Shown piece by piece: positions 1 to 64,000 of a DNA stretch of 64,000 nt. The DNA comes from an uncultured Gammaproteobacteria bacterium (lineage in GTDB: Bacteria; Pseudomonadota; Gammaproteobacteria; GCA-001735895). Location: assembly GCA_964196225.1 (NCBI GenBank), contig CAXMSP010000016.1:15036-79035 (forward strand), written 5' to 3'. The number at the start of each line of letters is the position of its first letter. Within the stretch, counting starts at the first letter, position 1. The notes under the pieces were generated by a model, which saw only the letters and a list, made by a program, of their open reading frames with translations, had not been told where the DNA came from and ran no database searches. Made by a program: the position numbers and the translations under genes.

Positions 1-1
1 G

Positions 2-865
2 GTCCAGGAAAATGGACGCTTCGCACTCGATTTGATGAGCCAGGACTTGCGCCTTGCCAATCAATGGGGATGTATCGCATTCAATCCGACCGACACCACT
101 AATGTCAACGACACGTTGAACGGCACACATCCTGGCTACGACGCCGACTTCCATGATTTTCTTAGCCCAACTGTTACTCTCCCGGGAGCAATTGCGGGTA
201 CCAACGATGCCGGGCTTAATGGTTCGGACACGTTGGTCGTTCGCGGCGGCAAGCCGGGCCAGACCAATGTTGAAGGTCCATTTACCGCGGCAACTACTCA
301 ATCTCTAAATGTCAATCCCATCGGCTCTATCGGTGCTGGCGACATTATACTGGTTGCGCGCTGCGGCGAGTATCTGCTGAACATTCCCGAAGCCGATATC
401 CTGTCAGTCAGCAGTGTTGACACTACCAACCCGGTGCAAACGGTAATTAATGTTGCCGCGAACAAGAGCCAGCAGTTCCAAAACGACGCCATGGTCATCG
501 AACTGCAAACCGTGACCTATACGATCGGCCTTGCCGCCAGCGGTAATGGTGAGCTCGCGCTGTTTCGCCAGGAGTTTAACGGCGTTGTCGAGGAACTGGT
601 CGAGGGCGTCCAGGACATGCAGGTCCTGTACGGCATAGACAGCGACAATGATCAATTTCCAAATCAGTACGTTACCTCTGATAACGTCCCCAATTTCAAC
701 GCCGTGGTTTCGCTCAGAATTATGTTGCTGATCCACTCAATCGATGATTTCGTGACCGAAGCGCCCCAGACTTACACTTTTAACGGCGTGTTAACCACTC
801 CGGCCGACCGTCGGCTGCGCCAGGTTTTTACGACCACTATCGCACTGCGTAATCGCATAGGTTAA
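2..865 (+). CDS. pilW: Type IV pilus minor pilin/assembly protein PilW, 5' end cut by the window edge
   Basis: The frame is open from base 2 (..VQENGRFALDLMSQDLRLANQ.., a PilW-type core), so the ORF-track start at 32 is internal. The gene lies directly upstream of pilX-pilY1-pilE, which is the canonical order. Confidence 0.75.
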   Translation, partial: VQENGRFALDLMSQDLRLANQWGCIAFNPTDTTNVNDTLNGTHPGYDADFHDFLSPTVTLPGAIAGTNDAGLNGSDTLVVRGGKPGQTNVEGPFTAATTQSLNVNPIGSIGAGDIILVARCGEYLLNIPEADILSVSSVDTTNPVQTVINVAANKSQQFQNDAMVIELQTVTYTIGLAASGNGELALFRQEFNGVVEELVEGVQDMQVLYGIDSDNDQFPNQYVTSDNVPNFNAVVSLRIMLLIHSIDDFVTEAPQTYTFNGVLTTPADRRLRQVFTTTIALRNRIG

Positions 866-867
866 TC

Positions 868-1410
868 ATGATGATTTCTAACAGACAAAAACAGCAAGGC
901 GTCGCACTGGTAGTCAGCTTGATCATACTGGTCAGTCTCACCATGCTCGGCCTGACTTCAATTCAGCGCACTACTACCGACCTGGCAATGGCCGGTAACC
1001 AGCGCGAAACCGGGCTGATGTTTCAGGCGGCCGAGGTTGGACTTTCGAGCGCCGAAACATTTATTGGCAATTCATCTACGAATTCGGATTTCAACAACGC
1101 TGGGCTCGGATTGATTACCGTTCCGGACAATAATCCGGCCTATAACGGCCCGAGTTATTTCAGACCCAACTGGGGCACTTCATCGCAACAGGCTTCAACT
1201 GCGCTAGATGCCTGGGAACAGCCGCGCTACATGATTGAATACCTGGGCGACCGCACACAGAACCCCCTGGCCGGAGTCAATATCGGCAGCTATGGCACGC
1301 AACAATCCGGTGACATCGTATCCATATATCGCTCTACCTCGCGTGGCGTAGGTCTGACCGTTAGTTCATTTAGATACGTTCAGTCGTATTTTGGCAAAGA
1401 CAAGCCATAA
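868..1410 (+). CDS. pilX: Type IV pilus minor pilin PilX
   Basis: The N-terminus QQGVALVVSLIILVSLTMLGLTS is a PilX_N-type hydrophobic helix. The gene sits between pilW and pilY1, with a 2-nt gap to pilW. Confidence 0.7.
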   Translation: MMISNRQKQQGVALVVSLIILVSLTMLGLTSIQRTTTDLAMAGNQRETGLMFQAAEVGLSSAETFIGNSSTNSDFNNAGLGLITVPDNNPAYNGPSYFRPNWGTSSQQASTALDAWEQPRYMIEYLGDRTQNPLAGVNIGSYGTQQSGDIVSIYRSTSRGVGLTVSSFRYVQSYFGKDKP

Positions 1411-1425
1411 CATTAATTTTTTAGG

Positions 1426-4400
1426 ATGAGAACTATGTTTACCAAAAAACTTTTAAAGGGACTTGCAACAATCGTGTCAACCACGATCTTCAGCATGTCA
1501 ACAATCCAGTCGGCCTATGCCGCACCCGGCAACCTGGCGACTGCACCCCTGTTCCTGTCCACCATCGTGGAACCCAACGTATTCTTAACCCTGGACGACT
1601 CGGGTAGCATGGACTGGGGCCCGATGGTCGCCGAAGGTACTGGCGACGATAGTGTTACCCTTACGGGCGGATTTACCACCTCGGGTGGCCTGCCCTGGGT
1701 CGGAGCCAGCGGGTGTACACCCGGATGCGATGAACGCCGCGGGCATTACACACCAGGCTTCGCCGGCACGCGCTCCGTGCTGCCACCGGCAGACGGAACC
1801 GATTCCGAGTGGGACAAAACCTGGATCGTGCGCAACAACATTGGTAACCGAAACTACTACAACCCCAGTATCAAATATGGCCCCTGGGTCGGAACCCAAT
1901 CGGATGGCGTCACACCGATGTATATCGACGCGGTTGAGACCGCGGCACTTAAAGATGCCGAAAACCCGGGCGGTCCCAGTGTCGACCTGACGGCCATGCA
2001 AACCTTCACTGATGACGGCCTAACGTCAACTACCATGTGGATTCCGACCTATTTCACCTGGACCGACGATGGGGATGGCGTGATCGAGCTAACCGATACC
2101 CATACCGAGGTGACCATTGCAGCCGGTAGCCCCGAAATGCAGAATTTCGCCAACTGGTTCCAGTACTACCGAAAGCGCATGGACGGTACCAAGCGAATAA
2201 TCGGTGGCGCGATCAATAACACCGACGCCTCGCGCATGGGTTTGCGATGGTTCAATGACGGTCATGCACTGGATGTTGAAACCATGAGTGACTCTACAAA
2301 AAAGCGTGACCTGCTGGAAAATCTTTATAAGCTTGATCCCGGTGGTGGTACCCCGGCGAGACGTGCGCTTAGAAATACCGGGTACTACTTCGACGATACT
2401 GGTGGCAGCGCGCCAATTTTATCGGCGTCCCTCGGCGGTGAATGTCAGCAGAATTTCAATATCCTGATGTCGGACGGTTTCTGGAACGGTAGTTCGCCCT
2501 CAGTAGGTAACCGCGACATCAATGGTGGTAACGGTAACACTATTTTTGACGGCAACGCGTCGCAATCGAACGATGGCGGTAACTACGCCGACGGTTTCAG
2601 CAGTACGCTCGCCGATGTCGCGATGAAAGACTACGAGCGCGACTTACGCACCGACCTGGCGAACAACGTGCCGACGCAAGCCGGCATCGACGAGGCCGAC
2701 CACCAGCACCTGGTAACTTATACGATTGCGTTTGGCCTCAGCGGAACACTTGATCCGCTCGTCGATGATCCGCTCGCGGTCGGCTTCGCCTGGCCTAAAC
2801 CGGTAGCAGACACGCCTACCACGATCGATGACATGTGGCATGCTGCCTATAATGCACGCGGCAAGTACCTGAGTGCCCAGGATCCTGGACAACTGCAGGC
2901 TTCGCTGAGTGCTGCACTTTCGAATATCGCCGAACGCACCGCAACTTCATCAGCGGTAGCATTCAGCTCGGCCAAGTTGACTACTGATACGACTGTTTAC
3001 CTGGCGGAGTTCAACACCAACCGCTGGCAGGGTGACTTGTTTGCCTTCAAAATCGACCCGGATACCGGTGATCTTGCCACAAGCGCGGAATGGTCCGCAG
3101 GTACTGAGCTTGTTACCCGTAACATTACCTCCAATCCCCGGGTAATCATGACTCATGATGGAACCACGGGTGTAGGGTTTCAATGGGCCAGCTTAAACAC
3201 TACACAAAAAGACGACCTCAAAACCAGCCCGACTGGGGTTATCGATCCCGATCCCCTTGAGGTGATTGGCAAGGCCCGCCTGGCATACCTGCGTGGCGAT
3301 CGTTCCGACGAAGGTAGCGGCAATTTTTTCCGTGAGCGCCTGTCGATACTTGGCGACCTGGTGAACTCGGGCCCGGTATACGTTGGCAAGCCCGCCCTGA
3401 ACTGGCCGGATACCCTGCCATTCCCGGACACCACCGGCCAGCTTTATTCGGAATTCAAGAATAATAGCTCGGCGGCCTCTCGTGACGGCATGGTCTATGC
3501 GGCGGCCAACGATGGCATGCTGCATGGTTTTGCCGAAGCCGACGGCGCTGAAACAATGGCCTATATCCCGAATATGATTTTCGCTACTGGACTTAGCCAG
3601 GGTATGCACTACCTCACCGATCAAGCCTACGGCCACAAGTACTATAACGATTTAACCCCGACCGTGTCGGACGTTTATGCAAACCTCGGGACTGGTACCA
3701 AATGGCAAACCATGCTGATAGGCGGTTTGCGCGGTGGTGGTCGCGGCATTTATGCACTTAATGTCACCGATCCGAATGCATTTTCTGAATCTAATGCCGC
3801 TGACCTCGTTCTGTGGGAATTCACGAGTAACGATGATGCCAATCTCGGCCATACTTATAGCCAACCACAAATCGCTATGGCGAACAATGGTCAATGGGTC
3901 GCAATATTTGGTAACGGTTACAACGATACCGGCGATGGTGAAGCCAAACTGTTCATCCTCGATATCGAAGCGGGTCTTGATGGTTGGGTTGCCGGTGATT
4001 ACAAGGTAATCACAACTAGTTCCGGCTCGGCGACCGATCGCAACGGCCTCGCCACTCCGCGGCTGGCTGATATCGATGGTAACGGCACCGTTGACCGTGT
4101 TTACGCCGGTGACCTGAAAGGCCAAATGTGGGCATTCGAAATGGACGATACCGACTCGACCTTTTGGGCCATCTCGGGATCAGCACCGCTGTTTAACACT
4201 GTAGGCGGTCTCCCCATCACTGCTAAACCCGTTCTTGCCAAGCATCCGACCGAACCGGATTCGGGCACCAATTATCCGAATATAATGGTGTTCTTCGGTT
4301 CAGGCCAATACCTGACTAATGCCGATAAATCCACCACGGATTTGAACTACTTCTATGGTGTGTGGGACCAGGGCAATAATAACCTTAACAATAGTGACCT

Positions 4401-4872
4401 GGTTCGTCAGAACTACGATAACACCTTTAATCCGTTTCGCGTATTGACTAATAACCCTGTCAATTACGCAGGTGGAGATGATGGTTGGTATTTTGATCTT
4501 CGCGATACCGGTGAACGCTCCGTGGTAGCACCAGCGGTTCGAGGTGCCCTGGTATTATTTAATACCTTCGTACCGGAATCTGATCCCTGCTCTAGCGGTG
4601 GATATGGATGGCGATTTGCGGTTGACCTGGCGACCGGCGGCTCTCCCCTGTCAGCGGCCAGCGACACCAACGGTGATGGCGTCATAGACTCAAATGATGC
4701 CGTCAATAATGGTACAGACGATGGCATCATCGCCGCGACAAGTGAACAGGGCTTTTTGTCCGAGGACGCATTTATCGGTAAATATGCATATGCATCGGAT
4801 AAGAAAAAGGACGTTCCACCATTTCCGGGAATCCCAACAGGCCGCTTCGGGTGGCAGGAGTTAATCCAATGA
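1426..4872 (+). CDS. pilY1: Type IV pilus tip adhesin/biogenesis factor PilY1 (vWA plus beta-propeller)
   Basis: 1148 aa with a signal peptide (..QSAYA/AP). It has an N-terminal MIDAS-like LTLDDSGSMDW motif. It also has the C-terminal PilY1 Ca-binding loop DIDGNGTVDRVYAGDLKGQMW and a second DTNGDGVIDSND loop. An alternative ATG at 1435 has better spacing to the AGGA. Confidence 0.85.
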   Translation: MRTMFTKKLLKGLATIVSTTIFSMSTIQSAYAAPGNLATAPLFLSTIVEPNVFLTLDDSGSMDWGPMVAEGTGDDSVTLTGGFTTSGGLPWVGASGCTPGCDERRGHYTPGFAGTRSVLPPADGTDSEWDKTWIVRNNIGNRNYYNPSIKYGPWVGTQSDGVTPMYIDAVETAALKDAENPGGPSVDLTAMQTFTDDGLTSTTMWIPTYFTWTDDGDGVIELTDTHTEVTIAAGSPEMQNFANWFQYYRKRMDGTKRIIGGAINNTDASRMGLRWFNDGHALDVETMSDSTKKRDLLENLYKLDPGGGTPARRALRNTGYYFDDTGGSAPILSASLGGECQQNFNILMSDGFWNGSSPSVGNRDINGGNGNTIFDGNASQSNDGGNYADGFSSTLADVAMKDYERDLRTDLANNVPTQAGIDEADHQHLVTYTIAFGLSGTLDPLVDDPLAVGFAWPKPVADTPTTIDDMWHAAYNARGKYLSAQDPGQLQASLSAALSNIAERTATSSAVAFSSAKLTTDTTVYLAEFNTNRWQGDLFAFKIDPDTGDLATSAEWSAGTELVTRNITSNPRVIMTHDGTTGVGFQWASLNTTQKDDLKTSPTGVIDPDPLEVIGKARLAYLRGDRSDEGSGNFFRERLSILGDLVNSGPVYVGKPALNWPDTLPFPDTTGQLYSEFKNNSSAASRDGMVYAAANDGMLHGFAEADGAETMAYIPNMIFATGLSQGMHYLTDQAYGHKYYNDLTPTVSDVYANLGTGTKWQTMLIGGLRGGGRGIYALNVTDPNAFSESNAADLVLWEFTSNDDANLGHTYSQPQIAMANNGQWVAIFGNGYNDTGDGEAKLFILDIEAGLDGWVAGDYKVITTSSGSATDRNGLATPRLADIDGNGTVDRVYAGDLKGQMWAFEMDDTDSTFWAISGSAPLFNTVGGLPITAKPVLAKHPTEPDSGTNYPNIMVFFGSGQYLTNADKSTTDLNYFYGVWDQGNNNLNNSDLVRQNYDNTFNPFRVLTNNPVNYAGGDDGWYFDLRDTGERSVVAPAVRGALVLFNTFVPESDPCSSGGYGWRFAVDLATGGSPLSAASDTNGDGVIDSNDAVNNGTDDGIIAATSEQGFLSEDAFIGKYAYASDKKKDVPPFPGIPTGRFGWQELIQ

Positions 4873-5177
4873 AACAGTTCAAATCTATTCTGACACAGTT
4901 GCTGCTAGTGACGACTCTGATGCTTCCGTGGGCAACCACGGAAGCCCTGGAAACCTTCAAAAAATCGGGGGTTATTTCCGAGCTGGGTTACGATGCGTTT
5001 ACCATATCCGGAAAGAAGTACCGCATCAGTTCCGATGCAAAACTGAAAAGCACCGACCTGTCACGTCAAAAGTTCGCGGATTTCAAAAAAGGCGATGAGA
5101 TTTTAGTTGGCGGGACAATATTGGACGGTGTTCATTACGTCGACATCATCGTTTACGTTTCTCCCGATCCATCTTAG
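4869..5177 (+). CDS. Small secreted protein at the PilY2 position (function unknown)
   Basis: MKQFKSILTQLLLVTTLMLPWATTEA looks like a signal peptide. The ATG overlaps the pilY1 stop (ATGA). It occupies the slot between pilY1 and pilE where pilY2 sits in Pseudomonas. I cannot verify any sequence similarity. Confidence 0.4.
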   Translation: MKQFKSILTQLLLVTTLMLPWATTEALETFKKSGVISELGYDAFTISGKKYRISSDAKLKSTDLSRQKFADFKKGDEILVGGTILDGVHYVDIIVYVSPDPS

Positions 5178-5193
5178 CTGGCGATATTTTACT

Positions 5194-5592
5194 ATGAATA
5201 AATCTAAAGGTTTCACCCTCATCGAGTTGATGATCGTCGTGGCGTTGGTTGGCATTCTCTCCGCCGTCGCCTTCAACATGTACGCTGACAACGTGATCGC
5301 ATCGAACCGCTCCGAGGGTCGTGCCGGGTTAACCGCAACCGCGGCCTCGCTGGAGAAATGCAAGAGTCTGTATGGAGTTTACGACAACCTCATCAATTGC
5401 CCCGTGCTCGCGACAATTGTAACCGAGTCGAACCTTTACTCGATAGACACGACGGGAAGAACGCCAACCACATTTACGCTGGTGGCAACCGCGCTTGGTT
5501 CCCAGCTGAGAGATGGCGACTGCACCACCTTGTCGCTAACCAATACCGGAATAAAAACCGCGACGGGCGTCGACCCCACTGTTTGCTGGTAA
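5194..5592 (+). CDS. pilE: Type IV minor pilin PilE
   Basis: MNKSKG/FTLIELMIVVALVGILSAVAF is a class III prepilin signal with Glu5. The protein is 132 aa with a C-terminal Cys pair (DGDCTT...PTVCW). I chose the ATG at 5194 rather than the ORF-track start at 5107. Confidence 0.85.
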   Translation: MNKSKGFTLIELMIVVALVGILSAVAFNMYADNVIASNRSEGRAGLTATAASLEKCKSLYGVYDNLINCPVLATIVTESNLYSIDTTGRTPTTFTLVATALGSQLRDGDCTTLSLTNTGIKTATGVDPTVCW

Positions 5593-5610
5593 GCACAAAG
5601 TAGTCTGATT

Positions 5611-5650
5611 AACCAACGGAGTCGACTTATCGACTCCGTTGGTTATTGTT
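5611..5650 (+). terminator. Rho-independent terminator after pilE
   Basis: Near-perfect hairpin AACCAACGGAGTCGA-CTTA-TCGACTCCGTTGGTT, followed by ATTGTT. Confidence 0.7.
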
Positions 5651-5682
5651 ATACTCCCCGTTTTAAAACCTGACCCAACCGC

Positions 5683-6726
5683 ATGACCAGAAAAGCAGTC
5701 GCGCTGATCTCTGGCGGCCTCGATTCATTGCTGGCCGCCAAATTGATTCAGCAACAGGGCATCGAGGTCGAAGGCATCAATTTCTTTACCGGCTTTTGCG
5801 TAGAAGGGCATACTCATGCCATCCGCAAACACGACCGCAACAAGGTTAAACGCAACAACGCGCTCTGGGTTGCAGAGCAACTCGGCATCAAGCTGCACAT
5901 TATCGATATTGTTGATGAGTACAAGGACGTCGTGATCAACCCAAAGCATGGCTATGGCGCTAATTTGAACCCCTGCCTCGATTGCAAGATATTCATGGTG
6001 CACAAGGCGCGGGAATGGATAAAGCAGCATGATTTCGATTTCATAATCACCGGTGAAGTGATCGGGCAACGCCCGAAATCACAGCGTAAAAAGTTAATGC
6101 CGGTAGTCGCCGAGGAATCGGGCGCCGATGACTTGCTACTGCGCCCGCTATGCGCCAGGAGCCTGCCGGCAACACGGCCCGAAACCGAGGGCTGGGTCGA
6201 TCGTGAACAACTGAAAGACTTCAGCGGACGTTCACGCAAACCGCAGATGGCACTCGCAGCAGAGTTTGGATTCGAAGATTATGCCCAGCCTGCCGGGGGT
6301 TGCTGCTTCCTGACGGACCAGAGTTACTCGGTCAAACTGCAGGATCTCTGGGACAACCGCGGCAGTCGGGATTACGAACTCGACGACATCATGCTGCTCA
6401 AGGTCGGGCGCCACATTCGTCCCAGCAAGGCGTTTAAACTGATTATCGGGCGTGAAGAAGGCGAGAATCAGTACCTGAGCGGTTATAAGCGACAATTTCA
6501 GACAATCAGTACCGTGAGCCATGCGGGTCCGCTGGCACTGATTGAAGGCGAACCACTCGACTCGCAGCAGCTCGAACTCGCCTGCGCGATCACCGCGCGC
6601 TACAGCAAGGGGCGCGATGCCGACTCGGTCGAGTTGCGCTTCAGTGACCGCGAACAGGGGTCGCGCAGTATTCATGTCAAACCACTGCCCGCGGCACAGA
6701 TCAACCCGGACTGGGTCATTGTATGA
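5683..6726 (+). CDS. PP-loop ATP pyrophosphatase, ThiI/MnmA-like (putative thiolation enzyme lacking a THUMP domain)
   Basis: It has the SGGLDS PP-loop at residues 10-15. NPCLDCKIFM...ITGEVIGQRPKSQ resembles the ThiI catalytic core. Its stop overlaps the start of a TusA-like gene. Confidence 0.6.
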   Translation: MTRKAVALISGGLDSLLAAKLIQQQGIEVEGINFFTGFCVEGHTHAIRKHDRNKVKRNNALWVAEQLGIKLHIIDIVDEYKDVVINPKHGYGANLNPCLDCKIFMVHKAREWIKQHDFDFIITGEVIGQRPKSQRKKLMPVVAEESGADDLLLRPLCARSLPATRPETEGWVDREQLKDFSGRSRKPQMALAAEFGFEDYAQPAGGCCFLTDQSYSVKLQDLWDNRGSRDYELDDIMLLKVGRHIRPSKAFKLIIGREEGENQYLSGYKRQFQTISTVSHAGPLALIEGEPLDSQQLELACAITARYSKGRDADSVELRFSDREQGSRSIHVKPLPAAQINPDWVIV

Positions 6727-6962
6727 GCCCTATTATCGAACTCGACGCACGGCGTCTGCTCTGCCCGATGCCCGTGATTCGACTGCAGGATTGTGTCGAG
6801 AAACAGGATAGCGGCGTCAAAGTCAGGATAACCTGCACCGATCCGGGTACCATGAGTGATATTCCAACCTGGTGTCGAATCAACGGACACCGGGTGCTTG
6901 CGACCGAACAACTGGAACACGAATACATCTTCCTGGTGCAAAAAGACCCAGATGGAAATTGA
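6723..6962 (+). CDS. TusA-family sulfur carrier protein
   Basis: 79 aa, with the LDARRLLCPMPVIRL motif (the CPxP active-site cysteine of the TusA/SirA family). ATGA overlap with the upstream PP-loop gene. Confidence 0.75.
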   Translation: MSPIIELDARRLLCPMPVIRLQDCVEKQDSGVKVRITCTDPGTMSDIPTWCRINGHRVLATEQLEHEYIFLVQKDPDGN

Positions 6963-8085
6963 ACAGCGCCACAAGATCACGCAGCGGGTAACACTGACCG
7001 GGGCCGCGGTTAACTGTGCCCTCGCTTCGTTGCAGATTTTTTTCGGCGTGTTTGGTAAGTCGCAGGCGTTGCTGGCCGACGGTTTCCATACCCTTTCAGA
7101 CCTCAGCACCGACTTTATCGTTCTATACGCATCCAGACGCGCCGCCAAGGCAGCGGACGAGGATCATCCCTATGGACATGGTCGGATCGAAACCCTGGCA
7201 TCGATGCTGCTGGGAGGCATCCTGATCACGGTCGGGGTCGGCATCGGCCTGCGCGGTGTCGACAGTATTCTTAATCCGCTGCGGATCAATCCCGATGCGA
7301 TAACCATTGTTTTCGCCCTGCTTGCCGTCGCCGCGAAAGAGAGCCTCTACCATTACACCCTGCGCGCGGCGCGCAAAACGCATTCGAGCCTGCTAGAGTC
7401 CAACGCCTGGCATCACCGCTCGGATGCGCTTTCCTCGATTGTCGTGGTGATTGGTATATCAGCACAGTTGCTGGGAGTTCCATACATGGATGCGCTGGCC
7501 TCGATCGTGGTCGCCGTGATGATATCGCTGATGGGATTCCGCCTCGGTCAAAAAGCGCTGTATGAACTGATCGATACCGGGCTCGACATCGACCTGGTTC
7601 GAGATGTACGCCAGGCGATGCTGGGCAACGCGAGCGTTGTCGGTATCCATAACCTGCGCACCCGGTCGATGGGTGGCCTGGGCTACATTGACGCCCATAT
7701 CGAGGTCGATCCCGACCTGACTGTTTCCGAGGCGCACTTTATCGCACATAACATAGAACACCTGGTGAAAAAGCAATTTCCGAAGATAATCGACGTGCAA
7801 ATTCACATCGACCCCCTCGATGATGCGGTCAAGGAGTCGGTACTGGCGAAGCTACCCGAACGAGAGGTGATCGAGCAGGATCTGCAACAGGCATGGAACG
7901 GCCTGTCTGGAAGCACGCAAATCATCCAGACCAAGCTGCATTACCTGGATCGACTGATTGAAGTCGACCTGGTGCTACCCGCATCGATGTGTACGCCGGA
8001 GCACGCAGATGGGATCGGCAGGCTGCAGGATGCGGCAAATAACCTCGACTATATTGGGAAAGTTAATATCTACTACGTCGCCTAG
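6952..8085 (+). CDS. Cation diffusion facilitator (CDF) family metal efflux transporter
   Basis: It carries SQALLADGFHTLSDL, DEDHPYGHGRIE and HHRSDALSS, the TM2/TM5 metal-site motifs of FieF-like CDFs. I chose the ATG at 6952 (MEIEQRH..), which overlaps the tusA-like gene by 11 nt. There is an extra C-terminal region of about 80 aa. Confidence 0.8.
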   Translation: MEIEQRHKITQRVTLTGAAVNCALASLQIFFGVFGKSQALLADGFHTLSDLSTDFIVLYASRRAAKAADEDHPYGHGRIETLASMLLGGILITVGVGIGLRGVDSILNPLRINPDAITIVFALLAVAAKESLYHYTLRAARKTHSSLLESNAWHHRSDALSSIVVVIGISAQLLGVPYMDALASIVVAVMISLMGFRLGQKALYELIDTGLDIDLVRDVRQAMLGNASVVGIHNLRTRSMGGLGYIDAHIEVDPDLTVSEAHFIAHNIEHLVKKQFPKIIDVQIHIDPLDDAVKESVLAKLPEREVIEQDLQQAWNGLSGSTQIIQTKLHYLDRLIEVDLVLPASMCTPEHADGIGRLQDAANNLDYIGKVNIYYVA

Positions 8086-8087
8086 TT

Positions 8088-8155
8088 TGCACTAATTTGG
8101 TGCAGTTTCTTTGAAATCCCCATATAATCCGCCAATTTTGCACGATAAATTGGCA
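8088..8155 (+). promoter_or_regulatory. glnA control region with two NtrC-type dyads flanking a TATAAT
   Basis: TGCACTAATTTGGTGCA (8088-8104) matches the TGCACC-N5-GGTGCA NtrC dyad. A second, imperfect copy, TGCACGATAAATTGGCA, lies at 8139-8155. TATAAT lies at 8123-8128. Confidence 0.45.
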
Positions 8156-8216
8156 TCGGGATATTAATCGGTACAATCCCACCTGTTTTTGACCCCCGAT
8201 TTTGGAGATTTAAGTC

Positions 8217-9626
8217 ATGTCTGCGTCTGATGTGTTGAACAAGATTAACGAGTACGGCGTGAAATTCGTCGATTTCCGCTTTACCGATACCAAGGGCAAG
8301 GAGCAGCATGTCTCGTTCCCGGCCAGTACCCTCAAAGAAGATACCTTTACCGAGGGTAAAATGTTTGACGGCTCCTCAGTCGCCGGCTGGAAAGGCATTA
8401 ACGAATCGGACATGATCCTGATGCCCGACCCAGCCACCGCGGTGCTCGATCCATTCACCGACGAACCCACGATTAACATCACCTGTAACGTGGTCGAACC
8501 GACCACCGGTGAAGGCTATGAGCGTGATCCGCGTTCCATCGCCGAGCGCGCCGAGGCTTACCTGAAGGCATCCGGAATCGCCGATACCGCGTATTTCGGT
8601 CCGGAAAACGAATTTTTCGTTTTTGACGACGTCAAGTGGTCGACCGAAATGGGGCATTGCTCCTACCAGATCGAGTCCGAAGAAGCGGCCTGGAGTTCGA
8701 TCAAAATGTACGAAGACGGCAACATCGGTCACCGACCCGGCGTTAAGGGTGGGTATTTCCCGGTCCCTCCGGTTGATTCTTTGCATGACATCCGCTCTGC
8801 GATGTGCCTGGCGATGGAAGAAATGAACCTCAAGGTCGAAGTCCACCACCACGAGGTGGCAACCGCGGGACAGTGTGAAATCGGGGTTGAATTCAATACC
8901 CTGGTGCGCAAGGCCGACGAGGTCCAGGTCTTGAAGTACTGCGTTCATAACGTTGCGCACAGCTATGGCAAAACCGCAACCTTCATGCCGAAGCCACTGG
9001 TGGGTGACAACGGTAACGGCATGCACGTGCACATGTCCCTCTTCAAAGACGGGGTCAACCTGTTTTCCGGCGAAGGCTACGGTGGCCTGTCGGACACCGC
9101 GCTGTTCTATATCGGCGGGGTGATCAAGCACGCGCGTGCCATCAATGCCTTTGCAAACGGCGCTACCAATAGCTACAAACGCCTGGTGCCAGGTTTCGAA
9201 GCCCCCGTCATGCTCGCCTACTCGGCGCGCAACCGTTCCGCTTCGATTCGTATCCCTTACGTCAGTAACCCGAAAGGTCGCCGCATCGAAGTGCGCTTTC
9301 CGGATTCGACCGCCAATCCTTATCTCGCGTTTGCCGCGCTGATGATGGCCGGCCTCGATGGCATCAACAACCAAATTCACCCTGGCGAAGCAATGGACAA
9401 GGATCTCTACGATTTACCGCCTGAAGAAGAGGCCGAAATACCGCAGGTTGCGTTTTCTCTCGACCAGGCTCTCGAAGCGCTCGACCAGGATCGTGAATTT
9501 TTGAAAGCTGGTGGCGTGTTCACCGATGATGTTATCGACGGTTATATCGATCTCAAAAACGAGGAAGTTGACCGCCTGCGCCTGGCGACCAACCCGGTCG
9601 AGTTCGACCTTTACTACAGCTGCTAG
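8217..9626 (+). CDS. glnA: Glutamine synthetase type I
   Basis: 469 aa, recognisable as GSI over its full length ([40 protein letters not shown], the adenylylation-loop region, and the ending VEFDLYYSC). Confidence 0.97.
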
Positions 9627-9647
9627 GCAATCGCTTGCACGATCGAC

Positions 9648-9674
9648 AAAAGGCCCCTCACGGGGCCTTTTTTG
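9648..9674 (+). terminator. Rho-independent terminator after glnA
   Basis: AAAAGGCCCC-TCAC-GGGGCCTTTTTTG. Confidence 0.8.
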
Positions 9675-9715
9675 TCTGCAACAGCGCAACCATGACTCGA
9701 ACCAACATAGTTTAA

Positions 9716-10795
9716 ATGTCGCAGCCAAACCTAAAACTGGCCCCGCCCACCGACACCGGTTTTCGTATCCTGGATACGCTTAATTCGTCGATACTGTGCC
9801 TCGATAGCGAACGCTGCATCACCTACGTCAACTCGGGCGGCGAGGCACTGTTCGAAAGCAGCGCGTCGAACCTGGTCGGACGCCAATTCGACAGCCTGCT
9901 GAGCCAGGTGGAACCTTCCAGCATACTCTCGAAACTGACCCTCGATTCGATAACATTCACCGAACACGAAGCGGTCATTACGCTTGCCGATGGCAGGGCA
10001 ATTATTGCCAATTACAGCATTTACCCGCTCGACGGGCAGACAGCAGATGATGAGATCGTGCTGGAGATTCGTCAGTCTGAACACCAGGCACAGTTTGCGC
10101 AAGATGAACTCAATCAACTGCAACAGCAGGCCACCCAGCAGCTCGCGCGTGGGCTCGCGCATGAAATCAATAATCCGTTAGGCGGTATTCGAGGCGCAGC
10201 GCAGTTGCTACAACGAGCGCTCGACCGTCCCGAGTGGACCGAGTATACCGAGGTAATCATCAGCGAAGTTGACCGCCTGCAATCCCTGACCAGCAAGATG
10301 CTCGTGCCCGGAAGCAGAATGCAGCGCGCGGAAGTCAACATACTCGAGGTGCTGGAACATATCCGCAAGATCATTCTGGCGGCCGAGCCTGATCGCATAA
10401 TAATAAGACGTGACTATGACCCCAGTATTCCGGAAATCATGGCAGATCGCGACATGCTGATCCAGGCTTTCCTGAATATCGCTCGAAACGCGGTACAGGC
10501 GATCGAGGGAAGCGGTGAAATCACCTTCAAGACTCGCGTGGGTCGACAGTTCACCATCGGTCAGATCACCCATCCGCTGGTAGTACAGGTCGACATTACC
10601 GACAGCGGCCGGGGTATTCCACATGATTTGGGCGAGACTATTTTTCTGCCAATGATTACTGACAAGCCCGAAGGCAGTGGCCTCGGCCTGCCGATTGCGC
10701 AGGAAATAATCTCCCGGCACGGGGGCACCATTCACCTGCACAGTTCTGACCGCGGAACCACCTTTAGCACCATTCTGCCCCTGGAAAAGACATGA
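9716..10795 (+). CDS. glnL: Nitrogen regulation sensor histidine kinase NtrB
   Basis: It has a PAS-like N-terminus, the H-box LARGLAHEINNPLGGIRGAAQLL and a HATPase domain (NIARNAVQA, DSGRGIP, GSGLGLP). It sits immediately downstream of glnA. Confidence 0.9.
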   Translation: MSQPNLKLAPPTDTGFRILDTLNSSILCLDSERCITYVNSGGEALFESSASNLVGRQFDSLLSQVEPSSILSKLTLDSITFTEHEAVITLADGRAIIANYSIYPLDGQTADDEIVLEIRQSEHQAQFAQDELNQLQQQATQQLARGLAHEINNPLGGIRGAAQLLQRALDRPEWTEYTEVIISEVDRLQSLTSKMLVPGSRMQRAEVNILEVLEHIRKIILAAEPDRIIIRRDYDPSIPEIMADRDMLIQAFLNIARNAVQAIEGSGEITFKTRVGRQFTIGQITHPLVVQVDITDSGRGIPHDLGETIFLPMITDKPEGSGLGLPIAQEIISRHGGTIHLHSSDRGTTFSTILPLEKT

Positions 10796-11436
10796 ATCTA
10801 GCGACTAGCATTGCACCCCTTAAAATCTGGATCATCGATGATGATCAATCAATGCGCTGGGTACTGGAAAAGACCCTGTCCAATAATGGCTACCAGGTAT
10901 CCGCCTTCGAATCCGGCTCGGTTGCACTGGCTACATTCAAGCGTACCGAGTCCGAGGCACGCCCGCGCCTGATCATCACCGATGTGCGCATGCCCGGGAT
11001 TAACGGTTTCGAGCTGCTTAAGCAAATCAAGAATATATCACCACAAACGCCGATCATCGTGATGACGGCGTACACCGACCTCGATACCACTGTGCAGGCG
11101 TTCCAGGAGGGCGCTTTTGAATACCTGCCCAAACCTTTCGATATCGACGACGCGCTCGAACTGGTTGCGCGTGCCTGTGAACCCGTGGTTGAAACCGGTG
11201 CCAATCTGCCGCGATTTCCAGACGAAATTGGTGACTGGCAGGCGCAACTACGCCTGTGGGCTAAGCAGCAACTGTCACAGGGAGAAACCGACATTCTTAA
11301 GAACGCTGCCAGGACCTTTGAGAAAACCCTGCTGGATTGTGCGCTCGAAGCCACGCGCGGACGCAAACAGGATGCGGCCCGGCTGCTTGGCTGGGGCAGG
11401 AATACCCTGACCCGAAAACTAAAGGAGTTAAGTTAA
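10792..11436 (+). CDS. NtrC-like response regulator lacking the sigma54 AAA+ domain (REC plus Fis-type HTH only)
   Basis: 214 aa. The REC domain is intact (IIDDD, ITDVRMPG, MTAY, YLPKP). The C-terminus QDAARLLGWGRNTLTRKLKELS is the NtrC HTH. No Walker A or GAFTGA segment lies between them. The start overlaps the ntrB stop. Confidence 0.85.
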   Translation: MNLATSIAPLKIWIIDDDQSMRWVLEKTLSNNGYQVSAFESGSVALATFKRTESEARPRLIITDVRMPGINGFELLKQIKNISPQTPIIVMTAYTDLDTTVQAFQEGAFEYLPKPFDIDDALELVARACEPVVETGANLPRFPDEIGDWQAQLRLWAKQQLSQGETDILKNAARTFEKTLLDCALEATRGRKQDAARLLGWGRNTLTRKLKELS

Positions 11437-11439
11437 TTC

Positions 11440-11580
11440 CGTCATTCCGGCCTTCGAGCCGGAATCGATTCGCGCCACGCCCCCATTACCAGAACAAGGA
11501 TAGTCAGCGTGGACATTCGGGATGATTTTAATAAAGTCATCCACGCGCAATAACGTCATCCCCGCGAAAGCGGGGATCTC
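11440..11580. repeat. Cluster of short GTCATYCC-hairpin-GGRATC palindromic repeats (REP-like)
   Basis: CGTCATTCCGGCCTTCGAGCCGGAATC lies at 11440-11466 and CGTCATCCCCGCGAAAGCGGGGATCTC at 11554-11580. Degenerate or inverted copies lie between them (GGACATTCGGGATGA, AGTCATCCACGCG). The same family recurs at 61541-61700. Confidence 0.55.
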
Positions 11581-11653
11581 GCAACTATGACATTGTCGTA
11601 AGATTCTCGTTGCGCGGATATGACCCGGCTTAGGAGATATGCCGACTACGATC

Positions 11654-12388
11654 CTATTCAGAAATGCACTTCATGTAGGCCTGTTCCAGCGTTTCGGCCT
11701 GGTAGCGCTGCATGCAGTCTTCAGGAGTTCCCTGGTACTTCATTTCACCGTCATGCAGAATGCCGAACTGGTCGCAAAGATCCTCGGCATCGGCAAGCAG
11801 ATGCGTGCTGTATAGTACAGTACGTCCGGCAACTTTTTCTTCCTTCATCAACTCCTTGAAATGGTAACGCGCGCGCGGGTCGAGTCCGCTTAATGGCTCA
11901 TCAAGAATCAGCAGTTGCCGCTCGAGTATGAAGCAGCTCACCAGCCCCAGTTTCTGCACCATTCCCTTGGAATAACCACCCACCCTGGAGTCAAGCCGGT
12001 CGGGTGGGAAATCGAGTCTCTCTGAGAGTTCGGTAATTTTCTGTTTCCCGGGATTCTGATGATAAACCGCTGCGATAAAATCGAGATACTGCTGCCCCGT
12101 GATATTTTTTTTCACATCAAACTTTTCCGGCAGATAAGCAAGTTGGTCGCGACAGCTCGGGTCTCGATTATTGGTGCCGAATATTTTGATTTCCCCGCCT
12201 GGTAACGGTCGAATCAAATCAAGAATTAATTTTATTAGCGTCGACTTGCCGGCACCGTTGATCCCTGCGATCGCGAAATAACTATGCGTCGGGATTTCAA
12301 TCGCCAACGCTTTCAGGATATCAAGGCCAGAAACAGAATAAGAAAGGTTGGTCAGTGAAACTGCGTTATTCATCGCGACTGGGGTCAA
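11654..12388 (-). CDS. ABC transporter ATP-binding protein (ABC-2/CcmA-like)
   Basis: It has Walker A GINGAGKST, signature YSKGMVQKL, Walker B LLILDEPLSGLD and an H-loop STH. Confidence 0.85.
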   Translation of the reverse strand: MTPVAMNNAVSLTNLSYSVSGLDILKALAIEIPTHSYFAIAGINGAGKSTLIKLILDLIRPLPGGEIKIFGTNNRDPSCRDQLAYLPEKFDVKKNITGQQYLDFIAAVYHQNPGKQKITELSERLDFPPDRLDSRVGGYSKGMVQKLGLVSCFILERQLLILDEPLSGLDPRARYHFKELMKEEKVAGRTVLYSTHLLADAEDLCDQFGILHDGEMKYQGTPEDCMQRYQAETLEQAYMKCISE

Positions 12389-12448
12389 GTCTATTTATAA
12401 TACTACTTGCTATTTCCCTTAACTCCACGTCTTGTTCCAAAGCCTGTT

Positions 12449-12634
12449 TTACCATGTGGATTGCACCAGATACCCACCATACCCTTTTAATCCGAATAAT
12501 TCACCAATCTCGTTCAAACCTAAACCCCCTATCCTTGGGGCCAGATACATGGCCAATTTTCGCGGCTGATTTTTAAAACCTCGACCTTTTTTATCCCCTT
12601 TGTGTATTGCCAAAAAAAAGGCCTGCGAGAACAA
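12449..12634 (-). pseudogene. Remnant of a DnaA_C-like HTH segment, as found at the C-terminus of some IS200/RAYT-type transposases
   Basis: The 61-aa ORF contains RKLAMYLAPRIGGLGLNEIGELFGLKGYGG. This resembles the DnaA domain IV-like helix-turn-helix (xRxxAMYLxRxxTxLSLxEIGxxFG). It is far too short to be a complete gene. Confidence 0.35.
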
Positions 12635-12644
12635 TCGCAGGCCT
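12612..12644 (-). terminator. Rho-independent terminator after the orphan pilin gene
   Basis: The minus strand reads AGGCCTGCGA-TTGTTC-TCGCAGGCCT followed by TTTTTTTT. Confidence 0.75.
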
Positions 12645-12663
12645 GGTATTAACAGGTCGAACT

Positions 12664-13287
12664 TTAGAAGCGGAACACGATAGTGTACAGGGTTGTATCC
12701 ACATACGGCGGTGTTGCTGTGACACCGGGAGGAAGAACTTCACCTAGAGCAGCCGGAATATACCCGCGGACGCGTCCGGTAGTAGTAACACCATCGTCCA
12801 GCCTGGATTCGAGTACTTTAACAACCTGACCTTCCAATCCGCCAAACGCGGTGACATGGCCTTGTATTCCCAGCCCGTTGTAGTTAATGCCAACCTTGCC
12901 ACCATAAGCATTTTGCTGTGGGTCGATATCGGCCGCAGCACCATTCACCAGTCCAGATGATCGCAGGTGCGTCCAAAAAAAGCCTGTTTCATCGGCGACG
13001 GCAGGTGCCTGCCAGTTTCCTGCAATCGTTCCATCCCCATTTCCGCTGGTAGGGCCAGAATCGAAACGACCATTAGCGGCGTCATCATCCCCGGGTAACT
13101 GCAGGTAACGATCCTGATAAGAGAATATCGCCGCCTGTATGCCCGCGTTGTCGCTTTCAATGCGCTTGATTTTTGCATTGGTAATCATTTCCTGGCCTTT
13201 CAGTACGCCGCCGATCAGCAGCCCCACGATGACCAGTACGATCGCGATTTCAACCAGGGTGAAACCTCTTTGTTTTGATAATTGCAT
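12664..13287 (-). CDS. Prepilin-type (class III signal) pilin/pseudopilin, orphan, probable filament subunit
   Basis: MQLSKQRG/FTLVEIAIVLVIVGLLIGGVLKGQEMI is a class III signal with Glu5. The protein is 207 aa and has no cysteines. GGAG lies 6 nt upstream of the ATG at 13287. The ORF-track start at 13332 is rejected. Confidence 0.8.
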   Translation of the reverse strand: MQLSKQRGFTLVEIAIVLVIVGLLIGGVLKGQEMITNAKIKRIESDNAGIQAAIFSYQDRYLQLPGDDDAANGRFDSGPTSGNGDGTIAGNWQAPAVADETGFFWTHLRSSGLVNGAAADIDPQQNAYGGKVGINYNGLGIQGHVTAFGGLEGQVVKVLESRLDDGVTTTGRVRGYIPAALGEVLPPGVTATPPYVDTTLYTIVFRF

Positions 13288-13327
13288 CTGAATCTCCAAA
13301 TTGTTGGTTGTGTCTGAATAACCAATA

Positions 13328-13344
13328 TGCATTTAATATGCCAG
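13328..13344 (-). promoter_or_regulatory. Sigma54 (-24/-12) promoter of the orphan pilin
   Basis: The minus strand reads CTGGCAT-ATTAA-ATGCA. GG and GC are separated by exactly 10 nt, and the element lies about 40 nt upstream of the ATG at 13287. Confidence 0.6.
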
Positions 13345-13391
13345 ATTTGATAAATCCTTATATTTCTTAGATAGTTATAGAATCCTTAAAT

Positions 13392-14129
13392 CTAATTCTC
13401 GATAGATTGTCGGGATTCGAACAACTCCTGTTGGAATTTGGACAACTTTTCCTCTAAAAATCGCTTTTCATCCGGATCAATTACCGCTTTTGACTGCAGC
13501 ATTGCCTCGATAATTGCAATCGCGGATTCAAGTTCATTCAATTCGGCGAGCAACAGGAAACGGATATCGCGCGCCCATTGCGGCATCACCGTGCTGGCCG
13601 GCTGCAGCGCCAGCTTCTCCGCCAGGCGCAAGGCCAGTTTCAAATCCCCTACTTTATGCTTGGCGATCACGCTTGTCTCTGCCAGGCGTCGCCAGTGCAA
13701 TTGCGGCGCGTGGTCGAAATTGCGCTCGATGAAACCGAGCATTAATCGCAAGCGGCTCTCATCGCGCGTCTGGCTGTAGACGCGTGACGCCAACAGCATC
13801 GGGTATTCCGAGGTCGGGTTGACGCGGGTTATCTGTTCGAGCCATTCCACCAACACCGCGTAATCGATCCGGTTATAGCTGAAATATTGGCCAGCCTGAC
13901 TGTCATGCAGTTGCAGGCGGATGGCAAGCAGGTAACCCAGTAACTTTTCCGACCCCATCGCGATACCCTGGTAAGTCGAGGCCTGTAGAGGATTCGAAAG
14001 CGGCTGGTAACGAATCTCGCGCGACACCTGGCTATAGTGATGGAACAGCAGCTGGCTTAACAAAATCAGCATAAATCCCCCTATCAAAGGCACCGGCAAT
14101 TGCAGTAGTGGGCGCTCCGCGCGACGCAT
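13392..14129 (-). CDS. Hypothetical membrane-anchored helical-repeat protein
   Basis: 245 aa with one N-terminal TM (LIGGFMLILLSQLLF) followed by an alpha-helical, TPR-like region. Its start directly abuts the stop of the upstream permease-like gene. Confidence 0.5.
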   Translation of the reverse strand: MRRAERPLLQLPVPLIGGFMLILLSQLLFHHYSQVSREIRYQPLSNPLQASTYQGIAMGSEKLLGYLLAIRLQLHDSQAGQYFSYNRIDYAVLVEWLEQITRVNPTSEYPMLLASRVYSQTRDESRLRLMLGFIERNFDHAPQLHWRRLAETSVIAKHKVGDLKLALRLAEKLALQPASTVMPQWARDIRFLLLAELNELESAIAIIEAMLQSKAVIDPDEKRFLEEKLSKFQQELFESRQSIEN

Positions 14130-14924
14130 CTAGAGGTTAAACTCCTTGCGATAAAAATCGACCAGGCAAACCGCAATTAAAAATAACGCGTAGATTAGGG
14201 TTGAAGAAAACTGAACTGAAATAGTTTCGATTAAATTGACGTTACCAAAAAACACGTCGTTTTCGGCAAACGTCTCCAGCCCGGGAACCAGGTATAAAAT
14301 TGCGCCGAAAATAAAATCCACGAATCGACTGATGAGACTACCATCCGATAATCGGACCGATTCTGCTAGCATTTGTGATATCAGTCCCGACAACTTCGCC
14401 AGCAGGTAAACCGCAAGCGAAAAACAGACCGCGAGCGGAATTTTTTCGAGACTCAGTATTGCCAGCAATCCTAACAGGCCGAGCAGAAAGATTTCCAGCC
14501 AGAGCGCTGACGCCCAGTAAAGACCCACCTGCCAATCACTGTAGAAAGATATCACCAGCAACACCGGCAGCACCAGCAACAGGCAGAGGCTCGCGATCAC
14601 CAGCACCTGCGCGACGATATACTGCCAGCGCGAAAGCGGCATCGTCAGCAGGCGTTCAAATTGTTTGAATTCATAGTCCTCGGCGACACTGGTGGTTATC
14701 ACCAGCAAGGCGAAAAGTCCGAGACTATAGCGTAAAAAATCGGCCACCAGCGCAACCACGATCGCCTTGCCGTTGATAATCGCGAGTTCGCTGAAAAAAC
14801 TCCCCACCAGCATCGTGAGCAGCGCGAGCACCGGCACCACTACCAGCAAACGTCGGTTTAGAATTCCCAGCATCAGGTATCTAAACAGTGATATAGTTTG
14901 AGCGAACATTCGAGTTTCGGGCAC
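14130..14924 (-). CDS. Polytopic membrane protein, ABC-2-type permease-like
   Basis: 264 aa with about 6 hydrophobic segments. I see no catalytic motifs. The permease assignment rests on topology and on the nearby ABC ATPase. Confidence 0.5.
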   Translation of the reverse strand: MPETRMFAQTISLFRYLMLGILNRRLLVVVPVLALLTMLVGSFFSELAIINGKAIVVALVADFLRYSLGLFALLVITTSVAEDYEFKQFERLLTMPLSRWQYIVAQVLVIASLCLLLVLPVLLVISFYSDWQVGLYWASALWLEIFLLGLLGLLAILSLEKIPLAVCFSLAVYLLAKLSGLISQMLAESVRLSDGSLISRFVDFIFGAILYLVPGLETFAENDVFFGNVNLIETISVQFSSTLIYALFLIAVCLVDFYRKEFNL

Positions 14925-14969
14925 CTTAGATTAGAATAAATTCCCTACTGCAATTCGGCCAGCAAATCC

Positions 14970-14985
14970 TGGCATCGACGCTGCT
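14970..14985 (+). promoter_or_regulatory. Candidate sigma54 -24/-12 element upstream of the histidine kinase
   Basis: TGGCAT-CGACG-CTGCT has correct GG-N10-GC spacing. It lies only about 14 nt before the annotated TTG start, so either the start is further downstream or the match is fortuitous. Confidence 0.3.
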
Positions 14986-14998
14986 GACCTACCACGTT

Positions 14999-16606
14999 TT
15001 GATCTGGGTCGTCGATGAACCCCGGTTAAGGCTTGCGCTGTCGTTCATATTGTATGGCCTATTCCTGCTCTGGCAACCTCTCTGGAGCAAAGAGGCCAAA
15101 ATCGACAAGCGGCCAGTGGCATTCATCGCCGTTTTTTTCATCGCTATCACATTTTACTTTCCTAAAGAATCACTGGTTTTCTTTGGTTTGATCCTGTCAG
15201 GCCTGATCGGCAGTCGATTGCTCGGCCAGAGTTCGTTCCGTTCCTTCGACCTGTTGGCGCTACTAATCATCATCCTGGAAATGGTGGTCGGGCTGGTACC
15301 GGATACTTTCAGGCAAATAGAGCTACCGGCGTTATTCAGCGAATACATGCAGACCATCATCCTGGTCCCAGTACTGCTGTTTTTCTTTGCCCCTAATCCC
15401 GATGAGCGAAAACAGCAGCGCAGCCAGGTCGACCTGATGCATGGATTGCTTGCGGCAACGCTGATCTTCATCGTGCTGCTCGGTGGTATCGTTATCAACC
15501 TGCTATACGGGGTCGACTATATCGACGGGTTACTGTTAACCGTATTCATCGTCTCGACACTGACGATCGGCATAAGCTGGTTCTGGAACCCGGGCGTGGG
15601 TTACTCCGGCATCGGCGTACTATGGAATCGGTACGCGATGACGATAGGTGGACCCTTCGAGACCTGGATCAATACGCTGACTACGTTAATCGAGGAACCC
15701 TACCTCAGTCCGGCAGAATATCTTGAAGCCGCCTGCGAACACCTGGTCGAGAATGACTGGCTAAACGGGATTGAATGGAATTTTAAAAATCAGAAAATCC
15801 AGGCCGGTGATATGGCCGGCACCCGCCTGAAACATCAACTGGCTGACGACTTGACCGTGGTGTTGTATTTCAAATCAAACCCGGGGACGGCGCTGGAGCA
15901 ACACACGATATTATTGATTCGCATGGCCTACCAGTTTTATCTGGCCAAGCTCAACCAGGAAAAAATGCGCGCGCAGGAGCATTTCGCGACGATCCATCAC
16001 ACCGGCGCCAGGCTGACGCATGATATGAAAAATATTCTGCAGTCGATCAAGGCTTCGCTCAGCATTCTGGGCAGGGATAGTGACACCACGGAATCGGAAC
16101 AGCTATTACAGGCTAATTTAAACCAAATCGGAACTCGTCTCGAAAGCACGCTGCATAAACTCAAGGCACCGGCGCTTAATACCAAGATTGTCCTGGTGGA
16201 TTGCAAAAACTGGATCGAGCGTATCAGCAAGCAATACCGTTCGAACAAGCAGCTGCAATTCCATAGCGACATCGAGAACAATGTTAGTCTACCGATTGAT
16301 TTATTCGACAGCGTCATCGAAAACCTGCTCAACAATGCAATGAAGAAACCATCGGCGAGTCAAATCGATGTGCGTCTGATGAGCAGTGAAAATATTGTCG
16401 TACTCTCGGTGTGTGACAATGGCGACGCGATCGAGGCAGAGATCGAGGAACACCTGTTTACGCAACCGATTTCCTCCGGCAGCGGCATGGGCATCGGGCT
16501 TTACCAGTCAGCGATTATGGCACTTGCCTTTAACTACGAACTCGAGCTGAGCCAGAATGAACGCGGCCGGGTCTGCTTTAATTTATACCAGCACCTGGCG
16601 GACTAA
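14999..16606 (+). CDS. Polytopic sensor histidine kinase (PrsK-like H-box)
   Basis: The N-terminal half of about 200 aa has at least 6 TM segments. It has the H-box GARLTHDMKNILQSIK and a HATPase domain (ENLLNNAMKK, DNGDAI, GMGIGLYQS). The TTG start is uncertain. The gene is convergent with the filament cluster. Confidence 0.8.
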   Translation: MIWVVDEPRLRLALSFILYGLFLLWQPLWSKEAKIDKRPVAFIAVFFIAITFYFPKESLVFFGLILSGLIGSRLLGQSSFRSFDLLALLIIILEMVVGLVPDTFRQIELPALFSEYMQTIILVPVLLFFFAPNPDERKQQRSQVDLMHGLLAATLIFIVLLGGIVINLLYGVDYIDGLLLTVFIVSTLTIGISWFWNPGVGYSGIGVLWNRYAMTIGGPFETWINTLTTLIEEPYLSPAEYLEAACEHLVENDWLNGIEWNFKNQKIQAGDMAGTRLKHQLADDLTVVLYFKSNPGTALEQHTILLIRMAYQFYLAKLNQEKMRAQEHFATIHHTGARLTHDMKNILQSIKASLSILGRDSDTTESEQLLQANLNQIGTRLESTLHKLKAPALNTKIVLVDCKNWIERISKQYRSNKQLQFHSDIENNVSLPIDLFDSVIENLLNNAMKKPSASQIDVRLMSSENIVVLSVCDNGDAIEAEIEEHLFTQPISSGSGMGIGLYQSAIMALAFNYELELSQNERGRVCFNLYQHLAD

Positions 16607-16719
16607 ATCGCCCGGCATCGTCAGGGAAAAATGGCATCCCAAAATACGCAATGCGTATATCCTGGATGCTAAAATGGGATATTTTTTTATGGGCCCGCTT
16701 TCACGGAAGAAAAATCCGG

Positions 16720-17586
16720 CTAAGGTAATTGCCCGGCATCGATCATTTTGGAAAAGAGTAAATTCGGTGACCCCCACTTGACGACATCGTCAAAATCATC
16801 GGCAAACCCGGTAGTTCTGCGCACAAAAGTGGTTTCTCCCCCCGCTACATCTTTAAGCAAGTATTGGTTAAGACTTGGCCCAAGACCCATGGCCAGGGTT
16901 GCATCATTCGTCAGATTAGCACCAATATTTTCAAGCTCGTCCCCGGCCGCTGCGCCGTCGTTCCAGTTCTTGCCCTGGGATAGCAGCACAAAAGGCGCGC
17001 CTCCATAAACCACGGGTGGACCAACATTATAGGTACCAAAGACCTCTACCGCACCCGTGCACTGGTTATTCGTGGAGGTCCCATTGTCGTCGCAGATCAA
17101 GTAAATCCCATCGAGGTCGGTATAACCATCCGTATTCGAATCTACCAGGCCAACGGCGCGCATTTCTCCGTTATTGACGAAGTCTGATCCGCCAGCGCCA
17201 TTAAAGTCATTATCGGTAACATAGTACCGGTAAGGATTACCCCAGGGGTCCAGCATTAGCGAATCAGCATTGAGTCGGCCGGTCAGGCCGAGTGTATTCG
17301 CCGGCACGAAGCCACCGAAATTGTTGCAATCAGCCCCGCCACCACCATCTTCAGCCCCGGCTGTATTGGGGATTGCAGGACAGGGCAGGCGACCGTTTAC
17401 CTGTGCAAACCCAACAATGGCCCCTATTATCTGGTCCATCTCCTGTTCGACCGCACGATATTTTTTCAGCTCCTGTTGTTTCGGGAACAACGCCACGGTA
17501 TACCCCAGTAAAACAGAAACTATCAGCAGTGCAATTGCGATTTCAACGAGGGTAAAGCCTGATTCGGATGGTGTCATTGTGCGCAT
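16720..17586 (-). CDS. GspG-family pseudopilin with enlarged globular domain
   Basis: MRTMTPSESG/FTLVEIAIALLIVSVLLG is a class III signal. LDPWGNPYRYYV matches the GspG DPWGNPY motif. It also has FVLLSQGKNWNDG and a Ca-loop-like DSNTDGYTDLDG. At 288 aa it is about twice the normal GspG length. Confidence 0.7.
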   Translation of the reverse strand: MRTMTPSESGFTLVEIAIALLIVSVLLGYTVALFPKQQELKKYRAVEQEMDQIIGAIVGFAQVNGRLPCPAIPNTAGAEDGGGGADCNNFGGFVPANTLGLTGRLNADSLMLDPWGNPYRYYVTDNDFNGAGGSDFVNNGEMRAVGLVDSNTDGYTDLDGIYLICDDNGTSTNNQCTGAVEVFGTYNVGPPVVYGGAPFVLLSQGKNWNDGAAAGDELENIGANLTNDATLAMGLGPSLNQYLLKDVAGGETTFVRRTTGFADDFDDVVKWGSPNLLFSKMIDAGQLP

Positions 17587-17593
17587 GTTATTG

Positions 17594-19522
17594 TTACCTG
17601 ATTACCAAAACCTTGTCGTTATTAGTCAGAGCCCAGGCATTGAAAATATCGTCAGCATTTGCATTTTCCGGATCAAATATATCCGGTAGATCATCGAGGA
17701 ATCCATCGAAAGCTTCGTCAATAAAGGTATGCTCGGAAGCAAGCGTCAACACGGCAATTTTATCATTGGCAATACCACCGGCATTATTGACCGTCAGGCA
17801 ATTCGGGGGTACGCAGGCCGCGGCAACACCGGGTTGAAAACTGGCGGCATAGGCCATTTGAACCGAGTCGTGCCAGTTATTGCCACTCAAACTAATGGGA
17901 GTCAGCGCCGGGTCCAGGGCCCATACCGGTAGTTCCGGATAATAGCGGACACCGAGTAAGTAATTGACATCGCCATCAGGAAGAGGGAGCGGATCCAGAC
18001 TGTTGAGGAAATGAGTATCGTGGCGGTAGATCACATCGATCGAATCGGCTAGCACTTCAGCGTATTCAAAGAAAATGTAGGCATGATCACCCACGGTTGG
18101 GGCCTGATAGGTCGGAACCACCCCAGCATTATCCGTATAGGGCCTGGTAAAGGGCACACCTGCCGCCAGGATGTTGGTATAGGTGACTCGCACCACCTGT
18201 GTTGCACATTGATTGGCAACGAGGGTACCGTCAGGGATACCGGAACAGAGGCCGCCGCCGAGATCGACCTGGTGACAGTCCTTCTCGTCGAAAGTGACCA
18301 GGGGCAGGCACTCCTGCCAGCCATCCGGAGCAAATTCCTCATCCCAATAATATCGCACAGGCGATACACCGGGCACGGCCGGGGTAATCGTCAGATCGCC
18401 ATTGTTTTCCAATGGGTGGTTGAAAACTATCGACGCACCGGCGCTAATCACATCTGGCAACAGGCCTGGCACCGCGAAACCGTTTACCGACAGGTTGATT
18501 AACAGCTTCAAATCCGACAGGATCGGCTGACTGGGTTGGCCCGATGGATCATTGTCGAAGTAGTTTGCAAAAATCGACGGCACGCGGCCGAGGCGGATTC
18601 CCACATCGGCATCAAAGACTTGCGGGGGGATGGGGAGCGTCGCATAGTCGTCCAACCAGGGGTACACATCTGTTCCGATATTAACCATATTAACATTATA
18701 GTCATTGACTGCCGTTTGGTAGGCTTGCAAGGCTGCCTGTTCGGCCACTGCAATCACTTCTTCGGTAGTCACCAGGATCACTTGGTCATTGACAATGATC
18801 GTGCCAGTCGCCAAATTATCGACCGGACCAAGTACGAATCCATCTACCGCATTCAAATTAGTGAAATCAGAATTATCCAACGCCCCGAACAAATCAAGAT
18901 AATTGGCGGGATTAAGTTGTTGTGGCCCAGTCAGGCGCAACTGCGCGACTCCGCCTCTGTCGATAGGCGGGCCAGGCGCAATAATAACCGCGGCCACGCC
19001 CGCAACCGAACCGTCGTATATTACCGATCCCGTCTGGTCATAAATCGTAATCGTACCGGGAGTGTCGGAATTGATTTCCTCCAGATCGGGATTGGCGAAA
19101 TTTTGCGAGACCGCGTACCAGAGCCGCTCATTGCTGGCATCTCTGACATCATAAAATTGCATGCCATTAGCGTTCCACGGGAAACGCCCGACAACAGCAT
19201 TGCCGGCAGCAATACAGTTAGCAATGGGATTGGGAGTACCCGCGCCTCCCGGGGCATCTCTATCGGGGCAGGGTAACCTGCCTGGTCCCCGAATCGTGCT
19301 GTTAAATGCCAATGCGGTTTCGGGATAGCGGTAGGCGTACATCAACAGCGCCTGCTTGGCTTCTTTTAAAACTTGCTGGTTATGTAAAAAACGCTCATGG
19401 TCCGCTGCTTTTTTGACACCCTGGGTGAAACCTGCAGTAACCGCACCGCCGATGCCCATCGCCAACAACACAAACATTATCAGCATATAGCCGGACTGAC
19501 TCTTGCAGAGACTTCGATTCAT
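17594..19522 (-). CDS. Large GspK/PilX-like filament-associated protein (non-canonical prepilin-like N-terminus)
   Basis: 642 aa. The N-terminus KSQSG/YMLIMFVLLAMGIGGAV is pilin-like but lacks Glu5, as in GspK and PilX. It shares a GRLPCP...C loop motif with the adjacent pseudopilin. Confidence 0.55.
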   Translation of the reverse strand: MNRSLCKSQSGYMLIMFVLLAMGIGGAVTAGFTQGVKKAADHERFLHNQQVLKEAKQALLMYAYRYPETALAFNSTIRGPGRLPCPDRDAPGGAGTPNPIANCIAAGNAVVGRFPWNANGMQFYDVRDASNERLWYAVSQNFANPDLEEINSDTPGTITIYDQTGSVIYDGSVAGVAAVIIAPGPPIDRGGVAQLRLTGPQQLNPANYLDLFGALDNSDFTNLNAVDGFVLGPVDNLATGTIIVNDQVILVTTEEVIAVAEQAALQAYQTAVNDYNVNMVNIGTDVYPWLDDYATLPIPPQVFDADVGIRLGRVPSIFANYFDNDPSGQPSQPILSDLKLLINLSVNGFAVPGLLPDVISAGASIVFNHPLENNGDLTITPAVPGVSPVRYYWDEEFAPDGWQECLPLVTFDEKDCHQVDLGGGLCSGIPDGTLVANQCATQVVRVTYTNILAAGVPFTRPYTDNAGVVPTYQAPTVGDHAYIFFEYAEVLADSIDVIYRHDTHFLNSLDPLPLPDGDVNYLLGVRYYPELPVWALDPALTPISLSGNNWHDSVQMAYAASFQPGVAAACVPPNCLTVNNAGGIANDKIAVLTLASEHTFIDEAFDGFLDDLPDIFDPENANADDIFNAWALTNNDKVLVIR

Positions 19523-19524
19523 GC

Positions 19525-19995
19525 CTAATTTTGAACGGGCGCCATGTAAGTGACTTCTAGCATATCCCCGCTGGTCGCGTAGTATTGCTTGCCGTCTGGA
19601 GCGGTAATCCTGACTTTTATTTCATCGCCAACCATCACCTTGATTTTGCTGTTGTCCTCGAGTTGCTCCCCGTCTTCATAGGCCAGGGTATTTATCCAGA
19701 CGGTGTGCGGGCCATCTTTCGAAATCGTTATTCCGGAAATCCGGTATTGCTGGGTCACTTCCTCTTGAGCCTGCAGCGGTGTCGGTTGCGTCCCTTCATC
19801 GACTTGCGTCGGCCTCGTCTGCGTGCTTTCTTCAGACTTGTAACGATTCGAATTGATAATCTGACGTTCCTGGGGCGTGGTGAACAGCGTCGCAAATTCC
19901 GCCGGCTGCACCGGTTGGAATGAAACCGCTGCGCAGACTGTTATTGTTCCCCAGATAAACCGGGCTTTCAGTTTTTTCGGTTTACTTTGCATCAA
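19525..19995 (-). CDS. Small secreted protein, PilP/GspC/MshK-like position
   Basis: 156 aa with a signal sequence or N-terminal anchor, a low-complexity linker, and a beta-rich C-terminal domain of about 70 aa. The start overlaps the upstream gene. Confidence 0.45.
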   Translation of the reverse strand: MMQSKPKKLKARFIWGTITVCAAVSFQPVQPAEFATLFTTPQERQIINSNRYKSEESTQTRPTQVDEGTQPTPLQAQEEVTQQYRISGITISKDGPHTVWINTLAYEDGEQLEDNSKIKVMVGDEIKVRITAPDGKQYYATSGDMLEVTYMAPVQN

Positions 19996-20578
19996 TTGTC
20001 ATCCAGCGAAGTCTACATTGGGCTTGCAAGTTTGCCGATTTTGTATTTAGCGGTCCATCTGTATGTCCTTGTCGAAACAGCGAGCAACTGTCAACCGTAA
20101 ACAGATTTTTAATCGATTGCCGCAGGCCTTCCAGTAGTGCAAATAAATCTTCTTCATGCAGCAGGCCGAGAGTCAAGTCCATCGTTGAACTCCTGACCGA
20201 TACCCCAGACCTTTCGACGAAGCCGGGTCGCAGGAACCCTCCCTGGGGTTCGAGACTATAAGCCAATCTAGGCAACCTGAGCACCTGGTTAGTTGTCTCC
20301 AGGCTTTCGATCCAGCTCAAACGGTGCTCCTTACCGACCAATCCGGACTTCTTGTAACCGTTATAAAGAGTTCGATACTGTTCAATCAAAGTGAGATCAT
20401 TGACAAGTTTGCGATAACCGGTGTGCGTAGAGCGCAGCGCAGACAGTGCCCGTTGGTACTTTACCTCCTGGGCTTGTTCATACTCGAGGCCTACTAACGT
20501 GAGCCCAGCGGCGATAAAAATTGCAACACCGAAAATAATCAACGGGCGCCTCAAGTAGTTCCAGTCGACGTTAATCAT
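19982..20578 (-). CDS. Bitopic inner-membrane protein, GspM/PilO-like
   Basis: 198 aa with a short cytoplasmic N-terminus, one TM (LIIFGVAIFIAAGLTLVGL), a coiled coil and a periplasmic domain. ATGA overlap with the upstream gene. Confidence 0.5.
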   Translation of the reverse strand: MINVDWNYLRRPLIIFGVAIFIAAGLTLVGLEYEQAQEVKYQRALSALRSTHTGYRKLVNDLTLIEQYRTLYNGYKKSGLVGKEHRLSWIESLETTNQVLRLPRLAYSLEPQGGFLRPGFVERSGVSVRSSTMDLTLGLLHEEDLFALLEGLRQSIKNLFTVDSCSLFRQGHTDGPLNTKSANLQAQCRLRWMTIDAK

Positions 20579-22173
20579 TCCATTATTACCTCGCGGACCA
20601 GTCGAAAACCAACCTCGGCCCTCAAAAGCCTCGTGCCCCGGCCAACGCTTACATCCCCTCTTAACTGGTTGTCAGATTCGATATCGAGCGGTCGCTTGGT
20701 GATTTCCACCGAGTAATAATTTCCCGAGTCGGACATCGCTTTTCCAAGGTCATCCACCGCGCTCAGCGCATAACGATAGTCACCATCAAAGCGGAGGAAC
20801 TCGCCTTCAACCATCGCTATTTCAAAAAACCCCTTTTTCGGCTCCACCTTCGGTTTATTATCTCTGGATTTTTTCCTGGCGCGCTTTTTTTGTGGATCGC
20901 CCCAGGTTACTTCCGCGGCAGCTTCGCTATCCGAAAAATCGGATACAAACCAGTCAATACTTTTAATGCGGATGTCGGGGAAAATACTCACGTCATTGCT
21001 GATTAACACAAACATCTCTTCCGGATCCACCAAGTATCTTTCTTTAATCCTATCGACTGATTTCACAACGTTTTGCATTTTCGAGGTCGAGGTCGAGGAG
21101 TCGATATGAGTCTCGCTGAGTTGGTTGAACTTTGACCTGTACTTTTGCTCCATCAACTGCGTCTGCGTAATCGTGCTGTCATATAACCAGCCCTTCACCG
21201 CACCGGACACCGCCATTCCGACACCGATCGTGATCAAGGCAAAACTTGCCACCTTGAGCGTAAGCCCGACTCTATGGTGCTGGAAATAGCGGCGTTCAGA
21301 TGGCCGGGCATAATGATTGAGCACCAGTTTCCTGCCGGCGAGGTAGCAGTAGAGTCCTGAACTGAAATCCTGTTCGCTCTCAACGTCGATTTTTTCGCGT
21401 TTTAGCAACTCGTTGATTTCATAAATCTTGAACTCGAAATAACTTTCCTGTTCACAGCGCATCGTTAATTTATCGAAATGTCGCTTGTTGGACAGGATAT
21501 TAACCGCGACAGTTTCCGAACGTTCAACGATACGTTGACTGATCAGATAACGTTGCGTTGATTCAATATCGCGTAACACATCAGAGGCGTAATCGCCCTG
21601 GTAAAAGCTCGCGATTGGAACCAGGCGACTCAGTACCAGCTTTCCTTCGACAAAGACCGACTGGCGCAGATTGCTGGGCACTTGCTGACTCACCAGGATA
21701 ACCACTCGGTGATCCGACTTTAGTTCCTTGATGTAGTTTTGGGATAGCAGAGGCAAACTGATTATGCCCGACAACGGTGTTCGTGTTTCATCGATCACTT
21801 TCAACCAGGGCTCGAGCAGATACTGGTTGGTAAGACCGATCAACAGCAACTTTTCTTCCTTGCGGGTTTTCTTCTCCACCGATTGCGATATCGCAAACTT
21901 GTATTCCGAGGTCCGGAAATACTTGGTAAAGTTACGATTCAGAATAGCCTGCCGATCGGAACCTCGCAGTAACGGCACACTTACCTGGCGGAACTCTTCC
22001 TCGATCAGGTCAACCAGCATGCGTACCGATTCATTTTTAAATGAACGCAGGTAGGCGCCGAACAGGTCCAAACCCTGCTCGTCGGGTTCGAAATAAACGC
22101 TGCTCATCAGAGAACGGCCGGACCATTCCTGTGCGACCATTCTGTAACCTGTGAAATATAGAATTCTTTTCAT
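20575..22173 (-). CDS. Bitopic assembly protein, GspL- or PilM-PilN-fusion (MshI)-like
   Basis: 532 aa with a cytoplasmic domain of about 300 aa and a single TM at about residues 303-326 (LTLKVASFALITIGVGMAVSGAV). The periplasmic domain carries a Lys-rich insert (KKRARKKSRDNKPKVEPKK). The gene follows the platform gene. Confidence 0.5.
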   Translation of the reverse strand: MKRILYFTGYRMVAQEWSGRSLMSSVYFEPDEQGLDLFGAYLRSFKNESVRMLVDLIEEEFRQVSVPLLRGSDRQAILNRNFTKYFRTSEYKFAISQSVEKKTRKEEKLLLIGLTNQYLLEPWLKVIDETRTPLSGIISLPLLSQNYIKELKSDHRVVILVSQQVPSNLRQSVFVEGKLVLSRLVPIASFYQGDYASDVLRDIESTQRYLISQRIVERSETVAVNILSNKRHFDKLTMRCEQESYFEFKIYEINELLKREKIDVESEQDFSSGLYCYLAGRKLVLNHYARPSERRYFQHHRVGLTLKVASFALITIGVGMAVSGAVKGWLYDSTITQTQLMEQKYRSKFNQLSETHIDSSTSTSKMQNVVKSVDRIKERYLVDPEEMFVLISNDVSIFPDIRIKSIDWFVSDFSDSEAAAEVTWGDPQKKRARKKSRDNKPKVEPKKGFFEIAMVEGEFLRFDGDYRYALSAVDDLGKAMSDSGNYYSVEITKRPLDIESDNQLRGDVSVGRGTRLLRAEVGFRLVREVIME

Positions 22174-22183
22174 AACCTATACA

Positions 22184-23389
22184 CTAAAAATCGACCGTGG
22201 CGATCATATCGTAAATCGGGCCAAGCACGGAAAGCGCAAGCCACAGAACAATGAGACCGATGGTCGCCATCAACGCGGTCTGCAGAACCGGCTCCATCTT
22301 CTCGATGCTGTCGTTAATGTCACGATCGAAAAAGTAACTCACATTGTTCAAGGATTTGTCCATTTGCCCACTAGCTTCGCCGACTCGCAGCATGCGCACG
22401 ACGAGTGGTGGAAAAATCCCGATGTTCTTGAATGCCTCGCTGATACTGCTACCCTCTGAAATCTGCTGCCAGGCACGTTCAATCCCGTCCTCGATGACGG
22501 CATTACTGACCACTTTCTTGCTCATGTCGATGGCATCCAGTACCGTGATCCCGGACGCAAACATTAGCGAAAAGTAACGCGTAAAGCGCGAGATTTTGAT
22601 TTTTTCATTGACCGGGCCGATTATAGGCAGTTTCAGTAATATTCCATCGAGCTTGAAATGCGCCTCTTCGTTCGAATCGTAAAAATACTTGAGGGTAAAA
22701 AAGATCACGAATGGCGCGGCGATGACAACGTACCAAAAATTGACCAGGAAATTCGACACCGCAATCAACATCCTGGTTTCAAACGGAATCTTGCCACCCA
22801 GTCCTACAATCGCATCCATGATGTCCGGCACCACGAAAATCATCAGGAACAGAATCACCGACATCACCAGGGTACCGATCACCGCGGGGTAGGTCATTAT
22901 CTTTTTAGCTTTTGAGAGTAACTCGTCCTGCCATTTCAGGGTTTCCGTGATGTCAACCAGCACTTCACTCATCTTGCCACTGCGCTCGCCGACGCGGATC
23001 AGGCTGACAAACACGTTATCAAATATTTTCGGATACAGCTCGAGTGCTTGTGAAAACGTGTTGCCACCCTCGATTGCCTCGATCACACCGGTAATTATAT
23101 CGCGAAAGGTCGGGTTTTCTTCTCCGTCGCGCAAATCTGTCAGGCCCTCGAGAATCGGCACTCCAGCACGAGTCAGTTGCTCCAGGTAAAACGAGAAGTT
23201 GATTAAATCCCTGCGCCCAATCTTATTGCGGCCAAACAGATCTGCGCCCGGGTCCTTTTGCTTGAAGGTGACCAGGTCCAAATCCATTTTTTCGAGGCGC
23301 ACCTCGAGATCATTACTATTACCCGCATCAAGGCTACCTGAAATGAATTTGCCTTCAGGATCGATAGCCTTGTATTTGAAGAGTGGCAT
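22184..23389 (-). CDS. GspF/PilC/MshG-family inner-membrane platform protein
   Basis: 401 aa with a duplicated T2SSF domain architecture (LEQLTRAGVPILEGL in the first half, FSLMFASGITVLDAI in the second) and three TM segments. Confidence 0.9.
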   Translation of the reverse strand: MPLFKYKAIDPEGKFISGSLDAGNSNDLEVRLEKMDLDLVTFKQKDPGADLFGRNKIGRRDLINFSFYLEQLTRAGVPILEGLTDLRDGEENPTFRDIITGVIEAIEGGNTFSQALELYPKIFDNVFVSLIRVGERSGKMSEVLVDITETLKWQDELLSKAKKIMTYPAVIGTLVMSVILFLMIFVVPDIMDAIVGLGGKIPFETRMLIAVSNFLVNFWYVVIAAPFVIFFTLKYFYDSNEEAHFKLDGILLKLPIIGPVNEKIKISRFTRYFSLMFASGITVLDAIDMSKKVVSNAVIEDGIERAWQQISEGSSISEAFKNIGIFPPLVVRMLRVGEASGQMDKSLNNVSYFFDRDINDSIEKMEPVLQTALMATIGLIVLWLALSVLGPIYDMIATVDF

Positions 23390-23391
23390 GC

Positions 23392-25098
23392 CTATTCCAT
23401 CCGCTCGGTCATGTCGGCGACCCGTGCGACCTCTTTAATCGAGGTGATACCCTCGATGATGTGACGAATCCCGTCATCAGCGAGGGTAAAGAATCCCTGC
23501 TTATAGGCTGCATCCCTGATTTCCTTGGTGGTTGCTCCATGCGCGAGCAGGTCGTCGAGATCCGAATTCATTTTCAGTATTTCGAGCAAAGCCATGCGCC
23601 CCTTGTAACCGGTATTATCACAGGTGGTACAACCCTTGGCGCGGTAAATCTTGGTTGGTATTTCTCCCCGATTATTGCTGAGCATCCGCAGCTCTTCCTC
23701 GCTCGGCGCGTGAGCTACCTTGCAGTACTTGCAAAGCTTGCGAATTAATCGCTGGGCGACAACGCCGATGATATTACCTGCCATGATTTCCGGGATGATA
23801 CCGATATCCCGAAGCCTCGGGAGTGCGCCAATAGCGGAATTGGTGTGCAGCGTCGAATAGACCTGGTGACCGGTCATGGCTGCGCGAAAAGCCATTTCTG
23901 CCGTTTGTTCGTCACGCACCTCACCCACGAGGATAACGTCCGGGTCCTGGCGCATCAGCGACTTGATGCCATTTGTAAAATCCATCCCGGCGGCCTCGTT
24001 AACCGAGGTTTGTCGAATCAACGGGAAAGGATATTCGACCGGGTCTTCCAGTGTCATGATATTAATCTGTTCGCTACTGAGGAAGTTCAACAACGAGTAA
24101 AGCGTTGTGGTTTTACCGCTACCGGTCGGACCGGTAACCAGGATGATACCCTCGGGACGCGCCATCATGATCTTGAGGGTGCGTAATGATTCCGCAGGCA
24201 GTTCGAGCTTTTCCAGTGGAATAACGCCTTTCTCACGGTCAAGCACCCTGAGCACTATATTTTCGCCGTGAATCGTCGGTTGCGAGGCAACACGAAAGTC
24301 TATCTGCCGGCCCACGATGGTACGCGAGATACGACCATCCTGCGGTGAACGGGTTTCGGCAATGTTCATGTCTGCCATAACCTTGAGACGCACCGCAATC
24401 GCCGACCAGTAAGTCTTGTGCAGGCTCCGAATCTGGCGTAATACGCCATCGATACGGTAGCGAATACGCAGGAAGCTTTCTTCGGGTTCGAAGTGTAAAT
24501 CCGATGCACCGCGCTTGACCGCATCGGATAGCATGACATCCACCAGGCGCACCAGCGGCTGGCTATACTCTTCGATATCACCCTGGTAGTTGGTATAATC
24601 CGCTTCACCGGTTTCAATTTCTCGCAGAATTCCATCGATCGACAGCTCGTAACCGTAGAACTGGTCGATCCCATTGGAAATTTCGGCTTCACCGGCGAGC
24701 ACCGGTATTAGTTCGATATGCTGACCTATCTGAATTCGAATTCGGTCCAGCGTAAACAGGTTGAAGGTGTCCGACATCGCAATCGTCAGGGTGCTACGGA
24801 TCGGATCGTAGTTAAGCGGAATAATTTTGTGCTTACGCGCTGTATCCGAATTGATCATTTTGATCGCATCCGGGTCAGGCACCACGCGCGACAGGTCAAC
24901 GCTTTCCTGCTCCAGCGCCTCTCCGAGCGCCGAACGCATAATGGCTTCAGTGGCAAAGCCAAGATTGACCAGCAACTTACCCAGTGGCTCGTGAACCTTC
25001 TTCTGTTCGGTTAAGGCGATGTTCAACTGATCTTCGGTGATAACACCTTCATCGATCAAGATCTCGCCCAACCGCTTGGGCTTGTTTTCTGCGTTCAT
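23392..25098 (-). CDS. GspE/PilB/MshE-family assembly ATPase with an N-terminal MshEN-type domain
   Basis: It has Walker A GPTGSGKTTT, an Asp box, Walker B ILVGEVRD, a His box and the tetracysteine CKYC...CTTC. The N-terminus RLGEILIDEGVITEDQLNIALTEQ fits the MshEN motif. Confidence 0.93.
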   Translation of the reverse strand: MNAENKPKRLGEILIDEGVITEDQLNIALTEQKKVHEPLGKLLVNLGFATEAIMRSALGEALEQESVDLSRVVPDPDAIKMINSDTARKHKIIPLNYDPIRSTLTIAMSDTFNLFTLDRIRIQIGQHIELIPVLAGEAEISNGIDQFYGYELSIDGILREIETGEADYTNYQGDIEEYSQPLVRLVDVMLSDAVKRGASDLHFEPEESFLRIRYRIDGVLRQIRSLHKTYWSAIAVRLKVMADMNIAETRSPQDGRISRTIVGRQIDFRVASQPTIHGENIVLRVLDREKGVIPLEKLELPAESLRTLKIMMARPEGIILVTGPTGSGKTTTLYSLLNFLSSEQINIMTLEDPVEYPFPLIRQTSVNEAAGMDFTNGIKSLMRQDPDVILVGEVRDEQTAEMAFRAAMTGHQVYSTLHTNSAIGALPRLRDIGIIPEIMAGNIIGVVAQRLIRKLCKYCKVAHAPSEEELRMLSNNRGEIPTKIYRAKGCTTCDNTGYKGRMALLEILKMNSDLDDLLAHGATTKEIRDAAYKQGFFTLADDGIRHIIEGITSIKEVARVADMTERME

Positions 25099-27200
25099 TT
25101 CTTTGCTAGCAACTCCAGTCGCTGATCCACGACGTCCCTGCTGAACGTCGCGAGTCCATTCTCAAAATTTTCAAGCGCCCGCTGGTAATAAGAAATGGCA
25201 CTTCCGGGCTGGGAGATATGCTCCAGGCTGATGGCCAGATTATAGGCATAGTTCGGATCTTGTGGATTATTCTGTAACGCCCTGAAGTAATATCCCTGCG
25301 CTTCCTGCCAGCGATTTTGCGCACCATACACGTTTGCCAACGCGAAATTCAAATAAGGGGAACTGGGTTCATCACGAATCATCAGTTTCAATTGCGACTC
25401 GGAATCCCGGAGAGAATAATTTGCAACCGCTATTAACGAGGCCATGGCTAGCGAATCCTTGGGATTAGCCAGCAATATTGCCTGGTAATCCTTAATCGCT
25501 GCTGCGCCATCACCATTTTGAGCATTGATTGCGGCTCGCGCCAGCAGCGCATTGCGGTTACCTGGATCTTCCTCGAGTACCTGGTTGTAACGAGTCATTG
25601 CCAGTTCATCGTTGCCAGATTTATAGGCATCATAGGCTTCACGCAACCAGATATCTTTTTGCCCGACCCGGCTAGTCGATATAATTTGTAGATTTGTTGA
25701 GCTGCTTTCTGGCTCTTGCGCGGAATCCTCGGACTGAACCACGATTGCGACCTCGGTGCTTCCAGTTTGCGCAGTATTTGCCGGTGCAGCACCCGCTGTC
25801 ATACCAGCCGGTTCAGGTTCAACTGTTGTGATTTCGGGCTCTACTTCGACAGCAGCAAGCTCAACTTCTGACGATTCGATAACAACTTCACCCTCGGAAG
25901 TCTCGCTACCGGCGCTTTCGATTATACCGATCGTGCGTTGATCTACCCCGGTCTCAGCCTGGACAATACTCTGGTCCTGGCCGCCCTTCCTGATTAACCC
26001 GGGCATCGGATCACGCTTTAGAGGACGCAAACTGGTGTCGATATTATTCGACTCATTCTGAAACTCGAAAGCGCCTAAAATGCTGATTGCGAGAATTATT
26101 ACAACAGCAGTTCCGGCATAAATTTTGTAGCTCCCCATGCGTTGCGCTGAAGACTTGCTACGAAAAACCTTCTTCGCGTAGTCTGGCGTCATCACGGCAT
26201 CGGAATCATTTTTCATGCCAGCGAATAACTTCGACGCATCTTCACTCGGAACTCTCATCAAGGTGCGATCGTAGTTATCCGGGGCATAGGTATATGTCCC
26301 CGTGGAATCTGTGCGCGTGACAGTGGATTGGGTATCGACATTAGTACCGGTGGCGCTGGTTTGCGTTTCCGATGAGGCCTCGGTCGCTTCGCCTGGAAGA
26401 TTGTGTCGCGTCGTGTCAATCAGCGCGAGCTCGTCACTTTCGGCGTCGTCACTCTTTATGGTATCCGTCCGATCCTGTGGCGATTGAGGATCGGTCAGGG
26501 AAGTACGCACGGTAAAATCTGTATTATCATGCTCAACCAGTAATAACGACATGTCTTCTTGCGACTCAGTCTGGTCAAGTTCGGTACTACTGATGGTGGG
26601 CTCTGAATCTTCTGGCTGGATATTTGTCCGGTGCTGAGTTTGATCGAACTCGGTTTCGTCAGCACCACTCTCAAGCTGGGTGGAATCCACGCGAGTCTGA
26701 AGTGAAGTTGAATCGAACTCGGTTTCGTCTCCCGAAGGGTGTTCATCGCCTGGCTCGATATGAGTCTGAACTTCAGTCTGATCATCACGAGGCTCGTCTT
26801 GCGACTGACGGTTGACCAGCTCCGGTTCACCCATAAAATCTGAACCGTCTTCCTCGGCAAAAACGATGGTTTCATCTTCACCGGTTTGCATCTGCGTGCT
26901 TAAATCAGTGTGCTGCGTCTCGGTTGGGTCAGGGATTTCAATATTGGTTTCATCGGCACCACGTTCGAGCTGAGTATCCTCAAGTTGGGTCTGCAGCACG
27001 GAATCGTCTATTTGAGTCTCATCCTCTAGTTCACGCTGGGAACTTTGTAGAACCTGATCTGCATCTTCCAGCTCGGAAATATCTTCCACTGCCGAGACCA
27101 CTACGGTCTCGTCAGACGTTTCCGCTTCCGGAATATCTTCCCTGCTCTTTTCCGCCTTTTGCTCTGCGGCTTTCTTGAGCGCGTCTAGCAGTAAACTCAT
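25095..27200 (-). CDS. GspB/MshN-like protein: conserved N-terminal peptide, long acidic region, one TM, periplasmic TPR repeats
   Basis: It starts MSLLLDALKKAAEQKAE (compare the GspB/MshN N-terminal box). About 330 aa are rich in D, E, T and Q, with internal repeats (VLQTQLEDTQLERGADETNIE and SLQTRVDSTQLESGADETEFD). It has a TM (YAGTAVVIILAISILGAF) and C-terminal TPRs (AYDAYKSGN.., NRWQEAQGYYFRALQNNP..). Confidence 0.7.
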   Translation of the reverse strand: MSLLLDALKKAAEQKAEKSREDIPEAETSDETVVVSAVEDISELEDADQVLQSSQRELEDETQIDDSVLQTQLEDTQLERGADETNIEIPDPTETQHTDLSTQMQTGEDETIVFAEEDGSDFMGEPELVNRQSQDEPRDDQTEVQTHIEPGDEHPSGDETEFDSTSLQTRVDSTQLESGADETEFDQTQHRTNIQPEDSEPTISSTELDQTESQEDMSLLLVEHDNTDFTVRTSLTDPQSPQDRTDTIKSDDAESDELALIDTTRHNLPGEATEASSETQTSATGTNVDTQSTVTRTDSTGTYTYAPDNYDRTLMRVPSEDASKLFAGMKNDSDAVMTPDYAKKVFRSKSSAQRMGSYKIYAGTAVVIILAISILGAFEFQNESNNIDTSLRPLKRDPMPGLIRKGGQDQSIVQAETGVDQRTIGIIESAGSETSEGEVVIESSEVELAAVEVEPEITTVEPEPAGMTAGAAPANTAQTGSTEVAIVVQSEDSAQEPESSSTNLQIISTSRVGQKDIWLREAYDAYKSGNDELAMTRYNQVLEEDPGNRNALLARAAINAQNGDGAAAIKDYQAILLANPKDSLAMASLIAVANYSLRDSESQLKLMIRDEPSSPYLNFALANVYGAQNRWQEAQGYYFRALQNNPQDPNYAYNLAISLEHISQPGSAISYYQRALENFENGLATFSRDVVDQRLELLAKK

Positions 27201-27209
27201 CAGCTATCT

Positions 27210-35114: not shown

Positions 35115-36010
35115 GTGGTCAGACCCCGCAACGCAGCACAGTATGCATGGAAGCAGTGAGGTTCGAGCCCAGGACTGCCGAAGGTGATGAAATCGATATC
35201 GAAATTGGAAAAATTCTGCAGGTACATCGCCATCTTTTCGGTCGCATTAAGCTGTGGAAATACGCGTAAACTGGTAACCGCACCGATACCGTAAAAACTC
35301 TCGAAATAATCCACTGAACGCTGTATCTCGAGCAGCAATGCATTGAAGGTGCTTTCATCTTCACTGGAAGCCAGCTCAAGCTGATCAATACCGATCGGGA
35401 ATTCGCGCGATACGTAGAGATCAGTGTTGTGATAGACGCTCAGCAAGCCATTGCCGGCGGTCAGTGTCAGCAGCGCCAGGCTTTGCTCCGCACTATGTTG
35501 CACGACCTCGAGGTTAGAACGGACCAGTTCGTGAACATCGAGTGTATTCAGCTCCAGGGCCGTAGCCTTGATACTCTCAACGTAGCTGCTTATGACGGCT
35601 TCACGGGCTGCGACCACTCCCACCTGTTGCTTTTTGTGCTTGTTTGAAACCGGCATCGGATAACTATCGACCACCGCATTGGTAACGTCATAGTTGATCA
35701 TGTCCTTTATTTTCCAGGTCACCGCCTGAATCATCTCGGAATCTTCGACTTCGGGCCTCTCGACCTGATAAATATCACAGTCGTCGTTTGCAACCAGGCA
35801 ATTACAGGGGGTCCTCTGCAGGTTATTTTCGCGCACCCAGTCCTTCAAAGCCTCGACCTGGGCCTCCTGCCCGGCAGCTGCGACGAATTCGCTGCGAATA
35901 ATGTCACCCGGACTATTCTGTCCGGTCCGCACCTGCGCTACGGCGACTCCATCGTGCTGAAATTCGACTCCGATCTGAGACTCTTTTTTCGATCTGGAAA
36001 ACAGACCCAC
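35111..36010 (-). CDS. PilM-like cytoplasmic actin-fold protein (first half of MshI)
   Basis: 299 aa with a GTG start preceded by GGAG at 6 nt. It has no TM and is the first gene of the I-J-K order. The assignment rests on position and on general PilM-like features (GVEFQHDGVAVAQV). Confidence 0.6.
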   Translation of the reverse strand: MGLFSRSKKESQIGVEFQHDGVAVAQVRTGQNSPGDIIRSEFVAAAGQEAQVEALKDWVRENNLQRTPCNCLVANDDCDIYQVERPEVEDSEMIQAVTWKIKDMINYDVTNAVVDSYPMPVSNKHKKQQVGVVAAREAVISSYVESIKATALELNTLDVHELVRSNLEVVQHSAEQSLALLTLTAGNGLLSVYHNTDLYVSREFPIGIDQLELASSEDESTFNALLLEIQRSVDYFESFYGIGAVTSLRVFPQLNATEKMAMYLQNFSNFDIDFITFGSPGLEPHCFHAYCAALRGLTT

Positions 36011-36088
36011 GCTTTACTCCGAATGATTTACCAATAAGCTTCAGGACTACCAGGCAAGCCGCACGGGCAGCGTCTCTTCGCAAACAAA

Positions 36089-36116
36089 CACCTTTCGATG
36101 CAAAGCACGAAAGGTG
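36089..36116 (-). other. 9-bp stem / 10-nt loop hairpin in the leader upstream of the pilM-like gene
   Basis: CACCTTTCG-N10-CGAAAGGTG. On the minus strand it is followed by TTTGTTTG. Confidence 0.3.
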
Positions 36117-36244
36117 TAGACTCCATTCTGATCGAAATTTATCCTAGAGTTTGCTTAAGATAATTACGATAACTTATTGTCATTACTAGGAATATTAACC
36201 CAAGATTGGGGTATTTCAAGTTATTAACTAAAATAAATCCCGAT

Positions 36245-36703
36245 ATGATGCACATTGTCCTTTTCGAACCTGAAATCCCGCCAAATACCGGTAATATCAT
36301 GCGCCTGACAGCAAATACTGGATTCCAGTTACATTTGATTGAGCCACTGGGATTTGAACTTGACGATAAACAATTGAGGCGCGCAGGCCTCGACTATCGC
36401 GAATGGGCCGACACGAGCCGCTATAGCAGCTACCAGGAATTCATAAACACCTTTAAATTCAATAACCTATATGCATTTAGTACCAAGGCGAGCAAAACCT
36501 ATAGCGAGGCATCATTCAACCCAGAAGATGCACTATTATTTGGCCCCGAAAGTCGTGGTCTGCCAACGGAAATTCTAGCGTCACTGAGTAGTGACCAAAA
36601 ATTGCGCATCCCGATGACGACGAACTCGCGCAGTTTGAACCTGTCAAATGCGGTCGCGATCGCCGTCTACGAAGCCTGGAGGCAACAGGGGTTCAAGCGA
36701 TAG
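36245..36703 (+). CDS. trmL: tRNA (cytidine/uridine-2'-O)-methyltransferase TrmL
   Basis: [26 protein letters not shown]...[17 protein letters not shown] is SpoU/TrmL (YibK) over its full length. Confidence 0.9.
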
Positions 36704-36709
36704 ATCAGT

Positions 36710-37702
36710 TTACTCGCGGCCCTGGGGGCGGTTTTCGAGGTCGCGCACCGCATCGTGGGGATCTTTGCCTTCATAAAGTACGCGGTAGACTTCCTGAATA
36801 ATCGGCAAGTCGAGGCCTAGCTGCTGCGCCTTGTTATAGATCGCTTTTGCCGCGCGCAGCCCTTCAACGGTTTGACCGACTTCGATCTCGGCCTGCGACA
36901 CCGCTTTGCCCTTACCCAACGCCAAACCGAAGCGTCGATTGCGGCTCTGGTCATCGGTACAGGTGAGGATAATATCGCCGAGCCCGGCCAATCCCATCAT
37001 GGTCTCCTGGTGGGCGCCGAGCCGGGTTCCAAGACGCATGATTTCCGAGAGCCCACGCGTCATCAGGGCAGCACGCGTATTGGCACCAAACCCCAGCCCG
37101 TCGGCAACCCCGACCGCTATCGCGAGCACGTTCTTCAACGCCCCGCCAAGCTCGACGCCAACGATATCCTCGCTCGTATAAGCACGAAAATGGTGGCCTC
37201 GAAGGCGCTCGGCAAAAGCCGCCGTGGTCTGCGCATCATTACCGGCGCAGGCGATTGCCGCTGGCAGCCCCCGTGCTACCTCGGTGGCGAAGGTCGGGCC
37301 CGAGATTACGCCATAGCGATGCTGCGGTAGTTCCTGATCGATGACTTCATGCAAAAGCATGCCGGTTTCAATCTCAAACCCTTTACTGGCCCAGAACAGG
37401 GCCTGGTCTTCACTTATCAATGGTTTTATTTCTTTCAGCAAGCTACGAAATCCCTTGCTCGGGATTGCAATCAGCAGAAAAGGGGCATTCGTAACAGCGA
37501 GTTCGAGCTTTGCAACCGGATCTATATTGTCAGAAAGCCTGAAGCCGGGGAGATAGTCCGTATTTTCGCGCAGCGCCTGCAGACGTTCGATATGAGCGGG
37601 CTCGTGACCCCAGAGCCTGACCTGCAATGCGTTGCGTGCTAATTGAATCGCAAGCGCAGTCCCCCAGGATCCTGCACCCAGCACGGCAACGTTTTCAGTC
37701 AT
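36710..37702 (-). CDS. gpsA: NAD(P)H-dependent glycerol-3-phosphate dehydrogenase
   Basis: It has VAVLGAGSWGTALA and the GALKNVLAIAVG motifs. It is downstream of secB, as in enterobacteria. Confidence 0.95.
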   Translation of the reverse strand: MTENVAVLGAGSWGTALAIQLARNALQVRLWGHEPAHIERLQALRENTDYLPGFRLSDNIDPVAKLELAVTNAPFLLIAIPSKGFRSLLKEIKPLISEDQALFWASKGFEIETGMLLHEVIDQELPQHRYGVISGPTFATEVARGLPAAIACAGNDAQTTAAFAERLRGHHFRAYTSEDIVGVELGGALKNVLAIAVGVADGLGFGANTRAALMTRGLSEIMRLGTRLGAHQETMMGLAGLGDIILTCTDDQSRNRRFGLALGKGKAVSQAEIEVGQTVEGLRAAKAIYNKAQQLGLDLPIIQEVYRVLYEGKDPHDAVRDLENRPQGRE

Positions 37703-37707
37703 CGGGC

Positions 37708-38178
37708 CTAATGCGGCGCGTCGGTTTCGGCCTGCGGTGCCTGCTTTTGCTGCAGGTGCTGCTGATACAGCGCATCAAAGTTAACCGGGGACATCGTGAG
37801 TGGAGGAAAGCCTCCGCGTATCGATAAATCCGAAACAGCCTCACGAGCGTAGGGAAACAGGATTGTCATACACTGGCTGCCGAGCAGAAAGTTTTTTTGC
37901 TCATCGTCAAATCCAGCAATTTCGAACAAGCCAGCCTGGTGAACCTCGACCAGGAACGCGGTAGTTTCCTCATGCGATACGGTAATGGTAACGCTTAGCA
38001 CGACTTCGTAAACGTCACCATCGATATGCTTCTGATCGTTAGTCAGATTCATTTCTATTTTCGGATTCCATTTTTTAAAGCTGAACGACTGTGGAGATGT
38101 CGGGGATTCAAAGGATGCATCCTTGACGTAGAGTTTCTGGATGCCGAACTGCTTTTTGGGTTCTGATGTTTCGTTCAT
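37708..38178 (-). CDS. secB: Protein export chaperone SecB
   Basis: 156 aa with FGIQKLYVKDASFESP..., FLLGSQCMTILFPYAREAVSDL and an acidic C-terminus. Confidence 0.95.
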   Translation of the reverse strand: MNETSEPKKQFGIQKLYVKDASFESPTSPQSFSFKKWNPKIEMNLTNDQKHIDGDVYEVVLSVTITVSHEETTAFLVEVHQAGLFEIAGFDDEQKNFLLGSQCMTILFPYAREAVSDLSIRGGFPPLTMSPVNFDALYQQHLQQKQAPQAETDAPH

Positions 38179-38181
38179 ATG

Positions 38182-38610
38182 TTATTTTTTACTCACTGGT
38201 AAGTGGGCATCCTGCCAGGCCAACAAACCGCCATTCAAGCTGTAAACCTTGTCAAATCCATTCTTGCCAAGTTCCTTGCAGGCGATACCGGCACGTGCAC
38301 CCGATTTACAATAAACCAGCAGGGTCTTGTTTTTAAATTTCTCCAGTTCATCGACGCGTTTTGCTACTGCGCCAACCGGAATCTGGATCGCCTTGGCGAT
38401 TTTTCCGCCGACTGTTTCCGAGGGTTCGCGTACATCAAGCACGACGACATCCTCTTTATTCATCAATTGTACCGCAGCGGCCGGGGTAAGGCTCGCAAAG
38501 CGCTGGGTTGCTATTTTCATTTCATTGAAAAAAACCAGCGCCAGCAATACAACAAAGGCCATCACCAGATACGGGTGATTCACCGCAAATTCAGAAATTT
38601 GAGTTAACAT
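38182..38610 (-). CDS. Membrane-anchored rhodanese-domain protein (YibN-like)
   Basis: It has an N-terminal TM and a rhodanese active-site loop, VYCKSGARAG. Confidence 0.85.
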   Translation of the reverse strand: MLTQISEFAVNHPYLVMAFVVLLALVFFNEMKIATQRFASLTPAAAVQLMNKEDVVVLDVREPSETVGGKIAKAIQIPVGAVAKRVDELEKFKNKTLLVYCKSGARAGIACKELGKNGFDKVYSLNGGLLAWQDAHLPVSKK

Positions 38611-38645
38611 AAAAACAGGAAAAACGAGCCGTTAAAGATAAATAT

Positions 38646-38978
38646 TCAGTCGGCGGTGCAAAACACTTCCTGCATCATTCCAATGAGTCGCAGCGTGCGT
38701 TCATCACCGACACGGTAAAAAACCTTGTTCGCATCCTTGCGCGACGACAGTATACCTTTATCCCGTAAAATGGCGAGATGTTGCGAAATATTACTTTGCG
38801 AAGTTCCGACATTTTCGACGATTCCCTGCACACAGACTTCACGATTACCAAGCGTACACAGGATTTTCAGCCGCAACGGGTGCGACATGGCCTTGAGCGA
38901 GCGCGAAGCAATTTCAATGTCAGCGGCGCGCGCGAGTAGCTGTTCGCCATCAATTGCCGCCAGGGATTCAGTTTTCAT
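38646..38978 (-). CDS. ArsR/SmtB-family transcriptional regulator
   Basis: 110 aa from the ATG at 38978. MSHPLRLKILCTL....VCVQGIVENVGTSQSNISQHLAILRDKGIL is a winged HTH. Confidence 0.85.
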   Translation of the reverse strand: MKTESLAAIDGEQLLARAADIEIASRSLKAMSHPLRLKILCTLGNREVCVQGIVENVGTSQSNISQHLAILRDKGILSSRKDANKVFYRVGDERTLRLIGMMQEVFCTAD

Positions 38979-39039
38979 TTGCTTAAGCGTATTACCAAAC
39001 GTTAATATTAGAAAATGATTATGAATAAACATCGAGCCA

Positions 39040-40218
39040 ATGTCTAGATCGCTGCTGGGTAAACTGTTATTGCCGCTACTGCTTGCGTTCCTGGTGTTTA
39101 ACACGGTATCGATGGCGGACGATAAGTCAGCCCGGGAAAAGCAGCTCAAAACCCTGCTGCGAAAAATTGATAAGCTAAAACAGTCCATCGATGTCAAGGA
39201 AGACAACAAGTCGAGCTATACCAAACAACTTAAATCGGTTGAGCGCAAGATTGGCAAGGTCAATCAGCAGATCAGGGCGACGGATAAAAAAATCACTGCT
39301 AAAAAGTCTGAACTCAAAGCATTGCGGGCTACGCGTTTGAAGCATCAACGACAGCTTAGCCAGGAGAATGATTACCTCGCTGAACAGGTATACGCGGCGT
39401 TTACCCTCGGTCGTCAGGAAAGGGCCAAGCTATTGTTTTCTCAACAGAATCCGCAAGCCTTACAACGCAACCTGGTTTATTACCAGTATTTTTCGAATGC
39501 TCGTGTCGCTTTAATCAATGAGGTGCAGCGAAACATCGACAAGATCATCGCCACGGAAGAACTGATTCGTCAGGCACAACTCGACCTGGAGCAGAATCAA
39601 AAGTCACTGGGGGCACAGAAAAAGGAGCTGAAAGTAGATCTCGGTAACCGCAAAACGATCGTTAGTTCGCTCGACAAAGAATTAAAGCAGCAGGGCGGGA
39701 GCCTTTCCATGCTTCAGGATGAGGCCACGCAATTACAAAACCTGATCAAATCGATCGAGGAAATATTTATCGATGCCCCTGAATCGGAAATTTCACAAAA
39801 GGCCTTCGCGGAGTTGAAAGGTAAACTCGCCTGGCCCGTCAAGGGCAAGGTTAAAAAACTTTTTGGTCGGAACAAACCACAATCGGAACTGCGCTGGCAG
39901 GGCATCGTGATTGAGGCGCCCAATGGCCGTCAGGTAAAGGCGGTATCGCACGGCAGGATTGCTTTCTCCGACTGGCTTCGCGGCCTCGGCAACCTGGTCA
40001 TTATTGACCACGGTAATTCGTATTTATCACTTTATGGTCACAATGAGTCACTCTACAAATCGGCCGGTGAATGGGTTGAAGCCGGCGATGTCATCAGTAC
40101 TATCGGTAATAGTGGCGGACAGAACAAGTCGGGGCTGTATTTCGAGATTCGTAAAAAAGGCAGACCGCAGAATCCCACGGGCTGGTGTAAAGCGAAAAAT
40201 AAGTTTGCCTCGGGTTGA
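39040..40218 (+). CDS. envC: Murein hydrolase activator EnvC (coiled coil plus M23/LytM domain)
   Basis: It has a signal peptide, long coiled coils and a C-terminal LytM domain (IIDHGNSYLSLYGHN, GNSGG). Confidence 0.88.
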   Translation: MSRSLLGKLLLPLLLAFLVFNTVSMADDKSAREKQLKTLLRKIDKLKQSIDVKEDNKSSYTKQLKSVERKIGKVNQQIRATDKKITAKKSELKALRATRLKHQRQLSQENDYLAEQVYAAFTLGRQERAKLLFSQQNPQALQRNLVYYQYFSNARVALINEVQRNIDKIIATEELIRQAQLDLEQNQKSLGAQKKELKVDLGNRKTIVSSLDKELKQQGGSLSMLQDEATQLQNLIKSIEEIFIDAPESEISQKAFAELKGKLAWPVKGKVKKLFGRNKPQSELRWQGIVIEAPNGRQVKAVSHGRIAFSDWLRGLGNLVIIDHGNSYLSLYGHNESLYKSAGEWVEAGDVISTIGNSGGQNKSGLYFEIRKKGRPQNPTGWCKAKNKFASG

Positions 40219-40383
40219 TCCTGATTCGGCTAACAATACGTATAAATCTGAAAATTCCAATATTTTGCCGTAGAATTAGGTTTTACAGGCCCCAACTTTT
40301 GAACTGTTTACAACTTATACGGCCTTATCTGGTCTACAATACTTAATCACGACTACGGCCAGCGCGCCCTATCGGAGAATTGA

Positions 40384-41685
40384 ATGTTACAAAATCTGCG
40401 AACATCCACCTGGTTTTTGAGTGGAACCTTACTGGGGCTGTCACTGGCGGTGGGCCATAGTGTTTACGCGCTCAAGGACAATGATCAAATCCCGTTCGAG
40501 GATTTGCAGGCTTTTACCGAAGTGTTTTCCAAGGTCAAATCGGATTACGTTGAGCCGGTAGACGACCAGAAACTCATTGAAGACGCCATACGCGGCATGC
40601 TCAACGGGCTCGATCCACACTCGGCATTTCTCAATACCAGCGAATTCACTGATTTGAAAATCGGCACTACCGGTCAGTTTGGCGGTCTCGGTATCGAGGT
40701 TGGTATGGAAAATGGTTTCGTCAAGGTTATTTCTCCCATTGACGACACCCCGGCAGCACGCGCCGGTGTCAAGGCCAGCGACCTGATTATCAAACTCGAC
40801 GACAAATCGGTTAAGGGCATGACGCTTAACGAGGCCGTTAAAGTTATGCGCGGCAAGCCCAATACTGCGATCGACCTGACCATCGTGCGCGAAGGCGAAG
40901 CCAAACCACTGGTCATTACAATAACACGCGAAATTATCCGTGTGAAAAGCGTCAAGAATCGCATGCTCGAACCGGGTTATGGCTATGTGCGGATTACCAA
41001 TTTCCAGTCACGTACAACAACTGACTTGCTAAAAGCCATTTCCGACCTGCAAAAAGAAGAGCGCCTCAAGGGAATGGTACTCGACCTGCGTAATAATCCA
41101 GGTGGTGTTCTCAACGGCGCTGTCGGTGTCTCTGATGCCTTTATCGACAACGGACTGATCGTCTACACGGAAGGGCGTCTCGATGATTCCAGCCATCGTT
41201 ACCTGGCGACCCCGGGCGACAGTCTCAACGGCGCACCCCTGGTAGTGCTGGTCAACGGCGGTTCGGCTTCGGCCTCTGAAATCGTGGCTGGCGCAATACA
41301 GGATCACAAACGCGGCATCATCCTGGGCACCAAATCTTTCGGTAAGGGCTCGGTGCAGACCATCCAGGAATTGCGCAATGGTTCGGCGGTCAAACTGACC
41401 ACCGCACGTTACTTCACTCCGAACGGACGCTCGATCCAGGCCAAGGGTATTGAACCTGATATCAAGTTAAGCACCCTGAGATTGTCTGCAGAGGATGAGA
41501 AGGCCCGCGAAACCTATTCCGAGAGCGACCTCGAAGGGCGTTTGAGCAATCCGAACGGTGAAGTTGATGTCGACGACGAAGAAAAAGACGACAGCGAAGC
41601 ACTGGCAGAAACCGACTTTCAGTTATACGAAGCGCTCAACCTGCTGAAAGGCCTGATTATTCTGAACCAAATCAGTAGCGGCTAA
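40384..41685 (+). CDS. ctpA: Carboxy-terminal processing protease (S41, PDZ-containing)
   Basis: It has GGLGIEVG in the PDZ region, DLRNNPGG, GGSASASEIVAGA and the catalytic region TKSFGKGSVQ. Confidence 0.9.
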   Translation: MLQNLRTSTWFLSGTLLGLSLAVGHSVYALKDNDQIPFEDLQAFTEVFSKVKSDYVEPVDDQKLIEDAIRGMLNGLDPHSAFLNTSEFTDLKIGTTGQFGGLGIEVGMENGFVKVISPIDDTPAARAGVKASDLIIKLDDKSVKGMTLNEAVKVMRGKPNTAIDLTIVREGEAKPLVITITREIIRVKSVKNRMLEPGYGYVRITNFQSRTTTDLLKAISDLQKEERLKGMVLDLRNNPGGVLNGAVGVSDAFIDNGLIVYTEGRLDDSSHRYLATPGDSLNGAPLVVLVNGGSASASEIVAGAIQDHKRGIILGTKSFGKGSVQTIQELRNGSAVKLTTARYFTPNGRSIQAKGIEPDIKLSTLRLSAEDEKARETYSESDLEGRLSNPNGEVDVDDEEKDDSEALAETDFQLYEALNLLKGLIILNQISSG

Positions 41686-41693
41686 ACCACGCA

Positions 41694-42485
41694 ATGCCTC
41701 GAGCCTGGCTGATTCTGTTTCTCGCCTTTGCCACCGGGGCACAGGCTGATCAACGCCCGGTTTTGTCGCTGGTGATCGATGACCTCGGCTACTCGATGGA
41801 AAATGGCAGGGCTGCTATCGATCTCGATGGAGATCATACCTACGCCATACTGCCCGGTGCGGTTTATAGCCAGAAACTGGCCCACCATGCGCACAACCTG
41901 AACAAGGAGGTCATCCTGCATTTACCGATGCAATCGATCCATTCAAAGGCCGCGCATGAAGCCAATGCCCTCAACGAGGCGATGGATGAGGACGAGTTAA
42001 CCGCCAACGTGCATTCGTTACTGGCACAAATTCCGTTCATCCGCGGCGTCAATAATCACATGGGCAGCCACCTGACCGCGTTCGATTTTTTCATGCGCCC
42101 GGTGATGGACAGCATTCGCGGCTATAACTCTCGCCTGTATTTTCTCGACAGCCGCACTTCGCCCCGCAGTGTCGCTTACGCCCAGGCGCTTGATGCCGGC
42201 CTGAATTCGATTACGCGCGATGTCTTCCTCGACAATGAGCCCAATCCGGAGTCGATCCGACTACAGTATAATATCTGGCTAACCCGGGCGCGTGAACGTG
42301 GTTCGGCGATCGCGATCGGCCATCCCTATTCGCATACGATTGACGTTTTACGCCAGCACCTGCCTGAAGCAGACCGGGAATTCGAGTTTATGCGGGTATC
42401 AAGGTTAATCGAGGAGCGCAAGGTCCGGGGGTATTCCGCAGGTTGGCGTGACCAACTCTCCAGGCTGGAATCCATCAACCAGTAA
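41694..42485 (+). CDS. yibQ: Divergent polysaccharide deacetylase family protein YibQ
   Basis: It has LSLVIDDLGY, ILPG and NHMGS motifs. The envC-ctp-yibQ synteny supports the call. Confidence 0.85.
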   Translation: MPRAWLILFLAFATGAQADQRPVLSLVIDDLGYSMENGRAAIDLDGDHTYAILPGAVYSQKLAHHAHNLNKEVILHLPMQSIHSKAAHEANALNEAMDEDELTANVHSLLAQIPFIRGVNNHMGSHLTAFDFFMRPVMDSIRGYNSRLYFLDSRTSPRSVAYAQALDAGLNSITRDVFLDNEPNPESIRLQYNIWLTRARERGSAIAIGHPYSHTIDVLRQHLPEADREFEFMRVSRLIEERKVRGYSAGWRDQLSRLESINQ

Positions 42486-43877
42486 CTACAGCGGCGGCGG
42501 CTGAAAACCACCCATAAGTTTTTCGATTTCCTGCGCCAGCGCCAGTGCGATATCCTCGCGCCAGGGCGCGGCAACCAACTGCACGCCAACCGGCAAACCC
42601 TCGGCACTCGTTCCGGCACGCACCGACACCCCCGGCCAGCCAAGCAGGTTATGAATCTGGACATACCCCCATTCGTCGAAACTGTCACCGTGTGATGCCT
42701 GGTGAGGCCGGGCAATGGCAAAGGAGGTCGGGCACAGGATCGCGTCATAGTCGGCAAAAAATCCCAGCGCACGGCTGCGCGCCTCGTCGACCGCTTCGAG
42801 CAACGCCGGATCAACACGATTGGCATTGGCGATGCCTTCCTCGGTCAGGTAGCCATCAAGTTCACGACCATGTTCACGGGTATCATAGCGTTCCAGCAGG
42901 CGCTGAATAAAACCGGCATTTGTGGCTTCTCGCAGCTGCGTGGTGAGGTTTACCAGGTGGCGGGTTTCGGGCAGTAATTGTGCTTTGAGATTTAAACCTT
43001 GCTGTTGAAGCGCCTGCGCGGTCTCGGCGACCACCCGCTGAATGTCGTCGTGCGGCGACACAATACCATTGTCGGTATACCAGGCGATACGTAATGCCGA
43101 CAGATCAACATCTTGTGGGTTACGCATGGCTACCGGCACCACCGCGGGATCCCGCCCGTCGGGGCCACAGATTAGCGGCAGTGACAAGGCAAGATCCTCA
43201 ACATAGCGCGCCATGGGCCCTATCTGGGTTAACGAATCCAGGACTCCACCACCGTAAGGCACGATGTGTCCAGTGCGAGGTGTGCGCCCGGAGGTCGGCT
43301 TGATTCCGGTAATACCGCAAAGGTGCGCCGGTTCGCGAATACTGCCGCCGGTATCTGATCCCAATTCCAGCGCCGAGCCACCGCAGGCGATAACAGCAGC
43401 CGAACCGCCGCTACTGCCCCCCGGACTGCGCTCAAGATCATATGGATTATTGGTTCTTCCATAGATCAGGTTATTGGTTTCACCGCTAAAGGTAAGCTCG
43501 GGTGTATTGGTTTTGCCGAGCAATACCGCGCCCGCGTCACGTAGCCGCGCGACCACCGGTGCGTCTTGAGATGGGATAAACCCCTTACGTCCCATGGTGC
43601 CACCCGTCGAGATAATACCCTCGGTATCGAGTGAATCCTTGATCGTGATCGGCACACCGTGCAAAGGTCCTTTGAATTGGCCGCGGGCGGTTTGCCGGTC
43701 GAGTTCATCCGCTTCGTTGCGCGCTCGCTCGCCCACGAGCTGCACCACCGCGTTTATTTTGGGATTGACCTGTTCGATGCGCTCGAGACAGGCATCGACA
43801 ATGTCACGCGAAGACAGCTTACCCGCACGAATTTCGCGTGCGATTCTGCAGGCAGACCAGTAAATAGCATCGGACAT
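42486..43877 (-). CDS. Amidase-signature family amidase
   Basis: It has GGSSGGSAAVIA and the Ser-cisSer-Lys signature region. I chose the ATG at 43877 (MSDAIYWSA..), which avoids overlap with the upstream gene. Confidence 0.88.
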   Translation of the reverse strand: MSDAIYWSACRIAREIRAGKLSSRDIVDACLERIEQVNPKINAVVQLVGERARNEADELDRQTARGQFKGPLHGVPITIKDSLDTEGIISTGGTMGRKGFIPSQDAPVVARLRDAGAVLLGKTNTPELTFSGETNNLIYGRTNNPYDLERSPGGSSGGSAAVIACGGSALELGSDTGGSIREPAHLCGITGIKPTSGRTPRTGHIVPYGGGVLDSLTQIGPMARYVEDLALSLPLICGPDGRDPAVVPVAMRNPQDVDLSALRIAWYTDNGIVSPHDDIQRVVAETAQALQQQGLNLKAQLLPETRHLVNLTTQLREATNAGFIQRLLERYDTREHGRELDGYLTEEGIANANRVDPALLEAVDEARSRALGFFADYDAILCPTSFAIARPHQASHGDSFDEWGYVQIHNLLGWPGVSVRAGTSAEGLPVGVQLVAAPWREDIALALAQEIEKLMGGFQPPPL

Positions 43878-43896
43878 GACGCTGATTATCGGTGTC

Positions 43897-45417
43897 TCAG
43901 TCCTGATTATCCAGCCTTGATTTGGCGGTTGGGAAGCGCGTGACAAACTCAACACCGCCCACATCGAGAGGCATGAACACCAGTTTCGAAGAACGCTTGC
44001 GATTTTTTACGTCGAGCACCCAGTGCGGCAAAAACGGGTCAGTCGCGTCGGCGTGACTGCTATCCTCTCCAATCTCTAAACCAGAAATCAACTGCGGCTT
44101 CTTTGCCGCCTTCGAGCTGATTTCGATACTTGCGATCGGTGCCGAATATGACCACTCATGGCGCTTGCTAACTTGCTCTTCCGATTCCGATTCCGCAAGC
44201 TGGCACATCGGCTTGCCATTGATATCGACAATCTCGAGCTGCTCTTTATGAATATCACCATTGATCAGCTTAACGCTAAGCGAAATACAATATTCACGGT
44301 TGTCGATATTATTAAACACGATTGAGCCTTCAAAGCCCTTGGTGATCTCATTGACAAAATACAATCCCAGGCCTTTGCCGTGATGCTCGCGGATACGTCG
44401 AGACGAAAATCCGAGCTGGTAGATCTTGTCTTTTTCATCATCGTTGATTCTTGGACCGCGATTGTAGACTTCGAAAACAACCTCACCGCCACGTTGTGCC
44501 AGGCGTATCGAAACACTGCTGTGTCGATTCCTGTAAGCCTTTTGCTGGGTGTAAAAAATCGCATTGTTGAGCAGGTTTTCGATTAGTAGGACCATGTGGT
44601 TTTCATTGCCCAGCATTTCACCATCGGCCTGCAACAGGATCTTGAATTTTTCATCGCTATAGCTGCCGCGCTTCGGCCATTGCTGGTTTAAACCGAGCTG
44701 GTCGGGATTTTCAGTGATCGGTAGCAGCGCGCGTCGCAGTGCATGACTCATCATAAAGGTCGGCTGATAGGGAGCGGGTTCGCTACCGGTATCGTTCAGT
44801 AACGCCTGGAAATAATGTTCCTCACAGTCGTAAATTTGATTGGCGACATGCAGAGTAATGTTGTCGGTGGTGGATAGATCGAGCAAGTCCCATAGATAAA
44901 GCAAGCCGTCTGCGGCTTCACGATATTGCTGATCTTCTCCATCGTCACAGGTAAGCTGGGCGTGCTTAAGCGCCGTCTGAGCCTTGTCATAGCTGATCAC
45001 GCCATTGTGGCGCACCTCGGAGGCGATGTTCTTGAAGTGTAAAAATTTTTCATCGTATTCGATATATTCGAGCAGGCGTTCACTGATAAACATTTTCAGC
45101 TTGTCAGCATGATCGGAATAGGTGCGCGCGCGCGTTCCGAGTTCGCGCTTCGAATCAAACAGTTCGCTGATCTGCTCCTGGTGCTGCCTTAATTGTTCCT
45201 TGCAGCGGGCACTTGCTTTGAGAAAGCGCCAGACGTCAAAAGCCATCAATAGCACCAGTACCGCGCCCGCGATCAACAACCTATCCTGCTCGCGCATGGA
45301 TTCAGGCAGGGGATGCTCGGTGAACAGCGCGGCATTGGCCAACAGAAACTGCCAGGCGACGACCACCAGTGCCGCCAGGGTACTAGGCCATGGGTAATAA
45401 ATTCGAGCCGGTTTCAT
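43897..45417 (-). CDS. Atypical membrane-anchored GHKL (HATPase_c) kinase-like protein with a unique C-terminal domain
   Basis: It has two N-terminal TMs and a coiled coil. It has an N-box ENLLNNAIFYT, G1 YNRGPRI and G2 GKGLGLYFV. I see no canonical H-box; SHALRRALLP is a weak candidate. About 130 aa follow the ATPase domain. ATGA overlap with the regulator gene. Confidence 0.65.
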   Translation of the reverse strand: MKPARIYYPWPSTLAALVVVAWQFLLANAALFTEHPLPESMREQDRLLIAGAVLVLLMAFDVWRFLKASARCKEQLRQHQEQISELFDSKRELGTRARTYSDHADKLKMFISERLLEYIEYDEKFLHFKNIASEVRHNGVISYDKAQTALKHAQLTCDDGEDQQYREAADGLLYLWDLLDLSTTDNITLHVANQIYDCEEHYFQALLNDTGSEPAPYQPTFMMSHALRRALLPITENPDQLGLNQQWPKRGSYSDEKFKILLQADGEMLGNENHMVLLIENLLNNAIFYTQQKAYRNRHSSVSIRLAQRGGEVVFEVYNRGPRINDDEKDKIYQLGFSSRRIREHHGKGLGLYFVNEITKGFEGSIVFNNIDNREYCISLSVKLINGDIHKEQLEIVDINGKPMCQLAESESEEQVSKRHEWSYSAPIASIEISSKAAKKPQLISGLEIGEDSSHADATDPFLPHWVLDVKNRKRSSKLVFMPLDVGGVEFVTRFPTAKSRLDNQD

Positions 45418-46220
45418 TTGTTCTTGTTGCCGGGCGGCTTCCAGAAGTAAGCCCCTTCATCGCCAAAGGTGACAATCCCCTGGCCCTGGTTACATAGCTC
45501 ACTGAAGCTGGCCGTCCCGTCCTCAACCGCATCGAAAGCCCTTCGTAGCGTCTTGATATGCTGGCGGTAACTGGCATAGGAAAACTTTTCAAGATCCATG
45601 TCGAGCCGTTCCGCAATCTGTCCTGCAGTCAGCGGCCTGGGCGACGATTCCATCAGCTCACGCAACAGTTTTCTCGGCGTCGGCGCGAGTGGTCGCTTGG
45701 CGTTACTCGGATTCATCAGGCGCTGACCCTTCCAGTAGACATTCCAGGTATTCAAATCGATGGTCAGCTCGCCGCTGGTAATTATATTTAACGTGGTTGA
45801 TAAATCGGTATCGATCGACGCCTGCCTGAGTACCGCCTTGATACGCCAACACAAAACCTGCTCGACATTATGTTGATGCTTGGCAATAAAATCGGTGGCC
45901 GAAAATTGCTCCAGCGCTTCACGCTCGATCTCGGTACCGCTGTGTTCCGACAGGTAAATAATCGGTAAGCTCGGCCACTTCTTGCGTAACGCGTTGGAAA
46001 CAGAAAAGCCGGCCTGGTCATTGCCGTTCATGCGTGCATCGAGCAGCGCCACATCCGGAGGCGAATCCTTTTCGGTCAACGCGATCTTTTGCCGCGCGGC
46101 CTCGGCAAAATTATAAATTGCGAGCGAGTTCGGCTTACCGTCAAAGTCTTCGTTTTCGAGCACGGGAGAAAATTTCTTGATCCAGTGCGATTGATCTTCG
46201 ACCCAGAAAATAGCCGCCAT
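45414..46220 (-). CDS. OmpR/PhoB-type response regulator (REC plus winged helix)
   Basis: The REC domain has VALLDARM (the phospho-Asp), YLSEH and FIAKH. The C-terminus GELTIDLNTWNVYWKGQRL...LTAGQIAERL...HIKTLRRAF is Trans_reg_C-like. Confidence 0.75.
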   Translation of the reverse strand: MAAIFWVEDQSHWIKKFSPVLENEDFDGKPNSLAIYNFAEAARQKIALTEKDSPPDVALLDARMNGNDQAGFSVSNALRKKWPSLPIIYLSEHSGTEIEREALEQFSATDFIAKHQHNVEQVLCWRIKAVLRQASIDTDLSTTLNIITSGELTIDLNTWNVYWKGQRLMNPSNAKRPLAPTPRKLLRELMESSPRPLTAGQIAERLDMDLEKFSYASYRQHIKTLRRAFDAVEDGTASFSELCNQGQGIVTFGDEGAYFWKPPGNKNK

Positions 46221-46349
46221 CAGCGTGTCCAGTAAAGCTTTTTAAGCATAGATTTCAACAATATAGGCGCCTGCAAGGGCTACTGTGTGGCGCCTTAGAA
46301 TGTGCAATATTTCGAAATAAAACAGTGCCTTGCAGAAATTTATAGCTTT

Positions 46350-46377
46350 TTTTTCATGTTTTTCACCGATTTTTCAC
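46350..46377 (+). promoter_or_regulatory. Triple direct repeat TTTTTCA(Y), a candidate OmpR-type regulator site
   Basis: TTTTTCAT lies at 46350, TTTTTCAC at 46359 and TTTTTCAC at 46370, giving 9- and 11-bp phasing. The repeats are 50-77 nt upstream of the ATG at 46427, in the divergent intergenic region. Confidence 0.4.
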
Positions 46378-46426
46378 AACGCCTGCCTAAAGTCTTCTTA
46401 CATTTAGTAAAACTGAGGTTAATCCC

Positions 46427-46615
46427 ATGTTTACGGAAATTATAAAGGCCTGGTCAACCGTTCCCGGAATTACCGCAGCCCTTTGGTATAGCGGGTTTGT
46501 TGCGAAGAGGTATGGTTGGAGTATGGGTAGAAAGGCGTTCTTGCTGCACTATTTTACGGCGACACAAAGCCCGAAATTGGAGCATTACACACTTTCGATT
46601 GCCGACAATGAATAG
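46427..46615 (+). CDS. Small hypothetical protein (62 aa, one hydrophobic segment)
   Basis: GAGG lies 8 nt upstream of the ATG. It is the first gene of a three-gene plus-strand unit. Confidence 0.45.
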   Translation: MFTEIIKAWSTVPGITAALWYSGFVAKRYGWSMGRKAFLLHYFTATQSPKLEHYTLSIADNE

Positions 46616-46679
46616 CATTCCTGCAAAAGGCATCTATTCTCTATTATTCACGAACATAGATTAAATTAGGAAGCTCACC

Positions 46680-48080
46680 ATGAAGAGTTTTTACTTTTTA
46701 CCAGAAATGCCTGGTGTTTCAATCGCGGTCTGGATAGCAGCTAGCATGATTTTCCTGTTTTTTGCCAGGGAACCCGTGCATAAAATGATCCAGACTTTTT
46801 CTGATGCAACCGCCGGCGGCCTGAGAAAATTGGCCGAATGGACCAAAATTACAGCAGAGGCCATGCGCGAGAAGGACAGAAAAGTTCTACTGGAATCCGG
46901 GGTCGCCAAAATTCAGGGCGAAATACTTCAGGAATTCTCCAAAATTGATATGGCAAATACCAAAAGTCTTGCTGGGTATCCCAAATTACAATTAAAACTT
47001 GACGAAAACATCAGCCAACTTGAGACCGACTATAACGAATGCGGGCAAGTCACACCTGAAGCACCCGGATGGAGTGAAGTCGTCAAGAGTATCGCCAAGG
47101 TAAAGGGTTCGACTTCTGACCGGATTATCGAAGGTATGTTGGGCGAAATTCATAAATCTGCAGTTGAGGGAGAAAAGAAGGCCCTGTCTGAACTTCGCGA
47201 GGTTTCTGCAAAACGCCACAAGATACTGGGATCGATGGCACCGATCTGGAAGCGGGTTGAAAAACTGGGCAAAGAGATCAGTAGTCAGGTCGATAAGGTG
47301 ACGGAAAACAGTCGTAATATTCAAAAGTATATGACTCAGTACGAAAAAATTTCGGCTGCCGAGCCAGAATCGATCGATATGCTCTCCTCGAAGGTGACCA
47401 AGCTTTTTATCATCTCACTGATCGTCATCTGTGTGGGCCTTGTTGGCGCTTTTATCAACTTTAACCTGATAGCGCTGCCGATGTCTGAACTGGTACCTGC
47501 CGGAGTACGGGTAGCCGGAATGGCGGTATCAGAAATCTCCGCACTGGTCATTGTCGCGTTGGAACTGGTTTTGGGCATATTTCTATTTGAAGCAATAGGA
47601 GTAACCCACACCTTTCCTCAGATAGCCAATATGACTCGAGGCAAGCGTAAGATCATATTGTTTGGTTGTCTCTTAGGGCTTTTGTTTCTGTCTTCGGTAG
47701 AAGCGTCGCTCGCGATCCTGCGGGAAAACCTGGCCGAAGCCAAGAACGCTCTTGATATCAGCCTGGCCGGGGGATCGGCGACAGTTTCCGATGACATTAA
47801 CTCAAGAATTACTGTAATTGGACAAGCAATGCTCGGCTTTGTCCTGCCTTGGATACTGGCGGTAATCGCGATACCACTGGAAATGTTTATCGAGGCCAGC
47901 CAACATGCCTTCGCCAAGATGTATACCGTATTCATCACGTTGCTTTGCCATCTGGCTAATATGATCGCTTATCTAATCGAGGGATTCTTTAATATATTGG
48001 TGCACCTGTTTGACATCTACATCATTATCCCCGTACAGATCGCCAACATGGTTACCGGAAAACGCGTTAGCGCAAGCTAA
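46680..48080 (+). CDS. Hypothetical polytopic membrane protein with a ~200-aa helical soluble domain
   Basis: 466 aa with an AGGAAG RBS. It has an N-terminal TM, a charged coiled-coil-like region, and 5 or more TM segments in the C-terminal half. I recognise no family. Confidence 0.6.
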   Translation: MKSFYFLPEMPGVSIAVWIAASMIFLFFAREPVHKMIQTFSDATAGGLRKLAEWTKITAEAMREKDRKVLLESGVAKIQGEILQEFSKIDMANTKSLAGYPKLQLKLDENISQLETDYNECGQVTPEAPGWSEVVKSIAKVKGSTSDRIIEGMLGEIHKSAVEGEKKALSELREVSAKRHKILGSMAPIWKRVEKLGKEISSQVDKVTENSRNIQKYMTQYEKISAAEPESIDMLSSKVTKLFIISLIVICVGLVGAFINFNLIALPMSELVPAGVRVAGMAVSEISALVIVALELVLGIFLFEAIGVTHTFPQIANMTRGKRKIILFGCLLGLLFLSSVEASLAILRENLAEAKNALDISLAGGSATVSDDINSRITVIGQAMLGFVLPWILAVIAIPLEMFIEASQHAFAKMYTVFITLLCHLANMIAYLIEGFFNILVHLFDIYIIIPVQIANMVTGKRVSAS

Positions 48081-48094
48081 ACTAGGGAATTATT

Positions 48095-48766
48095 ATGGGA
48101 AATTTAATAAAGCGAATCCTGCTTGCGGTATCGATGGCAACGGTTGTTTCCGCCTGTACCGACAGTAAAGATTATGAAACATCATTCTGTGCATTGATGG
48201 ACATATCCGGCACTTACTCCGGTGAGAAGGCAAACGTGGCCAATATCATCAAGGCCGGCATCGTACCCGAAATGATTCCTGGCGATAGCCTGTTCTTTGT
48301 CAAGATCGACAGTAACAGCTACGCGGAAGAAAATCTGGTGACAAAACTGACCCTGGATTACAGGCCCACAAAAGCCAACACTCAAAAACTGGCAATTGCA
48401 AAAACACTGGACAAATTTGGCAGGGGTAAAGCCAAGTCCCGCCTTACCGATATCAGTGGCGCTTTAATGCTTTGCTCTGATTATCTAAAAGCGACCAAAT
48501 CCGGTACCCAGGTGATGTTCGTCTTTAGCGATATGAAAGAGGAACTGCCGGCGGGTGTGGTCCGCAATTTTGCCGAGGATGAATTTGACGGCATCGACAT
48601 CGCGGCCATGAATGTCATCAAGCTCACCGACGACAGCGCCAATCCGGAAGTCTACCGTAAGCGTATTAAAAAATGGAATCAGCGAATTGTTGATTCTGGC
48701 GCAAGAAGCTGGAACACGTTGATAGACGCGACCAAGATCCAGGAGTTTATCTATAACATTAAATAA
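48095..48766 (+). CDS. Lipoprotein with vWA-like (MIDAS) fold features
   Basis: It has a lipobox VVSAC. ALMDISGTYS fits DxSxS. The pattern LFFVKID, LTDISGAL and VMFVFSDM fits the vWA strand order. Confidence 0.5.
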   Translation: MGNLIKRILLAVSMATVVSACTDSKDYETSFCALMDISGTYSGEKANVANIIKAGIVPEMIPGDSLFFVKIDSNSYAEENLVTKLTLDYRPTKANTQKLAIAKTLDKFGRGKAKSRLTDISGALMLCSDYLKATKSGTQVMFVFSDMKEELPAGVVRNFAEDEFDGIDIAAMNVIKLTDDSANPEVYRKRIKKWNQRIVDSGARSWNTLIDATKIQEFIYNIK

Positions 48767-48824
48767 TTCTGTTCTAAGTGCCGTGACCTGCAATTAAATC
48801 ACTCCACGTTTTTCCTCTTGTCTA

Positions 48825-48849
48825 CCCCGCTTCGGCGGGGTTTTTTTTT
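48825..48849 (+). terminator. Rho-independent terminator after the three-gene unit
   Basis: CCCCGC-TTCG-GCGGGG followed by TTTTTTTTT. Confidence 0.85.
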
Positions 48850-48930
48850 ACCGGGATCAAACCTGTTCCGCTGATCGGATAAACCCATGTAATAAAGAAA
48901 TGCGCATAAGCTAACACCATGATTCCACTC

Positions 48931-48961
48931 TTGTACCTGTAGTAACTACAGGCTTTATAAT
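48931..48961 (+). promoter_or_regulatory. MerR-family-type promoter/operator of copA
   Basis: The -35 is TTGTAC (48931-36) and the -10 is TATAAT (48956-61), separated by a 19-nt spacer. The spacer contains the perfect 17-bp palindrome CCTGTAGTAACTACAGG (48936-52). Confidence 0.7.
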
Positions 48962-48995
48962 GATGTTAATTACTGGTTTCAATGTAGTGCGAACG

Positions 48996-51410
48996 ATGCA
49001 AGACCCTGACGATAGTCATGACCCCGCCCAACTGACTGACCCGGTTTGCGGCATGAAAGTGTCAACCGAAAGCGAATTCTCATTCCAGTTTGACGGCACC
49101 GAGTACTTTTTCTGTTGCCAGGGCTGCGCGCAAAAATTTAGCGCACAACCGGTCCAATACCTGAACGGCGAGGCTCAGAAACTAGCCGCAATGGAGGCAC
49201 CGATTCCTGGAGCGTTATACATCTGTCCTATGGACCCCGAGATCGAGCAAGACCATCCTGGTAGTTGCCCGATCTGTGGCATGGCACTCGAGGTCGCCGG
49301 CGCGCCGGTTTTGAATACCCGCACCGAATACACTTGCCCGATGCATCCCGAGATCGTGCAGGATGAGCCCGGTTTGTGTCCCAAATGCGGCATGGCGCTG
49401 GAGCCTCGTACTATCGAAGTCGAGGAAAAGAATGAAGAATTAATCGACATGATTCGACGCTTCTGGATCAGCGTCATGCTGGCATTGCCGGTATTCGGCC
49501 TTGCCATGGTGGCCGATCTGGCACCGGCTTTATTGCCGGATGGACTGACGATGAAAACGGTGCAATGGATCGAGTTTTTATTTGCCACGCCAGTAGTAAT
49601 GTGGTGCGGTTGGCCCTTCTTCGTGCGCGGTTGGCAATCGGTGAAGAGCTGGAATCTCAACATGTTTACGCTGATCGGTATCGGTGTCGGCGTGGCCTGG
49701 AGTTATAGCGTGGTTGCCTTGCTGTTTCCCGGAATCTACCCGGCAGACATGATGCATGCCGGCGGCACGGTCGCGGTTTACTTCGAGGCAGCAGCAGTGA
49801 TCACAACCCTGGTACTGCTGGGACAGGTAATGGAATTGCGCGCGCGCAGCCATACCAATGCGGCGATCAAACTGTTGCTTGGGCTGGCCCCGAACACGGC
49901 TCGAATTGTGCGCGATGATGGCAGCGAGGAAGACATCCCCATGGATCAGGTCTTGCCCGGCGATATTCTGCGCGTCCGGCCGGGAGAAAAAGTACCGGTC
50001 GACGGAGTTGTTACCAGAGGCACCAGCGCGGTCGATGAATCGATGGTCACCGGGGAATCGATACCGGTAGAAAAAAGCGATGGAGATACCCTGATTGGAG
50101 CAACCGTGAACGGCACCGGCAGTTTACTGATGCGTGCCGAAAAGGTAGGGGCAGATACGCTGTTGGCTCAGATCGTAACCATGGTTAGCGAAGCTCAGCG
50201 TTCGCGTGCACCGATCCAGAAGCTGGCAGATGTCGTGGCGGGGTATTTCGTTCCGACCGTGGTGCTGGTTGCGATCGTGACTATGATTGTCTGGGGCCTG
50301 GTCGGACCCGAGCCACGACTCGCCTATGCGATCATTAATGCAGTCGCGGTGCTTATTATTGCCTGTCCCTGTGCGCTCGGGCTGGCCACGCCGATGTCGA
50401 TCATGGTGGGCATGGGAAAGGGTGCGACGCTCGGGGTATTGATTAAGAACGCCGAGGCACTCGAAATCATGGAGAAAATCGATACCTTAATCGTCGATAA
50501 AACCGGCACACTAACCGAGGGCCATCCGCGCCTGGTCTCGATCCATACCTGCAACGACTTCGAGCAAGATACCGTTTTGCGTCTGGCCGCGAGTCTCGAG
50601 CGCGCCAGCGAGCATCCACTCGCGGAGGCCATTGTTCAGGGTGCAGAGGAGAAAGGCATTACGCTGACCAACACTGACCAGTTTGAGTCCATTACCGGAC
50701 AAGGCGTATCCGGAACTGTCGACAAACACCGGGTGGCATTGGGAAATCTTAAGTTGATGCAGACTTTAACGATCGATTTCAAAGACTTAAGCATTGTTGC
50801 AGACTCGGCTCGCGCACAGGGGCAGACAGTGATGCAGATTGCAATCGATGGGATCGCCGCTGGTCTTATCGGCGTGGCCGACCCGGTTAAGCAATCCACG
50901 CCCGAAGCCATACGCGATCTACACAATGAAGGCGTCAAGATTGTCATGCTGACCGGCGACAACCGTACCACCGCCATGGCGGTCGCTGACCAACTCAAAA
51001 TTGATCGCGTCGAGGCCGAGGTATCGCCCGATCAGAAGGCTGAAATTGTTAAAAAACTGCAGGCCGAAGGTCATATCGTTGCCATGGCCGGTGACGGCAT
51101 CAATGACGCCCCGGCACTGGCGCAGGCCCATGTCGGCATCGCCATGGAAAGTGCGGGCGTCACGCTAGTCAAGGGTGACCTGCGGGGTATCGTAAGGGCA
51201 CGGCGTCTGAGCCGGGCAACCATGCGCAATATTCGTCAGAACCTGTTCTTCGCTTTTGTATATAACTCGTTGGGCGTTCCGGTCGCAGCGGGCGTGTTGT
51301 ACCCTGTATTCGGCTTGCTGCTTTCTCCAATGATTGCCGCCGCAGCGATGAGTTTCAGTTCGGTGTCAGTTATCAGTAATGCGCTGCGTTTACGTAAAAA
51401 AAGGATCTAG
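48996..51410 (+). CDS. copA: Cu(I)-translocating P1B-type ATPase
   Basis: It has CPC in TM6, [15 protein letters not shown] (FAFVYN) and MSFSS, which are P1B-1 signatures. The N-terminus has a YHS/TRASH-like DPVCGMKV...FCCQGC motif and two YxCPMxPE...CPxCGM domains. The start at 48996 is chosen because the upstream ATGs overlap the -10. Confidence 0.9.
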
Positions 51411-51420
51411 AGATATTGCT

Positions 51421-51678
51421 TTATTTGCAGGCCGCTGGTCGATGCGAAACCACGTTCACGTCTGCGCAGGCACTACAGGCGTTGGAATATGTTTTCAGTT
51501 CACTGCTTTTAAGCCGTGCACAGACCGGTGTGTAATCCATGGTGCAGATCTGGGGACGCGGTTCGACGCAAGCCGTCATTCGACCGTCGACAGGTACCGG
51601 CTTCGACGGACCAGTAGAGCAGGCGGCCAGTGACAGCAGTATTGATAACAGCAGCGGTCTGCTGAAATCCCGGGGCAT
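51421..51678 (-). CDS. Kazal-like cysteine-rich lipoprotein
   Basis: It has a lipobox LSLAAC. Six further Cys follow with the spacing C-x7-C-x7(TMDYTPV)-C-x10-YSNAC-x2-C-x12-C, which matches the Kazal pattern (YxPVC...TYxNxC). The ATG lies 1 nt after the stop of the upstream gene. Confidence 0.6.
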   Translation of the reverse strand: MPRDFSRPLLLSILLSLAACSTGPSKPVPVDGRMTACVEPRPQICTMDYTPVCARLKSSELKTYSNACSACADVNVVSHRPAACK

Positions 51679-51679
51679 T

Positions 51680-53395
51680 TTATTGAGATTTAATGTAGTC
51701 AATGATCTGGTCACGTTCCGATAGCACCAGAAACATGCCAAGATCATCAGCCTGCATGCGGTCGATCGCAAGCTTGACGCCTGCAAGCGGAGATTCAGAA
51801 AAATGTATTTTGTTTTCCACCATGCCACTTTGCAGGCAGGCCTGTTTCATAATTTCACTAACCTCACCAGTTGCCCGACCGCGGAGGTAAGATTCAACCT
51901 CGACAATCACAACATGGTCCAGCTCAATCGCGCAGACACCGTTGGCGATAGCCGCAATTTCATCATCGGAACGATCTCCGGCGGATCCGAACAAGGCCCA
52001 CTTTTCACGCGCCGGCATACGCCCTATAGTACTGGTGACCGCTTCGACACTATGCGCATTATGCGCAAAATCAACAATCACCCGGGATCCATTGGCTAGT
52101 TTAAAATGGTTTAATCGCCCCGGGTTATCGCGTTCATCACTGTTGAAACGGCACAGCCCCGCGCCGATCTGTTCGGCAGTATAATCCATCGCGCTAGCAA
52201 CGCCTGTCGCCCCCAGGGCGTTACGGACGTTATGCAGTGCAACTCCATTGAGCGTCATCGGAATATCGTTGATGTTGCAGATTTGTTCCAGGCTGTCACC
52301 ATCGAAATTAACTATGCTGTCGTCATCGATAAAGCAGCAACGTCCTCGATCGTTGATCTGTTGCTGGATCCGTGGGTTTGATTTATCCAGGCTGAACCAG
52401 CATAGATTCCGTTGTGGCTTATCGGCGAGGTAATCCACGATTTGTGCATCATCGGCATTTACCACCAGCACCCCGTTTTCGGCAAGGGCTTTGCTGACGG
52501 CAAACTTGGCCTCGGTCAGCGCGGCCAGCGTATTTACTCCGTACTGTCCCAGATGATCGTTGGCAACATTAGTCACCAATGCCGTACGCGCATGTCGCAA
52601 TGCCAATCCGCGGCGCAGGATGCCCCCGCGCGCAATCTCGAGAAAGGCGACCTCCAGTCTCGGATCGCGTAATAGCAGCCGCGCGCCGCCAGGTCCGGAA
52701 TAATCGCCCTGATCGAGGATATCATCGCCGACGCGCACAAAATCGGTGGAGGTAACCCCCGACTGTTGCTCGGCCGAACGCGCGATACCGTCGAGCAAGC
52801 GCACACTGGTTGATTTGCCATTGGTACCAGTTATCAATGCCACGGGAACGTCATGAATCGAGGCCCAGTTGATCTGCCCGGGTAACGGGATCTGGTCGAC
52901 CATGAAGCTAGCACTACCGATACCGTGACCGATTGAGACGATGTCATCATCGAACAGTAAATCCACGTCGTGGTCTACGGCCGCAGCCTCGAGCCCGATT
53001 AAATCGTTATTCTTTTCGATCTGCATTTGCTCGCGGATGTCATCGAGCAACACTTGCAGCGCTTCGACCTGGATCCCCAGTAACTCGCAGGCACAAAAAT
53101 ACCAGGCTGTTTCGAGCACCATCACCGCGCTGTAGAGCTGGTCGATCGGGGCCCCAAGCAGCAGGTTGAATCCATTTTCAAAACGCCGATGAGTGAGCTC
53201 TGGATTCTTCCAGTTCACTTCTGCAAGCACTCTATTAACCTGCCGATACCAGCAGTCGAGCACTGCGTCCTGGTCCATATCCTGGATTAGCACATCGAGA
53301 ATCGCGCCGGTCTCGCTCCATACCAACGAGGCACCGGTCAGGCGACGGCAGCCATCGACAACTAAACGACTGGAATCAGGGAAGGGGATTTCCAT
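51680..53395 (-). CDS. Mur-ligase-domain protein paralogous to the CphA M-domain (no ATP-grasp domain)
   Basis: ITGTNGKSTS, EIARGGILRRGL, NVANDHLG and VVNADD are parallel to TGTNGKTTT, ETARGGILRAGL, ITADHMG and LNADD in the adjacent cphA. About 185 aa at the N-terminus are unassigned. Confidence 0.7.
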   Translation of the reverse strand: MEIPFPDSSRLVVDGCRRLTGASLVWSETGAILDVLIQDMDQDAVLDCWYRQVNRVLAEVNWKNPELTHRRFENGFNLLLGAPIDQLYSAVMVLETAWYFCACELLGIQVEALQVLLDDIREQMQIEKNNDLIGLEAAAVDHDVDLLFDDDIVSIGHGIGSASFMVDQIPLPGQINWASIHDVPVALITGTNGKSTSVRLLDGIARSAEQQSGVTSTDFVRVGDDILDQGDYSGPGGARLLLRDPRLEVAFLEIARGGILRRGLALRHARTALVTNVANDHLGQYGVNTLAALTEAKFAVSKALAENGVLVVNADDAQIVDYLADKPQRNLCWFSLDKSNPRIQQQINDRGRCCFIDDDSIVNFDGDSLEQICNINDIPMTLNGVALHNVRNALGATGVASAMDYTAEQIGAGLCRFNSDERDNPGRLNHFKLANGSRVIVDFAHNAHSVEAVTSTIGRMPAREKWALFGSAGDRSDDEIAAIANGVCAIELDHVVIVEVESYLRGRATGEVSEIMKQACLQSGMVENKIHFSESPLAGVKLAIDRMQADDLGMFLVLSERDQIIDYIKSQ

Positions 53396-53413
53396 GCTCA
53401 GTCCGGATCGATC

Positions 53414-56218
53414 CTAGTCGGCGTCTTCGGGTTCGCTACTCGCCAGACGCACACCACGCTCATCGATGATCAATTCTTCGTCCTGGTCGAGTACAAAACG
53501 TTTTGCCTTTTCAGGCAAGAATACCTTGGTACCTGGAATGGTTTCCTTGGTTTCGCGCTTTTCACTATTGAGGTTAACAATCTGTTTCCAGGTACCAGCC
53601 AGGTCATCGGCTGTAATAACCAGAAGATCGCCTTCCTCGGCCGTGTTGAGGGCATGATCGACCGCAGCCTGCTCTTCCGCAATGACCGTAATATTGGCAT
53701 CGTCGACACCCAGCTCGAGTAAATAACCTCGAACCAGCTGTGGCAACTCGTCATGGCCACGACCACGCCGATTCGAATCAGCCTTGCAGACGAAATGGGT
53801 GAATTCCGGCAAACAGGCTTCGCAGGATTCACGGATATCTTCATCGCGACGGTCACCCGGCACCGAAAAAACGATCGTACGTTTCCCCACCGGATCGAGT
53901 CGACCGGCCAGCTCCGCCATGGCGCGGAAACCGGCAGGATTGTGCGCGTAATCGAGGATAACCTTGAAGGGATGCTCGTTATAAACGTTGGTCCGCCCCG
54001 GGCTCTGGAAGAATGAAGTATCGAAGGTGCGCAGGCCATTACGGATTTCGTCCAGGTCCTTGTCGAAACTGTAGGCCATGGCCGCCGCGAACATCGCGTT
54101 TTGCACATTGTGCATGGCCTTGCCCTCAATCGTCGCGGGTATCAGGTGCGTCCACAGAAGCGGCATGTGGGCACCATTGTCGTAGATCGTAATCATGTCG
54201 CCATTGATGCCCTTCTCAAGCACCAGGGCTCGGCCATTGGCCCGGATATGCTCACGCACCAACCCATGGGTCGGATCCATGGTCACGTAACACAGGTGCT
54301 TGGCGCGGGTATTGTCCGCCATTTTGAGACACAGTTTGTCGTCGGCATTGAGCACCGCGGTATCGTTCGCAACGCGCACCACGGTCTCCTTGACTCGCGC
54401 CAGCTGTTCCAGGGTTTCGATGCCGCCCAGGCCCATGTGATCGGCGGTAATATTGATACAGGCGGCAACGTCGCATTCGCTGTAACCCAGGCCCGCTCTC
54501 AAAATACCACCGCGTGCCGTTTCCAGCACGGCAAAGTCGATGGTGGGATCGCGCAGTACAATTTTCGCCGATTGCGGGCCGGTCATGTCACCCTTGACGG
54601 TTACGCGCCCATCCACCTGGATGCCACCGGTCGAGGTCATACCAACGGTATGACCGCTGGTATTCATAATATGCGTTAGCATTCTCGTGGTCGTGGTTTT
54701 ACCGTTGGTTCCGGTTATCGCTGCCACTGGAATCCGGCTGGGTGTGCCCGGTGGGTAGAGCATGTCGAGCACCTTGCCGGAGACGTCACGGGATTCACCT
54801 TCACTCGGCGCGACGTGCATACGGAATCCGGGCCCGGCATTGACTTCGACAATGGCACCACCGACATCCTTGTAGGAAAGGGTGATATCGTCGGTGATAA
54901 AATCGACACCGCCAATATCGAGGCCTACTGCGCGTACCGCGCGCACTGCCATTTCACGGTTATCGGGGTGCACGACGTCGGTTAAATCAATTGCGGTACC
55001 ACCGGTAGAGAGATTTGCGGTAGAGCGCAGGAAGAATACTTCATCCTTCTTTAACACCGTCTTTTCATCATAACCGGCAGCTTCCATCAAACGTTCCGCC
55101 TGGCCGTCGAGTTCGAGTCGGGTGAGTACCTTTTCGTGACCAATGCCACGCCGCGGATCAGCATTGACGATGTCGATCAGTTCCGCGATTGAAAGTTTAC
55201 CGTCCCCGACGACGTGCCCCGGCACGCGCTTGGCGACCGCGACCAGTTCACCATTGACGACCAGCATGCGATGGTCATAACCAGTGACAAAACTTTCCGC
55301 CAGCACAAAGCGCGATCTGCCCTGTCCCTTCGCGGTATGGAAAGCCTCACGCACCTCCTCATCGGTAGTCAGGTTAATGCTGATGCCGCGCCCGTGGTTG
55401 GCATCCAGCGGCTTAATGACGACCGGGTAACCCATGCGATTAACGGCGCTGACAGCCTCGTCTTCGCTACTGAACATGGTCTGCTTCGGTACCGGCAAAC
55501 CCATGTCTCTCAGCAGGCTATGGGTACCTTCCTTGTCGCTCGCCAGCGACGTGGCGATGGTACCGGTATCGCTGGTCACGGTGGCCTGGATACGTTTCTG
55601 ATACTTGCCGTGCCCGAACTGGACCAGGCTGTAATCATTGAGTCGCAGCCAGGGAATATTGCGCTCCACCGCGGCATCGACCAGCGACTGGGTGCTGGGT
55701 CCAAATTCACGGCGTTGAGCGCGGTGAACAAAGTCTTCGAGTTCGTTTTCGAAATTAAAACTTGCGTCGATGGGATGGTCGACCTGCTGTTGCAGATGCT
55801 CGGGTAATAAGTGCATTAGCAAGCGTAACGCCAGGTGCCCGGCCTCGGTACCAACATCGCGCTGTTTGTAGGCATAGACCATGTTGTACATACCGGTTTC
55901 ACCAGTGGTACGGGTGCGCCCGAAAGAGACGCCGGAGCCGGCAATATTTTGTATCTCGAGCGCGACATGTTCCATGATATGGCCCATCCAGGTCCCCTCA
56001 TCCTCGGTCAGGCGGCGAATAAATCCACCCGGCTCGCGATAGGAACATCCATGCTCCGCGAGACTCGGCAACGCCTGCTGCAACCCATCGGTAAACTCCG
56101 TACCACATTTGACCGATGGCCAGCCCACCAGCACACCGATATCGAGCACCATGCGGATGACCGGGAAATTGGCGTAGATGCTGGGCCCTACGTAGACGTT
56201 GGTTGCGGTAATTTTCAT
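53414..56218 (-). CDS. cphA: Cyanophycin synthetase
   Basis: 934 aa with the N-domain MKITATNVYVGPSIYANFPVI, an ATP-grasp core and a Mur-ligase M-domain (GTNGKTTTT). Confidence 0.93.
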   Translation of the reverse strand: MKITATNVYVGPSIYANFPVIRMVLDIGVLVGWPSVKCGTEFTDGLQQALPSLAEHGCSYREPGGFIRRLTEDEGTWMGHIMEHVALEIQNIAGSGVSFGRTRTTGETGMYNMVYAYKQRDVGTEAGHLALRLLMHLLPEHLQQQVDHPIDASFNFENELEDFVHRAQRREFGPSTQSLVDAAVERNIPWLRLNDYSLVQFGHGKYQKRIQATVTSDTGTIATSLASDKEGTHSLLRDMGLPVPKQTMFSSEDEAVSAVNRMGYPVVIKPLDANHGRGISINLTTDEEVREAFHTAKGQGRSRFVLAESFVTGYDHRMLVVNGELVAVAKRVPGHVVGDGKLSIAELIDIVNADPRRGIGHEKVLTRLELDGQAERLMEAAGYDEKTVLKKDEVFFLRSTANLSTGGTAIDLTDVVHPDNREMAVRAVRAVGLDIGGVDFITDDITLSYKDVGGAIVEVNAGPGFRMHVAPSEGESRDVSGKVLDMLYPPGTPSRIPVAAITGTNGKTTTTRMLTHIMNTSGHTVGMTSTGGIQVDGRVTVKGDMTGPQSAKIVLRDPTIDFAVLETARGGILRAGLGYSECDVAACINITADHMGLGGIETLEQLARVKETVVRVANDTAVLNADDKLCLKMADNTRAKHLCYVTMDPTHGLVREHIRANGRALVLEKGINGDMITIYDNGAHMPLLWTHLIPATIEGKAMHNVQNAMFAAAMAYSFDKDLDEIRNGLRTFDTSFFQSPGRTNVYNEHPFKVILDYAHNPAGFRAMAELAGRLDPVGKRTIVFSVPGDRRDEDIRESCEACLPEFTHFVCKADSNRRGRGHDELPQLVRGYLLELGVDDANITVIAEEQAAVDHALNTAEEGDLLVITADDLAGTWKQIVNLNSEKRETKETIPGTKVFLPEKAKRFVLDQDEELIIDERGVRLASSEPEDAD

Positions 56219-57057
56219 CTGCGACCTCGCGGTTTTTTTGGTGGGTACGGTTTACGCTCGTAGATATCGAAACGACAGCCTTTGGATAATATATGCAACT
56301 TGAGATCGAGCAGGCTCAGCGACTCATTTTTCTTGGCCCGATCCATAGATGAGTAGCTTAAGTGTTCAGGGTCGATAATGGTAACGCTACCACTACCCTC
56401 GACTTCAAACACCTGGTCCGGTGCAATAAAGATCGCGGTATCTTCATCGATGCCGACGCCCATCATGAACGGGTTATAGGAAACCGCGGTCAACAACCGT
56501 CCCAGCCGATCGCGCTGACTGAAATGCTGATCGATAATAACCGCGTTGGTCAGTCCCAAGCCAGGGGCGAGGTTGACACCATCGGCCTGCGGCGACAGAC
56601 CCATCGAACCGCCGGCAATCATGTGCTCGGGCATAATTGCGGCACCGGCCGAGGTACCGGCAACATGCACGCCAGCCGCATTCAGGCGTCTTATTTTTTG
56701 TGCCATCAGGGTACCACCCAAGATTGTTGACAGGCGCAACTGGTTGCCCCCGGTCATAAAAATTCCAGTGGCCCCGTTGAATTGCTCAATATATTCTTCG
56801 CGGTCGGCATCGGCGCGTTCGGAAATCGGCAGCGAAATAACCCTGCTGACACCCATCTTGGTAAAAATCTCGATATAACGTTCGCCGGTGTCGGGTAGAC
56901 TCGATGCGGTCGGAATAATCACGATCTGCGCATTGCGCCCACCGCAAAGTTTTGCGAAACGCCGCAGAACTCGCATCGAACCGGTTCGCTCTTCGGCACC
57001 ACCAATCGGTATGACATAACCGCGGGTCTGATCTTCTCGATGGGGGGATGGACTCAT
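56215..57057 (-). CDS. cphE: Cyanophycinase (peptidase S51), no signal peptide
   Basis: It has IPIGGAEE, TGGNQLRL and the Ser nucleophile context GTSAGAAIM. ATGA-type overlap with cphA. Confidence 0.9.
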   Translation of the reverse strand: MSPSPHREDQTRGYVIPIGGAEERTGSMRVLRRFAKLCGGRNAQIVIIPTASSLPDTGERYIEIFTKMGVSRVISLPISERADADREEYIEQFNGATGIFMTGGNQLRLSTILGGTLMAQKIRRLNAAGVHVAGTSAGAAIMPEHMIAGGSMGLSPQADGVNLAPGLGLTNAVIIDQHFSQRDRLGRLLTAVSYNPFMMGVGIDEDTAIFIAPDQVFEVEGSGSVTIIDPEHLSYSSMDRAKKNESLSLLDLKLHILSKGCRFDIYERKPYPPKKPRGRR

Positions 57058-57074
57058 TAGAATTCTCTTGAATA

Positions 57075-58238
57075 TTATTCTTCAAACAGGCCGGTCAGCA
57101 GTTGCGTGGATTTTTTTACATGCCAGGCACCCCTGGCCATTACGCTATCAACTTGATTGTGTTGATCCAGCACCACCAAATCAGCATCGAGCCCCTGGAC
57201 GATGCGCCCCTTCTGATGCAACCTCAACAGGGTCGCAACATTGCTGGTCATGCAGGGCAGCACCTTGTCTTCAGGCACGCCACTGTCGAGCAAATTTTTT
57301 AAACCTTGCGCCATTGCCGAACAACTCGCGAATCCCATTTTAAGCAATTCTCCCTGTGAGTCGAAACTCGGGGCGCAACCGCCACCATCCGAACTGATGG
57401 TTAATTTACTTCCGTCGCAGCCCTGGTCCAGGTATCGTACTAGCGCTTCCTCGGCCGACCAACCCTGATCAATCGAGTCTGCCGAGAACGCGGTCAGGTC
57501 AACATTGCAACCGTGTCCACTCAACTCGCAGGCCTCTTCAAACAACGCCTTGTTCCGATTCACATGTGTCGGATTGAATACCCGGGGCGGGATTTCGCTG
57601 GTTTCGAGACAATCGCGGATCATTGACAGGCCGCGCTCGCCGTCGCCGAGATGGAAATGTACGATACCGGCCTTGCCGGTCATCAAACCGGCAACATGCG
57701 CCTCACTGGCCAGGCGCAGAATTTCATCAAGCGTGGGTTGACTCGAGCGATGGTCGCTTATCGCTACCTCGCCGACGCCAATTACCGGTTCCAGATTAAC
57801 GATATCGCTACGCGCGGACCCGGTCAGGGTGACAACCGGTACATGGTAACCCCCGGTATAACACCAGGCGGAAAGTCCCTCTTCACGCAGCCCCATGACC
57901 TGGCTGAGCAGATTCTGCGGTGTGCGCGTGAGATCGTCGGTACCGAGCAGGCCAATCACGCTGGTGACACCGGCGTGGGTTATCTGGCTGAGCGCTAGCG
58001 GTGGAACCCGCGTCGATGGCCCTGCTTCACCGCCACCGCCAGTCAGGTGCGTGTGCGCATCGATCAAACCGGGCACCAGCCGCGCGCCATCGAGATCGGT
58101 TACCTCAACTTCGAGCGCATCATCCAGTTGCGGTAAATGATCACCGAGATAAGCAATCTTGCCGGCGCAAACCAGAACCTGTTTTAGCCCCAGTGGTTCG
58201 GGTGCAAAAACGTTAGCGTTAGTGATCAATTTAAACAT
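57075..58238 (-). CDS. iadA: Isoaspartyl (beta-aspartyl) dipeptidase
   Basis: GLIDAHTHLTGGGGEAG is the amidohydrolase metal site. I chose the ATG at 58238 (MFKLITNANVF), which avoids overlap with glmS. Confidence 0.88.
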   Translation of the reverse strand: MFKLITNANVFAPEPLGLKQVLVCAGKIAYLGDHLPQLDDALEVEVTDLDGARLVPGLIDAHTHLTGGGGEAGPSTRVPPLALSQITHAGVTSVIGLLGTDDLTRTPQNLLSQVMGLREEGLSAWCYTGGYHVPVVTLTGSARSDIVNLEPVIGVGEVAISDHRSSQPTLDEILRLASEAHVAGLMTGKAGIVHFHLGDGERGLSMIRDCLETSEIPPRVFNPTHVNRNKALFEEACELSGHGCNVDLTAFSADSIDQGWSAEEALVRYLDQGCDGSKLTISSDGGGCAPSFDSQGELLKMGFASCSAMAQGLKNLLDSGVPEDKVLPCMTSNVATLLRLHQKGRIVQGLDADLVVLDQHNQVDSVMARGAWHVKKSTQLLTGLFEE

Positions 58239-58287
58239 GGTTAGATAAGGCCAGTGTTGCCCAGAGGTATGCGGCGTGTTGTTATCG

Positions 58288-60111
58288 TTATTCGACGGTA
58301 ACCGACTTGGCAAGGTTGCGCGGTTGATCGACGTCAGTGCCTCGCAATACCGCGACATGATAGCTGAGTAACTGTAAAGGAATCGTCGACAGGATCGGGG
58401 TCACCCAATTAGTGTCGCAATCCATCTCGATCACAACATCGTCTGACTCGGTATCGAGATGCGCACCGCGATGCGCAAATACGTAAAGCTTGCCGCCGCG
58501 CGCCTTGACCTCCTGCATGTTGGAGTGCAACTTTTCGAGCAGATCGTCATTCGGCGCCACCACGACTACCGGCATGTCGGCATCGACCAGTGCCAGTGGT
58601 CCGTGTTTAAGCTCACCGGCCGGGTAGGCCTCGGCATGGATATAGGAAATTTCCTTGAGCTTGAGTGCGCCTTCCATCGCGATGGCGTGATGTTCGCCGC
58701 GACCCAGAAACAGCGCATGTTCCTTTTCGACAAAGTCTTCCGCGATAGCTTCGATCTGCGCCTCGAGACCCAGTAATTTTTCGACCTGCGCGGGTAACGC
58801 AGTCAACTCGCCGATGATAGCGGCTATGGTGTTATCATCGAGGCGCTTTTGGCGCTTGCCGAGAGCTACCACAAAAAGCAGCATCGCCACCAGTTGCGTC
58901 GTGAAAGCCTTGGTCGAAGCAACCCCGATTTCAGGTCCGGCGCGGGTCATCATGACCAGGCTGGACTCACGCACCAGCGACGATTCCGGAGCATTGCAAA
59001 TGCTTAACGAACCGCAATAATTTTTCGACTCGAGACTGCGCAGTGCCGACAGCGTATCCGCGGTTTCGCCCGACTGCGACAGGGTCACGAACAGCGTGTT
59101 TTTGGGAACCACTGCCTTGCGGTAGCGAAATTCGCTTGCAACTTCGACCTGGCAGGGCAAATCCAGCAGCGCTTCAATCCAGTACCTGGCAACAATTCCG
59201 GCATGGTAACTGGTACCACAGGCGATTATCTGCACATGCTCGACGCGATCGAAAATGGCATCGGCATCGTAACCAAACACCGCGTCGAGCACGGCTTTGT
59301 CGCTAATACGGCCTTCCAGGCATTCGGCGATCGCCCGTCCCTGCTCGTGGATTTCCTTCAGCATGTAATGGCGATAATCGCCCTTGTTGGCCGAGTCGCT
59401 ATTCAACTCGCTAATCTTGACATCATGATCCCTGGTATTGCCCGCAGCGTCGTACACCTGGTAATCGTTTTTATGCAGAACGACGTAATCACCCTCTTCG
59501 AGATAAACAAACCGGTTGGTAACGGGCAATAGCGCGGAGACGTCGGAAGCAACAAAGTTTTCCTTGATGCCGACGCCAACCACCAGTGGATTGCCGCGCC
59601 GGCAGGCAACCAGGGTATCGGGATCATCGACGGCGATAATGCCGAGCGCAAAGGCCCCTTCGAGTTCGTCGACTGCTTTCTTAACGGCTACAAACAAATC
59701 ACCTTTAAAATGACTATCGATTAAATGCGCGACGACTTCACTATCGGTTTCGGAACTGAACTCGTATCCCGCTTTCAACAGGCGCTCACGAATCCCCTTG
59801 TAGTTTTCGATGATGCCATTGTGCACAACCGCAACGCGGTCGCTGGAAAAATGGGGATGCGCATTGCTTTCAGAGGGCGCACCATGAGTCGCCCAGCGCG
59901 TATGCGCGATGCCGATATGCCCGGGTTGTTCACCCGACATCCTGGCCTCGAGTTCACAGACCTTGCCAAGCGCACGGAACCGCTCTAGCTTATGATCCTC
60001 GATTAGCGCCATGCCAGCGGAATCGTAACCCCGGTACTCTAGACGATATAGACCCTCGAGCAGTATTGAGCTCACGTTGCGTTGCGCCAACGCACCCACT
60101 ATTCCACACAT
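58288..60111 (-). CDS. glmS: Glutamine--fructose-6-phosphate aminotransferase
   Basis: It has the MCGIVG N-terminal nucleophile, two SIS domains and the ending ..LAKSVTVE. Confidence 0.97.
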   Translation of the reverse strand: MCGIVGALAQRNVSSILLEGLYRLEYRGYDSAGMALIEDHKLERFRALGKVCELEARMSGEQPGHIGIAHTRWATHGAPSESNAHPHFSSDRVAVVHNGIIENYKGIRERLLKAGYEFSSETDSEVVAHLIDSHFKGDLFVAVKKAVDELEGAFALGIIAVDDPDTLVACRRGNPLVVGVGIKENFVASDVSALLPVTNRFVYLEEGDYVVLHKNDYQVYDAAGNTRDHDVKISELNSDSANKGDYRHYMLKEIHEQGRAIAECLEGRISDKAVLDAVFGYDADAIFDRVEHVQIIACGTSYHAGIVARYWIEALLDLPCQVEVASEFRYRKAVVPKNTLFVTLSQSGETADTLSALRSLESKNYCGSLSICNAPESSLVRESSLVMMTRAGPEIGVASTKAFTTQLVAMLLFVVALGKRQKRLDDNTIAAIIGELTALPAQVEKLLGLEAQIEAIAEDFVEKEHALFLGRGEHHAIAMEGALKLKEISYIHAEAYPAGELKHGPLALVDADMPVVVVAPNDDLLEKLHSNMQEVKARGGKLYVFAHRGAHLDTESDDVVIEMDCDTNWVTPILSTIPLQLLSYHVAVLRGTDVDQPRNLAKSVTVE

Positions 60112-60114
60112 AGC

Positions 60115-61488
60115 TTAACTATCCTCTTTCTTCTTTACCGGTTTCGACCAGCTGTTCATGGTAACCTGTTTCGCGCGTGACAGGGTAAGCGCGTCGGCAG
60201 GGGCATCCTTGGTAATCGTCGAGCCTGCGCCGATGGTTGCGTTTTTTGCAACCGTTACCGGCGCTACCAATTGCGTATCTGAACCGATAAAGACGCCGTC
60301 TTCGATGATGGTTTTAAACTTGTTTGCGCCATCGTAGTTGCAGGTGATGGTACCGGCACCAATATTAACCTCACTGCCCATCTCGGTGTCACCGATATAG
60401 CTCAGGTGACTAATCTTGCTGCCTTTACCGATCCGTGACTTCTTGGTCTCAACAAAGTTGCCGATTTTAACTTCATCGTTACATTCGGTTCCTGGCCGAA
60501 TCCGCGCAAACGGACCGATGCTGACATCGCACCCGATCACCGCCTCGTCGATCGACGTCATGGGTTTGATATCGCTGCCGGCGCCGATACTGGTATTTCG
60601 AATCACGCAATTGGCACCGATACGCACGTTGTCCCCAAGCGAGACGACGCCTTCAAACACGCAATTAACGTCGATTTCAACATCGGTTCCAACCGTAATC
60701 TCGCCTCGAATATCCACGCGCGCCGGATCGTATAGCTTGACGCCCTGCCTCATCAGCAGTTCGGCCTGGTGAGACCGATATATGGCTTCAACAGCTGCCA
60801 GTTGCAGTTGGTCATTAATGCCGCTCACCTCGCGTGCATCGGCGCACAAAACCGCACTAACCGATTCACCCATGCCGACTGCAATGTCGACCACGTCGGT
60901 CAGGTAGTACTCGCCCTGGGCGTTGTGCTTGTCCAATGATCTGACCAGTTGTTGCAGCTGTTCGCCGCGGATTAACATGATCCCGGAGTAGCATTCATCG
61001 ATTTCAAGCTGTTCAGAGTTCGCGTCTTTTTGCTCAACAATTGCCTGTACAGATGTATCTTGCTGACGCACGATACGCCCGTATCCGAATGGATTGTCAG
61101 GTTTAAAACCCAGAATGCAAACCGCGGCGTCACTTCTCTGTTCGATCATCTGTGACAGCGTTGCCGCGCGAATTAACGGAACATCGCCATACAACACCAA
61201 CACGTCATTATCCGGCGTTATTGTATCCAGGCATTGTGCCAGGGCATGCCCGGTGCCAAGTTGCTCGAGTTGCTCAACAAAGATCAATCCCTGTCCCTGC
61301 ATCGCATCTTTCACCTGATCGGCCCCATGGCCGACGACCGTGATTAATTGATCAGGTTCGAGCGCAAGACTGGCATCGACGACATGCTGCAGCAGCGGCT
61401 TGTCGGCCAGTTCATGAATCACCTTCGGGCGCGCGGATTTCATGCGCGTTCCCTGACCCGCGGCGAGAATGACAACAGTCAGTGACAT
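60115..61488 (-). CDS. glmU: Bifunctional UDP-GlcNAc pyrophosphorylase / GlcN-1-P acetyltransferase
   Basis: It has LAAGQGTRMKS and C-terminal left-handed beta-helix hexapeptide repeats. Confidence 0.96.
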   Translation of the reverse strand: MSLTVVILAAGQGTRMKSARPKVIHELADKPLLQHVVDASLALEPDQLITVVGHGADQVKDAMQGQGLIFVEQLEQLGTGHALAQCLDTITPDNDVLVLYGDVPLIRAATLSQMIEQRSDAAVCILGFKPDNPFGYGRIVRQQDTSVQAIVEQKDANSEQLEIDECYSGIMLIRGEQLQQLVRSLDKHNAQGEYYLTDVVDIAVGMGESVSAVLCADAREVSGINDQLQLAAVEAIYRSHQAELLMRQGVKLYDPARVDIRGEITVGTDVEIDVNCVFEGVVSLGDNVRIGANCVIRNTSIGAGSDIKPMTSIDEAVIGCDVSIGPFARIRPGTECNDEVKIGNFVETKKSRIGKGSKISHLSYIGDTEMGSEVNIGAGTITCNYDGANKFKTIIEDGVFIGSDTQLVAPVTVAKNATIGAGSTITKDAPADALTLSRAKQVTMNSWSKPVKKKEDS

Positions 61489-61540
61489 AAATGAATACTA
61501 GAATAAAATCGGGCGCTTATTGTAATGCAGTGCGGGGTTT

Positions 61541-61700
61541 TCGTCATTCTCGTAATGGTCGATTATTGCAGATACAACGTCATTCTCTCACGGGCTGGAA
61601 TCTTCTAATGTGAGCAGGTCGATGATTACGGGGATAAAAAAGGGTTAGCTGGTTATTTCTGGATCCCGGATAGCTGCTGACGCAGCTTCCGGGATGACAG
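61541..61700. repeat. Second cluster of GTCATYC-hairpin repeats
   Basis: CGTCATTCTCG lies at 61541 and CGTCATTCTCTCACGGGCTGGAATC at 61578. On the minus strand, GTCATCCCGGAAGCTGCGTCAGCAGCTATCCGGGATCC spans 61661-61698. Confidence 0.5.
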
Positions 61701-61702
61701 GG

Positions 61703-61728
61703 ATAAAAAAAGGGGCTCGTGCCCCTTA
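61703..61728 (-). terminator. Rho-independent terminator after atpC
   Basis: The minus strand reads AAGGGGC-ACGA-GCCCCTT followed by TTTTTTA. Confidence 0.8.
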
Positions 61729-61740
61729 TTTTTATCCTTG

Positions 61741-62157
61741 TCACTTTTTCTTGAGCTTTTTGATCGCCTGGATTTGCGCTGCCAGGGACGCGAGTTCGGC
61801 CTTGGCCTTGGCGATATCGAGATCAGACTGCTGATCGGCCAACGCTGCTTCGGCACGTTTCTGGGCTTCGAGCGCCGCCGCCTCGTCGAGATCATCGGCA
61901 CGAATCGCCGTGTCCGAAAGTACCGTCACCAGGTGCGGCTGGACCTCGAGAATACCGCCCGAGATGAAGAAGAATTCTTCTTTGCCATCGCCCATGTCGA
62001 GGCGCACTTCGCCTGGTTTCAGCGGCGATATCAGCGGCGTGTGCCGCGGTGCAATACCCACCTCGCCCATCACCGCCGGTGCATAAACCATGTACGCTTC
62101 GCCGGAGAAGATCTGCTCTTCGGCGCTGACGATATCTACCTGGATGGTGTTGGCCAT
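61741..62157 (-). CDS. atpC: F1 ATP synthase epsilon subunit
   Basis: 138 aa, starting [21 protein letters not shown]. It is downstream of atpD. Confidence 0.95.
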
Positions 62158-62166
62158 AGCGGTACC

Positions 62167-63549
<1,383 letters not shown>

Positions 63550-63576
63550 TTAATCCTCTATCAATACTTAAACTGT

Positions 63577-64000
63577 TTAAACTGCCGCCGCGCCGCTGAC
63601 GATTTCGCTGATTTCCTGCGTAATGCTAGCCTGGCGTTCACGGTTGTAAATAAGTTGTAGCTCGTCGATCATGTCGCCCGCGTTGTCAGTAGCGCTCTTC
63701 ATCGCGATCATGCGCGCTGCCATTTCACAGGCCACATTTTCAACCACGCCCTGATAAACCAGCGACTCGATGTAACGCTCGAGTAAGTTGTCGAGTACTT
63801 CCTTCGACCCGGGCTCGTAAATGTAATCCCAGTGATGCTTTAGCTCTTCATCGGGTGCGGGCTCAACCGGCACCAACTGGGTAACGGTCGGTTGCTGGGT
63901 CATGGTATTAATAAATTCGTTAGAAATCAGATAGATCGCGTCGACTTCGCCTTTTTCATAACTGCTGAGCAAAACCTGCACAGGACCGATGATCTTGGCG
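63577..64000 (-). CDS. atpG: F1 ATP synthase gamma subunit, 5' end beyond the window
   Basis: It has the conserved C-terminal helix ..[27 protein letters not shown]. The frame is open to the window edge. Confidence 0.93.

Follow-up and report, generated by a model that had tools for sequence, protein, structure and literature searches.

The NtrC protein has served as the model for the mechanism of enhancer-binding proteins, and the signalling from its receiver to its AAA+ domain is the textbook case. The locus studied here raises the question of how nitrogen control could operate in a bacterium whose glnA operon carries an ntrC gene without any AAA+ domain. The locus lies in a stretch of 64,000 nucleotides (the window) from an uncultured member of the Gammaproteobacteria. 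We asked whether the short gene is a genuine ntrC, whether its structure is shared among relatives, and at which type of promoter its product could act.

The ntrC gene of the glnA operon and its product

The gene occupies the orthologous slot in the arrangement glnA-ntrB-ntrC. The first gene of the operon, glnA (8217-9626, forward strand), encodes a type I glutamine synthetase (NF007006, 862 bits with the cutoff at 845, together with the Pfam domains). It is followed by ntrB (glnL; 9716-10795, forward strand), in which PAS, HisKA and HATPase_c domains were recognised in Pfam and which scored 291 bits with NF008293 (cutoff 240); the kinase adjoining the short gene is a soluble PAS-HisKA-HATPase protein of the NR(II) equivalog. 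The short ntrC (glnG ortholog) extends from 10792 to 11436 on the forward strand, and its ATG overlaps the stop codon of ntrB, a genuine NR(II) gene, as ATGA at 10792-10795; the two genes are translationally coupled. The first-pass annotation had described an uninterrupted gene with exactly this overlap, and the reading frame is indeed free of frameshifts and internal stop codons. The genes amtB, glnK, nas and ure were not present in the 64 kb window, the remaining regulon being outside the view, and an Rfam scan of the window gave no match.

The protein of 214 amino acids consists of a receiver, a linker and a Fis-type DNA-binding domain. The receiver comprises residues 12-129 (10825-11178, forward strand), with a Pfam match to Response_reg at residues 12-124 (1.5e-29) and the NtrC receiver 1dc7 as the best match in the PDB (E 1.4e-36). 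A receiver and linker of this kind had been claimed from the translation, and both the translation and these matches agree with the claim. The variable linker of about 17 residues (130-146; 11179-11229, forward strand) falls in an alignment gap and marks the junction at which full-length NtrC holds its AAA+ domain. Residues 147-214 (11230-11433, forward strand) form the C-terminal domain of NtrC, which contains two dimerisation helices and the helix-turn-helix; HTH_8 was matched at residues 174-213 (6.4e-14), and residues 147-213 align with residues 22-88 of the NtrC DNA-binding domain 1ntc (E 1.4e-14). In the AF2 model two well-folded domains (pLDDT of about 90 in the receiver) are joined by a disordered linker (pLDDT <50, residues 133-146), and the C-terminal helices are placed at residues 149-162, 168-187, 192-199 and 203-213. 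In a Foldseek search this model matched only generic receiver domains, which gave no information beyond that of the sequence comparisons.

When aligned with NtrC of E. coli, the short protein covers residues ~1-132 and 396-469, the latter being in keeping with the earlier claim that its end corresponds to the last ~75 residues of enteric NtrC. The gap between the two parts is ~260 columns with a net loss of 255 residues (~765 bp), close to the ~250 residues first estimated, and the Walker A, Walker B, GAFTGA and R-finger regions are all inside the absent segment, as had been stated. No Sigma54_activat domain was found in the protein by Pfam, and the AAA+ domain of E. coli NtrC gave no tblastn match at the locus. 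The top-ranked NCBIfam model was ntrC (TIGR01818), matched in two stretches, of which the listed receiver stretch spans model positions 1-116 of 463; the scores were below the equivalog cutoffs both for TIGR01818 (221 bits against 558.6) and for NF008176 (216 bits against 620). The short protein and E. coli NtrC have one and the same recognition helix, ARLLGWGRNTLTRKLKEL. Invariant in the alignments are D16/D17/D18 of the acidic pocket as well as D64, the phospho-acceptor, and T92, Y111 and K114; the last four residues correspond to D54, T82, Y101 and K104 of E. coli. Sequence comparison thus confirmed the short protein as an NtrC ortholog from which the AAA+ sigma-54 domain is missing in its entirety.

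Conservation among relatives

The form of 212-219 amino acids was found with the same neighbours in 12 species-level MAGs (L001-L012), or in 13 assemblies when L087 is counted, and also in more than 100 metagenome protein clusters; a survey of orthologs to see whether the deletion is lineage-wide had been suggested from the sequence alone. The source MAGs stem from different studies, and the length and the junction are alike in them. The ATGA coupling of ntrB and ntrC is kept among the relatives. The carriers of the short gene are uncultured sediment Gammaproteobacteria. The ratio dN/dS was 0.09 for the whole short gene, 0.07 for the receiver, 0.04 for the C-terminal domain and 0.54 for the linker, at a saturating dS of ~1.3. 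Both the alpha4-beta5-alpha5 face and the full phospho-switch of the receiver are almost invariant.

The gene order thiI-tusA-CDF-glnA-ntrB-ntrC-ABC-pilin is common to the loci with the short form and to relatives with full-length NtrC, namely L015, L017, L082 and L084. Three states of the gene were seen at this locus. In the intact state (L014, L015 and L017) the AAA+ domain with its GAFTGA motif is kept. In the degenerate state, represented by P0122 (L082) and P0124 (L084-86), the GAFTGA loop is deleted, Walker B reads KN or TD in place of DE, and the R-finger region has lost its two arginines. In the deleted state (P0121 of L083, L087 and the clade of the window) no AAA+ domain is left. A neighbour-joining tree was built from 202 columns of the receiver and C-terminal domains, with the other enhancer-binding protein of the window as the only outgroup and without RegA/PrrA sequences. 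In this tree the short forms made up a clade with 92% bootstrap support and grouped at 66% with those NtrCs of the locus that are full-length or degenerate, the deeper nodes being unsupported. As far as these comparisons reach, the loss of the AAA+ domain is old and lineage-wide and is not a recent deletion in this one genome.

The region upstream of glnA

With 0.06 instances expected by chance, the 64 kb window contains a single perfect copy of TGCAC-N7-GTGCA. This single instance, the distal NtrC-type dyad TGCACTAATTTGGTGCA at 8088-8104, is centred 54 bp upstream of the first base of the -35 element of glnA. In a comparison of 10 species, identity was 90% in the arms of the dyad and 44% in the intervening DNA, and in all 10 the distance to the -35 element was 54 bp. 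The distance was 54 and 55 bp in the degenerate forms L082 and L084, and 43 bp in L087, i.e., one helical turn less.

On its upstream side the dyad directly adjoins the stop codon of the CDF gene, and it was scored as a weak terminator-like hairpin. The possibility that it is merely a terminator of the CDF gene was rejected as the main reading, as the arms hold the NtrC consensus and showed no co-variation; the occurrence of the same consensus upstream of glnA in distant taxa and the fixed spacing to the promoter are likewise opposed to it.

A predicted sigma-70 promoter of glnA, TTGGCA-N16-TACAAT (8150-8177, forward strand), agrees with the consensus at 10 of 12 positions and is the best sigma-70-like match between 7900 and 11900. 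Across species its -35 element was 100% and its -10 element 97% identical, and the spacer was always 16 bp. The -35 element is abutted by a near-invariant promoter-proximal box TTTTGCACGATAAA (8136-8149) with the NtrC half-site TGCAC, which was 87% identical across the 10 species, against the same 44% for the intervening DNA, and fits the dyad pattern with 2 mismatches. Judged from its sequence, the box could represent either an UP-like element or an additional weak NtrC site at 8139-8155; it was not conserved in L082, L084, L087, L014, L015 and L017.

No -24/-12 element was found upstream of glnA in the window. Of 38 other loci with full-length NtrC, 26 had a sigma-54 promoter with up to 2 mismatches ahead of glnA, against none of the 16 loci of the synteny clade (Fisher p = 1.7e-6). 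The suggestion in the first-pass annotation that control would be exerted by repression or by a sigma-70-type mechanism is compatible with what was predicted at glnA, i.e., a conserved dyad and a sigma-70-like promoter with no -24/-12 element. The relatives with an intact AAA+ domain already have a glnA without a sigma-54 promoter, and therefore the promoter switch preceded the loss of the domain. For the same reason the type of promoter alone cannot tell the mode of action of the short protein.

Sigma-54 elsewhere in the window

A consensus scan of the whole window for sigma-54 promoters gave 33 matches where 34.6 were expected, which is chance level, and the scan was informative only when matches outside upstream regions were left aside and the species were compared with one another. 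In this way a sigma-54-type -24/-12 promoter TGGCATATTAAATGCA (13328-13343, reverse strand) was predicted upstream of the pilin gene. The pattern TGGCAY-N5-WATGCW was found at the same position in L001, L003, L004, L006, L007, L008, L010 and L012, and variants keeping the GG-N10-GC spacing in L009, L015, L017, L082, L084 and L087. A complete enhancer-binding protein with REC, Sigma54_activat and HTH_8 domains (30646-32040, reverse strand; Sigma54_activat E 3.2e-63) was located by tblastn, with the motifs GESGSGKE, KGAFTGA and LLLDEV. The lineage thus seems, from these predicted elements, to retain sigma-54, and it very probably still uses it for genes other than glnA.

Possible mode of action

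Based on the results of this study, the short NtrC is probably a phosphorylation-controlled two-domain regulator that acts at the sigma-70 promoter of glnA, with activation as the most likely outcome. Under nitrogen limitation, NtrB would phosphorylate D64, and a dimer of the short NtrC would bind the dyad at 8088-8104, possibly together with the weaker proximal half-site at 8139-8155. The bound protein would modulate the promoter at 8150-8177 without ATP hydrolysis or sigma-54. The likeliest mode would be a recruitment-type activation that depends on the face of the helix, comparable to that by Fis, by RegA/PrrA or by class I activators, which contact RNA polymerase, and the alpha4-beta5-alpha5 face of the phosphorylated receiver could supply the contacts between dimers or with the polymerase. 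A weak upstream -10-like element (8123-8128), which the dyad overlaps, could be repressed at the same time, in a manner comparable to glnAp1 of E. coli.

Alternative explanations

It is practically negligible as an explanation that the open reading frame of 214 amino acids is a misassembly or a pseudogene remnant of a recent deletion, the absence of ~765 bp relative to enteric ntrC being all that speaks for it. Misassembly, named at the outset as what could overturn the reading, is excluded by 13 independent assemblies with the same neighbours and by strong purifying selection at dS ~1.3. A remnant would hardly keep the same length and junction in 12 species-level MAGs and more than 100 protein clusters, a dN/dS of 0.04-0.07 in both domains at saturating dS, and the ATGA coupling to ntrB; this reading was refuted by the comparative data. 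Twelve further species-level assemblies encode a protein of this architecture, and therefore the gene is neither a chance open reading frame nor an assembly error. The other objection foreseen, that the protein belongs to an unrelated REC-HTH family, failed as well, since both ends score best against NtrC models and the gene lies in the arrangement glnA-ntrB-ntrC. In particular, a redox regulator of the RegA/PrrA/ActR type with REC and HTH_8 domains would have a similar two-domain architecture, and a weak match to ActR_PrrA (NF033791) was indeed obtained; however, this match reached 66 bits against a cutoff of 250, and its best stretch was restricted to the receiver (residues 12-129), while the ntrC model gave 221 bits in two stretches. 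The neighbouring kinase is of the NR(II) equivalog and not RegB, the gene is located in the glnA operon, the recognition helix does not differ from that of NtrC, and in a tree built without RegA/PrrA sequences the protein was placed with the NtrC orthologs of its locus. Membership of that family is therefore highly improbable.

The more serious competitor, though rather unlikely in our view, is that the short NtrC only represses, by binding cooperatively to the dyad and to the half-site next to the -35 element and so shutting a constitutive glnA-ntrBC promoter in a negative autoregulation, while glutamine synthetase activity would be tuned mainly post-translationally. With 10 of 12 consensus positions the promoter may be strong without an activator, which would favour repression. 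The invariant TGCAC half-site abuts the -35 element, a distance of 51 bp between the centres of the two sites, roughly five turns of the helix, would fit cooperative or looping repression, and dimers of enteric NtrC are well established as repressors of sigma-70 promoters, such as glnAp1 and glnLp of E. coli. However, repression of glnA by the phosphorylated form, i.e., that of nitrogen starvation, would be physiologically backwards, and a constitutive dimeric repressor would have no need of a near-invariant phospho-switch or alpha4-beta5-alpha5 face. Moreover, L087, L082 and L084 keep the phasing of the dyad (43, 54 and 55 bp) without the proximal box, which points to phasing with RNA polymerase and not to a second operator. 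It is also conceivable, with a low probability, that the short NtrC is an accessory or competitor, acting as a phosphate sink, a dominant-negative competitor for sites or the DNA-targeting partner of a separate AAA+ protein, the true activator being encoded elsewhere, be it a further full-length NtrC or a different enhancer-binding protein. The organism does have sigma-54 promoters and an enhancer-binding protein, at least the one in the window. The MAGs are not complete genomes, and the view comprised the 64 kb window and at most ~21 kb per related locus (flanks of up to 20 kb). On the other hand, the canonical target glnA is without a -24/-12 promoter in all 16 loci, and the short gene itself fills the orthologous slot and is coupled to ntrB. 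Among the best 80 genome hits there was no second NtrC-like locus from any of the 13 MAGs with the short ntrC, and the same scan did detect full-length NtrCs with 38-60% identity in many other taxa.

Implications

A two-domain NtrC at a sigma-70 promoter would have consequences for how such genomes are read and for how the family evolved. Automatic annotation names the short protein 'GlnG' or 'response regulator', and therefore predictions of a sigma-54-based Ntr regulon would fail in sediment Gammaproteobacteria of this abundant group. An NtrC without the AAA+ domain in an organism that uses sigma-54 would mean that a nitrogen two-component circuit can switch to sigma-70 with NtrB, the receiver switch and the DNA specificity kept. 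The intact, degenerate and deleted states at one syntenic locus represent an ordered evolutionary path that is testable by reconstruction, and the series of three states is a plausible route to the origin of REC-Fis regulators. The order of events was probably a change of glnA to a sigma-70 promoter, then the decay of the AAA+ domain and, last, its excision. We put forward tentatively, at a little under even confidence, that NtrC turned several times into a two-domain regulator of the sigma-70 type in environmental Gammaproteobacteria, with all stages visible at one locus, and that it would provide a living example of the origin of REC-Fis proteins of the RegA/PrrA kind, perhaps of Fis itself, from enhancer-binding proteins. 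On this reading there would also be a new output mechanism: the phosphorylated receiver of NtrC, which normally docks on a neighbouring AAA+ domain, would instead drive dimer-dimer or RNA polymerase contacts at a helically phased site upstream.

Comparison with known systems

In the searchable literature no report of an NtrC ortholog without the AAA+ domain was found, whereas papers on NtrCs without GAFTGA (Rhodobacter and Caulobacter) were. The closest known protein is enteric NtrC/GlnG (NR-I), the archetypal sigma-54 enhancer-binding protein of glnALG, which is encoded in the same position after glnA and ntrB and resembles the short NtrC in the receiver (1dc7), the C-terminal domain (1ntc) and the NtrC-consensus dyad upstream of glnA. 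Unlike enteric NtrC, the short protein has no AAA+ domain and therefore cannot form an oligomeric ATPase ring, make the GAFTGA contact or remodel the open complex. The glnA gene described here has a predicted sigma-70-type promoter where the enteric operon has glnAp2, and one strong dyad where most loci with full-length NtrC have paired enhancer sites.

The NtrCs of Rhodobacter capsulatus and Caulobacter crescentus lack GAFTGA and act at sigma-70 promoters, where they regulate nitrogen genes including glnA/glnBA in a phosphorylation-dependent manner (10.1101/2023.06.06.543975). Their AAA+ domain is retained and required, and ATP binding is needed in R. capsulatus (10.1101/2023.06.06.543975). 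This state is resembled by the degenerate relatives P0122 and P0124; the short NtrC differs from it in that the AAA+ domain is wholly gone and in being gammaproteobacterial, not alphaproteobacterial. The dyad, the sigma-70-like promoter and the lack of a -24/-12 element fit the sigma-70-dependent type of NtrC as far as predicted elements can indicate it.

The redox regulators RegA/PrrA/ActR/RoxR are controlled by phosphorylation and bind DNA directly at the sigma-70 promoters on which they act. Like the short NtrC, they consist of a receiver and a Fis-type helix-turn-helix without an AAA+ domain, and they offer the closest functional parallel to the way in which the short NtrC may work. The short NtrC is nevertheless separate from RegA/PrrA as a family by profile, is encoded in the glnA operon with NtrB and not RegB/PrrB as its kinase, and has an NtrC origin that is traceable via intermediates. 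Fis shares the fold of the C-terminal domain of NtrC, and a derivation of Fis from that domain was reportedly proposed by Morett and Bork in 1998. Fis activates sigma-70 promoters (rrnB P1) from helically phased upstream sites via the C-terminal domain of the alpha subunit. It differs from the short NtrC in having no receiver and no phosphorylation control, and in being a nucleoid-associated protein with degenerate sequence specificity. In FlgR of Helicobacter and CtcC of Chlamydia the helix-turn-helix was dropped, and the AAA+ domain and the dependence on sigma-54 were kept; these natural domain-loss variants of NtrC-family regulators represent the converse of the loss seen in the short NtrC.

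Domain composition and conservation of the short NtrC

The short ntrC gene (10792..11436, + strand) encodes 214 aa, and its translation exactly matched the sequence quoted in the first-pass annotation. Its ATG overlaps the TGA of ntrB as ATGA at 10792-10795, also as annotated. Upstream of it are glnA (8217..9626), whose type I glutamine synthetase scores 862 bits as a GlnA equivalog (NF007006), and ntrB (9716..10795), whose NR(II) kinase NtrB scores 291 bits vs a cutoff of 240 (NF008293). In Pfam searches residues 12-124 were assigned to a receiver domain (REC) and residues 174-213 to a Fis-type HTH_8, and Sigma54_activat was absent. The top NCBIfam model was ntrC TIGR01818, matched in two stretches at 221 bits, under its 558.6-bit cutoff, with the receiver stretch at model positions 1-116 of 463. 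Among solved structures, the receiver half was closest to the NtrC receiver 1dc7 (E 1.4e-36); for the C-terminal half the best match was 1ntc, the DNA-binding domain of NtrC (residues 147-213 vs 22-88, E 1.4e-14). Multiple sequence alignment against E. coli NtrC (reference locus L081) placed the short protein at E. coli residues ~1-132 and 396-469, and the gap contained Walker A, Walker B, GAFTGA and the R-finger region; the net loss of 255 residues agrees with the roughly 250 missing AAA+ residues annotated initially. The recognition helix ARLLGWGRNTLTRKLKEL was identical to that of E. coli NtrC, and the acidic pocket, D64 (E. coli D54), T92, Y111 and K114 were invariant in the alignments of short NtrC. 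In the AlphaFold2 model the receiver (11-129) was confident, the four C-terminal helices were NtrC-like and the linker (133-146) was disordered (pLDDT <50); the pTM was 0.57 and therefore a fixed arrangement of REC and the C-terminal domain (CTD) is not predicted.

Among 5.8 billion proteins searched, >120 clusters matched at 80-93% identity, with lengths of 212-219 aa; all were REC + HTH_8, and databases name such proteins 'GlnG', 'NtrC family response regulator' or only 'response regulator'. When genomes were scanned, with one genome per species, the short gene was found among the 80 best matches in 12 further species-level MAGs (L001-L012; 74-96% identity), all labelled uncultured Gammaproteobacteria and most of them from sediments. 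The form is thus lineage-wide, a question that the first-pass annotation had left to an ortholog survey. As far as the contigs extended, the neighbourhood was shared, i.e., thiI-like, tusA, CDF transporter, glnA, ntrB, short ntrC and a convergent ABC ATPase gene, and short ntrC ORFs extracted from related loci were 214-219 aa in every case. Among 11 sequences (median dS ~1.3), dN/dS was 0.07 in the receiver, 0.04 in the CTD and 0.54 in the 17-residue linker. The short ntrC is neither an artefact nor a decaying gene, and the misassembly initially considered was contradicted by the 12 MAGs, the shared synteny and the low dN/dS.

The stretch downstream of ntrC (11437-11625) contains repeated GTCAT-plus-hairpin units resembling REP or MITE-type elements. 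Two stems of 8 bp are perfect (11444-11465 and 11558-11577), and 19-nt repeats stand in near tandem at 11530-11567; the first hairpin may serve as the operon terminator, though it has no T-run. Directly upstream of thiI-tusA lies a type IV pilus minor-pilin cluster (32-5592, +; PilW, PilX, PilY1 and a ComP/PilE-like pilin). The same order was present on the 2.57 Mb scaffold of L087, and therefore the whole ~17 kb block is syntenic across the group.

Origin of the short form

Long relatives were sought among 1.84 billion cluster representatives, and the nearest were unusual. P0122 (452 aa) and P0124 (440 aa) retain a Walker A-like GEHGTGKT or GEYGTGKT, while the GAFTGA loop is gone, the Walker B DE is changed to KN or TD, and the FREDLFHRLN segment is without either arginine. 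Their contigs (L082, L084-86) were syntenic with the window through the pilin gene and three more downstream genes. A sulfatase gene (L082 7449-8795, L084 5758-7173, L086 1987-3315) separates the degenerate ntrC from the convergent ABC ATPase gene, an insertion not present in the window or other short-form loci. Intact NtrC of 483-487 aa with GAFTGA was encoded at L014, L015 and L017, with full synteny in the latter two and upstream synteny in L014, whose contig then ends. Further short forms of 217 aa occurred at the same locus in L083 (P0121) and L087 (P0357, 60% identity to the window protein). Intact, degenerate and absent AAA+ domains are therefore three states at one orthologous locus.

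In an NJ tree of 202 REC + CTD columns, whose deep nodes were weak, the window clade received 92% support and grouped with the same-locus proteins at 66%; the tree placed further short forms elsewhere, also at weak nodes (L013 + P0130 at 64%; P0148, P0209, P0217 and P0159). With P0130 as query, >100 additional clusters of REC + HTH_8 proteins of 192-223 aa were obtained. The AAA+ domain was probably lost from NtrC in more than one event.

Degenerate or missing AAA+ domains were also seen in NtrC-like proteins of other lineages. P0140 (480 aa) has GDVSGS in place of GAFTGA and a Walker B D to N change, and in L013, an Acidiferrobacteraceae MAG, glnA-ntrB is followed by a short gene at 9926-10567, called as a 213-aa ORF, yet only ~185 aa align to the query. 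Apparent frameshifts in L007 (7429-8833, glnA in two overlapping aligned pieces) and L083 (4838-6444, an orf535 homolog in three pieces on a long-read contig of 3x coverage) are probably sequencing errors.

Promoters of glnA and sigma-54 in the window

The 64 kb window contains just one match to the enteric NtrC consensus with at most one mismatch, namely TGCACTAATTTGGTGCA (8088-8104) upstream of glnA, which is also its only perfect TGCAC-N7-GTGCA (0.06 expected). Similarly, the sole such match in related loci was upstream of glnA, except for one extra in L001. No -24/-12 element was found upstream of the window glnA in a sigma-54 consensus scan, and the top sigma-70-like site within 7900-11900 was TTGGCA-N16-TACAAT (8150-8177, 10/12). 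In a phylogenetic footprint of 10 species, mean pairwise identity was 90% in the dyad arms, 50% in the dyad spacer, 44% in the intervening 30 bp, 87% in the proximal box TTTTGCACGATWAA, which abuts the -35, and 100% and 97% in the -35 and -10 hexamers of the predicted promoter. There were zero indels, and the dyad centre was exactly 54 bp from the -35 in 10/10 species; this distance was 54 or 55 bp in degenerate forms, 39-41 bp in intact forms and 43 bp, shorter by one helical turn, in L087. A semi-conserved TAAAAT/TATAAT -10-like element (8123-8128; 8/10 species) lies between the dyad and the main promoter, the dyad right arm overlapping its -35 position, a layout recalling the NtrC-repressed glnAp1 of E. 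coli.

A sigma-54 promoter with no more than two mismatches and with in-register GG and GC (0.017 per region by chance) was found upstream of glnA in 26/38 other full-length-NtrC loci vs 0/16 loci of the window synteny clade (Fisher p = 1.7e-6). Since glnA was already without one in same-locus relatives with an intact AAA+ domain, its switch to a sigma-70 promoter preceded AAA+ decay.

A complete enhancer-binding protein (EBP; 30646..32040, - strand) has REC, Sigma54_activat (E 3.2e-63) and HTH_8, with GESGSGKE, KGAFTGA and LLLDEV motifs and thus an intact GAFTGA. It stands at the head of a large MSHA/T2SS-like pilus operon (16720-32040, -; AAA_22 protein, secretin, TPR protein, T2SSE ATPase with MshEN domain, T2SSF and N_methyl pilins). 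Moreover, a sigma-54-type promoter TGGCATATTAAATGCA (13343-13328, -) precedes the pilin gene (12664-13287, -), the second gene downstream of ntrC, ~40 nt upstream of its likely true start (MQLSKQRGFTLVE...). This start is probably 13287, and the listed ORF start at 13332, overlapping the promoter, is probably wrong. The promoter was kept as TGGCAY-N5-WATGCW or GG-N10-GC-spaced variants in at least 14 related loci (L001, L003, L004, L006-L010, L012, L015, L017, L082, L084 and L087). The EBP and this promoter indicate that sigma-54 is very probably retained, rpoN itself lying outside the window, and therefore the AAA+ loss appears specific to NtrC rather than one consequence of sigma-54 disappearing from the genome.

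Possible regulation of glnA

The protein combines a receiver whose phospho-switch is intact, and which is coupled to NtrB, with an intact NtrC dimerisation/HTH domain and no AAA+, and its conserved cognate dyad stands in fixed helical phase to the conserved sigma-70-type promoter of glnA. Judged from these sequences, phosphorylated short NtrC would bind the dyad as a dimer and could modulate sigma-70 RNA polymerase, either through direct contact or through cooperative occupancy of the proximal half-site. The result could possibly be repression, a serious rival because the predicted promoter is near consensus and the half-site in the proximal box abuts the -35. Activation of glnA by phosphorylated short NtrC is nevertheless favoured, because phosphorylated NtrC is the signal of nitrogen limitation, when glnA is needed, because the dyad phasing persists without the proximal box in L087, L082 and L084, and because Fis-type domains and RegA/PrrA regulators activate sigma-70 promoters.

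Comparison with known systems

The REC + Fis-HTH architecture is known in RegA/PrrA/ActR and is common to that family and short NtrC. However, short NtrC failed the family profile (66 bits vs a cutoff of 250, receiver only) and is paired with NtrB, so that membership of another REC-HTH family, the other doubt raised initially, was not borne out. The searchable literature yielded no account of an NtrC ortholog without the AAA+ domain. The NtrC orthologs of Rhodobacter capsulatus and Caulobacter have abandoned sigma-54, yet keep and need the AAA+ domain, and a Caulobacter delta-AAA ntrC allele did not support growth in defined medium (10.1101/2023.06.06.543975). Both orthologs thus retain the domain, whereas short NtrC is without it.
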